Shown here: in pieces, positions 1 to 64,000 of the stretch
Layout: each line of letters starts with the position of its first letter
How positions within the stretch are numbered: position 1 is the stretch's first letter
Origin: Eledone cirrhosa
Lineage: Eukaryota
DNA: 64,000 nucleotides
Assembly (NCBI GenBank): GCA_964016885.1
Contig: OZ024743.1
Span: 48,608,001 to 48,672,000 of the forward strand
Direction of reading: 5' to 3'
Made by a program: the position numbers and the translations under genes
The notes under the pieces: model-generated
What the model saw: only the letters and a program-made list of their open reading frames with translations
Databases searched by the model: none
Told to the model about the DNA's origin: nothing

Positions 1-80
1 GGTTAGTGTCTGTGGTTGCATGATTTATTTCACCAACTGGGGGAACAATAGTTTAAATCTTGCTATATATATATATATAT

Positions 81-700
81 ATCATCATCATCATCATCAT
101 CATCAGGTTTAGCGTCCGTGTTCCACGCTTGCATGGGTTTGGACGGGGGTTTTCCCACTTGAGGCAAGAGTGGTTGTCTTGCTCGCATAGGACTGTCTGG
201 CGGGTTTTCTACAGTTGGATGCCCTTCCTAACACCAACCACATTTACAGTGTGGGGCTGGGAGGTTTTTACCGTGTTGCCTACACGGCCACATTACAGCG
301 TGGACTGTCTGGCGGGTTTTCTACAGCTGGATGCCCTTCCTAACACCAACCACATTTACAGTGTGGGGCTGGGAGGTTTTTACCGTGTTGCCTACACGGC
401 CACATTTACAGCGTGGACTGTGTGTTTTTTGTCGTGACACCTACACGATCTCATTTGTTTCGGCCTGGATGTTGTGGGACCAACATAACTTTACATTGAA
501 AGGGGGCGGTGTGGGTGGGGTGGAGGTGGTGGGACGGGGGTGTGTTTTGATAGAGATGCCTACTGACTGTAGTAGGTTTTTACTTTGTATTTAGGTAAGG
601 CGGGTCTTCTCTATTACTGAGTACCGCCAAAGGTCTCGGTCCAGTGACATTGTCTTGGTGAGGTGTAAGTGTGTGAGGTCGGAATTTATCAGCTCGTCCC
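81..700 (-). mobile_element. RTE LINE family A, 5'-truncated 3' end (ORF C-terminus, 3' UTR with ~110-bp internal duplication, (GAT)n tail)
   Basis: The minus-strand peptide WDELINSDLTHLHLTKTMSLDRDLWRYSVIEKTRLT matches the end of ORF 15934-16857. A (CAT)n tail lies at 81-105, and (TA)n flanks both sides. Confidence 0.9.
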
Positions 701-792
701 ATATATATATATATGTGTGTGTGTGTTTGTGTACATATATATATGTGTGTGTGTGTGTTTGTGTACATATATATATGTGTGTGTGTGTGTGT

Positions 793-1340
793 AGCAATTT
801 CTACCCACCACTTTCCTACACATTGAGCAGAGCCATTTCCAGAAGGCATCATGGCCCTGTTTTCCTTTCTACTTACAAGAACTTTGGTTTTTGTCAAGTT
901 GACTTTAAGATCTTTTGATTCCAGGTTATGCTTCCAAGTCAGGAATCTTTTTTCTAGTTCTGCCATAGATTCAGCTTTGAGAATTAGATCATCAGTATAC
1001 AGGAATTTTCAAGGGCATCCTATTTTAACTTATTTGTTATAGCCTTGACGACGATAATAAAAAAAATAATGGAAGGCTGAGGATGGAGCCCTGGTGGACC
1101 CCAACTTGCTAAACTCCTCACTATAGTCATTATTAATTTTAACCTGGTGGACTGCACCTCTGTACATGGCTTGTACTGACCTCACAAGCCTCTTGTCCGC
1201 CCTAGTTTCCTAAGTGGCCACAAAATTACAGAATGGGAGACCCTGTCAAAAGCTTTCTCTATGTCAACAAATGCCAAGTAGAGGGGTTTACTTTTAGCTG
1301 GGTACCTCTCTTCAGTTGCCTCACAAAGAAGAGAGCATCC
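793..1340 (-). mobile_element. Degenerate RTE RT fragment
   Basis: The peptide MAELEKRFLTWKHNLESKDLKVNLTKTKVLV and an upstream LYLAFVDIEKAFDRV-like sequence are frameshifted homologues of the RTE RT. Confidence 0.85.
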
Positions 1341-1576
1341 ATATATTTATATATATAAGTAGAGATGTGTAATTGAGACACAAAGAGATTCAGGAGAACG
1401 AGAGACAGAAAGAAATAGTGGAGATAGGAGAGAGAAGTTGTGAGGAACTAAAGATAGTTACAGAAGAAAACGAAGAGTGGAGGAAAAGGGTGAGAGTGCA
1501 GCAGACTGAGATATGATAGAGTGAAAGAAGTGAGGAAGGAAGGTAGATATATGTGCAGATATATAACCAAATATGT

Positions 1577-1855
1577 GGAGGCATGTGGCCTAGTGGTAAG
1601 GGTGTTGGACTTACGTAATGTCGTGGGTTCAGTTCCTGGCTTGTGTGTTGTGTTCTGGAGCAAAGTACTTCATTTCACGTTGCTCCAGTATACTCAGCTG
1701 AAAATGAGTATCAGCAATAGCTGGGGGTTTAATCCTGCGATGGACTGGTGTCCTGTCCAGGGGGGAGTATTGTACTCTCAGTCGCTTCACACTATGAAAC
1801 CGGGATAAGCACCGGCCAAATGAGCCTTCTGCCTTAAGACAGACTTTAGACTTAG
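1577..1855 (+). mobile_element. tRNA-derived SINE with CORE-like central domain
   Basis: A-box TGGCCTAGTGG, B-box-like GGTTCAGTTCC, central TGTGTTCTGGAGCAAAGTACTT (CORE-like), then CCTGCGATGGACTGG...CCAGGGG and a short (AGACTTT) tail. Confidence 0.75.
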
Positions 1856-2186
1856 ATATAACCAAATACACAGCCAGCTACCTAGATAGATTAATGGGTT
1901 GGATAGTGGCTTGATGGATGAGTATGTGAGCTTGCAGTAAGTTTAAGATATAAAACAATAATAAAAAATGTCTTATATTATCTCAGAATTTTTCTATTGC
2001 CATTTATTTGTTCACTTTATCAGCACAGTTTTTTTTTTTTTTTTACTGATTTCAGTCATTTGACTTATGTTGCTATGATGATACAAATTTGTTTGTGAAG
2101 TTGATTGAATCAACTACCAATGTATGACTGGTATTCTTCCCCAGCCAGTGAAGGAACTTTTTACACAATTGCTGAACCTGCTTTAA

Positions 2187-2407
2187 CCCTTTAGCATTTA
2201 AACTGGCCATATCCAGCCAGAATTTGTTCACCTCTTTCTGTTCAAACTGGCCATAACCGGCTGTTCATGCTGATGTTAAGGTATTGTTCTCAAAATAAAT
2301 AATATCAAAATCTTGTAGATTCAATATTATATGAGATAATTATATAAGATAAAGTCTTTACCACAAAAATACAATAGTAACTATAGAGTAATATAAATGC
2401 TAAAGGG
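2187..2407. mobile_element. piggyBac-type MITE
   Basis: TTAA|CCCTTTAGCATTTA ... TAAATGCTAAAGGG|TTAA: 14-bp TIRs with CCC/GGG ends and a TTAA duplication. Confidence 0.85.
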
Positions 2408-2563
2408 TTAACGGTTAGATTTCATTCAAATTATACATTACTGACCTTTAAAAATGGCTGTATGGTTAAGGAGTTTGCTTTGCAATCATGTGGTTTCAGA
2501 TTTAATCCCACTGCATCTTGAATAAGTGTTGACTATTGCTTTGTAAGTGAAATTTGAGAGACA

Positions 2564-2595
<32 letters not shown>

Positions 2596-3754
2596 TGCAA
2601 GCAGGGAAGAGCAGACGTAAAATGATGATGATGATGTGTGTGTTTATGTTCGCTGTTTGTTTATGTCTCATAACTTAGTGATTTGATAAAAAGATATCTC
2701 TGCAATAAACACCAGACTTTAAAAAATAAGAACTGGGGTTAATATGATCAACCAAATCCTTTCTCAGCAGTGCCCCAGCATGGCTACAGTCAAATGACTG
2801 AGACAAGTAAAAAAATAACTGAATTCATTGGTTAACATAGTTCTGGAAAGTGAGAGCTTTCTACATAGTTACTCAACTTGTTCTAAATGGCTTTCATATT
2901 TAACTCAACACCCTATTGTTCTCTTTTAAATATATTCATTGGCTAATATAGGTTTCTTAATTCCAATTTGTATAATGTCTTTACTACATGGCAGATTGTT
3001 GTGAAAGGTAAAGACTTCAATTTGTAATGTGGTGCAGTCATATTCCAGTTATATACTTTCCAATGGTGACCATCTCCATCTTGATTACAGTAGGTAGGAA
3101 TGTAATTCAGGGACTCGGGGTATCAAAACTAACAAAAGAGACTTTCTCTTCCACAATAAAGATATAGTCCTGATGACCTGTGTCCCTGTTGCATAGTTTC
3201 CTTCTTCTTAGCACTAAGTCAGAGATAGAAGGGCAGTGCCCATGACCCTATATTTTTTCAGAGCCTCTGTGACTAGTGGGAAGAAAGGAAGAGGTTATTC
3301 TCAAACTGGAAACCTGGCTCAAATGCTTGCAAAGACACCAAAGGACCAGATGATGGTGTTAAACCACCAGGTGAATTATTGTCTGTCACCCAAGAAATCT
3401 GAAAGATAAGAGCTAGAACAAATGCTGCAAACCATTTCCTCTCAATTCTTAGATAAATATTCAATTTGTATATACACATTTCACATTGTGTCTTTAGCAA
3501 GGCACTTTATTTCCCCTTTTTCCTGTTCACTGAGCTGAAAATATGTACCAGCAATAGCTGGGTTTTAAAGCATATAATAGTGTGGTGTCTTTTCTTGTAT
3601 ACACAGATGTTTAATGCCCATGAATCCAGGCTGAGCTTTGTGCTTTGTCCAACCCATGTATAGAAGGGGAAAATGGACATAAAATAATAATTCTAACTTT
3701 AACAAAATTCTGAATTTATATTCTCTGATTCTTCAATGAATATTGAGTTGCTAA

Positions 3755-4740
3755 AGGGTGAATTGGCAGAATTAGTAGATCATGGGATAAAATACAATTA
3801 TAGTATTTGTTCTGGCTACATTCTGAGTTTAAATACTGTTGAGGTTAACTTTGCCTTTCATCCTTCCAGGGTTAATAAAATAAAATACCAGTCAAGTACT
3901 GGGGTTGATTTAATCAATCCCCCCCCAAAAAAAATTTGCTGGCCTTGTACCTAAATTAGAAATCAATACTGAGTCACAGAATGTTATGCATAGCAACCAA
4001 AGAAATTATCATGGCAATGCATGGAAGTGCAGTTTTCTGAGCATGTAAATTATTGATATTTGCTCTATTAGCTCCAATAAACAAATTATTGGAGTTATGA
4101 ACAAGTAATGAATAATAAATTTCCTAATGAGACAGAAAAACTCTACAAATACTTGTATCAGTTGAAGACAGTAATAATTCTTTCTAACATTGGAACAAGG
4201 CCAGCAATTTAAGTAGAAGAGAAAGTCGATCATATCAATTCCACTATGTTGCTGATGTTTTATTTTATCAAACTCCAGAAGGATGAAATATAAGTTGACC
4301 TTGGCAGGATTTGAACTCAGAATGTAGAAAGTCTTAACTAAATAGTACAAATGTTGTCTGACCCTCTTCTGATACTGCCAATCCACTACTTTGAAGACAG
4401 CAATAATAATTGTTTCTACTATTGGCACAAGGCCAGCAATTATCCAGTACATTACTGGTACTTTATTTTATCGACCCCGTAAGGATGAAAGGCAAAATTA
4501 ACCTCGGCGAGCAATAATAATGATTTCTTATATAAGCACAAGGCCAACAATTTTTGGGGAGGGGAAAGTCAATTAAATCGACTCCAGTGGTGACTGGTAC
4601 TTTATTTTATCAACCCCCGGAAGGATGAAAGGCAAAGCTAACCTCGGTGGGATTTAAACTCGGGACATAAAGGGCCGTAACTCTATGCTGCAACGCATGG
4701 TGTCTGATGCTCTACAGATTACTGCTAATCCACCACCTTT
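3755..4740. mobile_element. Cluster of four copies or fragments of an abundant tRNA-like SINE (one plus, three minus)
   Basis: All share the core CTTTGCCTTTCATCCT...ATAAAATAAAGTACCAG...TTGCTGGCCTTGT with the copies at 19945-21480, 44195-44378 and 59380-59560. Confidence 0.8.
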
Positions 4741-4999
4741 TGTAATACAAAGAATAATGATCATTATAACAAAACTTATTAATGTAGACGATTATGTTCT
4801 GTCTCAAATCCATTAGCTATATTGTAATATCTACATTGGCTTTACTGACTGAGTTCTTACAATTATATGCATTGCTTCTTTGAGTTTCTTTAATTCTTTT
4901 ATTGTATTACTGGTTTCAGTTAGCCATTGCTACTTATTTAATCACTAAGTTTACTAATAAGGATTTCTTTAATGGCTACTGGGGCTGAAAACATTAAAA

Positions 5000-5490
5000 A
5001 TAATATAATCAATATGGACAGTGGGGGAGGTCCCACTTCCTACCTGCCAGTATACTCCTCAATTCCCTGTCAGCATACCCCTGATCCCCTTCACCCTAAA
5101 CTTGAAGAAGCAGAGATATGGAACAACTCTCAGGTCTGTACCTACTGGTATACTCCTGACTTCTTCACCCAATCCATGCTCAAATGGAAATCTAGGATGA
5201 ACCTTCACTGATTCCCCTTCCCTGCTGGACCCTTGCACTTCTAACACTTTTCCAACCCAGGAAAGCCTGGCACATTCCATAATGACAGATGCCACTTGCC
5301 CCAAGCAGTATATAAATATCTGCTTTTAGAATACCAAGGGAAACTGGACACACACCACAATATGTTAGACTGCTTCAAGGCTACCACCATTATCCCCCAC
5401 CTAACAGTGCAATGGCTATAGCCCAGTCTCAATCCACACCAATCCATGTAAACTGAGCACCCTAGTGCTGTAATGAAGTAGTTCTGGTGC
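5000..5490 (+). mobile_element. Highly decayed LINE RT remnant (Rex1/L2-like)
   Basis: Only short motifs remain (CFKATTIIP; VMK.F). Confidence 0.35.
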
Positions 5491-5759
5491 TACGAGGAAA
5501 AACACCCAGTCTACCCTGTCAGGTGGTTGAGCAGGAGTCATGATAAATTGCTCCCAGTACATGCTGTAAAGTGGTTGGTGTTAAGAAGGGCATCAAGCCA
5601 AAATAAAGTGTAGGAGCAAGACCTAGTTGCCTGACCAGTCTGGTCTCAGCATATGACAGCCATCTAACCCATGCAAGCATAGAAAATGTTAAATGGTGAT
5701 GATGAGTAAACAGAAAAAAATAGGTCACAAAAGTTACAAGTAGCAACAGGATTCCTTAA

Positions 5760-5965
5760 CCTTTTAACATTTGCATTACTCCATATTTAATATTGTATTT
5801 TCGTGTTAAAGGCTTTACCTCAGAATATCGAACCTATGGGATTTTGATATTATTTATTTTGAGAGCAATACTTTAACATAAGTATGAGCAGCTGGTTATG
5901 GCCGATTTGAACAGAAAGAGATGAGAGAATTATGGCCAGATACAGCCTGTTTAAATGCTAAAGGG
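5760..5965. mobile_element. piggyBac-type MITE (same family as 2187-2407, inverted)
   Basis: TTAA|CCTTTTAACATTT ... TAAATGCTAAAGGG|TTAA. Confidence 0.8.
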
Positions 5966-6509
5966 TTAATAGTGGAGAGCACCGTCCAAGGATAATTAAG
6001 AAACCTCAATGATTCTAGATTACCCCAATTACAAAGGACACCATTAGAGGTGCATGCTTAGAGTGGGATCATTCACTCTCACCACATTCAACCACCTTTT
6101 AATAAATATACTAGAAGCAACACAATCATTTTCATATCATACAATGTTTCTTTTCTGAACAAAACCTTTTGGTACTCTTTTGTTCTCATCATTAGCAATC
6201 GACTGCTTTTTTGTTTTGTAAATTATTTGGAAAAATGTGGAATGTTATATAGGTACCACATCAATTCTCTGGAAACTGATGGTCTTTTAATCCAGAATTA
6301 TGGGCATTTGAACTTTCCATGACTTACCAGACTAGTTAATTCTGCAAATGTTTGCTGTTATTGTTTGTTTTTTTTAAGTGAGAAGTGACAAAGAACCTTT
6401 TAACCCTTTTGAAAATAATGAAGAATTTGAAGAGACTTAATAATATAACCAATGTTCATATTATTAAACTGGTATTTGGACACTACTTCACTAAGGTTCT
6501 TACATAAAA

Positions 6510-6988
6510 CTAGCAGAAAAACCACCCTCCTGGTGGTTTTCTGCTAGCATGTGTAGTGTGTATATTGATATTATATGCAAGTATATATACATGTAGATAT
6601 GATACATCAAATAAAATCGTAATTTACAATATACACAGAAATTGAACGAAGACTGTGTTACACTGTCTTATTTAATCAGTAATGTAATCCATGATACATT
6701 AAAAAAAGACGATATTATATATAAACTGCATCAGGAGAAAATTAGTGACAGAAAATTAATGTTTATTTAAGTGATCGACACTGGAAGTGTTGCCATTTGA
6801 AAATTTTAAAGAAGTGAATCTTTAAATAAATAATAAAATATATTTAATGAACAGCCACGAAATTTAGTAGATAAATTATGTAATATTCATTCATTATTTA
6901 TTCAAAGTAATCCAACTTATTTTACTAATGGGATAAAAAATTATAAACTGTACGCAGTCCCGTGCTTCTTACTTTATTATAGTTTAGA
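6510..6988 (-). mobile_element. Non-autonomous Helitron (~480 bp)
   Basis: The minus strand reads A|TCTAAACTATAATAAAG ... palindrome-CTAG|T (5'-TC, 3'-CTAG, AT target, no TSD). Homologous copies lie at 34539-35344 and 46059-46510. Confidence 0.75.
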
Positions 6989-7071
6989 TTATGATGGAAG
7001 CTTTTAGATAAATATAAACACTTTACATAGATATCTGGTTTGTAAGCTCCTTTTCTCCATTATTAGGTTAA

Positions 7072-7282
7072 CCCTTTAGCGTTTACATTACTATACATAT
7101 ACTATTGTAGTTTTGTGTTAAAGGCTTTATCTTACATAATTATCTCACATAATGTCGAATCTATGAGATTTTGATGTTATTTATTTTGAGAACAATACCT
7201 TAATATCAATATGAGCAGCCAGTTTTAACAGAAAGAGGTGAGAGAATTCTGGCCGGATATGGCCGGTTTAAATGCTAAAGGG
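7072..7282. mobile_element. piggyBac-type MITE
   Basis: TTAA|CCCTTTAGCGTTTA ... TAAATGCTAAAGGG|TCAA. Confidence 0.8.
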
Positions 7283-7468
7283 TCAATGGTGAATTTGTAG
7301 CCATTTTTTTCAGTGTAAACAAATATCTAGTCAGTTATGTGTGTGGCTCTTTCTGAAAATCAATGTGGTACAATCAACAGACTAGACTCAATTTTATTCA
7401 TCTATGCCAACTGTTGCAGATCCTACAGATTCAATGTTTTAACCACTGTGCTATATGGTCATACTCTT

Positions 7469-7760
7469 TCATCATCATCGTTTAACATCTATCTCCCACG
7501 CTAACATGGGTTAGATGGGAGTTGTCCCACTTGAGGCAAGATGGTCAGGTGACCATGTCTCGCTCGTATAGGACTATCTGGCAGGTTTTCTATGACTGGA
7601 TGCCCTTCCTAACACCAACCACATTTACAGTGTGGACTGGGAGCTTTTTACCATGTTACCTACACGGCCACATTACAGCGTGGACTGTGTGTTTTTTTGT
7701 CGTGACACCTACACGATCTCTTTAGTTTGGACTGGATGTTGTGGTACCAACATAACTTAC
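7469..7760 (-). mobile_element. RTE 3'-UTR fragment
   Basis: Matches the family-A-like 3' UTR (GGATGCCCTTCCTAACACCAACCACATTTACAG) and has a (CAT)n tail. Confidence 0.8.
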
Positions 7761-8223
7761 TTCATATCAGATAGAGATGGGGAGAAAGATACAAATAGAT
7801 AAAGAGAAATGAGAGAAGGGATTCAAGGAGTGAGAAAAGGAGAGAGAGATAATTAAAGCAGATAGTGAAAGAGAGAGCTAGACAGAGAAAGCTTTCATAA
7901 TCAGCAAGTGTTAACAATTAGAATGAACATTTCAAAATTCAATGACATTAAGTAAAACAACAACACTAAAATGACAGTGGTTGTGATGATGATGTTGATG
8001 ACGATGAAACAACAAAAATATTTGCAAAATCGTGAAACAAAAACAAATAAAAGATTGAGATTGGTAAAGGGGGGAAGTTAGGTGGATGGGAGACACGGAG
8101 TACTGCTACCTTCCCACACTGATGTTGTGATTGGATCTATCAAGTCTGTGTTGCCAGGAATAAGCAGCTTGTTTTTTTCCAATACAAGACAAAATCAATA
8201 TGTCATCATCACAGGATCGTTAA

Positions 8224-8505
8224 CCCTTTCGTTATATTTCTAATGAACTACATTGTCAATGATTTTCAAATCATTTTGAAAATAATGAAGAATTCAGTGA
8301 GATTTAGTAAATATAATTAACTTTTTTATTATTAAGCTGGTATTTGGAGCATAACATGACAAAGGTTCTTACATAAAATTAAAACAGAAATTTTTTATTT
8401 AGATATAAATACTTAAAATTTCAATGTATTTATTTTAAAATTTAAAAATAACAGCTCTGTCATATAACCAGGGGCAAGTTTCAAGTGGTTTGATATCAGA
8501 AGGGG
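8224..8505. mobile_element. Second piggyBac-type MITE family
   Basis: TTAA|CCCTTTCG ... AGAAGGGG|TTAA. Related fragments lie near 6400, 26190-26403, 26700, 34145 and 45880. Confidence 0.65.
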
Positions 8506-8659
8506 TTAAACTATCAATCCATTCATTTGTAATTCATCATTTGGGATGGGCAAAGGTGGAGTGGGGTAAAATCCATCTTCTTGATAGGTGGAAATTATCA
8601 GGAGGATGTGAAAGTACACAAAAACAAATGTAGTGATGAATAGTGATGTGTACTAGAAG

Positions 8660-8905
8660 TGGTAGGAGTACTATTACTACTATTATCACCAATATTCTGA
8701 ATACTTTCATACAACAGCCACCCATACTATTGCCATAAATATTACTAATACTATCCCCCACTACTACTACCACCACCATTATTACTACTACCACCATTAC
8801 TACTACTGTTACTGCTGCTACTACTACAATATCTATGTTACCACCAATATTACCACCACCAACAATAATAACAACATCACCACTACTACTGTAACAATTA
8901 CTACT
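8660..8905. repeat. Degenerate (ACT/ACC/AAC)n low-complexity tract
   Basis: Seen directly in the sequence. Confidence 0.85.
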
Positions 8906-10589
8906 TAACCCAATGAGGGAGCCTCTAAATCATTGCTTGACCTGCTAATAACAGAAGCCAAATCTGCCTCTACTGTCTGTGGACCTATATGTAAATACAG
9001 TGTCTGGAAAAAATAAGACAGGATGGGCACGGCTGGAATGTCTTTAATCATAGATATGCTAATAAATATAATCAAAACATTAATTAGTGAAAACAAATGG
9101 ATTAGTGGTTAGGGTGTTCGGCTCATGATGGTAAGGTTGAATTTCTGGCAGTGGATTAAGCGAGGCACTTTATTTCACATTGCTCCTGATGACCAAGCTG
9201 CTAAAATTGTGTTGTAGATAGTATGTGGTGACTCATAACTCCTGGTAGAGTGATAGGGGCACTGTAGGGACATATGTGTCTTGGGAATTTTAAACCTGAT
9301 GAGGCCACCCCTCTCCAAGCCTGAACACAGTCAATTTCTTCCAAAGAAGGAGAGAGGAAGAATTGAACCCAGTACTGGATTGCTACTTTATTTATCAACC
9401 TTGAAGGGAATTTTAAATTGGAGTATAGGGAGCTGGAATGAATACCACAAAGCATTTGTAGTGCTCTCTAGACAAGGGAAGTAGCTAGAGTTACTTCCCG
9501 TTGAATTTCTAGAACATTCCTTAAAACTTTTGTTCCAGGGATTATAAATGATAGAGCAAAAAGCCATTCTTCCTCTGGCGGCAACTTAAATTGATCACAT
9601 CGAGCGCAAACATGTTAAGCTTTTTCCAACCATATCTTATAATTCAGGATTACACCTCATCATGCCACGAGGTACGTTCTGTTACCACATTTGTAATACA
9701 TGGACTACAATAAATGCAAGTTATTTTGATACTCGTTTTGAGAAACTCTTCATGCCTCAGTTATTACTTTGAATGTAGAGAGAGATAATTCTCACAAAAA
9801 AGAAATTGTATGAAAGTTCTATATCTTCTTTCTATTAAAATTAGTAGTTGGGATCCGGTGGTACTTACTGGAGTAAGTAACCTTGGGACCAACTCTGCTA
9901 AAATGGTGACCCTGAACACGCAGCAAAAAAAAATCCATTTATTCACCATCGCCTAAAAGTGGTGACAAATATTTTCATACACTATTACAATTTATTGCTA
10001 CACAAACTGTTGCTAAACAACTCACTAAAATGGTGAACACAACAATGACACAGAAAAGAATTGTTCTCGACTCTAGGAAGTTCGTTTTATTTCAGTCAGT
10101 TCGTGTGGGGCGAAAATAAAAAAATTGAAGAAGAAAATCACCATGTTGACCGTGATATTTCACCAAAATGAAAAAAAAAAATGTTTGTCCTTCGTGTCTT
10201 CGGTTCAACCAAGCTTTCGTTTTTTTTAAGTCGCCATCTTACTTGCTCGGTGCTATATTTTTATTTCAGCTATTCATGGTACTACCACGTGTGCGGTATT
10301 TGAAAAAAACCCCCCAAAAAACGCATTATGGAATTTTTTCGTGTGCCTATTTCGGCAGTTTCAGTTGTCGCTTCTTCTGCTTTCAAAACCCAGCCTGCTT
10401 CACCTCGTGAGGACTCAATGTTGAGAGCCATTGACGCGTTAACTCGGCATCTCTATCTTAGTTATTTCAAAGTCTTTGATCGTACCAAGTCAGAATCAAC
10501 CCAGCTAAATGTGTGTGTGGTAGAGCTTCACTGGAATTCCTTGGACATCTTACAGATTCGGAAGGCATTCGACCTCTGCCATCTAAGGT

Positions 10590-10815
10590 GGAAGCAATTC
10601 AGCGTATCGCACCCCCTCCCCACCTTCCTGAAACAATTACGTCATTTCTTGGGATTAATTAACTTTTATCGTCGCTTTATTCCTAACTGTGCAGGCAAGT
10701 TGTTTCCCTTGACACAGTTTTTAAGGGCTGCAAAAAAGAAAGATGCTCCTATTTCACTTTCTACCGATGCCTTGCAGTCTTTTGAATCCGTGAAGTCCGA
10801 GATAGCTGAAGTTTC
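10590..10815 (+). mobile_element. Gypsy/Ty3 LTR retrotransposon pol fragment (RT-RNase H connection)
   Basis: PTFLKQLRHFLGLINFYRRFIPNCAGKLFPLTQFL...QSFESVKSEI is the canonical Gypsy LRxFLGxxNxYRRFIP motif. Confidence 0.85.
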
Positions 10816-12344
10816 CTGGAAACCAATTTATGTAAAATAGAAGCTAGATCTGTACATGTGATTCAGTATTTGCAGGAATATTATACAATCGCATCGCCAT
10901 TTTACAGTCATTCTAGACATAGACATGTAGCAAAACCACACACAATCAAAAGGTTCTCATATTCTCAACACACACTGACCTTTAACTTTACCCTCAGTCT
11001 GCCAAATGTAGATACCAATTCCTTTGTTTGAGGTAGCATTGTTGGCGTTTAGAATTGTGGCCTTTATTTAACAGGAAATTATCAAAGGCCATCTGTTTAA
11101 TGCATCTGGGTAACCCATCCTTATAAATACAAGAAATGTTGACCCCTAAAAGACTGTCAGTTTCTTCACTCTGCCATAGAATGACTTTCACTTCCAAGCT
11201 GACCAGGCAGTTCCATCCTATGTGGTCGGCTATTCGGTTCAGGCATACCAACATCAACTAAGGTTAATAGAATTCACCACTTGTAGATTCTACATTCACA
11301 CATGTGAAGTCAACCAACTTAAACACACCACAATCATACGTGTAACATCTATAAGAAAAGACCTTTGCATTATTAATCATTGCACATGATTTGGGAGTAA
11401 ATCATGCAACCAATAAAAACATAGAAATTAGTAGTGTCTTGTTCATATGTAAATTCATATCAATGTGGTGGGGAAAACCATTTTCCCTGCAGCAATATTA
11501 CATCACCACAACAATTGACTACCTACAACCTTTGGTTTCATTGACCTTGGTAATATTTCACAGCAACAATTCTCTCAACTCTCTAAGACACTTCACTCAC
11601 TTGTCATGGACTTCACCAACAAACCATTCATTCAACTTCGTCACAACTCCTACTATAATACCATAAATGAACTAAGCAGACAAACATTCACCTGCTAAAG
11701 TTATCCCATCTTCTTAAGGATATACAGAACTACATTATCTGCATCCTGTCCTTACATAAGTCAGACTTGTATTTCAAGCAAGTTGACAATGCATAAGCAT
11801 CTGATCATATAAGTATTGTTTTGAATGGTTTAGTGTGGAGATATAGGTAGTCCCTTAGAGAGTGATGTGATTGATGGTTGCCATCTAGTTTCAAAATAGA
11901 AGGGTCAGAGCGATCATTCCCATAGTGGTCGATATTGACCCTCCACAAGTTGATAGGATTATCCAGAGGGTTCTTTGAACTTTTGAGCCAAAACTTGCTA
12001 TTTGTATAAGAAATGAAAATATGTAATACAATAAAATATGACTTGCTAATACAGGTTTCAGATTTATATATAGCTAGCTCGGGATTTGCTCTAGGGTTCT
12101 TATATATTTGATATATATTTATCCTTATCGACCCTCGTGAAATAAATACATTTGTTTATATTTTGTTATTGTGTATGCAAAAATATCTGTACACGAATAT
12201 ATAATTATATATATATATATATTAAAATAACAGATTAAAGTTTAAGCAAAGAATTGTTGCTTTCACCCTTAACGGGATCTTCTGAAACTAAAAAAAATCA
12301 ATCTGTGAACGCAGAAGTAAATATTTCGAAAAACGTTACACACT

Positions 12345-13469
12345 ATCATCATCATCACCGTTTTACGTCCGTTCTTCCACGCTAGCATGGGTTAGACGGG
12401 TTGTCCTGTTGTGGGCAGTGTCTGGTCGGCTGACCATGCCTTGCTCATACAGGAACTGATTTGGCTTGATTTCTACAGCTGGATTCCCTTCCTAACACCA
12501 ACCTCATTTACAGTGAGTGCTGGGTGCTTTTTCGTGGCGCCTACACGTCCACTTTACAGTGTGGGCTGGGTGCTTTTTTGCCGTGGCACCTCCACGACCA
12601 CCTTGCGGTGGGGGCATATTGTCTATATGCTTCAGCTTGTACCCATGGGAGGTCGGGTACTCTGTATTACTGCGTGACACCAGAAGTCACGGTCGTGTGT
12701 CATTGCCTTTGAGAGGTGTAATTGGGTAAGGTCGGCTTTTATCACCTCATCCCAGGTCATCTTGGGTCTCTCCACTCCGCGGTTGCCATCAACTTTTAGT
12801 GTTCTGCACCTTTTTATGCAGCTGTCATCCTTCATACGCATCACATGTCCATACCAGTGCAACCGCCTCTCCTGCACACAGCATTTGATTCCTCTTATGT
12901 TCAGTCTCTCTCTCAATTCATTTATGCTTTGTCGTTCACGTATATTACTGTTACACATCCATTGGAGCATGCAGGCTTCCTTTCTCTTTAATCTACGTAA
13001 GTCTTCCACCTTCAGCGCCCAGGTCTTACTACCATGCAACATTGCTGTTCGGATACACGCATCATACAGTCTGCCGTTCATTCTGAGGGAGAAGCCTTTT
13101 GCAGCTAGCAGTGGTAGTAGTTCCCTAAACTTCTTCCATCCCGTTCTTACCCTAGTTATTGTACTTTCTGAGCACCCACCTCCGTTGCTAATTCGGTCAC
13201 CTAGGTAGCAGAAGCTGTCTACTGTTTCTACAGAGCCCTTCCAGAGATTGGTGGTACTTGTTTCTTGTGGCTGTTTGCTGCTTGCTGTCCCAGCACAGCT
13301 GCTGCATGTGAAGCCTACATTCTTAATTAAGCTTCCTGAGATCCCGCTACATCTCTTGTGTACCCATTGTTTGCATTTGGGGCAGAGAATGGAGTTCCTA
13401 CCTACACCTTTCCTACATACTGAGCAAGGCCATTTCCCTGAGGGGATCTGGGTTCTGTTTTCTCGTCTA
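12345..13469 (-). mobile_element. RTE LINE family B, 3' half (PHD, RT thumb, C-terminus, 3' UTR, tail)
   Basis: ORF 12632-13081 (GRLYDACIRTAMLHGS...LHWYGHVMRM) is collinear with the family-B copy at 51638-52738. Confidence 0.92.
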
Positions 13470-13479
13470 TATATATATA

Positions 13480-13595
13480 TACGGCCATATCACGCTGAAA
13501 ACACCGGTTCTCATCCGATCATCGAAGTTAAGCAGCGTAGAGCCTAGTTAATACTTAGATGGGTGACCGCTTGGGAACCCTAGGTGCCGTAAGCA
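13480..13595 (+). rRNA. 5S rRNA sequence (nearly full length, first ~3 nt missing) fused to the 5' end of an RTE LINE; probably not an independent 5S gene
   Basis: TACGGCCATATCACGCTGAAAACACCGGTTCTC...CCGATC..CGAAGTTAAGCAGCGTAGAGCCTAGTTA.TACTTAGATGGGTGACCGCTTGGGAACCCTAGGTGCCGTAAGCA. Helix I is TACGGC/GCCGTA, box A lies at ~13526 and box C at ~13556. No T-run terminator follows. Confidence 0.92.
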
Positions 13596-16500
13596 TTAAA
13601 AAGGACCAATCATAAGTCAGCGGCCTATGCTATCACTTCTTCTGGTTGCTTTTCATATGATGGATGGACTAGGGGATTCTGGAGAGTCTGAAAAATCTGG
13701 ACACTCAGTGATAAAGACAAATTCACCTCATGCTGCCGGACGAAAAGGCAAGGACTCCTCCTCTTTATTTCGGCCGCGGATGGCCAACATAACCCCAACC
13801 CCATCCCCCTCACCTCTCCCCGCGCCCCACTGTCCCCACCCACCAAACGCAACCCAAAACTTCAGAGTTGGTACCAGGAATGTAGGCACCTTAAAAGGTC
13901 ACTCTAACGAGGTTGTAGAAGTGCTTGAGCGTAAGGAGGTTGATGTTTGCTGTATCCAAGAGACCAGGTGGAGGGGTGGGTCTGCTAGATTCATTGTGGG
14001 TAAAAAACGATGCTATAAGCTTTTCTGGGTGGGAAACGACAATGGGCTGGGTGGGGTAGGAATCATGTTAGAAAAATGGGTGGATAAGATAATAGACGTA
14101 AATAGAGTGAACGACAGAATAATTAAAATAAGACTTGTCCTAAATAGAACTACTGTGACAGTAATATCTGCGTACGCACCCCAATCCGGACTGCCTGGCG
14201 TTATAAAAGACAGATTCTATGAGACATTGATGCTCACTACCTCCCAAATAACCAACAGTGACTACATAATTATTGCTGGCGACCTAAATGGTCACGTTGG
14301 ACAACATTGTGATGGCTATGACGGAATCCATGGAGGCTATGGGTTTGGTACTAGAAATGAGGAAGGCTCCAGAATCCTGGAATTCTGTGATGCAAATAAC
14401 CTATCTGTAACACTAACTTCAAAAAACGAGACAATCACCTGATCACCTATAGATCCGAGGAACACGCCAGTCAGATAGATATATCCTTACCAGAAGACGT
14501 GACAGAGTGTCTGTTGTAAACACTAAATCCCTCCCCCATGAAGAATGCACCCCCCAACATAGACTCATAGTCAGGACAAGACATACTCGACAACAGAGGA
14601 GGACTATCTTCAGGAGAAAAATATGGAAGCTAAAGGACCCCACAGCCAGTAATAAATTTATAAGCATATTACTTGATGCTTTTGGCAGTAAGGAAGAGCA
14701 ATTAGAGTCGTACAATATAGAGGAACAGTGGGAATTCCTGAAAGATAACCTGCTGAAGGCGGCAGATGAAGTCTGTGGCTGGAGCAGACCTATAGGCAGG
14801 AGGAGAGTAACATGGTGGTGGAACAGTAAGGTGGAGGAGTCAATTAAGGCCAAAAAGCAGGCTTGGAAAGTATGCTGGGATGGGGATTAGAGAAGACTAT
14901 CAAGTGGCCAGGAGGGAAGCTAGGAGACAAGTGTACTTCACAAGAAGGGAAGCAGAGGAAAGAAAGTTCAAGCATGTTCTACAACGCGAGGACCAAAAAC
15001 GGGAAGTGTTCAGGATTGCTAGGCAATGTGTCAAGGAAAACCGTGATATTGTCGGAGATAAGTGTGTCCTTAATGATGATGGTGCACTTGCCATCACTGA
15101 CGCTGATAAGAAGGTAGCTTGGAAGTGTCACTATGAAAGGCTACTAAATGAGGAGAATAAATGGGAGAAAGACAGTCTCCCCCACATCGATCCAGCAGTG
15201 CTAGTTGAAGGTAGTATAATAAGTAAGGCAATCAAAGATATGAAGACGGGTAAGGCAGCTGGGCCTTTGGAAATAGTTGCTGAAATGCTGAAAGCATCTG
15301 GAACGGTGGGACACACTATGGTCACCCGGATAGTAAACCAAGTCATACAGAATGGGGTCGTTCTGAAGGACTGGCGTAGCAGCAGCATCATTAACTGCTA
15401 CAAGGGTAAAGGAGATGCCCTAGATAGGGGTAACTATAGAGGCATTAAATTAATCGACCAGGTCATGAAGGTCACAGAAAAAGTAATAGCGCAACTAATC
15501 AGAGAGCGAATTGATCTAGATGAAATGCAGTTCACGTTTGTGTCAGGTAAAAGTACCACAGATGCTCTTTTCATTGTACGACAACTACAGGAGAAGTACC
15601 TAGCTAAAAGTAAACCCCTATACTTAGCTTTTGTTGACTTGGAGAAAGCCTTTGACAGAGACCCCGTTCCATTATCTGGTAGGCTCTTAGAAAACTAGGT
15701 GTTGATGAATGGCTTGTGAGAGCTATACAAGCCATGTATAAAGAAACAGTCAGCAGGTTAGAATTAACAACGAATATAGTGAAGAGTTTAGTGTAAAAGT
15801 TGGTGTTCATCAGGGCTCTCTTCTTAGCCCCCTACTATTTATTATTGCCCTTCAGGCTATAACAGAGGAGTTCAAGACCGGCTGCCCATGGGAACTCCTA
15901 TACGCAGATGATCTAACGCTCATAGCTGAATCAATGGCCGAACTAGAGAAGAAATTCCAAACATGGAAGCATGGCCTAGAATCAAAAGGCCTTAAAATTA
16001 ACCTGTCTAAGACTAAAGTTCTAGTTTGTAGGAAGGAAAATAGGGCACCGGTCCCATCTGGGAAATGGCCATGCTCAGTGTGTAGGAAAGGAGTAGGCAG
16101 AAACTCCATTTTATGTCCCAAATGCAAAGTATGGGTGCATAAAAGATGTAGTGGGATCACAGGTAAGCTAACTAAGAATATAGATTTTATATGTGGGCGG
16201 TGCTCTGGTGCAATAAGAAGCAGCAAGTGCCCACAGAATACTAGCTCATTCCATTGCACAGATGGTTCTATAGAAATAGTGGACACCTTCCATTACCTGG
16301 GTGACAAAATCAGCAGTGGTGGAGGGTGCTCTGAAAGTACAGTAGCTAGAGTCAGAACGGGATGGAAAAAGTTCAGAGAGCTTATACCACTATTGGCCGC
16401 TAAAGGGTTCTCTCTAAAAATGAAAGGCAGGCTGTATGATGCCTGCATACGAACAGCAATGTTACATGGCAGTGAGACTTGGGCATTGTGTGCAGAGGAT

Positions 16501-17113
16501 ATACGCAGACTGAAGAGGAACGAAGCTTGCATGCTCCGCTGGATGTGTAATAGTAATATACGTGAACGGCAAAGCATAAACGAACTAAGGGAAAAATTAG
16601 AAATAAGAGGGATCAGATGTTGTTTACTCGAGAGATGGCTACGTTGGTATGGTCACGTGATGCGCATGAAAGACGACAGCTGTATAAAAAAGTGCAGGGC
16701 GATAAAAATAGACGGTAGCCACGGAGTAGGCAGACCCAGAAAAACCTGGGACGACTTGATAAATTCCGACCTCACACACTTACACCTCTCCAAGACAATG
16801 TCACTGGACCGAGATCTTTGGTACTACACAGTAATACAGAAGACCCGCCTTGCCTAAGTACAAAGTGAAACCTACAGTCAGTAGGCACCTCTAACAAAAA
16901 TACACCCCCACCCCATTCAATGTAAAGTTATGTTGGTACCACAATATCCAGTCCGAAACAAATGAGGTCGTGTAGGTGTCACGACAAAAAAACACACAGT
17001 CCACGCTGTAATGTGGCCTTGTAGGTAACACGGTAAAAATCTCCCAGTCCACACTGTAAACGTGGTTGGTGTTAGGAAGGGCATCCCGCCGTAGAAAAAA
17101 ACCCGCCAGACAG
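13596..17113 (+). mobile_element. Near full-length RTE-clade LINE, family A copy A1 (APE endonuclease, RT with PHD insert), frameshifted and 3'-truncated
   Basis: APE motifs: VGTRNVGTL, CIQETRW, ISAYAPQ, AGDLNGHVG. Linker: TWWWN. RT motifs: NYRGIKL, FVDLEKAFDR, HQGS..SPLLF, LLYADDL, YLGDKI. The RTE-type C-terminus reads LRWYGHVMRM..GRPRKTW. ORF pieces: 13627-14442, 14507-14890, 14880-15698, 15934-16857. Confidence 0.95.
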
Positions 17114-17249
17114 ATCGCTAAATCGCCTAATGCGGTCCTTAGGGCAGGACCATAAGTATTACATGTGTAAAGTTTGAAAACAATTGGTTGGGTGGTTCTC
17201 GAGTTTTAGTGAGCTGACAGACAGACATTCTCTGTTTTAGATATATAGA
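17114..17249 (-). mobile_element. Probable 5' end of a non-autonomous Helitron
   Basis: The minus strand starts A|TCTATATATCT followed by (TGTC)n, resembling Helitron-derived repeats. Confidence 0.4.
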
Positions 17250-17609
17250 TTAATCTTTAATGCATAATCATTTCATATTCTGTTGATTAATTTACTTATT
17301 AATTTTTGTATGTGCCTGGGGTTGATAATGAGTCAAAGATTCTAGGAAAGGCTCGATGATCTAGAATATTTATAGACGATCCTGCAATAGACTATCTGGT
17401 CTGAGATATACAATGAAGTGAAATGATCATGACTGCTCAACAGCAATAGCAACGTGGGTGACAAGTGAATTCCAGAAGACTGACGTACTGGGGCAGTATC
17501 TCATATTAGTAAGATTTTACATGTCATGTCTTGTACAAAATTAGTATGTTATGAGCAGCCAGATTAACAGGAGCAGAAGACACTAAATTCTGTAAATTGT
17601 CAGGTGAAG

Positions 17610-17932
17610 ACCCGACCCCCCACAGGAACAAGCCGAAGCTGAAGCATATAGACAATATGCCCCCACTGCAAAGTTGTTGTGGAGGTACCACGGCAAAAAA
17701 GCACCCAGCCCACACTGTAAAGTGGATGTGTAGGCACCACGGAAAAAAGCATCTAGCACTCACTATAAATGAGGTTGGTGTTATGAAGGGTATCCAGCTG
17801 TAGAAATCAAGCCAGAATCAGTTCCTGTATGAGCAAGGCATGGTCAGCCGACCGGACACTGCCCACAACAGGACAACCCGTCTAACCCATGCTAGCGTGG
17901 AAGAACGGACATAAAACGATGATATGATGATG
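17610..17932 (+). mobile_element. RTE family B 3'-UTR fragment
   Basis: Nearly identical to the reverse complement of 12345-12660, with a (GAT)n tail. Confidence 0.85.
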
Positions 17933-18099
17933 TCAAGTATAAATATATCATCATCACCATTTAAAGTCAATTTTTCCATGCTAGAATGGGTTAGACAAGT
18001 TGTCCCATTCGAGGCAAGTCAGGTCAAGTGACTGTGTTTTGCTCATACAGAACTGTTTCTGGCTTGGTTTTGATGGCTGGATGCCCTTCTTAATGCCAA

Positions 18100-18410
18100 C
18101 CACATTTACAGTGTGGACTAGCTACTTTTTATCACGGCATCAAAACAATCACTTTACAGTGTGGGCTGGGCACTTTTTGTCGTGTCACCAACACAACTAT
18201 TTTATAGTGTTGACTGGGCTCTTTTTGTCGTGTCACCAACACAACTATTTTATAGTGTTGACTGGGCTCTTTTTGTCGTAACACCAACACAACTATTTTA
18301 TAGTGTTGACTGGGCTCTTTTTGTCGTAACACCAACACAACTATTTTATAGTGTTGACTGGGCGCTTTTTGTCATGGCACCAAAATTACCACTTTACAGT
18401 GTGGACTGGG
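18100..18410 (-). repeat. 48-bp tandem array (~6 units) expanded from an RTE 3'-UTR subrepeat, within fragment 17948-18410
   Basis: Unit TTTATAGTGTTGACTGGGCTCTTTTTGTCGT(G/A)(T/A)CACCAACACAACTAT. The ORF track shows 16-aa periodicity. Confidence 0.9.
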
Positions 18411-19239
18411 GGAAAGGATGTGTGTATAAGGATGTGAGTGGGGGTGGGTGGGGTGTTATCATTATTATTTTTATCAGAGTTCTAGTCTGACAGTTATATG
18501 TATGTACACACTCATCATCATTTTATGTCTGTTGTTCCATGTTTGCATTGATTGGATGGGTCCTTTTTGGTACAGCATCTCTTCAGTTGTTACATTCTTT
18601 TGCCATCTCTTCCGTGACCTATAGCAATCTGATATCAGCTCACACTACTTCCATCCAGGTCTTCCTCTACTGCAGCTTCCTTCCACTGGGATTTCCAGCA
18701 ATCATCATCCATGTGAATCACCTGTCCATACCAATGCAGTACTAATCTTCTGCACACTACTTCTGATTCCTTTTCTACCCAGTTTCTCACTCAGTTCATC
18801 CATGCTTTGTCTTTCTCCTACATTATTTTGCACATCTATCAAAGCATACTTGTCTCATTTCTCTCCAGTTTTGTATGAGCAAGACAAGGTCAGCCGACCG
18901 AGCATTTCTCACAACGGGACAAATCCTCTAACCCATGCTAGCGTGGAAAAATGTAGGTTAAACGGTGATGATGATGGTCTTACAAGTTTAAAACTGGTAA
19001 ATCCCAATCTCTCTATATTTATATATACATAGTTAAAAATGAAACTAACGAATATAAAAAATATATAAATTTGGCTTTCTTGAATTATCCAAATGTTTTG
19101 TTTTCGCATTAATACATCTAAATTATCTCAATATGTTTCTCCCCCTCCACTAGTACACATGCTTTTAAAATTGAGTTATTTTTACATATCCAAGAAGCAT
19201 TAATTTTATTTTGTGTGTAAGGCTGAAAATTTCACATGT

Positions 19240-19745
19240 AAATTGCAGGAGCTGGTGCAGAAGTCTGCCTGCTTCAGCATTTGGTAATCAGAAAAGGGGA
19301 GGTAGTTGTAAAAGCCAAACTCTCTATTTTCAATTCGGTATTCATACCAACCCTTACCAATGGTCATGAATCTTGGGTAATGACCAAAAGAATACGATCA
19401 CAAATAGAAGTGCCTGAAATGGGGCTCCTCCAAACGGCCTTTGGAGTAATGTTACTCGATAGAGTGCATCGTTCAGTGATCAGAGAGATGCTACTTCTCC
19501 AAATTGAAAGATCACAACTTCGATACTATGAGCATATGGATAGAATGTCTCAAGAAAGAATCGTTGGACAGATTTTATGGACAAAACTAACTGGCGGTAG
19601 ACCCCCAAAAAGATAATAACATTCATGAGCTTGGCTGGCCACGACTTGGGATCCAGCCAGATCAGTTGGAAATGATTGCATCTAACAGGACCTACTGGAA
19701 GGTCTGAGGATTCTGCCCCAACGACCAAGGAAGAGGAGGTAATTA
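19240..19745 (+). mobile_element. Expander/Rex3-like RTE 3' fragment
   Basis: KAKLSIFNSVFIPTLTNGHESWVMTKRIRSQIEVPEMG...LLLQIERSQLRYYEH. Confidence 0.85.
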
Positions 19746-19944
19746 CGCTAAAACGAAACTTATTCATTTCGTTTATTTAAGAAAGAAAGTTATTTTTTAC
19801 ACTGCCCTTTAGTGTTAGTTTCATTTTTAATCAGTCACGTTATTAATTTTGATCCATGCATAGTAATATCGATTATATTGCCTGGCAATTGCTTGATGAC
19901 AAAACACTTCTGAAAAGAACTGATCAGAGCATACAAATTAGTTA

Positions 19945-21480
19945 ATCAGTATCGGTAGAGGGTCGGACGCCATGCTTTCCAGCATAGTTACGTCCCTTTA
20001 TGATCTTAGTTCAAATCCCGCCGAGGTTGACTTTGCCTTTCATCCTTACAGGGTCGATAAAATAAAGTACCAGTCATGCACTGGGTAATTGCTGGCCTTG
20101 TGCCTAAAGTAGAAACAATTATTTAGGCAAACAAAGGGCGATGGATTGGCAGTATTTGTAGAGGGTCGTACGCCATGCTTTGCAGCATAGAGTTACGGCC
20201 CCTTATGGTCTAAGTTCAAATCCCGCCTTTCATCCTTACGGGGTCGATAAAATAAAGTACCAGTAATACACTATGATAATTGCTGGCCTTGTGCCAAAAG
20301 TAGAAACAATTACTTAGACAAACGTATCCAGGACCATGCGTATATATATGTATGTGTGTGATAAACTTAGGAAAATTAACAAAGAGAGGACAAGACAATT
20401 AACGAAAATAAGGCAAAATGAAAAATATTTTTTAAGGGGAAAACCACGGAAGACTACAGACTCACGGGTCTTTGAGATGTACTTTGGCAATTTCAACCCC
20501 TGCCACGGTACTGCTGGTTCGATCGGGGTCACAGCGTCTGACACAAGTCAAAACGCTGTCCGTGGAGTAAGAGACTAGAAAAAACAATAATTTATAATAG
20601 TTAAACTATAATATGTATACATTCAATTTATGTGACGTCAAGGAAAACGTATTGTACTTTATATAGCACGGGAGTCTCATGAGTGAAACAAAGGAGAAAA
20701 AAGAAGAATAGGATGGGAAAAGGGCAAGAAGAAGAAAGTAAGATATCGTGTTAAAAAATGTGAGCCATTGAAATTAATGGAGGGAGAAAAGAGAATACGT
20801 TCGTCACAGATTAGTAATGACAAACTTAGGAAAATTAACAATTTCTTTTTTGTACAACAACATGGAATAACATAAGAAAACTTAAATTAGACCATTTTTG
20901 CTATGTTTATTTAAAAAGACCATGTCAACATTTAGAATCCTGCAACAGTTTGCGCGTTCCAGATAAGCCAACTCCATAACCTTGTTGGTGTTATTTCACC
21001 TCAATTAAGGGCGGTGAATTGGCAGTATCGGTAGAGGGTTGGACGCCATGCTTTCTAGCATAGTTACGTCCCTTTACAGTCTGAGTTCAAATCCCGCCGA
21101 GGTTAACTTTGCCTTTCATCCTTACGGGGTTGATAAAATAAAGTACCAGTAATGTACTGAGTTATTGATGGCCTTGTGCCAAAAGTGGAAACAATTATTT
21201 TCAGTTAATCAGGGCAGTGAATTGGCAGTATCGGTAGAGGGTCAGACGCTTTGCTAAAGTAGAAACAGTTATTTCACCTCAATTATATCGCTGAGTCCTC
21301 TTCTGTAAATAATTGTTTCTACTATTGGCACAAGGCCAGCAATTATTCAGTACATTACTGGTACCTTATTTTATCGACCCCGTAAGGATGAAAGGCAAAG
21401 TTAACCTCGGCGGGATTTGAACTCAGAATGCGTCAAAGCATGGAGTCTGACACTCTACCGATGCTGCCAATTCACCAATG
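19945..21480. mobile_element. Cluster of five copies of the tRNA-like SINE (four plus, one minus)
   Basis: Repeated TGGCAGTATCGGTAGAGGGTCGGACGCCATGC...GTTCAAATCCCGCCGAGG...GCCTTTCATCCTTACGGGGTCGATAAAATAAAGTACCAG. Confidence 0.85.
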
Positions 21481-22449
21481 TGAGTTTGTTTCTATGTAAT
21501 CAATGATTTAGCCAATCGATTAATTTCAATATGCTAAGCACAAGGGAAGTAAGTATAAAAAAAATAAACTCCTCCGAATTAACTCCCTTGTAAAGCTATT
21601 CATTTTCGATCTTCTAATTTAAATCTAATATTCATATGATATCTATTTAAAAGCTATTCAAAATGGTTTTTCTTCGGACAAAAAAAAAAGCTACAACAAA
21701 AACCATATATAATAAACAGTATAAAGGATATTTTGTGTCTGCTTTCTTAAAATTAACGTTGCGTGTTTTTATGCACATGTATTGTTCCATTCCTTAATGT
21801 TTTCATTTGCTGGTTTATGTTTGTAGTTGATTAAATGTCAAGCTTTCCAACTTCATGTCGATGATAAATAATATCAATCAGGATGTCAGATATTCTACAG
21901 CAAAGCAATAGGATTCCTACAACTATAAATTGCAGGGGTTGGAGGAACGAATTTGTCATCAATATAAGCGAAAACATTAAAAATGTGTATTATTGACAAA
22001 GTTACGAAGAAACTCAGTCAGAGGGGAACACTAAACTGTAGCTATGGCCATATGTTTATTACCAAGTACAATTATATACTCGTGTGAGAAACTTTTAAAA
22101 AGTAATAATGTAACTAAACTAGATGGAATAACCCATACTTTTAGAATTAAATTAACTGCTGATTTATCAAACACCGGTTTTATACAATCGGAAGTTTACT
22201 GGAAAGACGTCACATTGAAGACATCTGGCTAACCAGTTTATAACGTCACTTCCTTCTAAAAACAACTGTATTGAGTTTAATTCAGAAGGAAAGCATAAGA
22301 GGTATCACTCACTGACAATCCAAAAAAGGCGTACGGACAAGGTTACGCGTATAAACAAAGCACAACCTACAGCTATAAATATACTCAATGTTCAGATGTT
22401 TGAAACAGATTTATTCGTACTAGAAAATTATTTTACTTTTAAGTATTTT

Positions 22450-23990
22450 AATGGACGCTGCACACCAGGTCCGAAATCACTGTCATCGCCTCCATCTCTC
22501 TCACCCTCCCCATCTCTCTCTATTATGAGCAAATGGGGCCCCACGACAAAATGGAGAAGGCGTTTCCTCGGAGGATGGTAAGGGAAATGTGCTGGAAGAG
22601 CCTTTCCATATCGCGAGACTCGCACCTGCGGCTAGCCAGCTCAGCACCTATGGTAAGTAGTGAGGTAACCCTAGAGCCAAGAACACTAGAAATCTCCACT
22701 GCTAGGGGCTCGACTGCAAACCTGTCGGAGAGTTTACCTTCCTCAGTTGCAGACTAAACCAGGTTATCGTTGGAGAATGTGTCTTCCGAGGGGAAGATGG
22801 TCATACCGTCTGGCCTTTTCCATCCCCACAGGCTTGAGCTGGGAGGGGAAGTCCACAGCATCCAAGCCATGCTTTATGACCTTGTTGAGGGCAGCATGGC
22901 GTGGAAGGCGGCCGGCACTGTAGCAACAGGAAAACGATTGGAGGCTGAAAGAGTCCACTGGATCCGCAGTGACATTTGTGTGCCTTGCAGATCCGGTGGC
23001 CAAGCCTCAGGGAGATCCCAATGCGCAGGCTATCGTTGTCCAGCTGCGTGCCAGTGGAGAAGGAGAGTCAGGCATGAAGTCAGGTACCACTGAGGAAAAC
23101 ATGCAAAGCGGTGCTGGTCAAGTTGGCGCGCTAGCTTGTCTGAGGCCAGGTTGCATTGGATGGCATCCCAAATAATCTGGGAGACTCAACGTCAGCAAGG
23201 AGTGCTACGAAGAGTATACAGGAGCTTCGGCATGGCGAAGCATTTACTCGGGAAGAGCGATGGGTGGGCATCAACCATGGTCAGTCAGCTTGTGAGGGTC
23301 TTGAGTTGCTGAAGCCTAGACCTGATGGTGGAGCAGATGCCTGGCAGGTGGATTGGTAACCCGAGGATGAGGACATCCTCTTTAGGGGTCACCTGTACCT
23401 GAAGAAGAATGGACCGGATGTCTGAGATGGAAGCCACAAAACTCTCAGCATTGTGGTTGACATTCACCACCTCTGACTTGAACGAGTTGACCTGAAGGCC
23501 GATTCCCACCAGAGCAGGAACCGCCGATTGTACATCGTGACAGACGGTCTCCACGGGCCTGCCCAACGTAGCATCATCCAGGTACCAAACATTGAGGGGG
23601 GGGGGCTGTGATACTCCAAGCAATGTGGTCTATACCAAGAGCAAATAGGAGGAGGCTAAAAGGGTCACCCTGTTGGAACCCAGTGGATGAAGGTATGACT
23701 GTATCAGCAGCAAGGAGCATGCTCAGGGCTCCATATGACGAGTAGGCAGAGGGGTATTGGCTGAGGCAGGCCTCGAGCAGATGGTCACGGCATTGGCAGT
23801 TAAAGGCATTCCTTATGTCAAGCTTGACAATGAGGTGCCTGAAGTCCCTGGATACCGGTTCCGGTGGGCAGCTATTGAAGAGCTGCCCCTCACAACCACC
23901 ATACACGCTGACACTCAGTTACACCGGGCTGAGCTCCTCGCCCAGTTCAGGTGTGATGGACCAGGGTGCCATGGATAAACCAGCTCATAG
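22450..23990 (-). mobile_element. CRE-like non-LTR retrotransposon remnant (RT plus restriction-like endonuclease region)
   Basis: VKLDIRNAFN, GFQQGDPFSLLLFALGI, VWYLDDATLG and RHAALNKVIKHGL; frameshifted. Confidence 0.75.
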
Positions 23991-24404
23991 GTTATTTCAA
24001 TGAAATATAACTTCAATAGTGTTAGAAAATATATTTTTTCTTCTAGCTACATGTTAGAGAACCATGCTATTGCATTACAGCTATCTATATGTGTAGTTCT
24101 TTTTTTAAGAAAGAGGCTATATTGCTGATCCTGGTAAAATAGACCCCCAGGCTATTTTCATATATCCCAAAATTGTTGGCCTTGTGCCTAAATCAGAAAC
24201 CATTATTATGAAGGCAGGTAATGTTAAAACATGGTTTAACGCAGTTTATTTATTTTCACCAATTATTAAGACAATTTAAACACTTACCCTAACCCTCACC
24301 CCATTCATATTTATATTTACGGGTAAGATGAGCTTAACTATAAATAGTCTGTCGTTAGAAATATGCTGATTAAAGAATTATGTCAGAAATTAAAATATAT
24401 GTTG

Positions 24405-24700
24405 GTTACAACATCCAGTCCAAACTAATGAGATCGAGATCATGTAGGTTTCACGACAAAAAACACACAGTTCACACTGTAATGTGGTTGTGTAGGTAAT
24501 GGTAAAAAAAGCTCACAGTCCACACTGTAAATGTGGTTGGTGTTAGGAAGGGCATCCAACCGTAGAAAACCTGCCAGATAGTCCTATACGAGCGAGACAC
24601 GGTCACCCGACCAATCTTGCCTCAAGTGGGACAACTCCCGTCTAACCCATGCTAGCGTGGAAGATGGATGTTAAACGACGATGATGATGATGATGATGAT
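24405..24700 (+). mobile_element. RTE 3'-UTR fragment with (GAT)n tail
   Basis: Reverse-complement match to 7469-7760. Confidence 0.85.
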
Positions 24701-24759
24701 ATTAAAAGCAAACAAAGAACGTAGTCAACGCCAAATTCAATGAATTTGATGTTAAAGGT

Positions 24760-25980
24760 GCTATTTGCATCCTTTGCTCAGTGCACTACTGATTCACTCA
24801 ACCGACTGAGTAAGAAACCTCCTCTGGCCCCTCCAGATGACCACTTACATTGGCCCAATCCACCAGGTTATTTACAACCCGCCTTCACCAAAGATAACGT
24901 GGATTCTGGTGCAGGGATTGATGGTCTACGACCTCAGCACCTCAAGGATGGTGTCTCCTTGAGTTCTTGGAGAACCTCACCCAGTTCATAAACCTGTTCT
25001 CGACCAAGAGTGTCCTCCCTTATACTCACCCCCTGTTCTTTGGGGCTAAACTGTTTGGCCTCACAAGGCCCAAGCTGGGCTGTGAGACTGCTGCTCACGC
25101 CACCGGAGCATTTATCAACTTGCCTTTTGAAACCAAGGTTATCTTCAAGCTAGATCTCAAGAATGCTTTCAATTCCATCAATTGGGATGTCATTCCTGAG
25201 ATCTAGCTTGAAGGTAACCTTGATGAATGCTTTACCACATTGCTTGGCAAGCTTATCATGAGTCCTCTTACTTATCCTTTGGTGATCCACTTGGTCCTGC
25301 TCAGTTCACACTGGGCATTAATGATGTCACCAAGACAGGAGTTGATCTAGATTTGAATGTCTGGCATCTGGATGATGCTTGTTTGAGGGGTCTTCCAAAA
25401 AAGTCCTTGCAACCGCAAAGACGATGATAGAGGAACTGGGTCGTAAGGGCCTTCATGTCAACAGTTGCAAATGTGAGCTCTGGCTCATGAACCACCGAGC
25501 TTCACATCAGCTGACTTGACCTGTTTACTGATTCCTTCCCCTCTATTGTGGTTTCTTCCTTGGAGCCCCAATTATTGACCAACCTATCGAGTCAATTTTT
25601 CGATCTAAGTTGGTTAACCTCGAGTAACTTTTAATAAATCTCAAAGTCAGTGAGTCTCACCAAGGTTTTTATACTTAGGAATTACTTGTCAATTCCTAAG
25701 TTGCTGTATTTCATCAGAGTTAGTCCCTCTCACAGATTTTCGTTGTCTGGTCAATGTCAGACTCTCTCCAGAGTCCCACGAACAGGCTACCTTTCCCAAA
25801 CAGTTTAAAGGTCTCAGTTTATGTAAATGCTTGTCTTTGTCTCTACCTTGCTCCCCTTTAGTGGGTGACATCCTCTCCTTTCCAACATGGACTAGTTCTA
25901 CCAGGGAGATGGATGAAGCTTTACTACAGTGGAAAGAATTGGGCTTGTCTGTTGTATGGCTGCAGCCTAACAGCTGAAAC
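24760..25980 (+). mobile_element. Second CRE-like retrotransposon remnant
   Basis: SGAGIDGLRPQHLKD, PLFFGAKLFGL, GCETAAHA, KLDLKNAFNSI, GDPLGPA and VWHLDD. Confidence 0.75.
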
Positions 25981-26509
25981 AAGTAATTTCCAATAAAGAT
26001 AATTATAAAAAGAAAGTGTGTCCATGTTCAAATAAAAAATTAAAAAAGGAATTCATAGTTTTTGTTCATTTAGCAACCCATGTGAGTGGAAAAACAGACA
26101 AAAATGATGATGATTTTGCTGAGAACATATTTATTGCTTTACTATGCCCATCACCAACAATTAAAAGTTTCATTACTATAAACCCTTTTGATACTAAAAT
26201 GACCCTGGCTTTACAATACAAAACTTTATTTTAAAGAGTTTAGCATTATCATCGTCTATCATAATTCTATGCAAAAGCCTTAAATTATTTCCCCGAAACC
26301 AGTTTACTGATGAGAAAGTTAGTTATATTACCAAATGTTTCAAAGCGATTTGAAAAAAATCATAGACAGTCTTTCATGAGAACTATGGTAACAAAATGGT
26401 TAATGTATTGAAATGTGGAAAAGGAAAGTCTATTGGAGCCATTTCTTTCCAGCTATTTATTACAGCTGGAAATTAGACTCCACATAACAGTAGCTTATCA
26501 TTATCAAAA

Positions 26510-26654
26510 ACACAACTACCTTAGAAACATGAAACAAACCACCCATACCAGGACATACCCATACTAAGATGACTGTACCCTAGGAAAGACAATAACACAA
26601 CTACCTTAGAAACACGAAACAAACCACTCATACCAGGACATACCCATACTAAGC
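26510..26654. repeat. Direct duplication (~59-bp matches, 86-bp period)
   Basis: ACACAACTACCTTAGAAACA.GAAACAAACCAC.CATACCAGGACATACCCATACTAAG occurs twice. Confidence 0.85.
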
Positions 26655-26759
26655 ATTAGAACACCACTCACCTAGAACCCAAATGATAAATCATCATCTT
26701 AACCCTTTTGATATGTTTTCAAAATAATCAAAATTTAAAAGAAATTTATTAATATAACT

Positions 26760-27255
26760 AAGAATAAAGATAGGATGGAAAAAGTTTAGATAACTGCTCC
26801 CACTGCTTACAACAAAAGGAAGGCTGTATGACACCTGTGTAAGGTGTGCAAAACTGCATGGTAGTGAAACATTGGCTGTGACAGCAGAGGACATGCGTAG
26901 ACTGGAGAGAAATGAAGAACCATGTTTCATTGGATGTGCAATGTAAGTGTGAGAGAAAGGCAGAGCTTGGACGAGCTGAGAGAGAAGCTGGGCTTAAGAG
27001 GAATCTGAGGTGTGCAGGAGAGAAGACTGTGTTGGTATGGGCATGTGATGTACATGGACAATAACTGATTGATGAAGAAGTGCCAGGAAGTCGCAATAGA
27101 GGATGACCAAGAAAGAGGTTGTGAGAACGGACCTCAAATCACTAAAACTGGTAGAGGAGATGATGAAGAAGCAACAAGTGGACAGATGCTGAGAAGGACC
27201 TGTTCAACCCATGCAAGAATAGAAAAGCGTCCGTAAAAACAATGATGATGATGAT
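26760..27255 (+). mobile_element. Older RTE 3' fragment
   Basis: GWKKF, LHGSETLAVTAEDMRRLERNE and WYGHVM, plus a (GAT)n tail. Confidence 0.8.
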
Positions 27256-27329
27256 AAAACTTTGCTTTGTACTACAGGCAACCTGAACATAGAATCAGTA
27301 ACACTGTCTCCAATATGAACACCTCCTTA

Positions 27330-27888
27330 TTCATCATCACTGTTTTACATCCGTTCTTCCACGCTAGCATGGATTAGATGGGTTGTCTTGTTGTGGGCAG
27401 TGCCTGGTCGGCTGACCTTGTCTAGCTCATATGGGGACCCCAGTCCTATCATCTCATTTCTACAGCTGAGTAAACTGGAGCAATGTGAAATAAAGCATCT
27501 TTGCTCAAGGAAACAACACATCACCAATTGAACTCACAACCTTTCGATTGCCATGTATGTATATATATTATATATATATATATTATATATATATATATAT
27601 ATATAATATATATATATATCATCATCATTTCATTTTACGTCCGCTTTTTCCCTGGCTTGATTTCTACAGCTGGATGCCCTTCCTAACACCAACCTCATTT
27701 ATAGTGAGTGCTGGGTGCTTTTTTGCCGTGGCACCTCCACGACCTCATTTCTACAGCTGAGTAAACTGGAGCAATGTGAAATAAAGTGTCTTGCTCAAGG
27801 AAACAACACATCACCCAGTCTGAGAATTGAACTCACAACCTTTCAATTGCAAGGCCAATGCTCTAACCACTAAGCCCCATGTGCCTCC
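27330..27888 (-). mobile_element. Rearranged copies of the CORE-like tRNA SINE with RTE-B tail, interrupted by (TA)n
   Basis: Matches the reverse complement of 37877-38200 with deletions. Confidence 0.75.
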
Positions 27889-27919
<31 letters not shown>

Positions 27920-27936
27920 ATATATATATAATATAT

Positions 27937-28701
27937 ATCATCATCATCATCATCGTTTAACGTCCATGTTCCACGCTTGCATGGGTTTGGACGGGAGTTT
28001 TCCCACTTGAGGCAAGAGTGGTTGTCATTGCTCACATAGGACTGTCTGGCGGGTTTTCTACAGCTGGATGCCCTTCCTAACACCAACCACATTTACAGTG
28101 TGGGACTGGGAGGTTTTTACCGTGTTGCCTACACGGCCACATTACAGCGTGGACTGTGTGTTTTTTGTCGTGACACCTACACGATCTCATTTGTTTCGGC
28201 CTGGATGTTGTGGCACCAACATAACTTTATATTGAAAGGGGCGGTGTGGATGGGCTGGGGATGGTGGGACGGGGGAGTATTTTGTTAGAGATGCCTACTG
28301 ACTGTAGTAGGTTTTACTTTGTATTTAGGTAAGGCGGGTCTTCTCTATTACTGAGTACCGCCAAAGATCTCGGTCCAGTGACATTGTCTTGGAGAGATGT
28401 AAGTGTGTGAGGTCGGAATTTATCAGGTCGTCCCAGGTTTTTCTGGGTCTGCCTACTCCGTGGCTACCGTCTATCTTTATTGCCCTGCACTTTTTTATAC
28501 AGCTGTCGTCTTTCATGCGCATCACGTGACCATACCAACGTAGCCATCTCTCGAGTAAACAACATCTGATCCCTCTTATTTCTAATTTTTCCCTTAGTTC
28601 ATTTATGCTTTGCCGTTCACGTATATTACTATTACACATCCAGCGGAGCATGCAAGCTTCGTTCCTCTCTAGTCTGCGTATATCCTCTGCACACAATGCC
28701 C

Positions 28702-28703
<2 letters not shown>
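27937..28703 (-). mobile_element. RTE family A 5'-truncated copy flanked by (TA)n
   Basis: ORF 28325-28696 is nearly identical to the C-terminus of A1. The 3' UTR and (GAT)n tail are complete. Confidence 0.93.
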
Positions 28704-28748
<45 letters not shown>

Positions 28749-28749
28749 A

Positions 28750-28790
<41 letters not shown>

Positions 28791-28888
28791 TATATATATA
28801 TATATATATATTATATATATTATATATATTATATATATATATATATATTATATATATATATATATTATATATATATATATTATATATA
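28704..28888. repeat. Long imperfect (TA)n microsatellite
   Basis: Seen directly in the sequence. Confidence 0.95.
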
Positions 28889-29964
28889 TTTTGCAATGTG
28901 AGGACCAGAAACAGGTGTTCAAGATTGCGAGGCAGTGTGTCAGAGAGAATTGTCATTGGAGAGAAGTGTATCCGGAATGATAAAGGTGAGCTTGCCCTCA
29001 CAAGTGCTGAGAAGAAAGATGCATGGAAGAGTCATTATGATAGATTACTAAATGAGGAGAATGCATGAGAAGAAGAGACCCTACCCCAAGTAGACCCTAT
29101 AGAGGGGCCAGCAGTACAAGTCAGCAGCAATGTAGTAAGTAAGGCAATCAAAGATATGAAGATGGGGAAGGCAACCGGTCCATCGGGTATAGCTGCCGAG
29201 ATGCTGAAGGCATCTGGGTCTGTAGGTCACACTATAACCACACATATTGTTAACCAGGTAATACTAGAAGGTGTCATACCAAAAGATTGGTGCAGTAGCA
29301 TCATTGTCAACTGCTACAAAGGTAAAGGTGATGCACTAGATAGAGGAAACTATAGAGGTATAAAGCTGATGGACCAGGTCATGAAAGTAACAGAAAGAGT
29401 TATAGCACAGTTGATTAGGGACCGGGTGAAACTAGACGAGATGCAATTTGGGTTTGTACCAGGAAGAGGCACCACTGATGCCCTCTTCCTTGTGAGGCAG
29501 TTACAGGAAAAGTACCTAGCTAAAAGTAAGCCACTCTACCTGGCATTTGTCGACCTTGAGAAAGCCTTTGACAGAGTTCCACGTGCTGTAATCTGGTGGG
29601 CTCTTAGAAAACTAGGAGTAGATGAATGGCTTGTGAAAGCGGTACAAGCCATGTATAGGGGAGCAGTCAGTAAAGTTAGGATTAGCAATGAGTATAGCGA
29701 GGAATTTAGCGTACAGGTTGGGGTCCACCAGGGCTCTGTTCTTAGCCCCCTCCTGTTCATCATAGTCCTGCAGGCAATAATGGAGGAGTTTAAGACCGGA
29801 TGCCCATGGGAACTCCTGGATGCTGAAGACCTCGCACTTATAGCTGAATCTATGGTAGAACTAGAGAAGAAATTCCAAACTTGGAAGCAGGGACTAGAAA
29901 GAAAGGGTCTCAAAGTCAACATGACAAAGACTAAGGTCCTTGTAAGTAGACGAGAAAACAGAAC
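28889..29964 (+). mobile_element. RTE family B, RT-containing segment (5' partner of 12345-13469)
   Basis: ORF 29156-29986 carries RT motifs. It ends at TAGACGAGAAAACAGAAC, the same 18-mer at which the 12345-13469 fragment begins. Confidence 0.92.
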
Positions 29965-32879
29965 GTCTTTCATGCGCATCACGTGACCATACCCACGTAG
30001 CCATCTCTCGAGTAAACAACATCTGATCCCTCTTATTTCTAATTTTTCCCTTAGTTCGTTCATGCTTTGCCGTTCACGTATATTACTATTACACATCCAG
30101 TGGAGCATGCAAGCTTCGTTCCTCTCTAGTCTGCGCATATTCTCTGCACACAATGCCCAGGTCTCACTGCCATGCAACATTGCTGTTCGTATGCAGGCAT
30201 CATACAACCTGCCTTTCATTTTTAGGGAGAACCCTTTAGCGGCTAATAGTGGTATAAGCTCTCTGAACTTTTTCCATCCAGTTCTGACTCTAGCTACTGT
30301 ACTTTCAGAGCACCCTCTCCCGCTGCTGATTTTTGTCACCCAGGTAACGGAAGCTGTCCACTATTTCTATAGAACCCTCTGCGCAATTGAAAGAGCTAGT
30401 ATTTTGTGGGCACTTGCTGCTACTTATTGCACCAGAGCACCGGCCACATGTAAAATCTATGTTCTTAGTTAGCTTACCTGTGATCCCACTACATCTTTTA
30501 TGCACCCATACTTTGCATTTGGGACATAAAATGGAGTTTCTACCTACGCCTTTCCTACACACTGAGCATGGCCACATCCCGGAAGGGACCGGCGCCTTAT
30601 TTTCTTTCTTACAAACTAGAACTTTAGTCTTAGCCAGGTTAATTTTAAGGCCTTTTGATTCTAGGCCGTGCTTCCATGTTTGGAATTTCTTCTCTAGCTC
30701 GGCCATTGATTCAGCTATGAGCGTTAGATCATCTGCGTATAGGACATGGGCAGCCGGTCTTGAACTCCTCTGTTATAGCCTGAAGGGCAATAATAAATAG
30801 TAGGGGGCTAAGAACAGAGCCCTGATGGACGCCAACTTTTACGCTAAACTCTTCACTATATTCGTTGTTAATTCTAACCTTGCTGACTGTTTCTTTATAC
30901 ATGGCTTGTATAGCTCTCACAAGCCATTCGTCAACACCTAGTTTTCTAAGAGCCCACCAGATAATGGAACGGGGGACTCTGTCGAAGGCTTTCTCCAGGT
31001 CGACAAAAGCTAAGTATAGGGGTTTACTTTTAGCTAGGTACTTCTCCTGTAGTTGTCGTACAATGAAAAGAGCGTCTGTGGTACTTTTGCTTGACACAAA
31101 CCCGAACTGCATTTCATCTAGATCAATTCGCTCTCTGATTAGTTGCGCTATTACTTTTTCCGTGACCTTCATGACCTGGTCGATTAATTTAATGCCTCTA
31201 TAGTTACACCTATCTAGGGCATCTCCTTTACCCTTGTAACAGTTAATGATGATGCTGCTATGCCAGTCCTTCGGAACAACCCCATTCTGTATGACTTGGT
31301 TTACTATCCGGGTGACCATGGTGTGTCCCACCGTTCCAGAGGCTTTCAGCATCTCAGCAACTATTTCCGAAGGCCCAGCCGCCTTACCCGTCTTCATATC
31401 TTTGATTGCCTTACTTATTATACTACCTTCGACTAACACTGCTGGTCCCTCTATTGGGTCGATGTGGGGGAGACTGTCTTTCTCCCATTTGTTCTCCTCA
31501 TTTAGTAGCCTTTCGTAGTGACACTTCCAAGCTACCTTCTTATCAGCGTCAGTGATGGCAAGTACGCCATCATCGTTAAGTACACACTTCTCCCCAACAA
31601 TATCACGGTTTTCCTTGACACATTGCCTAGCAATCCTGAACACCTCACGTTTTTGGTCCTCGCGTTGTAGAACATGCTTGAACTTTCTTTCCTCTGCTTC
31701 CCTTCTTGCGAAGTACACTTGTCTCCTAGCTTCCCTCCTGGCCACTTGATAGTCTTCTCTAATCCCCATCCCAGCATACTTTCCAAGCCTGCTTTTTGGC
31801 CTTGATTGACCCCTCCACCTTACTGTTCCACCACCATGTTACTCTCCTCCTGCCTACAGGCCTGCTCCAGCCAGACTTCGTCTGCCGCCATCAGCAGGTT
31901 TGCTTTCAGGAATTCCCACTGTTCCTCTACCTTGTACGACTCTAATTGCTCTTCCTTACTGTCGAAAGCATCAAGTAATATGCTTTGAAATTTATTTCTG
32001 GCTGTGGGATCCTTTAGCTTCCATATTTTTCTCCTGAGGATAGTCCTCTTCTGCTGTCTAGTACGTCTCGTCCTGACTATGAGGTCGCTAATTATCAGTC
32101 TATGTTGGGAGGTGCATTCTTCATGGGGGAGGGATTTAGTGTTTACAACAGACACTCTGTCACGTCTTCTGGTAAGGATATAATCTACCTGGCTGGTATG
32201 TTCTCCTGATCTGTAGGTGATCAAGTGATTGTCTCGTTTTTTGAAGTTAGTGTTACAGATAGTTAGGTTGTTTGCATCACAGAATTCCAGGATTCTGGAG
32301 CCTTCCTCGTTTCTAGTACCAAACCCATAGCCTCCGTGGATTCCGTCATAGCCGTCACAATGTTGTCCAACGTGACCATTTAGGTCGCCAGCAATAATTA
32401 TATAGTCACTGTCGGTTATTTGGGAGGTAGTGAGCATCAGTGTCTCATAGAATCTGTCTTTTATAGCGCCAGGCAATCCGGATTGGGGCGCGTATGCAGA
32501 TATTACTGTCACAGTAGTTCTGTTTAGAACAAGTCTTATTTTAATTATTCTGTCATTCACTATTTACATCTATTATCTTATCCACCCATTTTTCTGCTAA
32601 CATGATTCCTACCCCACCTATCCCATTGTCATTCCCCACCCAGAAAAGCTTATAGCAACGTTTTTTACCCACAATGAATCTAGCAGACCTGCCCCTCCAC
32701 CTGGTCTCTTGGATACAGCAAACATCAACCTCCTTACGCTCAAGCACTTCTACAACCTCGTTAGAGTGACCTTTTAAGGTGCCTACGTTCATGGTACCAA
32801 CTCTGAAGTTTTGGATTGTGTTTGGAGGATGGGGCGCAGGGAGGGGTGAGGGGAATGAGTTTGGGGTTATGTTGGCCAT
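29965..32879 (-). mobile_element. RTE family A copy A2 (APE, RT, PHD), truncated at both ends
   Basis: ORFs 32553-32879, 31820-32560, 30729-31769, 30305-30706 and 29965-30339 are highly similar to A1. The 5' end is at the MANIT ATG, adjoining (TA)n. Confidence 0.95.
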
Positions 32880-32909
32880 ATATTATATATATATATATTA
32901 TATATATAA

Positions 32910-33575
32910 GACGATCGCTAATAAGCTTGAAACTAGTACAGCGTTCCTTTGTCAGTGTTGAACAAACAAGCAACGATGGTTGCTAAACACTACGGCTTAA
33001 TATGGGATATTTGTTTTCAAACACACCGAGCATTATAATAAATGTTCGGTGAATCCATTCGTACATATATATATGTGTGCATGTATGTATATATATATAT
33101 ACATACTACTGTACGTCTGTATACATATATGTATGTACGTGTACATACTTATATTTAAGTAACAGCCGTACTCAGAGTGGGAAATGAAATTTTGTTTCAT
33201 TTTTTCCGTTTATCGTTTTCGGTGCACCCGGCCGATTAACCCACTTGATATGCAAATTGGGCTACTCAGCCGTTAATATACATAAGGTAAGTATATATGT
33301 TCAACAATCTGGCAGGAAGGTATACGTTGCTGACGATAGCTAATAAGCTTGAAACTAGTACAGCGTTCCTTTGTCAGTGTTGAACAAACGATCAACGATG
33401 GTTGCTAGACACTACGGCTTAATACGGGATGTTTGTTTACAAACACACCGAGCATTATAATAAATGTTCGGTGAATCCATACGTACATATATATATAAAT
33501 ATGTGTGCATGTATGTATATATACATACTACTGTACGTCTGTATACATATATGTGTACATACTTATATATATATA
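32910..33575. repeat. Tandem duplication, ~420-bp period
   Basis: GACGAT.GCTAATAAGCTTGAAACTAGTACAGCGTTCC... starts at both 32910 and 33332. Confidence 0.85.
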
Positions 33576-34538
33576 ATGGATAAATTATATCTACTACAAT
33601 GATGGCAATCAAATCAGACACCAAGATTTACTCTTGTGAAAACAAAAAGCCTGTATGGGAGACAAATTAAAGAAACTACGTAAAACTTACTAAATATGTT
33701 GAATTTCTGCTGCTGCCACCAGTACCATGAGAACAACTAACAATTTCATAAGCACAGTGTCATGTGGTTTACTAGCTACCATATTGTACCAGCCAATTAC
33801 ACTTTCAGTATAGAGCTCTAACAGTGGGTAGACTAAATTAAAAACTAGCTTCCCTTATCCTAAATAATCTGGATAGGATCAAGTTACAGAGCTGTTCAAT
33901 CCTTGTGGGCACAGATTTTGATGGATCCTGAAATGATAGAGACATGACAACCTTTGCTGTGCACCCAGTAGAACATGAGACTAGATGTAAGCAAGATGCA
34001 AATCCCTGGCCTCTCTGGGAAATCAGTAGCCCTGTTTCAGTACTGGCTTGGTCTATGTAGACCTGTCTAAACCTTGCCAACAAGGAAAGCTGACTTTAAA
34101 ATGATGATGATACTCATCTTGCTTCGCAAATACCATGTTATTGTCAACCCATTTATACCAAACTGCCTGAAACAGGCCCTGGTTTATATTTATCTAAAAA
34201 ACAAAACATACAAGAATTTTTGAGTTACACTCTAAACAGCTTAATAATGAGAAAGTCAATTATCACTGAATTCCTCCAAATTCTCAATTATTTTCAAAAT
34301 TACTTGAAAATCATGAGCAAAGTCTTAGAAATAATAATGAAAGAATTTTAAAAAATCATATGTATCAGTGCAACAATGAAAGAAAATAAGAAGTGACTGC
34401 TTTGAAATGAATCCTATATCATGAAGGAGAGATATATATTTGTACTCAAAACTGATGTAAATGGTTCTCTTTGGTCCATCAGAAATATAGCAGTAACTGT
34501 TTAGAAAATATGTTCATATTTTCTAAACATTTATAGTA

Positions 34539-35344
34539 CTAGCAGAAAAACCACCCTTTGGGAGGTTTTCTGCTAGCATGTGTAGTGTGCTTATATGCAT
34601 GCAGATATGATATCATCATCATTTCATTTTTACGTCTGCTTTTTCCCTGCTTGCAAGGGTGGGATGGGAACTGATGCTGGTTTGATTTCTACAGCTGGAT
34701 GCCCTTCCTAACACCAACCTCATTTACAGTGAGTGCTGGGTGCTTTTTTTTGCCATGGCACCTCCACGACCACTTTGCAGTGGAATGATAGGGACCCCAG
34801 TCCCTATCATCTCATTTCTACAGCTGAGTAAACTGGAGCAATGTGAAATAAAGTGTCTTGCTCAAGGAAACAACATCAACCGGTCTGAGAATTGAACTCA
34901 CAACCTTTCGATTGTAAGGCCAATGCTCTAACCATTAAGCCATGTGCCTCCATAAAATACATGATACATAAAATATAATCGTAATTCACAATATACACAG
35001 AACGATGACTGCGTTACACTGTCTTATGTAATCAGTAACGTAATCCATGATACATAAAAAAAAGACAATATTATATATAAACTGCACTAGGAGAAAATTA
35101 GTGACGGAAATATATGAATGTTTATTTAAGCGATCGCTAACCGGAACTGTCGACATTTGAACATTTTGAAGAAGGGAATCTTTAAATAAACAATAAAATA
35201 TATTTAATCAAAATCTATGAAATTTAGTAGATAAATTATGTAATATTCATTCATTATTTATTCAAAGTAATCCAACTTATTTTACAAACGGAATAAAAAA
35301 TTATATTCTGGATGCTGTCCCACACTCCTTTATTATAGTTAAGA
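34539..35344 (-). mobile_element. Non-autonomous Helitron with a nested SINE (34612-34952, minus)
   Basis: Same termini and body as 6510-6988. The insert matches the reverse complement of 37877-38200. Confidence 0.8.
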
Positions 35345-35771
35345 TATATTTCTGATTAACCAATCAAAGAAACATTTATGAAGTGCAATTTTGCAACAAG
35401 TATAAATTTAAACATATGGTTTTTAAATAGGCAACAGGGTACCATTAATGGAGTCTGAATGAAAACTAACAATATTTTATGAAGAATTCACTTCAAAATT
35501 GTTTTTTTTTTCAAAAATAATTAAGATAAACTCTGGTATTAAAAGCACATTAAAATATATTTATATACAACACATTATTAAACCAAAATACAAAACTGCT
35601 ATACATGACTTTTCTATGTACATGCACGACAAAGAAGAATAATTTCAGTGCCAGTCAATGTATTCACACAAGACAAAGAGTATTTTAAATGCCAACCAAT
35701 GTTGCAGTGTTGTAATTGATGTTAAAACTGCATTAACAGATCTTTATATTGTTTCTCAAGCTGGAAAATCA

Positions 35772-38213
35772 TTAATCTTCTTTACTACAAGTGTCACCTT
35801 TATCATCCTCCATCACCACCTCCTCTTCATCTTCATCTTCTCGTTGATGGAGCTGGAAAAAACAGAAAAATTTGTTCAATATGTAAACAGTGAAGAACAT
35901 TGCAACAAGTTTTTTTAAGACCATTTTCCCTACTAAAACAGCAGTTCACCTTGCAGACCCAAAACAAAACTTTTCAATGTTGCTCTATCACTGTATTCTC
36001 ATAAAACACCAGACTTCATCATCATCTTCAGCCATGTCTTTTTGGATGTTTCACTTCTGCCTCCATAGATATCATTTTTACATCTGTTTTCCCTATTAGC
36101 AAAGGTTGGAGGAGTCACCATAGAAAAGTCAGTACTTAATCAGAGCTCACAGGTGGGCCACAAGACCCACGTCTCATTTGTACAGTCCTCTCAGCCACAA
36201 AATCACAAATCTATTCAAGGTGGGTAGCTGTTTGTTGTATTTCATCCTATGTGCTTGCTTTTCCCTTACTTTTGTGCAAACATTTGGTCAATATATACAC
36301 ACACACACACAATAATGATAATTGTGAAGGCCAGATGTAGATATTCGTAATTCATCTTATAATCTGCTGTCATACATATTTCTATGGCGTTCATGATTAC
36401 GTGATGACAGCATTACATAACCATGAGCCCCACAGAAATATGTATTACAGCAGGTTATGAATAAAATAAATTATATCAACATCTGGCCTTTGTGATTATC
36501 ATTATTGTAGTCTGATATGGACTGCTAAATCGCATCAGCATTTTCTGATAGGATACATGCTAGCGTAGAAGATAGACGTTAAATGATGATGATGATATAC
36601 AACAAGCTTCAGCATTTGCTGTCTCCCAAATTTCATTCACAAAATATTGGTCAAACCCCGGCTATAGTAGATGACACTCGCCCGAGTTGCAACACAGTGG
36701 GACTGAACCCAAAACTTCATGTTTGTGAAGATAACTACACTGCATAAGCTTGGAAAGACAAAAGGCAGAAATCAATTCAGGTAGGATTGAAGTAGCTAAA
36801 TACCTCAAAAATACATTTTACCCAACGACAATAACAACAATCATCACAAACAACATTCTTACCTCGCGTGCAATTTCTGTAAAGACTAAAGCTTTTGAAA
36901 GTTTGTCTTCATCTGTAATTGGTTTATCAAGATTCCAATAAGTGAACCGGGGAACTCTGGCAACAATAGAAAACTGTCTATCTTCTTCCTCAGATAGAGG
37001 TACCTTTTTCTCTTTCACAATCATACCTGAAAGATGATTTTGAAATATCTATACATCTATATTTATACATACACATTATATATATAGTTATACACACACA
37101 CATTATATACATACGAAAGGCCGGTTATATGATGTCTGTGTGAAATGTGCAATGCTGCATGGTAGTGAGACTTGGGCAGCAACTGCAGAGGATATGCGAC
37201 GGCTGGAGAGAAATGAGGCAAGCATGCTCCGTTGGATGTGTAATGTCAATGTACGACCAAGCATGGATGTGTTGAGAGAGAAACTGTGTTTAAGAGGGAT
37301 AGAATGTAGTGTGCGAGAGAGAAGACTGCGATGGTATGGACATGTGATGCACATGGAGGATGACCGTTGGGTAAAGAAGTGCCAAGAAACGCCAGTTGAA
37401 GGAAGACCACGAAAAACATGGGCAGAGGTGGTAAAAGCAGACCTCAGATCGCTGAAGCTCACAGAGATGACGAATGACCATGACAACTGGAGAGATGCTG
37501 TGCTAAATAGAACCCATCCCACCCTTGCATGCAGGGAAAAGCGAATGTAAAATGATGATGATAGTTGGAGATTGTGTGTGGGTTCAATTATGAAATGGAA
37601 TAATAGTCACTGCAGAGAAATATAGAAACTATGTTATACAATGGCTGCAATCAAATGATGTCAGTCACCCCCATACCAATAATTGGTGAAGGTTGATTGT
37701 TGTTTTGATGGGAGGGCTGGGGTATAGTTTTGAAGGATGTCTTTGGATTTTACATTATTTTTTGTGTGGCATATCCGATGAGAGGGGTTGATTGTAGGAT
37801 TATGAATTGCACCTGTTTGAGTTTATGGGTTTGGTATAATTCCCTTACATTCCAGTTAAGTCAGTCAATTATATAAGGAGGCACATGGCTTAGTGGTTAG
37901 AGCATTGGCCTTGCAATCGAAAGGTTGTGAGTTCAATTCTCAGACCGGGTGATGTGTTGTTTCCTTGAGCAAGACACTTTATTTCACATTGCTCCAGTTT
38001 ACTCAGCTGTAGAAATGAGATGATAGGGACTGGGGTCCCTATCATTCCACTGTAAAGTGGTCGTGGAGGTGCCACGGCAAAAAAGCACCCAGCACTCACT
38101 GTAAATGAGGTTGGTGTTAGGAAGGGCATCCAGCTGTAGAAATCAAGCCAGAATCAGTTCCTGTCCCACCCTTGCGAAAAAGCGGACGTAAAATGAAATG
38201 AATGAAATATATA

Positions 38214-38246
<33 letters not shown>

Positions 38247-41200
38247 CATTATTGCCATTTAGCATTTATTTTCCATGCTTGCATCAGTTAGATGACTGTA
38301 TCTTGCTCATATGGAACTGTTTCCAGCTTGATTTCAATGGCTGGATGCTCTTCCTAATGCCAACCACATTACAACATAGACTGGCTACTTTTTATTGCGA
38401 CTCTGAAATGACCCCGGCAGGTTAGATTGGGTGCCTTTTGTTGTGTGACCAGCACTATCACCCTACAGCATGTACTGGGTACTTTTTGTTGTTTCACCAG
38501 CACGGTAGGAGGTCTGGAGCATGTCCAGTTTTCCATGCTTGCTTGCATGCATGGGTTGGAGAGGAGAGGTGTATCAGCCGAATGTAGGTGTTAGGTGGAA
38601 TGTGTAAGGAGAATGGGGATTGGAAAGGTGAGCGATGGAGATCTAAAGTGAGATACTTAGATGGTGAGGAGGTGAGGTGTGTATTATGATGTAAGGGCAG
38701 GAATGAGGAGACAATTTGGTTCTGATTTGTATCCTCTATCTGTTTGCTTCATCCTGTGCACATAGGAAGATGGGTTACCTTCAGTACAGCAGATCACCAG
38801 AGATCTCAATCCTGTGTCATCTCCTTTGAGAAGTTTAATTGTGCAAGGTCAGTTTTTATCAGTTCATCCCAAGCTTTCCTATGTCTTCGTTTGCCATAGT
38901 TCCCATCAACTTTGAGTGCCCTGCATCTTTTTATACAGCTGTCATTCTCTATACCACTGCAATCTCCTCTCCTGTACACTGCATCTGATCCCACTTATGC
39001 CTAGTTTCTCTCAGTTCATTCTCATTTTGCCATTCATGCACACGAATATTACACATCCATTGAAGCATGTAAGCTTCATTTCTTCCCAATCTTTGTTGTT
39101 CCACTGTACACTGTATCTCATGCAGCATTGCTGTTTGTACACAAGCGTCATAGTCTGCCTTTCATTTTAAAGACAAAACCTTTTGTATGAAGCAGAATTA
39201 GTAGCTCCCTGAACTTTTTCCATCATGTTCTCATTCTGGCTATTGTACTTTCAGAACACCCATCTCCACTGCTAATTTGGTGACCCAGTTAACAGAAGTT
39301 CTCAACTACCCCTATGGAACCCTCTGAATACATATATAAAGGGTTGCTCAGTTCTTTGAGGACATTTGCATGAATTTAGTAAAAGACATACAAGCCATGA
39401 AAGAAGAGCATTCCCAAGCTCTTGATGTTTCAATTTGCTCAACAAGCACTTGGCACAGATCAGATTTTTTTGGTCTTTGCAGTCACGTATCAGTCTCTCC
39501 GCATCACATATGACTTGTATTGAAGTGCATTGAAACCTTGAGCTCCTTAGCAATGGTGCTAATTGATTTTCCGGGTCCTTATAGATAATTTTCTACACCT
39601 TTTGTAAAAATTTGGCTGTTCTGATGATATTAGGGTCCTTAGCAGGTGTTTTACGTTTGGTTACTGCTGTAGACACCTCGTCAGCAGCTTGCAGCTCTTT
39701 GTGAACTTTGACAGCAAACAACCATGCAAGTTTCAGGAAGCAAGCAATCTCTAAATCACTATGCCCTGCCTTTAAGGCAACGATTACAGCATGCCTTTTC
39801 ACTTGCTGAGTTAACTTGATGTCTGTCATTATCTGAAAAGAAATGATAATCAGAACAAGTTAGAGCTATTAAAAGACGTGCCCTTAAAGAACTAAGTAGC
39901 ATATGTGTGTGTGTGTGTGTGTGTGTGTTTATATATATATATATATATCAGAAACACCATTTTACACCTGTTTTTTCATGCTGGCACAAGTTGGAGAGGT
40001 TGTTACAGACCAAATATGCAATTAATCATGGATATTGTCCTTCTAAATGAATTGGGGGATCAGCATAGCTTCCACAGTCGGATGCACTTTTTAATTTTAC
40101 AGGGTGTACTGGGTGCATTTCATCAAGGTACTGGCACAAGAAAGGTTGTCATTTTGGTAGAGTTTCTACACTTGGATGCTGTTGGCCAACCACTATTTTA
40201 GGCCCTCAACTCTTGATGGAGATATAGGCATAACTTTGTGATAGTGGGTCTTAGCTATTTAAGGTTTGTGGGGACCATCCATCCATCTCATAGCTGATTT
40301 CTTTTGGAGAAAGATAAAGAGGAATAATGAATTGCAGTACTGGAGTGGTAATTTATTTATTGACCCCTGAAAAGACAAAATGCAAAGTTCACCTCAGAGA
40401 TACAGAATGAATACTGCAAAGCTTTTCTATCCAATAATCTAACAACTCTGCCATTTATTAAGTTATTTTACAAACACTATTTTATGTGAAAGTTAGTTAT
40501 GTTACTAAATCCATCAAATTCTTGAATACTTTAGAAATGATTTGAAAATCATAGGCAGTGTCTTTCATTAGAAATATAGTAACAAAAGCGTTAAACTCTC
40601 TTCACTTTTTCCTGATCCTTGTTTTAACAATATTAACAGAAAAAGGAAGATAAAGTTTACAAGCCAATGAAGGAGCCTGAACTTGTTACAAACAGCAACC
40701 AAATCTCCCTCAAAATCACACCCCACTATCTTAAGAAAGGAATCATACATTGGACAATGTAGTTTTGTAGTTAGTAACTTCAGTCATCAATATAGGGCAT
40801 GGCAACCTTGCTTTACTTGAGTCGCAGGTTAAGCTGGCTCAAGCTTATGGGCCCATATCCAGAATTATGAAACCATCCTCCTTGACTTAATAATGCTCAA
40901 TTAGTTTTCATCCTGAAGGGAGGGGGAAATGGAGCTCAAAGCTAGTAACTTTACTTTCATTAATCAAAACTGATACATTGGGAGCTAAAGAAGAAAGAAG
41001 ATATGCTATATAAAAAAAAAAGATGAGAATGTGATAACTGGAACATACCTCATTATAGGTTAACAGAGAATAAAGAAGTTATGGTAAGAGTTAATATTGG
41101 AATCAAGATATTTGAAATGAAATACTGTAAACATTCAGCCAGGTACACCATTCACTGCATTTTTTTCTCATATTACTTACTCTGTTAGATGCAACATCAC

Positions 41201-42085
41201 ACATTTATGGAAGATGCATATATATTTTTTAAGGCCATTTTCCCTGTTAAATCATGGGTTAGCCCTGTTGGCTACATAACAAGCTTCATCACAATTATTA
41301 TGGGGTACTTTTTGAGACAGTGCTTGACAGCTGCATGCTCTTCCTAGCAGCAACCCTTTTAGCAGCCTATTACAACATGCTGGGACAGGGTCATAATCAT
41401 CGTTTAACGCATTTTCCCTGATAGCAAGGGTTTGATGGGACATCAGCAGACTGCGTTAAAACTCAAAGTGGAGGTAGACCTTATGATGGGCCAGGAGCCA
41501 GCATCTTACCGAGTGCTAAGACAAGCCAATGGTCCGTGACTCGGCTATATGATTCTGTGCACTACTGATTACATTTTATTATGATACCATCACTAGGGAG
41601 GTTGTCATGTCACTGACACAACTGAAGAGTCCCCTCAACATTTTGTTTGGCAAGTTTTCTAGTTAGATGCCTATCACCAATCACTTTACAGAATGTACTG
41701 GGTGTGTTTATCATGGAAATCACCAACACTAGGGGGAGGGGGGGGGGGGGGCTGTCATGTCATTGGCACTGCTGGTTTGTCCTGACCTTTTGTTTGGCAG
41801 GTTATCTAAGGTCCTTACTATCAACAATCACTTTATAGAGGATACTAGATGTACACAGTGAGCATACAGTATACCTATTCTAAATAAGATACACACAATA
41901 TATATTTATGGAAGAGATAGGGTAGATCTTCTATGCTACGTTGTTTGAAGATTTAATTACGATTGAGTTCAGATTGGTTTCTACTGGGAACTGAAGTTAA
42001 GGGATGGTCTTGGCACACATGGATCTTATTTCATGCTCTACAGCATCTATCACCTTTTAAAATAACAATACCATTTCTTCTGACT

Positions 42086-42162
<77 letters not shown>

Positions 42163-43323
42163 AAAGTTTTCTCATAAACTCACTTTCGTAACCAGCAGGA
42201 GGTGTCATTACTTTTCCATTTAAGGGGCGACCACGAAAAGACGCCGTGAGCTCTAAAAGTAAAATAAAAATATATTTCAACCAACTAGCAAGTGTTTTAA
42301 GGCTAAAGCAGGTCTTCCCCTTCCCCTACTTCCTTCTACATCTCTCATTTAATCAAAACTTTATTTTATTATTTTACTTTCGTTTTCGCTACATATCTGC
42401 AGAAAGGTTTACCGGCTACATAGCCTGTTCGAAAAATTTATCGAAACAAACAAGTCGTTTGCAGATTTCATCAATTGTTGCACTCATAATCTCAAAGGTA
42501 TTGGTTGAAACTTGCTAAATGCATTAGCGTATACGACACTGATCAATACATCACTCCAGTCTCCAATAGTTCATTTAAAGAGGAGTTTCAAAAGACTGAT
42601 TATCACTGCATTTTAAATAAAGCCAACAAATGGAAATAAAATACAAAAAGTGATGTAAATGATTACATATAATACGTTTATTCAAAACAAAATTGATAAA
42701 AATCTGTTTTAATATCTTAGTCGAACGAAACGACGGCGGAATCTCGGAATATATAAATTGCCACAACTTTCTTTTTTTTTTTCGGAATTCTACTTAGGAT
42801 TTAAAAAAAAAAAAAAAATAATAAATAAAATTAAGCCCCTACATTTTTTTGCTATTAAACGACTTTTCAATATTGAAGGAAATTTGAAAATGACATGAAA
42901 CGTTATAAAAAAAATACAAATACACGCCAAAATATCGACAGATTGCCGACTTAGAAACCTATTTCTTTCTTGGCAGTAGGTGATCATTACTGATTAAATC
43001 TAGAAAAACAAAATCTTTAGTTCAATGGAAAGGAATAATCAAATAAATAAATTCACCGGTTCTTATTTTATCGAGCAGCCTTGTGGTGAACATTCACTGT
43101 TATAAAGACAAACCTAAGTTCTGTTGTTTCTGCGACCACATTATCATACTAGAAGAAATAAGAATAAGCATATACCATTTTTGTCGTCATTCTCCTGAAT
43201 AGTTGTTTCAAAATACTTTTCAGTTTTTGTTTCACCACTGTACTTTATTATACAGGGCATATAATGACATCGATCAGCCACTTCAGCTTGCTGCCATTTA
43301 GATAAATCTACATAAACAGCCAT
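35772..43323 (-). CDS. RNASEH2C: Ribonuclease H2 subunit C, 4 exons: 43323-43176, 42252-42184, 37026-36863, 35852-35772 (153 aa)
   Basis: All introns are GT-AG with compatible phases (1,1,0). Spliced protein: MAVYVDLSKW...CHYMPCIIKYSG...YFETTI...ELTASFRGRPLNG...PAGYESMIV...FTYWNLDKP...LSKALVFTEIARELHQ. This carries the characteristic H.PC, SFRGR.L.G, F..W..D and terminal A..LH motifs. Confidence 0.88.
37110..37562 (+). mobile_element. RTE 3' fragment (intronic)
   Basis: ORF 37140-37550: MLHGSETWA...RLRWYGHVM...GRPRKTW. Confidence 0.88.
37877..38203 (+). mobile_element. Full-length tRNA-derived CORE-like SINE with RTE family-B 3' tail
   Basis: A-box TGGCTTAGTGG, B-box GAGTTCAATTCT, CORE-like TTCCTTGAGCAAGACACTT, an 11-bp hairpin ATGATAGGGAC/GTCCCTATCAT, then RTE-B 3'-UTR sequence and an (AAATG)n tail. 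Confidence 0.85.
38735..39300 (-). mobile_element. Degenerate RTE 3' fragment
   Basis: ENDSCIKRCRALKVDGN...WDELIKTDL. Confidence 0.8.
39540..39900 (-). mobile_element. Tc1/mariner-superfamily transposase N-terminal (HTH) fragment
   Basis: KRHAVIVALKAGHSDLEIACFLKLA...VKVHKEL...KRKT...IRTAKFLQKV resembles the N-termini of DD37D/maT-type transposases. Confidence 0.6.
42088..42158. repeat. (AG)n microsatellite in RNASEH2C intron 2
   Basis: Seen directly in the sequence. Confidence 0.95.
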
Positions 43324-43433
43324 TTTGCTTTTGTAATTGGCGCGACCTTCTAGCGAGACCCGGATCTTCAAGAGGGATAACTCTAACCTCCTTATTGTAC
43401 TTTAATTTCGGTTTGTCGTGTGTAACAATCGCA
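43324..43433. promoter_or_regulatory. Compact bidirectional promoter / 5'-UTR region
   Basis: 110 bp separate the divergent ATGs. The region is relatively CpG-rich and repeat-free, and AAAATGGC (YY1-like) sits at the RNASEH2C start. Confidence 0.6.
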
Positions 43434-46400
43434 ATGCGACGATACGTTAGACGTGGATCTGTCACATTGGGGACAGCTTTGGTCTTTTTTGGAACTTGGA
43501 ATGTTATAGGATTAACATTATATAAATGGTACATTTCAGAAGGGGAGAAGAAAGAACCTGGACAATGGAAAGATGCATCTGGAGGTAAACGATAACAGCT
43601 TGTATAATTGTTTAACATTCTCTTTATATACAGATTTAGATCTACATCTTCATGTTTCCTTTTTTTAATCATAAAATTAGGAAATATTTGTGTAGTTTTT
43701 ATTGTTTAAATGAAATAATTTGTGTCTTAAATGTTAATATTGAGAAGAAAAAGGAATGCGCACTCACTCAATTACACACTTCACCAAAGAACGATAGTGC
43801 TGCTCTCTAAAAAATTTTTGGACAACTCAAAATACTGTATTACTGCAAGTGATAGGATGTGGCGCTAGAACAGCCAAGTACCCTCACGAATATCACTTGA
43901 TACTCAAGCGGTATAATACATTTGTTTTGCCAGTTTATAGCACTAACAGTTAACCTCTAGGTCGTCCTAATCTTCAAACTATTTGGTCTTTTATTCCTCG
44001 AACGTTGAAAGATTAAATAAATGCTTTGAGATGTTTCGTTTCGGATTCTTGAATGAAATGCACACCAATATTTTTGGCCAATCTTGTAAAATCTGCTAGT
44101 TTCAAAGTCAGTGTCTACACAAGATTGCAAACGGAAGTGACCTCTAATAAAAGAAATTGAAATGTTGAAATTCTTACTGTTAACGTTAAAACATTGGATT
44201 GGCAGTATCGGTAGAGGGTCGGACGCCATGCTTTCCAGCATAGTTACGTCCCTTTACGATCTGAGTTCAAATCCCGCCGAGGTTGACTTTGCCTTTCATC
44301 CTTACGGGGTCGATAAAATAAAGTACCAGTAATGCACTGGGTAATTGCTGGCCTTGTGCCTAACGTAGAAACAATTATATACAAAAAATGAATAATAATA
44401 AAATCACATTTAATTTCATCGCAATTCCCTTAAACGTTGTATTAACTCTAGGCTTTCTTTGCACTCCCCCCCCCCACCCCATAAGTTTGTTTATACTGAA
44501 CAGCTGAAACACTTGCTTGAGTAGCTCTGAAGACCTGCTGTCCTCAGAGAAGACCTTGCCACTGTGATAACGTGTTGATTATTCGGTTGATAAATATTAA
44601 CACATCAGTTTTCTTTCCTTTTTTTTAATCATTGTCAGCTCACCACTATCTTCGGTTAATAAATTTTGGAGAAGGAGAAATAAAAAAAATAACTATCAGT
44701 GGTTTAAAAATAACCCAAGAAGATGTCGCGCCTGAAAATTTAAAGAAACTAAAAGGTTATACTGATGACAAAAAGTCTAAAGCTGCTACAGGTAAGTAAC
44801 TTTAATGTCGTGTAAAAAAGGGTGGTGTGTGTGTGTGTGTGTGGGGGGGGATCAGTGAAGTCTATATCCGTGTTAGAACAGGAATCGGTCTCAACATAAA
44901 ACCATCAAATACAAAGCATATAAATAAATTTACAGTAGAACAACATAAATATGTTTTAAATATATTCATAAATAACATTACAAATGCTTGGATAACATTA
45001 TAAATTGCTCGCGATTCTTCCAGAAGGATATATTCTTTTAATGTTGCAATATTAAAGAAAATGTAAAGGAAGGGGTGAACAACCGAGCCAACACCAGAGC
45101 AAAAGACAGCAGCGTTGCGAGGAGTACCGGGCAACCTCTCTAATGATTTTTGAAGCAAGCCAGCACACTCGCAGCGTTGCCTCGGGTAATGGCGAGGCTA
45201 ATGCGCTGGAACAACCAAGCGCCCTCGCGAGATTCGCCAGTGAAGTATCAGACAAAATGGCGCTACCATTAAGGTCAACCAGGTAGCCACGTAGGGCGCA
45301 GACTTCAAAGACATATTACTGAACCTTAAAGGATCGCAGTTTTATACAAATTTGTATAATTAAATCAAATGTATAACAATTTCCTGCAATCAATAAATAA
45401 ATCACTAAATATCTTAGCAGCTTTGTGACAAAAAAGGTCATATGGTGTTATGACCTGTCATATGCTTTGGCCTGGGTGAGTGTGGACTGTTTAGTAGGAA
45501 ATGCAGGCTTCGTAATTTTCTGTCAGTGTACGTAATATAAAAGAACTAGGTTCAGGAGATTATCAAACTAAGTTAAAATTATTTTATTTGGAGGAAGGAA
45601 GTACGCACACATTATAGAGCTAGCCTAGAGTGTTAAACACCCAGGCTCAAGCTCTTGGTATATTCATATAGTTAGGTCCATTCTGATTCCAAGTCCCGTT
45701 GAGGTTGACTTTGTCTTTTATCTTTCCACAGTCTATAGAATAAATACCAGTTAAGCAGAGGGATCAGTATAATGAAATGTTTCTAAGAAATCAATGAGGT
45801 ATACAAAATGGAATATTGTGAAAATATACACAAGCTATATTCACAATCTAGTTTTCATCCCTGGATAGCTATTTAACTTTAACCCTTTCACTATCATATT
45901 TCTAACGAAAGACACTACCTATGATTTTCAAATCATTTTTTAATACAATTAAGGATTTAGTAATATAACTAATTTTCTTGTGGTATTTGGACAATTACTT
46001 AATGAAAGTTCTTACATAAAATTATAATGGAAGCTTTGCAAATAAATCATTATTATCACTAGTAGAAAAACTGCCCTCCGGGTGGTTTTCTGCTAGTATA
46101 TGTAGTGTGCATATTGATATTATATGAAAATATATATGCATATAGATATACATAAATTGAAAAGTAAATTGACAATATGCACATAAATTGAACAAAGAAT
46201 CATCATCATCATCATCATCATCATCAGGTTTAGCGTCCGTGTTCCACGCTTGCATGGGTTTGGACGGGGGTTTTCCCACTTGAGGCAAGAGTGGTTGTCT
46301 TGCTCGCATAGGACTGTCTGGCGGGTTTTCTACAGTTGGATGCCCTTCCTAACACCAACCACATTTACAGTGTGGGGCTGGGAGGTTTTTACCGTGTTGC

Positions 46401-49400
46401 CTACACGGCCACATTACAGCGTGGACTGTCTGGCGGGTTTTCTACAGCTGATGTGTTACACTTTCTTCTGCAATCAGTAAAGTAATCCATGATACATTTA
46501 AAAAAGACGATAATGAAGATGGAAAAGTGATGAGATTGTTGATGGAAAATGTTCATGAATCTTCACTTGAAAATAGATGCTGCTGGTGGGAATGAATGAA
46601 TTACATTTACCAATATGAAGAGTTGACCTTCACTATATTGTTGTTTTACTGTATTCACATATAGACTTCTTAAGTTTTTGTAGTGTCCCTTTTCTAGCAA
46701 TTAAAAAGAAACTGAAATGCATTTCAATTAAGAGTGATAGATGTTTCATGTCACTGTGGAATTTCTTTGTAGACACAATTGTCAGCAAACACCCTTTTCA
46801 TTTATCTCGGTTAATATTTTTATATTTTCTTTTTTTGAAACTCTTGATAATGCAACATACATCTGACCATGTGAGAAGAATTGTGTTGGTAAATATACAC
46901 CTATCTTTTTAAATGTCTGCCTTTGTGCTTTGTTGCATGTAAGAGCAAAGGCTGGTTTGGCAGGAAATTGTTTGTGAGTAAAGGTGAAAGGGAACTCAAG
47001 CTCTTGAGACACGAGGTATCCTTGGGATACCTGTTTCCAGGATTGGACCCGAAAGCCACTTCAGCTTCAATCACATGTAAGCTGATGATGATGTAGCGTG
47101 TACCATTACAATGTCCGTTTAGAGGATCCAGACTACCAGAAGCATGATGCAACTGCCTTTCTTCAATTTAAGAATGTGTGTTGGGAAGCCTGATGAAGTA
47201 AGTTTGTCGATGAACTCAATTGGATATTGCAGTTCATTATCTACTGTATCAGAGCTTCTGTAGATTATTTCATGACCAGGGAACTTGTTGACCATGAACT
47301 CATTCACCAATCTTGTTGCATCATTTGTTGGAGTGATAATGGCTCTATTTGCAAGCCATAGTGGGTTTGAGTAGTTTCCTTGAAAATTTGTATATACAAA
47401 ATGACACAGTTCAGACACATTACCATATTACAGACAAAGTTCATTTGGTGGAAGAGGAGGATGTTGAGTGAGTTTCACCTTTTCCTGGAAGTAACACAGA
47501 GATTTGGGTTAATGTGGCCAGTGATAAGCTTCGCAGTGTGGACAGAGGCAAAGAGATTCTTTGCATTATGTCGTGGCATTATGGAAAGAACAGTTTGCTC
47601 CTGGAAAGGTTCATCTGTAGGATTCTTTGCCAGACCTTCAATTGACCTGTTCCTTCCTCTCTGAACGTTTGGTGTATTTGTAGCAAGTTGTTGTTGGTGT
47701 GTTAACTGAATTACATTTGTAGAAATTTGTCAGGATGTTTTAGAGTGATTATTGTTGGATTGATTTGCCCTCCTCTGTCTTTGCTGTTTAGCGTCTGCTG
47801 CCAAACGTTGAGATTTAGATGAGAATTGTTTTCATTGCTCCATGTTCACTGTCGCTCAGTGTGCCTCTCATGTATGTATAAATATATATGTTATCCCTAT
47901 GGTGAAATCTTAGAAATAAATATATGTTAAAAGGAAAAAGGAGAAAAAGAGAGTTAAATATATATGTTAAAATGAAAAAGAGAAAATGAGATTAGTGTCA
48001 GAAATATAAACGTTATGATTTCTTCTTCTTCACCCACTTATTTCTTAGAGGGTCGTGGGGGCAGAGTTCTGAAACACCCCCTCCAGTGGGTCCTGTAAGA
48101 AGCAACTGTCTCCAACTGATCTGGCTGGATCCCCAAGCGTGACTAGCCAAGCTCATGGATGTTATCCAACCATCTTGCTCGGAGTCATGAGACATTCTAA
48201 TTACATGCCCATAATATCGCAGCTGTGATCTCTCAGTTCAGAGAAGTAGTGCTTCTACCTGGAGTGAATCTGATCTTCAAGCTACACACTTTATCGGGTA
48301 ACATTCCTCCAAAGACCATCCGGAGAAATCCCATTTCAGCCACTTGTTCCATCTCAGGAACCAGGAAGCCAACCGACCTCTTAACATCACATGGTCAGGA
48401 ACACCACTTGAGAACTGCACCAATCCTGTCTACCTTGGCGTAACCCTGGACCACACCCTCTCATTCAAGGAACACATCAAAAACACCAAATTGAAAGTCA
48501 GCTCCCGTGACAACATCCTACGGAAACTGACCAACTCCAAATGGGGAGCCACAGCACACACACTAAGATGTACAGCTTTGGCCCTGTATTATTCCTCTGC
48601 GGAGTACGCGTATCCTGTTTGGGAGAGATCAACCCATGCCAGTAAACTAGACCCAGCGTTGAACAACACCTGCCGTTTGATCACTGGTTGCCTGAAGCCT
48701 ACCAACCCGAACAACCTGCATCTCCTTGGTGGCATTGCCCCTGCGGATGTGAGATGGGAAGCTGCCAGCTGAGTAGAGATCACAAAGGCTATCAGTGATG
48801 AACCTCCGGCCCAACGACTAAAGTCAAGGAGAAGCTTCCTCAGCCATGTCCAGCCCCTAACAACATCTCAGGAAGAAACCAGACTACAGCTATGGACTCG
48901 AAAGCTAGAGAATGACTCCCCTCCTATTGACATGGGAATCCCCCCTTCTGAAGCCCTCCCTCCTGGCTCAGAAGCACCATGGGTCCAGTGAAAGACACTC
49001 AACCGCCTGAGAACAGGAATGAGGCGATCAAAAGCTGCTATGGCCAGATGGGGCTACAAGACCGGCCCAACCATCTGCGAATGCGGAGAGGAGGACCATA
49101 CGATGCAGCACTGCCTTGTTTGCCCTCTACTATCCAACCAGTGCAGCTTAAAAGATCTCGCAGAATTTAATAATAATGTAAAGGAATGTGTAAAGAAATG
49201 GGAAACTGTCATATAACCACATGCTTCGAAGATGCGAAAAGAAGAAGAAGCCACTTGTATTCATGATCGTATTCTTTCTGTCATTACCCAAAATTCATGA
49301 CCATAGGTAATGGTTAGCATGAAAACTGAATTAAAGATAGCTAGTTTGGCTTTTACACCTACCTCCCTTCTTCTGATTACTGAATGTTGAAGCTGGCACA

Positions 49401-50319
49401 TTACTGCACCAGCCCCAGTAATTTTTGCACTTTATTCAGCCTCCTGCCTTCCATCACTTATGAATAGAACCCCAAGATACTTGAACCTCTCTACCTGCTT
49501 CAGTGAACCTCCATTCACATATAGCGTGCACTGCACAGGCGTCCTTGAGAGGACGAGTGTCTCAGTTTTCACAGTACTAATTTTCATTCTTGTCATGCAG
49601 GACTTTGCATCAAACCTATCAAGTGCAAGTCGAAGGTCATCTTCTGTCGAGTTAAGTAACACCATTGGTGTTAGGAAGGGCATCCAGCTGTAGAAAACCT
49701 GCCAGATACAGTTCTATATGAGCAAGACACGATCACCCGATCAATCTTGCCTCAAGTGGGACTATTCCTGTCTAACCCTTGCTAGCATGGAAGATGGATG
49801 TTAAATGATGATGATGATGTCTGCAAATTCCAGCTGTCTAATTTTACACCCATCAGTCATGGCTTTTACTGGTCTCTTAATGAGTATGCATAGCATGAGG
49901 CCAAGCATCTTCTGCCATCTTACAGTGATGGTATTCTGTCGGTTATTCTAAAACTTTAAAGGACATTAATTTATTAATGCAATTGAGAAAGGCATGAGTA
50001 TCACAATTTTATTTCACTTCTTTTTTTTCTACAAACATCTTTGCTTTTCATCTCCTCGGAGTCAATAAAATAAAGTATCAGTCAAATACTGAGGTTAATT
50101 TAATTAACTAACTACACCTCCCCAAATTGGCTAAATTAGAAACTTATTGAATATCAGGTCCTTCTGTTTTAAGATGGTAAGGTGTGATTTGAGGAGATTT
50201 GACTGCTGTCTCTAGCAGATTTGTTTATCTAGGCAGAGTCAATTTATTATGAGATTATCCTTCTTTGCTGAATTGACTGTTTCATTAAATATATCCATAT
50301 ATATTTTACAGATGTTTAA
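43434..50319 (+). CDS. Uncharacterised small single-pass membrane protein, predicted exons 43434-43584, 44639-44791, 50312-50319 (~103 aa)
   Basis: MRRYVRRGSVTLGTALVFFGTWNVIGLTLYKWYISEGEKKEPGQWKDASG|AHHYLRLINFGEGEIKKITISGLKITQEDVAPENLKKLKGYTDDKKSKAAT|DV*. Exon 2 is an open phase-1/1 exon with a polypyrimidine-CAG acceptor and a GTAAGT donor. The last exon is tentative (TTTTACAG acceptor, AATAAA at ~50452). Confidence 0.65.
44195..44378 (+). mobile_element. tRNA-like SINE (intronic)
   Basis: Near-consensus copy of the family clustered at 19945-21480. Confidence 0.85.
46059..47870 (-). mobile_element. Internally deleted Helitron with Pif1-like helicase C-terminus and CTAG 3' terminus; contains an RTE-A 3' fragment at 46199-46450
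   Basis: WLANRAIITPTN, GFPTHILKLKKG..IMLL, GHCNGTR, QFPAKPAFALTCNKAQRQT and FSHGQMYVALSRV. The 3' end is homologous to 6510-6720. Confidence 0.85.
48020..49660 (-). mobile_element. Expander/Rex3-like RTE fragment, split by a Vingi-like insertion
   Basis: MKISTVKTETLVL...LKQVERFKYLGVLFISDGRQEAE and QVAEMGFLRMV, with an (AAG)n tail at 48020-48030. Confidence 0.82.
48348..49248 (+). mobile_element. Vingi/Ingi-like LINE 3' part with 10-bp TSD
   Basis: PVYLGVTLDHTLSFKEHI...KWGATAHTLR..ALAL..S.AEYA.PVW...RLITGCLKPT, TLNRLRTG and CECGEEDHTMQHCLVC. It has a (GAA)n tail and TSD AGCCACTTGT at 48338-48347 and 49249-49258. Confidence 0.85.
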
Positions 50320-51150
50320 GTGGAAGTTACAATGAAGTGAAGACTGGTTGAGTACATTAACACAGGAAAGTTTATCTTCTACTTCACATTTAAAAGGAAC
50401 TGATTTTATCAATTATAATTTATTTACAATCATAACTTTTGTATAAATGTAAATAAACTGATTTTTTTTTTTTATATGACTTTTTATTGTTGGTCGAATC
50501 AGTAAAGTAACAGCTAAAATGCATTGCAGTACTTAGCTGCTTACCTTTACTTGCTGGAAAGGTTGCTGAACCCATGCAAACAGGGTAAACAGATTTTAAA
50601 ATGGTGATGGTGAGGATATATATGTGTATCCTGGTTTTTAGAATAAATTCACCAAGCCTTGTATATCCTAAGAGGTGACTAAAAGAGTTTGCATCATGAA
50701 GAGCATTATCTCAAAACATCCCATCCAACTTATACCAGATTGGAAAAGTGGACATAAAAATGCTGCTACTGCTGATACATATTAGTGTCATCACAGTAGC
50801 CAGTCAGCTCCTGCTTTCAGCTTTTCTATGTGCTATGTAAACCTGTTGGTTTCTCTTTTAGCTATTTCATACTGTTCTTTGCTGCCTCTAATTTATTATG
50901 CTTGTCCCTTAACTTGAATGGCCTACAGTGCTGTTTAACCAGTAGGTCACCCTTCGTCTAGCTGGTACCTTGCTCCAGCCACGGCTTTCATCAGTGACTA
51001 TAGGTTGTCCCAGAGAAACTTCTGTCCACTTTGTCATATGTAGCCTCCTCCCTCATGTATGTGTCACACAGAATTTTTCTGAACTTACATTTAACAGAGA
51101 TGTCTTTTAGCTTCCATATTCTCCTCATCTGGAATTTCTTGTTTTCTGCT

Positions 51151-52739
51151 AGGAAAAAGCTCCACTGATGCTCTCTTCCTCGTGAGGCAGTTGCAGGAAA
51201 AGTACCTAGCTAAAAGTAAGCCCCTCTACCTGGCATTTGTCGATCTGGAAAAAGCCTTTGACAGAGTGGCCCCATGCCATAATCTGGTGGGCTCTTAGAA
51301 AACTAGGAGTAGATGAATGGCTTGTGAAAGCTGTGCAAGCCATGTATAGGGGAGCAGTCATCAAAGTTAGGGTTAACAATGACAATAGCGAGGAATTTAG
51401 CATGCAGGTCGATGTCCACCAGGGCTCTGTTCTTAGCCCTCTTCTGTTTGTTATCGTATTGCAGGCTATAACAGAGGAGTTTAAGACCAGATGCCCATGG
51501 GAACTTCTGTATGCGGATGATCTTACACTTATGGCTGAATCTATGGCGGAACTAAAGAAGAAATTCCTAACATGGAAGCAGGGATTAGAAAGGAGGGGTC
51601 TCAAAGTCAACCTGCCAAAGACTAAGGTCCTCATAAGTAGACGAGAAAACAGAACCCAGATCCCCTCAGGGAAATGACCTTGCTCAGTATGTAGGAAAGG
51701 TGTAAGTAGGAATTCTATCCTCTGCTCCAAATGCAAACTATTGGTACACAAGAGATGTAGTGGGATCTCAGGAAGCTTAGTTAAGAATAGGTTTTACATG
51801 TAGCAGCTGCACTGGGACAGTAAGCAGCAAACGGCCACAGGAAACAAGAACTACCAAAATCTGGGAGGGTGGGTGGGTCTGTAGAAACAGTAGACAGCTT
51901 CTACCTAGGTGACCAAATTAGCAGTGGAGGTGGCTGTGCTGAAAGTACAGTAAGCAGGGTAAGAATGGGATGGAAGAAGTTCAGAAAGCCACTGCTAGGT
52001 GCAAAAGGCTTTTCCCTCCAAATGAAAGGCAGACTGTATGATGCATGTATTTGAACAGCAATGTTACATGGTAGTGAGACCTGGGTGCTGTGCCTAGAAG
52101 ACTTGCGTTGATTAGAAAGAAATGAAGCTTGCATGCTCCAATGGATGTGTAATAGTAATATACGCGAACGGCAAAGCATAGATGAACTGAGAGAGAGACT
52201 GAGCATAAGAGAAATCAAATTGGACATGTGATGCGTATGAAGGATGACAGCTGCATAAAAAGGTGCAGAGCACTAAAAGTTGATGGAAGCCATGGAGTGG
52301 GGTGACCCAAGAAGACCTGGACGAGGTGATAAAAGCGGACCTTGCCCAATTGCACCTCTCAACAGCGATGACACAGGACCGTGACCTCTGGCGTCACGCA
52401 GTAATACAGAAGACGCGACTTTCCACGGAAACGAGCTGAAGCATATATACAATATGCCCACATACCCTCCCACTGCAAAGTGGTCGTGGAGGTGCTACGA
52501 CAAAAAAGCCCCCAGACCACATTGTAAAGTGGACATGTAGGCGCCATGGAAAAAAAGCACCCAGCACTCACTGTAAATGAGGTTGGTGTTAGGAAGAGCT
52601 TCCAGCTGTAGAAATCAAGCCAAAATCAGTTACCATATGAGCAAGACAAAATCAGCTGACTTAACTTTGCCCAAACAGGACAACCTGTCTAACCCATGCT
52701 AGCATGGAAGAATCAACGTAAAATGGTGATGATGATGAT
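51151..52739 (+). mobile_element. RTE family B, 5'-truncated copy (RT, PHD, C-terminus, 3' UTR, tail)
   Basis: FVDLEKAFDR, HQGSVLSPLLF, LLYADDL and a PHD remnant, with a (GAT)n tail. It shows the uninterrupted sequence across the 18-mer at 51638-51655. Confidence 0.92.
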
Positions 52740-53369
52740 ATATACAATATAGAGAGGAAAAACCACTGGAGAGTGTGTTTTCATTTACAGGATCTATAAA
52801 CCACTAGCGTGAAAAACATATGAGCTACGAAGGTTTGGGAAATACATTATAATTAAAAGGATAAATTAAAATGAAATAACCAACCTTATAACTAAATCAC
52901 ACATATACAGACTCACTAGGAGAATGTTTCACTATGAATTAATGAGAGGACCAATTCAGCCTATGGATCATCAGCATGTGTTAAGCCGATATGGCCCTCA
53001 TTACTGAGGAGACCTAAAATAACTATAGCATGTGTAAATGGAAAGAGAATGCATGCGTGAGGTAGTGACTAGTGGTATGAATAGACCAAGAACCCACTAG
53101 AAATGGCAGCTTATAACCATTCAATTTATAGTGCTTGACAAACGGAAACACAAGGAGCTACATATCAACTAAAGCAACGGAGAGGGAAGCTGGGTAGCCT
53201 TTCGTTGGTCTGTAGCACCTTTTGTAACCATCTGATATGGATGGCTCTATTAGCAGCATCACTGCATCGGTTGTGTCTGTAAGCCATTTAGTTGAAGATG
53301 TACCCTCTTTTAGAGTTGTTGGGGAGGGCAGATTTGTAATGCACAGACATGTCCCAGTTGGCCGCTTTC

Positions 53370-53700
53370 CCTTAGAAATTGGTGTGGATTTCACTGCTAT
53401 CAGAGATATTCAGTACGAAATCAAGTAGAGTGAGGTACCCAGAGTCGGTAGGATACTTGATGTTATTATCAGCATTATTGAAAGATTCGAAAATCTTGTT
53501 GGCATTCTCCTTGGTAGATGTGAGGATGAGTATATCACCCACATATCTAGAGAAGAAAGCGCAGGTGTTGTAGGAGCTGAGTACTCGGCGTTTTAGTCTG
53601 TTCATCTATGAAATGGCCAATAAACCTGAGAGGCTTAATGCCATGGGTAGTCCAGAGGTCTGTCAGTAGGTTTGTCTCAAGAAGTTGAAAAAAGGCATTG
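53370..53700 (-). mobile_element. Penelope-like RT remnant
   Basis: GLPMALSLSGLLA, FFSRYVGDILIL and LTLLDF. Confidence 0.6.
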
Positions 53701-55935
53701 ACAAGGATTTATCTGGCCATACCTTCGTAAATCTTATAGTACGTATACACCTGAAAGCCTTTACTTTTGCCCTCTAACCAGGCATTCACAAAATAAAATA
53801 TATATATATATACACTTTTGGATTCTCAGTAACGTTTACAATTTTTTTTTCTAAGAGATGTAAAATGAAAATTGAAAAAGATTAATAGGAAACTACATGT
53901 ATCTCTCATCCAGGATTGAACTCCAAAACAGGATCTCCACTGCCTCTAAGACCAGGACAGCTATTAAAATCTTTTGAAAATTAATAATTATAAACCTACT
54001 TTCAAAATTAAATTAAACTTAATTTTATTTCTCCTTTTAAGGGTCAACTTGTAAATCATCTAGGTAGTGGGTATAGATAGCTGTAGGAGATCTTGTGATA
54101 TGTATATGACCTAAAGCTGTTATTTTCATACTCTAACGGGATTAGCTGGCCATATGAGATCCTATAGGAAGTATATAGCCTAAAACTGTTTCTTTCACCT
54201 TCTATCCTGGCATTGACAAGGCTTTAGCTGATGGAAGGAGATCCTATGGGATGTATACGCCCTAAAGCCATTACTTTTGCGCTCTAACCAGGCATTTACC
54301 AGGGTTTAGCTGGTCATGAGATTCTATGTGATGTATACACTTGAATCTGCTTCTTTCACTTTCTGGTCCTATGAGACCTTAGTGCAAACAAATTCATTTG
54401 CACAAGCTGCAGTGAGAGTGGAAAATGAGCCCACAGAATGGTTCACTGTAAACGGGAATTCAAGAGTAATGCCTGGTGTCACCTTTGGCATTCGATTTTT
54501 ACTCTGAGGCGGTGATGAGAAAGTCAGTAGATATGCTCTCCTGGATCAGGCTTACTGTTGGTGGGAAACAGATTAAGAACCTGCGGTATGTTGACGACAT
54601 AGTGCTCATAGTAAACTCACCAGCAAATCTACAAACATTGCTGGATAAAGTTTACAGAATTTCGTGGGAATATAGTCTGGATATCAACATTAAAAGGACA
54701 AATGTAATGGCAGCAACTAGACAGAAGTTAGAAATGAACATAGGTTGCCAAGGTGCGAGGCGGAACAAGTTAAGAAGTTCAAATACGTTAGTTCAGTACT
54801 TAAACAGACAGCAGAGGGAAGTTGGGAAATAAGGGTGAGATAATCAACTAAAAATAAAATTTAAAAAAATATATACACTTTTGGATTTTCAGTAACATTT
54901 TACAGTTTTTTTTCTAAAAGATGTAAAATGAAATTTATTTTTAGTTGATTATCTCACCCTTATTTCCCAACTTCCCTCTGCTGTCTGTTCAAGTACTGAA
55001 CCAAGTAACTCATATCTAGGATTGAACTGCTGAGCAGGATCTCCATTGCCTCCAAGTTTTACCACTAGGCCATCAAGACAGCTACTAAAAGCTATTGAAA
55101 ATTAATAATTATAAACCTACTTTCAAAATTAAATTAAACTTAATTTTATTTTTTTAGGGTCAACTTGTAAATCAGCTAGGTCTTCCCAGACCCTAAAGGA
55201 TGTATACATCCTTAAACTACTTCTTTTCTCTTCTCACCTGGCATTGACAAGGCTTTATCTGGCCATACTGTATGTATACACCCTAAAGCCTTTACTTTTA
55301 CCCTCTAACCAGGCATTCTGAAAGGTTTAGCTGGCTGTAGGAGATCCTATGGGAAGTATACAGGCTAAAACTCCTTCTATCACCCTCTAATCTCACTTTG
55401 ATCAGGGATTAGGTGATCCTATGGGAAGTATACACCTTAAAATGCCTTCTCTTACCCTCTAATCTGCCATTGACGAGGGTATAGCTGGCCATAGGAGATC
55501 TTGTGATATGTATATCACCTAAAGCTGTTATTTTCGCACACTAACATGGAGTTAGCTGGCCATATGAGATCCTATAGGAAGTATATAGCCTAAAACTTTC
55601 TTTCACCTTCTATCCTGGCATTGACAAAGGTTTAGCTAATCGAAGGAGATCCTATAGGACGTATATGCCCTAAAGCCATTACTTTCATCCTCTAACAAGG
55701 AATTTACCAGGGTTTAGCTGGCCATATGAGATTCTATGTGAAGTATACAATTAAATCTGCTTCTTTTGCCTTCTGACCTGCCGTTGACAGGGGTTTAGCT
55801 GTATGAGATCCTACAGGATGTATAGGACCCCAAAACCATTACTTTCTCACTCTGACCTGGGTTTAGCTGGCCACAGGAGATCCTATGGGAAGTATATGGC
55901 CTGAAACTGTCTTTTTCATCCCCTAACCTTTCACC
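53690..55935. repeat. Degenerate ~80-bp satellite array with higher-order duplication, interrupted by an RT fragment
   Basis: The unit GGCATTGACAAGG.TTTAGCTGGCCATAGGAGATCCTATGGGAAGTATA...CCTAAA...CTTTT recurs (for example 54210 and 54291; 55700 and 55781). Confidence 0.85.
54370..54840 (+). mobile_element. LINE (RTE-like) RT fragment
   Basis: AAVRVENEPTEWF, SPLAFDFYSEAVMR, IKNLRYVDDIVL and LDINIKRTNVM. Confidence 0.75.
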
Positions 55936-56005
55936 TATATTTTTCATAGGTTTTTCATATGTAAATGTTTATGAATGTGTGTGTGGATGTATATGTATAT
56001 AGATA

Positions 56006-56059
<54 letters not shown>

Positions 56060-56120
56060 GAGAGAGAGAAATAAATAGATATATAGATGTATATATAAAT
56101 ACAGATGTATATATATACAT

Positions 56121-56155
<35 letters not shown>

Positions 56156-57258
56156 ATGAAGGAAATGTGGTAAGGAATCTCACTTACCGCTATCTCACTT
56201 ACCGCTTTTCATAGGCGCCGCTAAATCCCACTGGTGGTTTCTCCTCTTCCACGTGCGTCCAACTCCTTAACACTGGGAGCTGCCAAAACTCGCGTCCACA
56301 CCGTTGCTGGTCACCACTAGAGAGAGACCCATCTGCTGGCCCTTCCGGTCGAGCATCCTTCCGGCCAAGCACCCTTCCGGTCGAGCACTCCCCCGCTTCC
56401 GGCCACTGCACGCCACACCATACCCACATAAGGCTTGTGCTTTTGTGATACCTTCCTCTATGCTTGTGAGCACCCATTGGCTACCTAGTTCGGGTACCTA
56501 CCAATATACCTTGTGTATGGATATCATGGTGGTGATTCGGATTACTGTGGTCTTTCGGGGTGTACCAAAAAGACCTCTTAATGCTTATATATAAGTTACC
56601 GAGATCCTACTCACTCGTGTTACTAGGGGCCAGTGCTGTACTCTTTTGGCTTCTCTATGTGCTTATAACTTATAACTTTTTTCTTCTTTCTGCATTTATT
56701 TCTTTTTTAAAGAATTTCTCTTAGGAAAAAATTTTTATTTTTTATTTTTCATTTTTATTTTTTAATGAAACATTTTTTAAAAAATTTTATTTACTTTTTT
56801 AATTTCTTAATTTTTTAATTTTTTAAATCTTTTTAATTCTTTTTAATTTTTAATTTTATTATATTATTTTATTATCTTTTATTATTTTATTATTTTTATT
56901 TTATTATTTTTCATTATATTTTATTAATTTTTAAAAATTATTTTACTTTATTTTATTTTATTATCTTTATTATTTTTATATTTTTTATTACTTTATTATA
57001 ATTTATATTATGTTTTAACCTTTGTCTGTATTTTTTATGTATTTTTTTATGCTTTTGCATTTTTTGCTTTTGCATTCTTTGTTTTTGTGTGCCATCTATT
57101 ATATCTGCATCATGTTGAATCTGCTTATGCCCTGGCATTTAGCAGCGATCCTTAACAACCCCAGCATACACCTCTTTGTTCACCATCTCCAATCTCCCTA
57201 TCTTTATTCTGATTGTTCGTGTGACTAAGTTTTTGTGGAGCTTATACTCAACACTGTA

Positions 57259-57318
57259 TTTATTAGGCTCTGAGGATATCTGCCAAAAGGTGAGGATGAA
57301 ACATTGTAAGTAAATAAA
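57259..57318 (+). ncRNA. Minimal type I hammerhead ribozyme motif (one-nucleotide insertion variant)
   Basis: GCT-CTGAGGA-T-ATCT...GGAT-GAAAC-ATT-GTA-AGT. Stem I extends via TTTATT/AATAAA. Confidence 0.5.
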
Positions 57319-57609
57319 GACTGTTTGAGTATGTAAGCGTTCTTTGGTTTCTTTTGCATATGTATATATATATATATATATATTTCGGATTCACATCCAT
57401 CAACTGGGGGTTTTTTCCGGGGTGGGGGAAAGGTTGTCTGTCGGAAAGGTGCGAAACGCGTCCTCCACTGTTTGTTGTTTTGATTATCTGAGGTATTCAG
57501 CAGAGCGCGCGTGCGCGTGAAATGGGGTCGGTCGGGCAGAGGTCAGCGGCCGAATGTGAGAGTGGGGTGGTGCTAGCTGTCAGTCCATTCTCTGCCTGTT
57601 TGTTAAATG

Positions 57610-57648
<39 letters not shown>

Positions 57649-58119
57649 GTTGTTGTCTCGCTTGAGTGTGTGTGTGTTGTTGCCTTGTTCCTCTGTATTG
57701 GCAGTGTAGTATGTTCGTATGGTGGAATGCTACTGTGTGTGTGTGCGTGTGCGTGTGTAGTTGTCTCGTTTGTGTGTGCGTGTGTTGCTGCATCGTTTGT
57801 TAACTTAAACCAGCCACATCATTTCGCTTCTCTCGGATCGATTGTTTATTTGCGGTGCAAGGCGTTTGGGACAATTAAATCTCTCCCAATTAAATCTCTC
57901 TCGTGTTCTTATTTTAATTTTATCCTTTATACTCTTTCCTTCATTCTTCTACATGTGTTATACACACCACACATCTCAACGTACACCCACTTACATCTCT
58001 CTCTCCACCACCGGATCTTGTTACCTGGAGATTTACCCATTTGCATTGTCGAGGCTTCCAAACGACTTAAAGATATTTACCTATTATTCCACAATGCTTC
58101 AAGCAAACTTCAATACTCT

Positions 58120-58168
<49 letters not shown>

Positions 58169-58272
58169 GTATCTATATGTATCTATATGTATATATATAT
58201 ATACATATGTATATGTATCTATATGTATATATATATACATATGTATATGTATCTATATGTATATATCTATAC

Positions 58273-58311
<39 letters not shown>

Positions 58312-59379
58312 ACCCATGCTAGCGCGGAAGATAGACGTTAAACGATGATGATGATGATATATATATATATATATATATATACATCGCCCCAAAACAAAAT
58401 ATATATTTTAGTAGTAGTAGCTGGCTGTGTTTACAAGAATTTAAAAGGAATTTAACTGCTATTTGTAGCATAACCTAGAAACCCTTTGTTACATTATATC
58501 TCACCTCAAAAATCTATATTTTGTTAGTAGTAGGTGTTAAAGAAGACACTCTGTGAGGTCACAGCTGCTATTTGTGGATGGCTTGGACAGGAATATAAAG
58601 GGAATATACCTACTATCTCTAGTATAATGTAAATACTCTTCGTTACATTAGCTCTTAACTCAAGAATATATATTTTTGTAGTAGTAGGTGTGAAAGAAGG
58701 CCTTCTATGATGTCACAACTGCTATTTATGGTGGCTTAGACAGGAATTTAAAGATAATTTAGATCCTATTTCTAGTATAAACTAGATAATCTTTGTTACA
58801 TTACCTACAACTAAAAAACATATAATTTGGTAGTAGTAGATGAACAAGACCCTCTATGAGGTCACAGCTGCTACTTACATACATACATACATACATACAT
58901 GCATGTATGCATGTATGCATGCATGCATGTATGCATGCACGCATGCATGTATGTATGCATGTATGCATGATGGCTGTCCCCTCGTTATCGAGTATGGCAT
59001 TGCACGATATGACATTATTAATAATTATCAATTAATGCTATAATGCAATGCCTGTGCTTAAAGATTTTTTTAAAGTGAAGAGAGACTGTGCACTGAGCCA
59101 ATCCCACTCTCTGAGCAACAGTAGCTATAACCCGAAAAGGAGAAAAGATCAACATCATCGGTAACTACTGAGCCACAGGTTTTATGTCGGAGTTATCCCA
59201 GTTTCTTGAGTTGCCTTCTCCTAGAAGAATGCCCTGAAAAAGGCTAGGGGGCCCTTCACTATATACATTGTATATATACACATTATATATACATACATTC
59301 ATTTTATATATATGTGTATATATATGTGTGTATATATATATAGTTTGAATATATATATAATGTATATATATGTATATAA

Positions 59380-59562
59380 ATGTTTCTACTTTTGGCACCA
59401 GTCCAGCAATTACCCAGTACATTACTGGTACTTTATTTTATCAACCCCGTAAGGATGAAAGGCAAAGTTAACCTCGGCAGGATTTGAACTCAGAATGGCA
59501 AGGGCCGTAACTCTATGCGTCAAATCATGGCATCTGACCCTCTATTGATACTGCCAATCCAT
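59380..59562 (-). mobile_element. tRNA-like SINE
   Basis: Reverse complement of the 44195-44378 family. Confidence 0.85.
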
Positions 59563-60614
59563 ATATATATGTATATTATATAAGTACAATACTTCATTAA
59601 ACGTCAAAGAAGGAATAAAGATTATAAAACCGTTTACTGACCTTGTGGTAGATATTGGTGACAGCTGTGACACCCCTCGGGGGCCGATCAGGAGGGGTCT
59701 GGCTATTCCACAATACACAACTTTAGCCTGCTACATCCAACTATGATCTCTTGGTGTTTATATCCAACACCTGGCTGTGACTCCTGGGGGAGTGTCTGAT
59801 ATAAGAGATATCCCCGGAATACCGGTCTAGTTCACAGAATATGTTGTCGTTGGTGGTGGGGTGTGTGTGTGCTAATTTTGGGACAGGATTCGATCTGTCT
59901 GTAATATCCACAGAGTTACAGAAGAGGCGGGTATCCCTCTACACCAGGAGTAGACTAACCAAACCCCAACCCCAGCCAAAAGTTCCGTGTATCTTGTCCT
60001 TGATGGGGGAAGAGTTTTCTCCGGGGCCAGCTCATTCTTCCTGGGATGTATAGACAGGGGTAAAGGTCTTTCTCCCCAACAGAAAGAAACCCAGCAACTC
60101 CAGCCAAACAAAGTCTGTCTTATCCTTGGATTTACTCCTTTCATTTCATGTATCTTTACTCCTTTTTTTTCATGTATCTGTATGGCTGTTTGTCTGAACT
60201 TAATACATAAATAAAACACACTCCCACCCACGAAGGGAGAGAACCGAATGGTAAATTATAGAGTTGCCTCACTTGACGTAATTTTTCATAGGTTTTGCAT
60301 ACGTAAATGTGTATGAAACTGTCTTTCTGTGTGTGGATATATATATGTATGTATGTGTGTGTCTACATATATATATATATATATATACATATACTTTATT
60401 ATTATTATTCTCTTGGTTGAGAAAAAATTTGGTCGTTCTGACTGCTGCTAGTTATAGCGGGAGCAGACTGACCTCCCTGCCTCTGCTTCTATCTTTACAC
60501 ACGGCACTTGAAAGAATTGCTTCCACTTCATTTACTCTCATCTCGGGAACAATTTTGAATAGCGCCAGTTCGTAATTTGAACTCGGGAATTTTATATTCT
60601 CCGAGTGAAAAGAT

Positions 60615-60698
60615 CCTTCTGACGAGAGTTTATCTTTGCAACGGATGCCGTATGGACTGTCCGTTTATTTTTGAGACTCGAAACCGATTCGGTAAAGG
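60615..60698 (+). ncRNA. Type I hammerhead ribozyme
   Basis: Stem I CCTT/AAGG; core CTGACGA (60619-60625); stem II GAGTTT/AGACTC with inner hairpin AACGGA/TCCGTT; GAAAC (60680-60684); stem III ACCG-ATT-CGGT; cleavage triplet GTA (after 60694). Confidence 0.8.
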
Positions 60699-60832
60699 TA
60701 ACCATAGTAAGTAAAGTTAATTTTTAAAAATTTATTTTGAAACTTTCTTATTTGCTAAACCTTGATTATATATATATATATGTATATCAATTCAAAATAT
60801 TAACAAAAATAGACATTCGTGTGATCAAGTAT

Positions 60833-60897
60833 ATTTTATTATACATATTTCAGAGGTACTGAGCTATCTTCAACAGTACGTCCTCATCAGATAAAAT
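60833..60897 (-). ncRNA. Minimal type I hammerhead ribozyme (antisense to the Penelope ORF)
   Basis: Minus strand: ATTTTAT-CTGATGA-GGA.GTACTG...CAGTAC.TCT-GAAA-TATGT-ATA-ATAAAAT. It has a 7-bp stem I, a minimal stem III and an ATA cleavage triplet. Confidence 0.72.
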
Positions 60898-60899
60898 AA

Positions 60900-62559
60900 G
60901 ATGATGCACGAAATTGAAATCAAAATTGAGCTTATGGAAGGACACTAATGAAGTAATTGACTGGTTTAAAAATATAGAAAATAAGAAAAATCACAAATTC
61001 ATCCAAATAGACATAGCAAGTTATTCTTCTTCTATTACACCTAACCTATTAAATAAGGCTTTGTCTTATGCTTACAAACATACAGATCTAACTGCAGATG
61101 AAATCAATATCATATTAACTGCTAGAAGAACTCTAATTAATTTCAACAATGAGTATTGGACCCATTCAGATAGGAATAGAAACTTTGACATTACCACGGG
61201 ATCATCGGACTCTGCGCAGGTCACCGATCTGGGGATTTTTATCTTAAATATGGTAAATAGAAAACTGCCGGAGATTATCGGTGGTTTATATAGGGACGAT
61301 ATTTTATTTATGGTTGTCAAACACAGCAATACAGAACTAAATAGGGTTAAGAAAACTATAATTGAATTCTTTAAAAATTACGACTTTAAATTAAAATAGT
61401 TAATTTCCTTGATGTTACCCCTAACTTAAACTCAGGATTTTATTACCCTTTCCATAAGCCCGATGAAAACTTAAATTACGTTAGCTATTACTCTAATCAC
61501 CCTAAATCCGTGAAAAATGCAATAGTCAATAGTGTACAGAAACGCATAACTAGAATATCCGCTAATAAATCCATATTTGATGAAAAAGCAGGATATTATA
61601 ATGACGCACTACGTAAGGCAGGTTATAAAAATAATATTGAATATATAGATAATAATAATTTGAATTATAATCTTGGTAAAAATAATACTAACATATATAA
61701 ACGAGATTCTAAAAATTATAATACAAACACCAGTACCGTGAATAAATCGGGGAAAAAAATCAGAACTAAATCAGTTATATGGTTTGCTCCTCCCGCATCT
61801 GTAGCAATAAAAACACCACTTGCAAATCTATTCTTTAAAGCTTTAGATAAATGCTTCCCCATACAACATAAATACCATTCCATATTTAACAGACACACAA
61901 TTAAGCTTTCTTATTCTACAACTATGAATATGGCCCAGAATTGCAAAAATAAATAGTAGAATTCTAAATCATAACCAACAAACAATTAGGGATAATGAAT
62001 ATAATAACACTAGCAATATTAATACTAGGAATAACAATAACATTAATCTAAGCACTATCAAAGTACTAGCAATGTTAATGTCAATTGTCCAATTTATAGT
62101 AATAACAATAAATCGAAATGTAATTGTAGAAATAGATCAAATTGCCCTCTGCAAAATAATTGTCTGGATAGCAATCTGGTCTATAAATGCACCGTAAAAG
62201 CAAATAACATCACATACAACTATATTGGTGCAACTTCATCGACATTTAAATTAAGATTTTCGAATCACAAATGTTCTTTTTCGAATCCAAATAGGAAATC
62301 TTTGACTTCTTTATCACAACTTATATGGTCATTAAAAGACAAAAATTTAAAATACTCGATTTCTTGGTCAAAGCTGTGTAATAGTCGAATCTACTTGAAT
62401 TCTTCAATATCACCTAACTCCAATCTTTGTACTATGGAGACCCTATTAATAATTACTAATTATGAAAATTTAATTAACAAAAAAAGTGAATTATTCTCAA
62501 ATTGCCTACATAAAGCTTCTTCTACATTCCAAGCCTCGCAAAAAGTCAGGAATAAATAA
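60900..62559 (+). mobile_element. Penelope-like element, 5'-truncated and frameshifted RT plus GIY-YIG endonuclease
   Basis: KFIQIDIASY, FDITTGS.DSAQVTDLG, GLYRDD, NFLDVT..L...YYPFHKP, IWFAPP, HSIFNRHTIKLSYSTTMN, and CNCRNRSNCPLQNNCLDSNLVYKC...YIGATSSTFKLRFSNH. Confidence 0.9.
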
Positions 62560-62759
62560 GTTCTAATTTTTGACGTTTCTTATCAACTGAGTGCGTAAAA
62601 TGATATTATAACAGATTATGAAACCTTATAATAATTTTTACTCATTTACGATATGATTAATGTTAGATTAAGGGTTCTATATAAATATATAAACATATAG
62701 ACTGTTAACATGATCTCTTGATGAATATGCATATCATTTGATTGTGTAAGTACATATAA

Positions 62760-63870
62760 TTTTGTCGGGATTTTTGTATTCTTTAAAATATATAGCTTAT
62801 ATGGTTAACAGTTATAAGGAACCGTAGACCATTCATTTATTTATTTGGAATATGTTGTTTTTAAGATTCAAGATGTTTGATTTATATATTTATGGTATAT
62901 GTGTCGTACACGATCCTAGTCGACAAACTTTTTCCACTTAACTTGATGTAAAACTTCAATTATAACATTATTAACAATAATTGTATTTATTATTTATTAT
63001 ATGTATATAAATCACTAATATCGTCTTAAGTTTTAAACAGAATACTCTGTATGTATTTAGACAAATGTGTATATCTAGTTTAATATTTATAAGTGCCTTA
63101 GATACTTAAGGACATTCTAGTGTTATAATTGTTAAATATTTTCTAAATTATATAATGATTATTTTTTTAATTTAATTTTTTTAGATATAATTAAATTTGG
63201 GTTACTTTCGGGTTGATGAAAATCTTAAGTCTTTTCTTTCTCATGTTTGCAGACACTTTAAATATGATATTATACTATAATATAGATCCTTAAAAATTTT
63301 CTTGTATTTTTAAATTATATAGCTTAGATATTTGACACTTATAGGATCGCAAACCATTTATTTATTTATTTTGAATCTGTGTCTTATCTTTTATGATTCA
63401 CAAAGTTTGATTTGTATATTTATAGTATATAAGTATTACATGATCCTAATATAATAATTGACGTAAAACCTTACTTTTAACAATATTAATAGTAACTTAT
63501 TTATTATATAATATTATATTATATATAACTGACTAATATCGTCTTAAACTTTAAACAATATACTCTTTGTATAAATTTAGACAAATGTGTATATCTAGTT
63601 TAATAATATCCTTTTTAAGTATAATTATAAGGCCTTTGGATACTTTAGGGCATTATAATTGTTAATTTAAAATTTTTAAAGTTATAATTGTAATTACTTT
63701 CTAAATTATATAATGATTATTTTTTAATATAAAATCTCTTTAATATAAATTTTTTTAATATAATCCAATATGGATTACCTTCGGGATGGAGAAAATATTA
63801 AGTTTCTTCTTTCTCATGTTTGCAAATACTTTAAATATGATATTATACTATAATATAAAAACTTATAAAT
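62760..63870. repeat. Diverged tandem duplication (~520-570-bp period) in the AT-rich Penelope 3' region
   Basis: Paired blocks include ACTAATATCGTCTTAA (~63014 and ~63532) and CTTTCTCATGTTTGCA...AAATATGATATTATACTATAATATA (~63236 and ~63810). Confidence 0.8.
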
Positions 63871-64000
63871 TTTTATAGCCCGAAATATTATACCTTTAGA
63901 TTAATTCACTATTTTGAGCTAACATAAATGATTCGAAATTTAACGGTCATCCAAATACGTTTGGATATATATAATTGATTAATAGTTTATTTCTAATTAA

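Follow-up and report, generated by a model that had tools for sequence, protein, structure and literature searches.

In the window, i.e. the whole stretch of 64 kb that was analysed, a block of DNA was probably inverted by ectopic homologous recombination between two copies of a LINE family (family A, copies A1 and A2) that had inserted separately and in opposite orientation, and this reading is given a probability of about 0.67. The inversion is likely to be genuine and mediated by retrotransposon recombination, which is a well-known route to inversions, and would thus be another case of LINE copies inverting the DNA between them. The main rival is an inversion formed during two concurrent insertions. 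Only repeat fragments and no host gene were found in the block, therefore the functional impact looks low.

The split family-B element

Two parts of a second LINE family, B, lie in opposite orientation and end on the same exact 18-mer, TAGACGAGAAAACAGAAC. The forward form was located at 29947-29964 and 51638-51655 and the reverse complement at 13452-13469, which agrees at all three positions with the earlier note, where the 18-mer was described as split between inverted B halves and single in an uninterrupted B copy. A fourth exact match was absent from the 64 kb. The features concerned are:

12345-13469, minus strand: 3' half of the family-B LINE, with the end of the ORF including a PHD finger, the 3' UTR and a (GAT)n tail; 88.3% ungapped identity to 51638-52739
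13452-13469, minus strand: target-site duplication copy 1 (15-18 bp), exact 18-mer
28890-29964, plus strand: 5' part of the family-B LINE (RT region), truncated at its 5' end where a 186-bp (TA)n adjoins; 88.1% ungapped identity to 51151-51655
29947-29964, plus strand: second copy of the target-site duplication, in the orientation opposite to copy 1, exact 18-mer
51151-52740, plus strand: uninterrupted family-B reference copy with one 18-mer at 51638-51655

The 3' half (12344-13469) was aligned with 52740-51638 and the 5' part (29461-29964) with 51151-51655. The identity of the B halves to family A was 76-81%. Both halves are about 88% identical to the third copy and are therefore compatible with a single split element. 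The terminal TA of the 18-mer merges with the (TA)n filler, and the G with which it opens could equally belong to A as its next base, therefore the length of the duplication is 15-18 bp. The perfect TSD of 18 bp proposed earlier holds as a duplication that is present, split and inverted, but its length has to be given as this range.

It is hardly credible that there was no inversion and that unrelated B fragments end at nearly the same position through chance or site preference. B-like pieces are abundant, even the third B copy has retained the 18-mer, and within the block B's own duplication gave chance-level matches only, with none at the 5' end of B. However, in an element measuring at least 2 kb the two ends coincide in register to within 18 bp, for which a chance of about 0.5% was roughly estimated, and both halves, equally distant from the third copy, adjoin A copies.

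The family-A copies and the extent of the block

The family-A copies, the flanks and the block are located as follows:

13599-17113, plus strand: A1, with the 5' UTR, a broken single ORF (APE endonuclease, RT, PHD; ATG at 13780, stop at about 16857) and the 3' UTR
29965-32879, minus strand: A2, starting at the ATG and ending inside the ORF at A1-equivalent 16675, with 1-bp microhomology
27938-28703, minus strand: A3, 5'-truncated family-A copy with an intact tail, within (TA)n; reference for the 3' end of A
32880-32916, no strand: (TA)n filler adjoining A2 on its 5' side, together with a doubtful 5-bp reciprocal match (32912-32916)
17114-17240, plus strand: inner flank of the second junction, a piece of a high-copy repeat
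16676-29964, no strand: putative minimum inverted block (13.3 kb) deduced from the alignments, the maximum being 13780-32879 (19.1 kb)

A1 (13780-16675) and A2 (32879-29964, inverted) were 93.2% identical over 2934 columns, with 147 substitutions and 12 indels, in line with the inverted repeats of about 2.9 kb reported before. The inversion had been placed at 17114-29964 at least; this has to be corrected to 16676-29964, because the crossover must fall within the shared homology. If the crossover occurred within 14846-14939, the inverted block would be about 16.9 kb.

Family A has a single ORF with APE endonuclease (PF03372/PF14529) and RT (PF00078) domains, ORF1 being absent, and its intact protein relatives are about 1050 aa long. 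The 5' UTR is short, 181 bp ahead of the ATG, and its folding (z=-0.22) is not unusual. From the anatomy of the elements, and in line with the label in the earlier note, A and B probably belong to the RTE clade. An A-family motif gave 0 exact-pattern matches in viral and metagenome contigs.

The (GAT)n short-repeat 3' tail is present on A3, A0 and the B copies and missing from A1 and A2. With A3 as the reference, A1 ends about 100 bp short of the tail, and A2 stops within the ORF and falls about 570 bp short of the tail position. Neither truncation is mentioned in the earlier note. Among the other long pieces (at least 500 bp), 2 of 5 are tail-less as well, away from the breakpoints, which favours recombination and weakens the case for concurrent insertions. 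Flipping the block back was said to restore a B element interrupted by an A element; the logic of the inversion is sound, but the restored A is without about 570 bp of its 3' end and the tail, and both reconstructed A elements are without a 3' tail.

A staggered-break inversion of 13470-29964, with an 18-nt break in B and the other break falling where truncated A2 and 5S-headed A1 met in a tandem that existed beforehand, is very improbable. It is known that staggered breaks can leave inverted duplications at the breakpoints, and homology would be unnecessary. However, the second break must hit the 5' junction of A1 exactly, the TA filler there resembles the other 5' insertion junctions of the window (of the 9 pieces of at least 500 bp, 6 have a similar TA run on the 5' side), and the 570 bp missing from A2 are not present behind A1.

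Source lineages and probable sequence exchange

The single-codon differences between A1 and A2 comprised 82 synonymous and 49 non-synonymous changes (29% synonymous expected, p=2e-15), corresponding to a dN/dS of about 0.24. At the level of sequence comparison this establishes A1 and A2 as copies from two separate source lineages; both a DNA-level duplication of one copy and an origin from one source RNA were ruled out by the synonymous excess. The damage per copy was alike, with 23 and 21 non-synonymous AT-ward changes, which is also in favour of concurrent insertions. One stretch stands out:

14846-14939, plus strand: 94-bp run identical in A1 and A2 (A2 partner at about 31803-31710), with rare alleles at 14875 and 14876 and a frame break at about 14886 common to both

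At 14875 both copies have C; in run X4 G accounted for 133064 of 133234 depth units, and the non-G depth amounted to no more than about 14 of about 11,400 single-copy equivalents. At 14876, 94% of the X4 depth differs from the A1/A2 allele. In all 13 aligned homologues the frame stays open across the stretch in which A1 and A2 break it. The scan for shared alleles covered 40 of 655 variant rows, and further ones may exist. The length of the run as such is within chance expectation (p=0.55). The frame break and two adjacent family-rare alleles common to both copies have the look of gene conversion, which backs ectopic recombination, and 14846-14939 is likely a conversion tract between A1 and A2 and the best candidate for the crossover site. 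The tract stands for exchange; a crossover as such is not implied, and conversion could follow any origin of the copies.

A polarity change point near 14140 (p=0.005-0.006) was downgraded as a candidate crossover, the signal being lost after the C-rich N-terminal linker was dropped (p=0.19-0.36). Polarisation of the A1/A2 differences by amino acids resulted in 11 vs 12 with 34 undecided, some off-frame rows included, and polarisation by the B copies in 29 vs 37, which is uninformative. Among the 120+120 protein matches listed, all unnamed or hypothetical, no relative exceeded 65% identity; the relatives listed are therefore too distant for polarising these differences.

The second junction and the sequencing runs

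The reciprocal match CGATC (17113-17117 vs 32912-32916) has an offset of 2-3 nt. A match of this length was found in 1.5% of 5000 random position pairs (p=0.015), and a tandem paralog at 33332 sets the start of the flank 2 nt before the match. The earlier note had regarded these five shared letters as weak support, and rightly so: the match is real, but the paralog conflicts with it, and a second, 5-bp duplication is not convincing from the sequence. The depth in bin 17216-17437 was about 2000x single copy in run X4; by resemblance, we assume that 17114-17240 is a Helitron-like end. For the outer flank, 0 exact-pattern matches were obtained in viral contigs. A 14-bp palindrome at the second site rejoined in silico is not special, as there are 19 other non-AT-only palindromes of 14 bp in the window.

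It is improbable that the true order is non-inverted and that the assembler jumped from one A copy to the other within a stretch identical in both. None of the four runs (X1-X4) gave a contig spanning A1 or joining its flanks, a mis-join could put the private alleles of one copy into both, and one candidate locus in PMC2603318 was an assembly error. On the other hand, A1 and A2 form a 2.9-kb repeat at 93% in which no identical run exceeds 95 bp, the window is without N across the 186-bp (TA)n, which suggests long reads, and three X4 flank contigs differ by 0, 0 and 1, X4 possibly being the source sample. Runs X1-X3 had small word shares covering mostly repeat parts and were excluded as evidence of orthology; in X1 and X2 there was almost no depth on the unique flanks.

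Recombination and concurrent insertion as possible origins

By recombination, a B element truncated at its 5' end and about 2.2 kb long, as judged from its two halves, would have been present first. An A copy (X) would have inserted antisense into B, duplicating 15-18 bp. Its cDNA was likely primed internally because the tail is missing, it likely gained the 5S rRNA through a template switch or RNA ligation, and its (TA)n filler is likely due to slippage from the terminal TA of the target. Copy Y from the other source lineage would have inserted 13 kb off in the opposite orientation, before or after X. Pairing of X and Y over 2.9 kb followed by a crossover would have flipped the block and swapped the flanks, giving A1 with the head of X and the tail part of Y, and A2 with the head of Y and the tail part of X; 14846-14939 is likely the conversion footprint of this pairing. 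Y likely either never formed a tail and a duplication of its own or lost them later by deletion.

This reading is favoured by the inverted 18-mer at the in-register ends of two B halves equidistant from the third copy, by the opposite orientation of A1 and A2 with 2.9 kb at 93%, by their separate lineages combined with common rare alleles and a common frame break, and by a block size that matches known LINE-mediated inversions. Against it, a convincing case can be made for only one of the two swapped duplications expected, the chimerism signal (p=0.006) falls away without the linker, the loss of both tails is unusual for independent normal insertions, and the non-inverted allele was not seen.

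The same swapped 18-mer pair is predicted, without discriminating from recombination, by a reciprocal inversion coupled to insertion, in which two simultaneous A-family cDNAs are each finished on the end of the other site. This alternative is absent from the earlier note. Priming of A2 would have taken place at the B site and its joining at 32910; for A1 the corresponding positions would be 17113 (priming) and 13469 (joining). The inversion would arise in one step and the non-inverted two-copy allele would never have existed. In a variant, the nascent cDNA of X recombines with an existing Y. The claim of ectopic recombination made earlier is backed by the rare-allele tract, which points to A1 and A2, but qualified by the unconvincing second duplication and by this shared prediction. 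One coupled event would cover the double tail loss as well as the misfit of the 3' junction at 29964. A Tn-TA signature is expected at the start of a duplication (PMC13295347); at this site the duplication starts with G (A sense) with no T run about 10 nt upstream, and T4 with TA is found at its far end instead (A sense). Such inversions are known for human L1 in tumours (10.1101/2024.08.27.596794) and reporter cells (PMC13526784). However, these precedents are limited to L1 of tumours and cell lines. Concurrent insertion would also require that two sites separated by 13 kb received different source RNAs, with conversion to follow, and a single deletion could account for the tail loss of A1 and the cut repeat at 17114. 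Concurrent insertion is accordingly rated as unlikely, and the same holds for its corollary, a heritable one-step inversion by two concurrent, internally primed non-L1 LINE cDNAs, one of them capturing 5S, i.e. a tumour-type mechanism in an animal germline. If it were true, the mechanism of tumours and cell lines would extend to heritable variation and to another LINE family. In the literature search no paper on internal priming with 3' truncation was found.

Comparison with known inversions

The preferred reading, recombination between A1 and A2, resembles L1 recombination-mediated inversions (L1-RMI) in its opposite-orientation LINE copies at the breakpoints, mismatched duplications and size of 10-20 kb; over half of the L1 cases in PMC2603318 exceed 10 kb. 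Unlike those, the present case concerns a non-L1 family, was deduced from one assembly without an outgroup allele, and has one clear duplication and two tail-less copies (PMC2603318). Swapped duplications are the hallmark stated in PMC2775673, where inversion 2z3 of Drosophila buzzatii, generated by the DNA transposon Galileo, likewise has opposite orientation and an exchanged target-site duplication as the diagnostic; in 2z3 both duplications are exchanged and both copies are chimeric, whereas here one duplication is clear and A1 and A2 are at most candidate chimeras. Synchronous L1 insertions in human tumours show heteroduplications of 18 bp (10.1101/2024.08.27.596794). The corresponding reciprocal inversions share with the present locus two retrotransposon bridges with a heteroduplication at each, but those cases come from tumours and cell lines and have poly(A) tails and endonuclease motifs, whereas here the event is presumably germline, with tail-less bridges and a conversion-like tract (10.1101/2024.08.27.596794; PMC13526784).

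The nested insertion reveals the inversion from one assembly with no need of an outgroup, an approach applicable genome-wide in repeat-rich animals. The exchange would have taken place between copies of distinct source lineages about 5% apart.

The 5S rRNA head of A1

Two features precede A1:

13470-13479, plus strand: (TA)n filler at the 5' junction, extending the terminal TA of the duplication
13477-13595, plus strand: full-length sense 5S rRNA copy heading A1, its first 3 nt replaced by the TA run; Rfam RF00001, 104.5 bits, model positions 1-120

A 5S head was found in 0 of 80 (nhmmer) and 0 of 20 (Rfam) related distant loci. The description of a 5S-headed A element is valid for the A1 copy and would be conjectural as a trait of the family; the 5S is probably a one-off capture. 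One X4 joint has different letters ahead of 13602, the rows listed not covering the 5S-UTR join.

Chimeric insertions of small RNAs and LINEs, U6/L1 and 5S/L1, are described in 10.1101/2025.02.02.635956. As in these, a small RNA is joined 5' of a LINE within one duplication pair. The human 5S/L1 chimeras are mostly truncated and antisense, in contrast to the full-length sense 5S of A1, which is as in U6/L1, and A1 differs from the human chimeras also in that the 5S heads a nearly full-length non-L1 element (same source). CoeSINE5 and HaSE3 similarly combine a 5S head with RTE-derived sequence, attributed to template switching in PMC5786205; unlike these short non-coding families, A1 is a single copy in which the ORF is retained and the tail is gone. 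Without a tail, A1 would be unable to found a family.

Split B element and its duplication

The features were located as follows (positions from the window start).
12345-13469, minus strand: 3' piece of a family-B LINE, carrying B on as far as the (GAT)n tail
28890-29964, plus strand: 5' part of B, the B sequence upstream of an 18-mer
13780-16675, plus strand: A1, a family-A LINE copy
32879-29964, minus strand: A2, a second family-A copy
701, 1339, 13470, 28704-28889, 32880 and 37115: (TA)n runs at LINE 5' sides
47119-47427: Pif1 2B-domain fragment (PF21530, Pfam match)

Exact search of the window gave three matches of the 18-mer, at 13452-13469 (reverse), 29947-29964 (forward) and 51638-51655 (forward), reproducing the earlier note's placement of it in both B halves, inverted, and once in an unbroken B copy. 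The ungapped identities of the halves with that copy were 88.3% over 1081 and 88.1% over 504 positions, whereas those with family A were only 76-81%; the halves thus fit one split element, as was claimed. With the junctions aligned together, the overlap in B sequence was exactly the 18-mer. The duplication amounts to 15-18 bp, since the last TA of the 18-mer merges with a filler of (TA)n and its first G coincides with the base that comes next in A. No target-site duplication of B itself was found in the block between A1 and A2.

Structure of the A copies

A1 and A2 were 93.2% identical in inverted orientation, in correlation with the inverted repeats described previously. Measured against A3, a 5'-truncated family-A copy with its tail, A2 breaks off within the ORF some 570 bp before the tail and A1 some 100 bp before it; the earlier note mentioned neither truncation. 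Its restored A insertion in B retains a clean duplication (15-18 bp) but lacks a tail, a combination which, with 1-bp microhomology, points to internal priming of the reconstructed insertion.

By domain search, families A and B each encode APE endonuclease, RT and a PHD finger in a single ORF, and intact relatives of about 1050 aa carry the same set. We tentatively take both families to be RTE from this ORF anatomy. In both families, as in many unnamed relatives, the PHD finger (PF00628; 16070-16205 and 13295-13425) comes directly after the RT domain.

Origin of the probable inversion

The feature is real in the assembly, and the inversion, of a kind already known, is probably real. A mis-join is quite unlikely because the longest identical A1/A2 run is 95 bp, the window has no N, and three flank contigs of sequencing run X4 differ at 0, 0 and 1 places. 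X4 is possibly the source sample, so this agreement is not independent support, and none of the contigs from four runs aligned to 11000-17630 spanned a junction or A1.

Ectopic recombination between A1 and A2 probably made the inversion (probability about two in three). Under this mechanism the two copies are expected to be chimeric and oppositely oriented, with their duplications exchanged (PMC2775673, partial text). Here the orientation was opposite, and one of the two exchanged duplications was clear. AT-ward differences flipped near 14140 from A2-rich (4 vs 15) to A1-rich (76 vs 37; permutation p=0.005-0.006), and once the C-rich linker formed by the first 80-100 bp was left out, p rose to 0.19-0.36; this change point is a weak sign of chimerism. 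Outgroup and amino-acid polarisation of the differences was uninformative. Among 21 L1 inversion cases in primates, more than half exceeded 10 kb (PMC2603318, partial text), and about 47% of short deer mouse inversions had homologous TEs at both ends (10.1101/2024.05.29.596518, partial text).

Concurrent insertions swapping ends, an unlikely though credible origin, give the same duplication pattern (10.1101/2024.08.27.596794; PMC13526784; partial texts) and would account for the loss of the tail in both copies and for the poor agreement with the Tn-TA signature (PMC13295347, partial text). However, tails are also missing from two of the window's five further long pieces. A staggered break is very improbable, and coincidence more improbable still.

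Source lineages and a shared rare tract

The single-change codons between A1 and A2 (n=131) comprised 82 synonymous and 49 non-synonymous changes, with 29% synonymous expected (p=2e-15) and dN/dS of about 0.24. Much of the divergence therefore arose in active source lineages, and the excess (82 vs 49) rules out both a DNA duplicate of one copy and products of one template.

Contigs of four runs aligned to 11000-17630 were used for family variants, with contig depth as a rough measure. Family A is very abundant: its depth at 14875 in X4 corresponds to about 11,400 single-copy equivalents. At this position G made up 133064 of 133234 depth units, and at 14876 C made up 94% (both X4); A1 and A2 have C and T, respectively. 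About 10 bp past 14876 the frame is broken in both copies, whereas it stays open in all 13 aligned homologues; at this stretch one contig of X1 and one of X2 had two gap letters. The rare alleles were seen among the 40 of 655 variant rows listed. The shared changes lie inside a 94-bp identical run (14846-14939), itself no longer than chance (p=0.55). A rare damaged haplotype in copies of different lineages 17 kb apart would be best explained by gene conversion between A1 and A2. Such a tract further supports ectopic recombination, as evidence of pairing and not of crossover. A1/A2 identity was 97.1% at 15545-16030 and 94.7% at 16052-16675, which reflects either conservation of RT or another tract of conversion.

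Second junction and inverted block

Positions 17113-17117 and 32912-32916 match in inverted orientation over 5 bp, a length equalled in 1.5% of 5000 random pairs, and the outer flank begins 2 nt before this match, judged by a tandem paralog at 33332. As a second duplication the match is doubtful, in line with the earlier note's rating of it as weak support. The paralogs (32910-33153 and 33332-33575) form a 244-column direct repeat (88%), the first copy having its start at the TA filler that marks the 5' junction of A2. The inner flank (17114-17240) is a fragment of a high-copy repeat, cut where the truncated 3' end of A1 lies; it contains a short hairpin and (GACA)n and looks like a Helitron-type non-autonomous end. 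One later deletion may thus have taken A1's tail, the second duplication and part of this repeat at once.

With the crossover confined to shared homology, the block is no smaller than 16676-29964 (13.3 kb) and no larger than 13780-32879 (19.1 kb); the lower bound of 17114-29964 proposed earlier keeps its end, and its start moves to 16676. Only repeat fragments were found inside, among them two degraded RT pieces from a different type of LINE (22700-23950, minus; 24700-25750, plus) with no Pfam match, whose motifs look like those of CRE/restriction-endonuclease-type elements. Elsewhere, 60905-62559 and 10304-10840, also without Pfam match, resemble Penelope and Gypsy fragments, respectively.

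5S head of A1

The sole RNA detected by Rfam in the window was a full-length 5S (13477-13595), sense-oriented within the duplication and followed by the A 5' UTR. The 5S head reported earlier is confirmed for A1 but is probably not a family feature: nhmmer found no 5S in any of 80 distant relatives, and Rfam none in any of 20. The 5' UTR after it is common to hundreds of copies (435-1780 single-copy equivalents at 13636-13815), and at one X4 joint the letters differ before 13602. The 5S-headed A1 is most likely a one-off chimera. A T4 run near 13651, downstream of the 5S, would stop polymerase III. Most human 5S/L1 chimeras are truncated and in antisense orientation, in contrast to A1, whereas U6/L1 chimeras are full-length and sense, as here (10.1101/2025.02.02.635956, partial text); 5S-headed SINEs with RTE parts are already known (PMC5786205, partial text). 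In the literature covered, mostly outside subscription papers, no description was found of this locus, nor of any RTE-type copy that bears an ORF and carries a full-length sense 5S, which leaves absence unproven.

Some X4 copies repeat a 5' UTR stretch at 13602-13639 with 31 other letters between, and a variable tandem unit may be present in the family-A 5' UTR. Another A copy has a 112-bp tandem duplication (98%) in its 3' UTR (190-421). A single 186-bp (TA)n separates A3 from the B 5' part, the two being placed head to head (27889-28889), and (TA)n flanks A3 on both sides, as if it had inserted into B's 5' filler. (TA)n runs stand 5' of 6 of the 9 LINE pieces of at least 500 bp (7/24 of all pieces), and behind the (GAT)n tail many 3' flanks have AT as their first bases, which points to targeting of TA sites and to slippage when the second strand is primed.

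Follow-up and report, generated by a model that had tools for sequence, protein, structure and literature searches.

A 5S rRNA/RTE chimeric retrocopy in Eledone cirrhosa, likely formed by template switching and present in a single copy

U6 RNA occurs in chimeras with LINEs of the L1, L2 and RTE-like groups (U6/RTEX-2, U6/L2) as well as with SINEs, and the account of Doucet et al. (2015, PMC4476161) attributes them to template switching. For the human genome, a LINE-1 chimera census reports 5S rRNA in 10.5 % of 253 chimeras, with the 5S often in antisense orientation and truncated at around nt 46 or 90 (10.1101/2025.02.02.635956). Template switching has furthermore been proposed by Kojima to add small-RNA heads, and 5S-headed SINEs derived from RTE elements are listed in the same accounts (PMC5786205, PMC4494074).

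The locus described here lies in a window of 64 kb, i.e. the whole stretch of Eledone cirrhosa DNA that was analysed, and is another case of the known U6/LINE-type class of template-switch chimeras. In our reading, to which we assign a probability of about 0.85, it is a single 5S rRNA/RTE chimeric retrocopy that likely arose when the RT jumped from the 5′ UTR of a LINE onto a 5S RNA at its 3′ end, both parts being inserted together. Work of Bibillo and Eickbush from 2004 is said to describe such behaviour for the R2 RT, which reportedly jumps end-to-end, leaving one RNA at its 5′ end and resuming at the 3′ end of a second RNA with which it needs no homology; by analogy, the same type of jump may be proposed for the RT of the LINE family concerned here (family A).

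As in the published account of the U6/LINE chimeras, a small Pol III RNA lies in sense orientation at the 5′ end of a 5′-truncated LINE or SINE, the junctions are unique and several LINE clades are involved; U6 capture itself also occurs in the E. cirrhosa genome. What differs from that account is the captured RNA, which is 5S, and the genome, which is that of an invertebrate; in addition, the 3′ tail and the flanking TSD of our locus were disturbed later. With the human 5S/LINE-1 chimeras, as the census describes them, our locus shares the lack of self-propagation and, probably, the co-insertion of 5S with a LINE, but of the 57 E. cirrhosa copies that are anchored at the 5′ end of the 5S, 52 extend to nt 115 or further, all 62 partners are sense (among the matches listed) and the 5S often has a read-through or oligo(A) 3′ end. 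The SINE3, CoeSINE5 and HaSE3 elements also carry a 5S head on RTE-derived sequence and have been proposed to originate by template switching (PMC5786205). According to that source they are amplified families of fixed structure, whereas the junction of our chimera is single-copy and most of the ORF region is kept.

The initial annotation of this DNA had recognized a nearly complete 5S rRNA with intact box A and box C, joined directly to the 5′ end of a LINE. The 5S itself is confirmed by a match to Rfam RF00001 at 13477–13595 (104.5 bits, E = 7.7e-22), the sole Rfam match in the window, of which 13480–13595 are true 5S letters; nt 1–3 are absent and a (TA) run stands in their place (Table 1). 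Both boxes, whose limits we presume from Xenopus numbering, are present, but each carries one change relative to the array gene on C14 (+59 in box A and +81 in box C), the full set across nt 4–119 being seven substitutions (also +37, +46, +75, +106 and +119). An array-type upstream flank was sought 5′ of this 5S and is absent, the upstream DNA being another retroelement, and ARAGORN found no tRNA genes in the 64-kb window. The 5S does adjoin the LINE; however, TTAAAAA stands between them and the LINE is truncated inside its 5′ UTR. Judged from its letters, this linker probably consists of two U from the 5S 3′ end followed by oligo(A). Such an oligo(A) is found neither in the 5S array genes, which continue with TTTAT or TTTAA and then long T runs, nor in the LINE, whose native letters at this position are ATTATTATTT.

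Table 1. Coordinates of the chimera, its insertion host and neighbouring features (positions within the window)
Feature	Position	Strand	Evidence or remark
3′ half of older RTE-type element (family B), insertion host	12344–13469	−	83 % to family-B copy 51638–52740; PHD match
18-bp TSD, left copy, GTTCTGTTTTCTCGTCTA	13452–13469	+	single-copy in intact family B, at 51638–51655
(TA)5 filler at 5′ junction, in place of 5S nt 1–3	13470–13479	+	sequence
5S rRNA retrocopy, nt 4–119	13480–13595	+	Rfam RF00001 match, 104.5 bits
Box A; IE; box C	13526–13540; 13543–13548; 13556–13573	+	within 5S retrocopy
TTAAAAA linker	13596–13602	+	between 5S and LINE
RTE-type LINE, family A, truncated 5′ (inside 5′ UTR) and 3′	13603–17113	+	Pfam Exo_endo_phos, RVT_1, PHD
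3′ part of unrelated repeat	17114–17250	+	adjoins LINE end
5′ half of family-B host, inverted relative to 3′ half	28890–29946	+	sequence comparison
18-bp TSD, second copy, inverted	29947–29964	−	16.5 kb from left copy; host continues there
Second family-A copy, equivalent to 13780–16675, no 5S	29964–32879	−	94.9 % to left copy

The LINE contains Pfam domains in the order endonuclease, RT and PHD-like finger, and family A shows a single-ORF layout with an AP endonuclease and RT, a short N-terminal extension preceding the endonuclease and no separate ORF1. Among the named homologues of its endonuclease, the best comes from Octopus bimaculoides (63 %) and is labelled ‘craniofacial development protein 2-like’, a label that we take to be typical of RTE/BovB endonucleases. 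A (TGA)n 3′ tail occurs in 11 of the 18 other family-A copies with a located end and is missing from the chimera. Domain order, tail and homologue label together suggest that family A is an RTE-type LINE. The copy in the chimera is 94.0–96.4 % identical to 14 other family-A copies and, at 3.5 kb, compares with 58–382 nt in the other 11 RTE partners of 5S. It stops around 100 nt short of the family tail and abuts the middle of an unrelated repeat, to which it was probably joined by a deletion with AG microhomology.

The description of this LINE as ‘autonomous-type’ could not be upheld, as its ORF is broken into four pieces free of stops, which occupy three frames (13600–14439, 14453–14887, 14811–15695 and 15742–16854), and its 3′ tail is gone; the copy is dead. 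An in-frame ATG had also been pointed out behind the 5S. The ATG at 13627 is indeed in the endonuclease frame here, but this is owed to a copy-specific deletion of 1 nt at 13654: its equivalent is out of frame in 4/4 other read-through copies (L094, L097, L106 and L110), in which the frame passes through ATG-ATG (13657–13662 in chimera coordinates), and the extra base at 13654 is also present in related DNA runs. Among the pieces listed for four contig runs, none spanned the 5S–LINE joint, a result that has no bearing on the junction or its expression.

A single 18-bp TSD had been thought to enclose both 5S and LINE. The 18-bp duplication is real, but its second copy is inverted and encloses the two parts only via an assumed inversion of 16–19 kb. 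Since the host resumes at the duplicated 18-mer, which has minus orientation there, the two halves of the family-B host are mutually inverted. The second TSD copy abuts the equivalent of 16675, an internal position, of the second family-A copy, which on sequence comparison is the likely inversion partner. The two local family-A copies have rare alleles in common at 16593–16641, although between 13977 and 16464 the right one retains the alleles of its own lineage; a clean crossover between them was sought, and a short shared tract with a few alleles in 50 nt was found. Alternatively, the inversion may have occurred via the (TA)n tracts at 13470 and 32880, which are self-complementary, in which case the TSD would be that of the other copy. 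Because the chimera is not directly flanked by the TSD and has lost the LINE tail, co-insertion at this locus is argued from the inversion model and from the sister cases elsewhere in the genome. A 9-bp match, GATCGCTAA, located behind 17113 and at 32912, was considered as a second TSD and rejected, both sides being parts of unrelated repeats.

Under the template-switch reading, the LINE RT would have come to its template's end, or fallen off, inside the 5′ UTR, and would have resumed synthesis on an oligoadenylated 5S RNA whose free 3′ end was UU-A5, the A5 of the linker probably being the RNA tail or else bases added by the RT. The cDNA, without the first three 5S bases, would have been joined to the target with (TA) filler, 5S and LINE thus entering as one event and being enclosed by the 18-bp TSD. 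A later ectopic exchange near 16470–16675 with the inverted second family-A copy could then have turned the interval round and carried the second TSD to its present place, and later deletions would have removed both 3′ ends.

A single template-switch chimera had been the second option of the initial annotation, and it agrees both with the uniqueness of the junction and with a genome-wide pattern of which this locus is part. We examined 81 dispersed 5S copies (among the matches listed, the chimera locus included), which were picked by near-exact 5S matches, so that old or fragmented copies are under-counted. Array loci (L056–L060, L091, L092 and L124), duplicate records of one locus and secondary inverted matches in L111 and L144 were left out, and L145, with two opposed 5S copies, was counted twice; the 5S genes themselves stand in arrays on C4 and C14 and have long T terminators. 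Among the matches listed, 62 of the 81 dispersed copies have the start of a retroelement at most 45 nt behind the 5S, always in sense orientation, i.e. SINE1 in 23, a CR1-like 3′ tail in 15, SINE2/2b in 12 and RTE in 12. Repeating the search with a TA-free library again gave 62 sense and 0 antisense partners, while control windows contained a partner in 23 of 162 cases (11 sense, 12 antisense). For the other 19 of the 81 copies (among the matches listed) no library partner was found within 45 nt. Head-to-head antisense partners upstream of the 5S, like those in human chimeras, were not evident either, upstream matches occurring at 10 of the 81 copies (among the matches listed).

With 57 distinct linkers among the 62 chimeras and a unique junction at our locus, a shared 5S-body structure of the SINE3 type was not found. 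Support for joint insertion comes from the SINE1 cases, 13/23 of which have repeats of 9–27 bp around 5S and SINE, directly behind the SINE tail (3.3 % in a mismatched-pair control). No TSD was found behind the tails of the RTE or CR1-like chimeras, where short repeats are hidden by the (TA)n flanks; (TA)4 or longer stands upstream of 25 of the 81 dispersed 5S copies (among the matches listed).

The 3′ ends of the captured 5S are informative as well. Among the matches listed, 76 copies have an intact 5S 3′ end, followed by an array-type trailer (15), a TTTAC trailer (23), oligo(A) (19) or other sequence (19), and just one of the 81 dispersed copies, L047, has an array-type 5′ flank. Considering these trailer and oligo(A) linkers together with the near absence of array-type 5′ flanks, the dispersed 5S parts derive from RNA. 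A source gene of the 5S variant with TTTAC trailer and A81 was sought in the genome and not found. A 3′-extended pre-5S produced by read-through of the first terminator is described for Xenopus (PMC11277228), and by analogy an RNA of this kind would fit the 5S trailers in the linkers. Linkers with oligo(A) are found in 14 of the 23 SINE1 chimeras vs 3 of the 39 others (Fisher P = 1e-5), which may mean that different RTs prefer different acceptor 3′ ends.

A junction of this kind might also result from two successive insertions, i.e. an A-tailed 5S processed pseudogene with the 18-bp TSD came first and the LINE later entered its tail. A TSD of the LINE itself would be expected at its 3′ end, which our copy has lost, and L081, in which a (TA)n tract parts the 5S from a long sense RTE piece, may be such a sequential case. 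We nevertheless consider this unlikely for our locus, as sequential insertion would give both orientations, whereas the partners are sense in 62 of 62 cases (binomial, 4e-19). Moreover, family-A ends lie mostly in (TA)n tracts, of which there is none at the chimera junction, and partner-free 5S with poly(A) is rare, with just L038 and L115 among the matches listed, whose ends by eye resemble the SINE1 tail stub.

An origin at the RNA level, in which 5S was ligated to a fragment of LINE RNA, as proposed for U6/L1 via RtcB, and the product then retrotransposed, appears a little less probable again. RtcB requires its first RNA to carry a 2′,3′-cyclic or 3′ phosphate and its second RNA a 5′-OH, while an oligo(A)-tailed 5S ends in a 3′-OH and Pol III SINE RNAs of full length have a triphosphate at their start. 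In addition, 31 of the 35 tRNA-SINE partners begin within 9 nt of the SINE 5′ start, a figure that is partly circular for SINE2/2b, whose library starts came from chimeric copies. Compatible with ligation is that the 5S–LINE junction is without microhomology, and the human census states that sense chimeras result from ligation as from template switching (10.1101/2025.02.02.635956).

The first option of the initial annotation, that family A as a whole has captured a 5S gene as its promoter, did not survive. That the family, or a young subfamily of it, is a 5S-headed LINE using 5S as an internal Pol III promoter could be suggested by the near-complete internal promoter, the 5S end without terminator and the absence of T5 over 3.5 kb, and RTE-derived SINEs with 5S heads are listed in the cited account (CoeSINE5, HaSE3; PMC5786205). 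Many loci with the identical junction had been predicted for this case, but the pattern ‘5S end, at most 30 nt, LINE start’ matched only the chimera locus in the 3.0-Gb genome, vs 122 matches for the exact native LINE junction. When 13480–13760 was searched against the genome, the 39 other sequences among the best 40 matches all began at query positions 123–127, i.e. at the LINE start, and no 5S was found within 1.5 kb at any of 29 other top family-A loci (0/29). Other copies have a different 5′ end, namely a T-rich 5′ UTR of their own that extends around 430–680 nt beyond the chimera's LINE start in 16 of 18 copies (the two longer values are matches of TA repeats) and contains T5 in the native 5′ region of 15/18. 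Although the junction pattern was searched by exact matching, which a diverged daughter might escape, BLAST-type genome searches revealed no daughter copies of the chimera either. The 5S–LINE chimera is single-copy and has no daughter copies.

The sense strand of the LINE indeed has no T5, and the first of its seven T4 runs lies at 13650–13653, 55 nt past the 5S, as the initial annotation had read it. Absence of T5 over 3.5 kb is, however, unremarkable: 500 simulations with a first-order Markov model give P = 0.47, as chance would predict, and 11 of 18 other family-A copies likewise have none behind the same point. T4 can terminate metazoan Pol III transcription, and from its sequence the chimera is predicted to yield at most short Pol III transcripts that stop at the 13650 T4. 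Together with the broken ORF and the lost tail, these data make a 5S-promoted family A very improbable; the locus, a dead chimera in single copy, gives no demonstration of a Pol III-promoted LINE. No report of a 5S-promoted autonomous LINE was found in the open-access literature, and Kojima describes non-LTR retrotransposons as Pol II-transcribed (PMC10886601).

Site-specific insertion of the LINE at the 3′ end of a genomic 5S gene, as in Mutsu-like targeting, can practically be dismissed: while L047 also has a SINE directly behind its 5S, the 5S of our chimera lacks nt 1–3 and has another retroelement instead of gene flanks upstream, family A or B sequence is absent from nine array loci and the other family-A copies are situated away from 5S.

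Beyond the single locus, the genome of this one invertebrate offers a countable set of full-length sense 5S captures, together with those of U6, over insertions of RTE, CR1-like elements and SINEs; 8 of the 16 dispersed U6 copies outside the U6 array have the same partners. The proposed first step in the birth of SINE3 is thereby seen repeatedly, without amplification. The pattern differs from that of human 5S/L1 and yields testable predictions on the RNA 3′ ends used by non-L1 RTs; no report of such a 5S capture pattern in molluscs was found in the open-access literature. It is tempting to speculate, at slightly less than even odds, that 5S is a leading landing pad onto which at least three machineries (the SINE1 mover and those of RTE and CR1-like elements) switch templates, that the chimeras form a fossil record of 5S 3′-end intermediates (read-through trailers and oligo(A)) with RTs preferring different acceptor 3′ ends, and that terminator-free 5S-A(n)-SINE/LINE joints, the present one among them, are raw material for SINE3 families.

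A 66-nt partner, ‘S3’, was considered as the tail of a 5S-headed SINE3, a view that was rejected; these letters form the 3′ end of a LINE that we take to be CR1-like by its motifs, and 5S was found at 0 of 20 unselected copies. An exact 24-mer of the CR1-like tail has 2693 copies in the genome, and four chimeras in the set carry it. With 4 chimeras among 2693 exact tails, and 1 vs 122 at the LINE position, capture of 5S is rare per insertion.

Among the chimeras that join a dispersed 5S rRNA copy to the 3' tail of the CR1-like LINE, the LINE part begins at one preferred position, 60-66 nt from its 3' end, in 13/15 cases. The CR1-like LINE itself shows a 5'-truncation hotspot at this distance (L207-L226), where 6 of 20 unselected copies begin.

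The dispersed 5S copies also differ from the 5S gene arrays within box C, i.e.: position +81 is A in most of them (53/66 ungapped copies), whereas all array genes sampled carry G, and a donor gene type for the A variant was not found. One 5S gene array (L092, G000:C14:42.77 Mb) is made up of alternating, inverted units and harbours SINE1 copies in its spacers.

Further joints were seen at other loci. In L081, 5S is followed by a (TA)n spacer and then by a sense-oriented RTE piece that is 1.4 kb or more in length and 75% similar to family A, which makes this locus a candidate second long 5S/RTE chimera. An inverted 5S piece is fused to a 5S copy in L111, L144 and L145, and these joints have the look of a fold-back or twin-priming-like structure. 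Two U6 copies (L181 and L188) share one short 3' tail with an AATAAA motif, which had no match in the repeat library used for the partner search. U6 genes lie in a tandem array of at least 32 genes with a period of about 1.8 kb (L152-L179, G000:C19:31.78-31.84 Mb).

Within the window, the interval 13470-32909 probably reflects a 16-19 kb inversion between two opposed family-A copies, both of which lack their 3' ends; the interval splits a family-B element. Three family-A copies (L100, L096 and window 29964-32879) have a mosaic structure, in which stretches near the equivalent of 15800-16460 belong to a divergent subfamily. Both RTE families contain a Pfam PHD-finger match, C-terminal to the RT core and within the single ORF.

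PHD-finger matches in the two RTE families (window coordinates)
Family	Position	Strand	E-value
A	16070-16205	+	6e-6
B	12632-13486	-	9e-7
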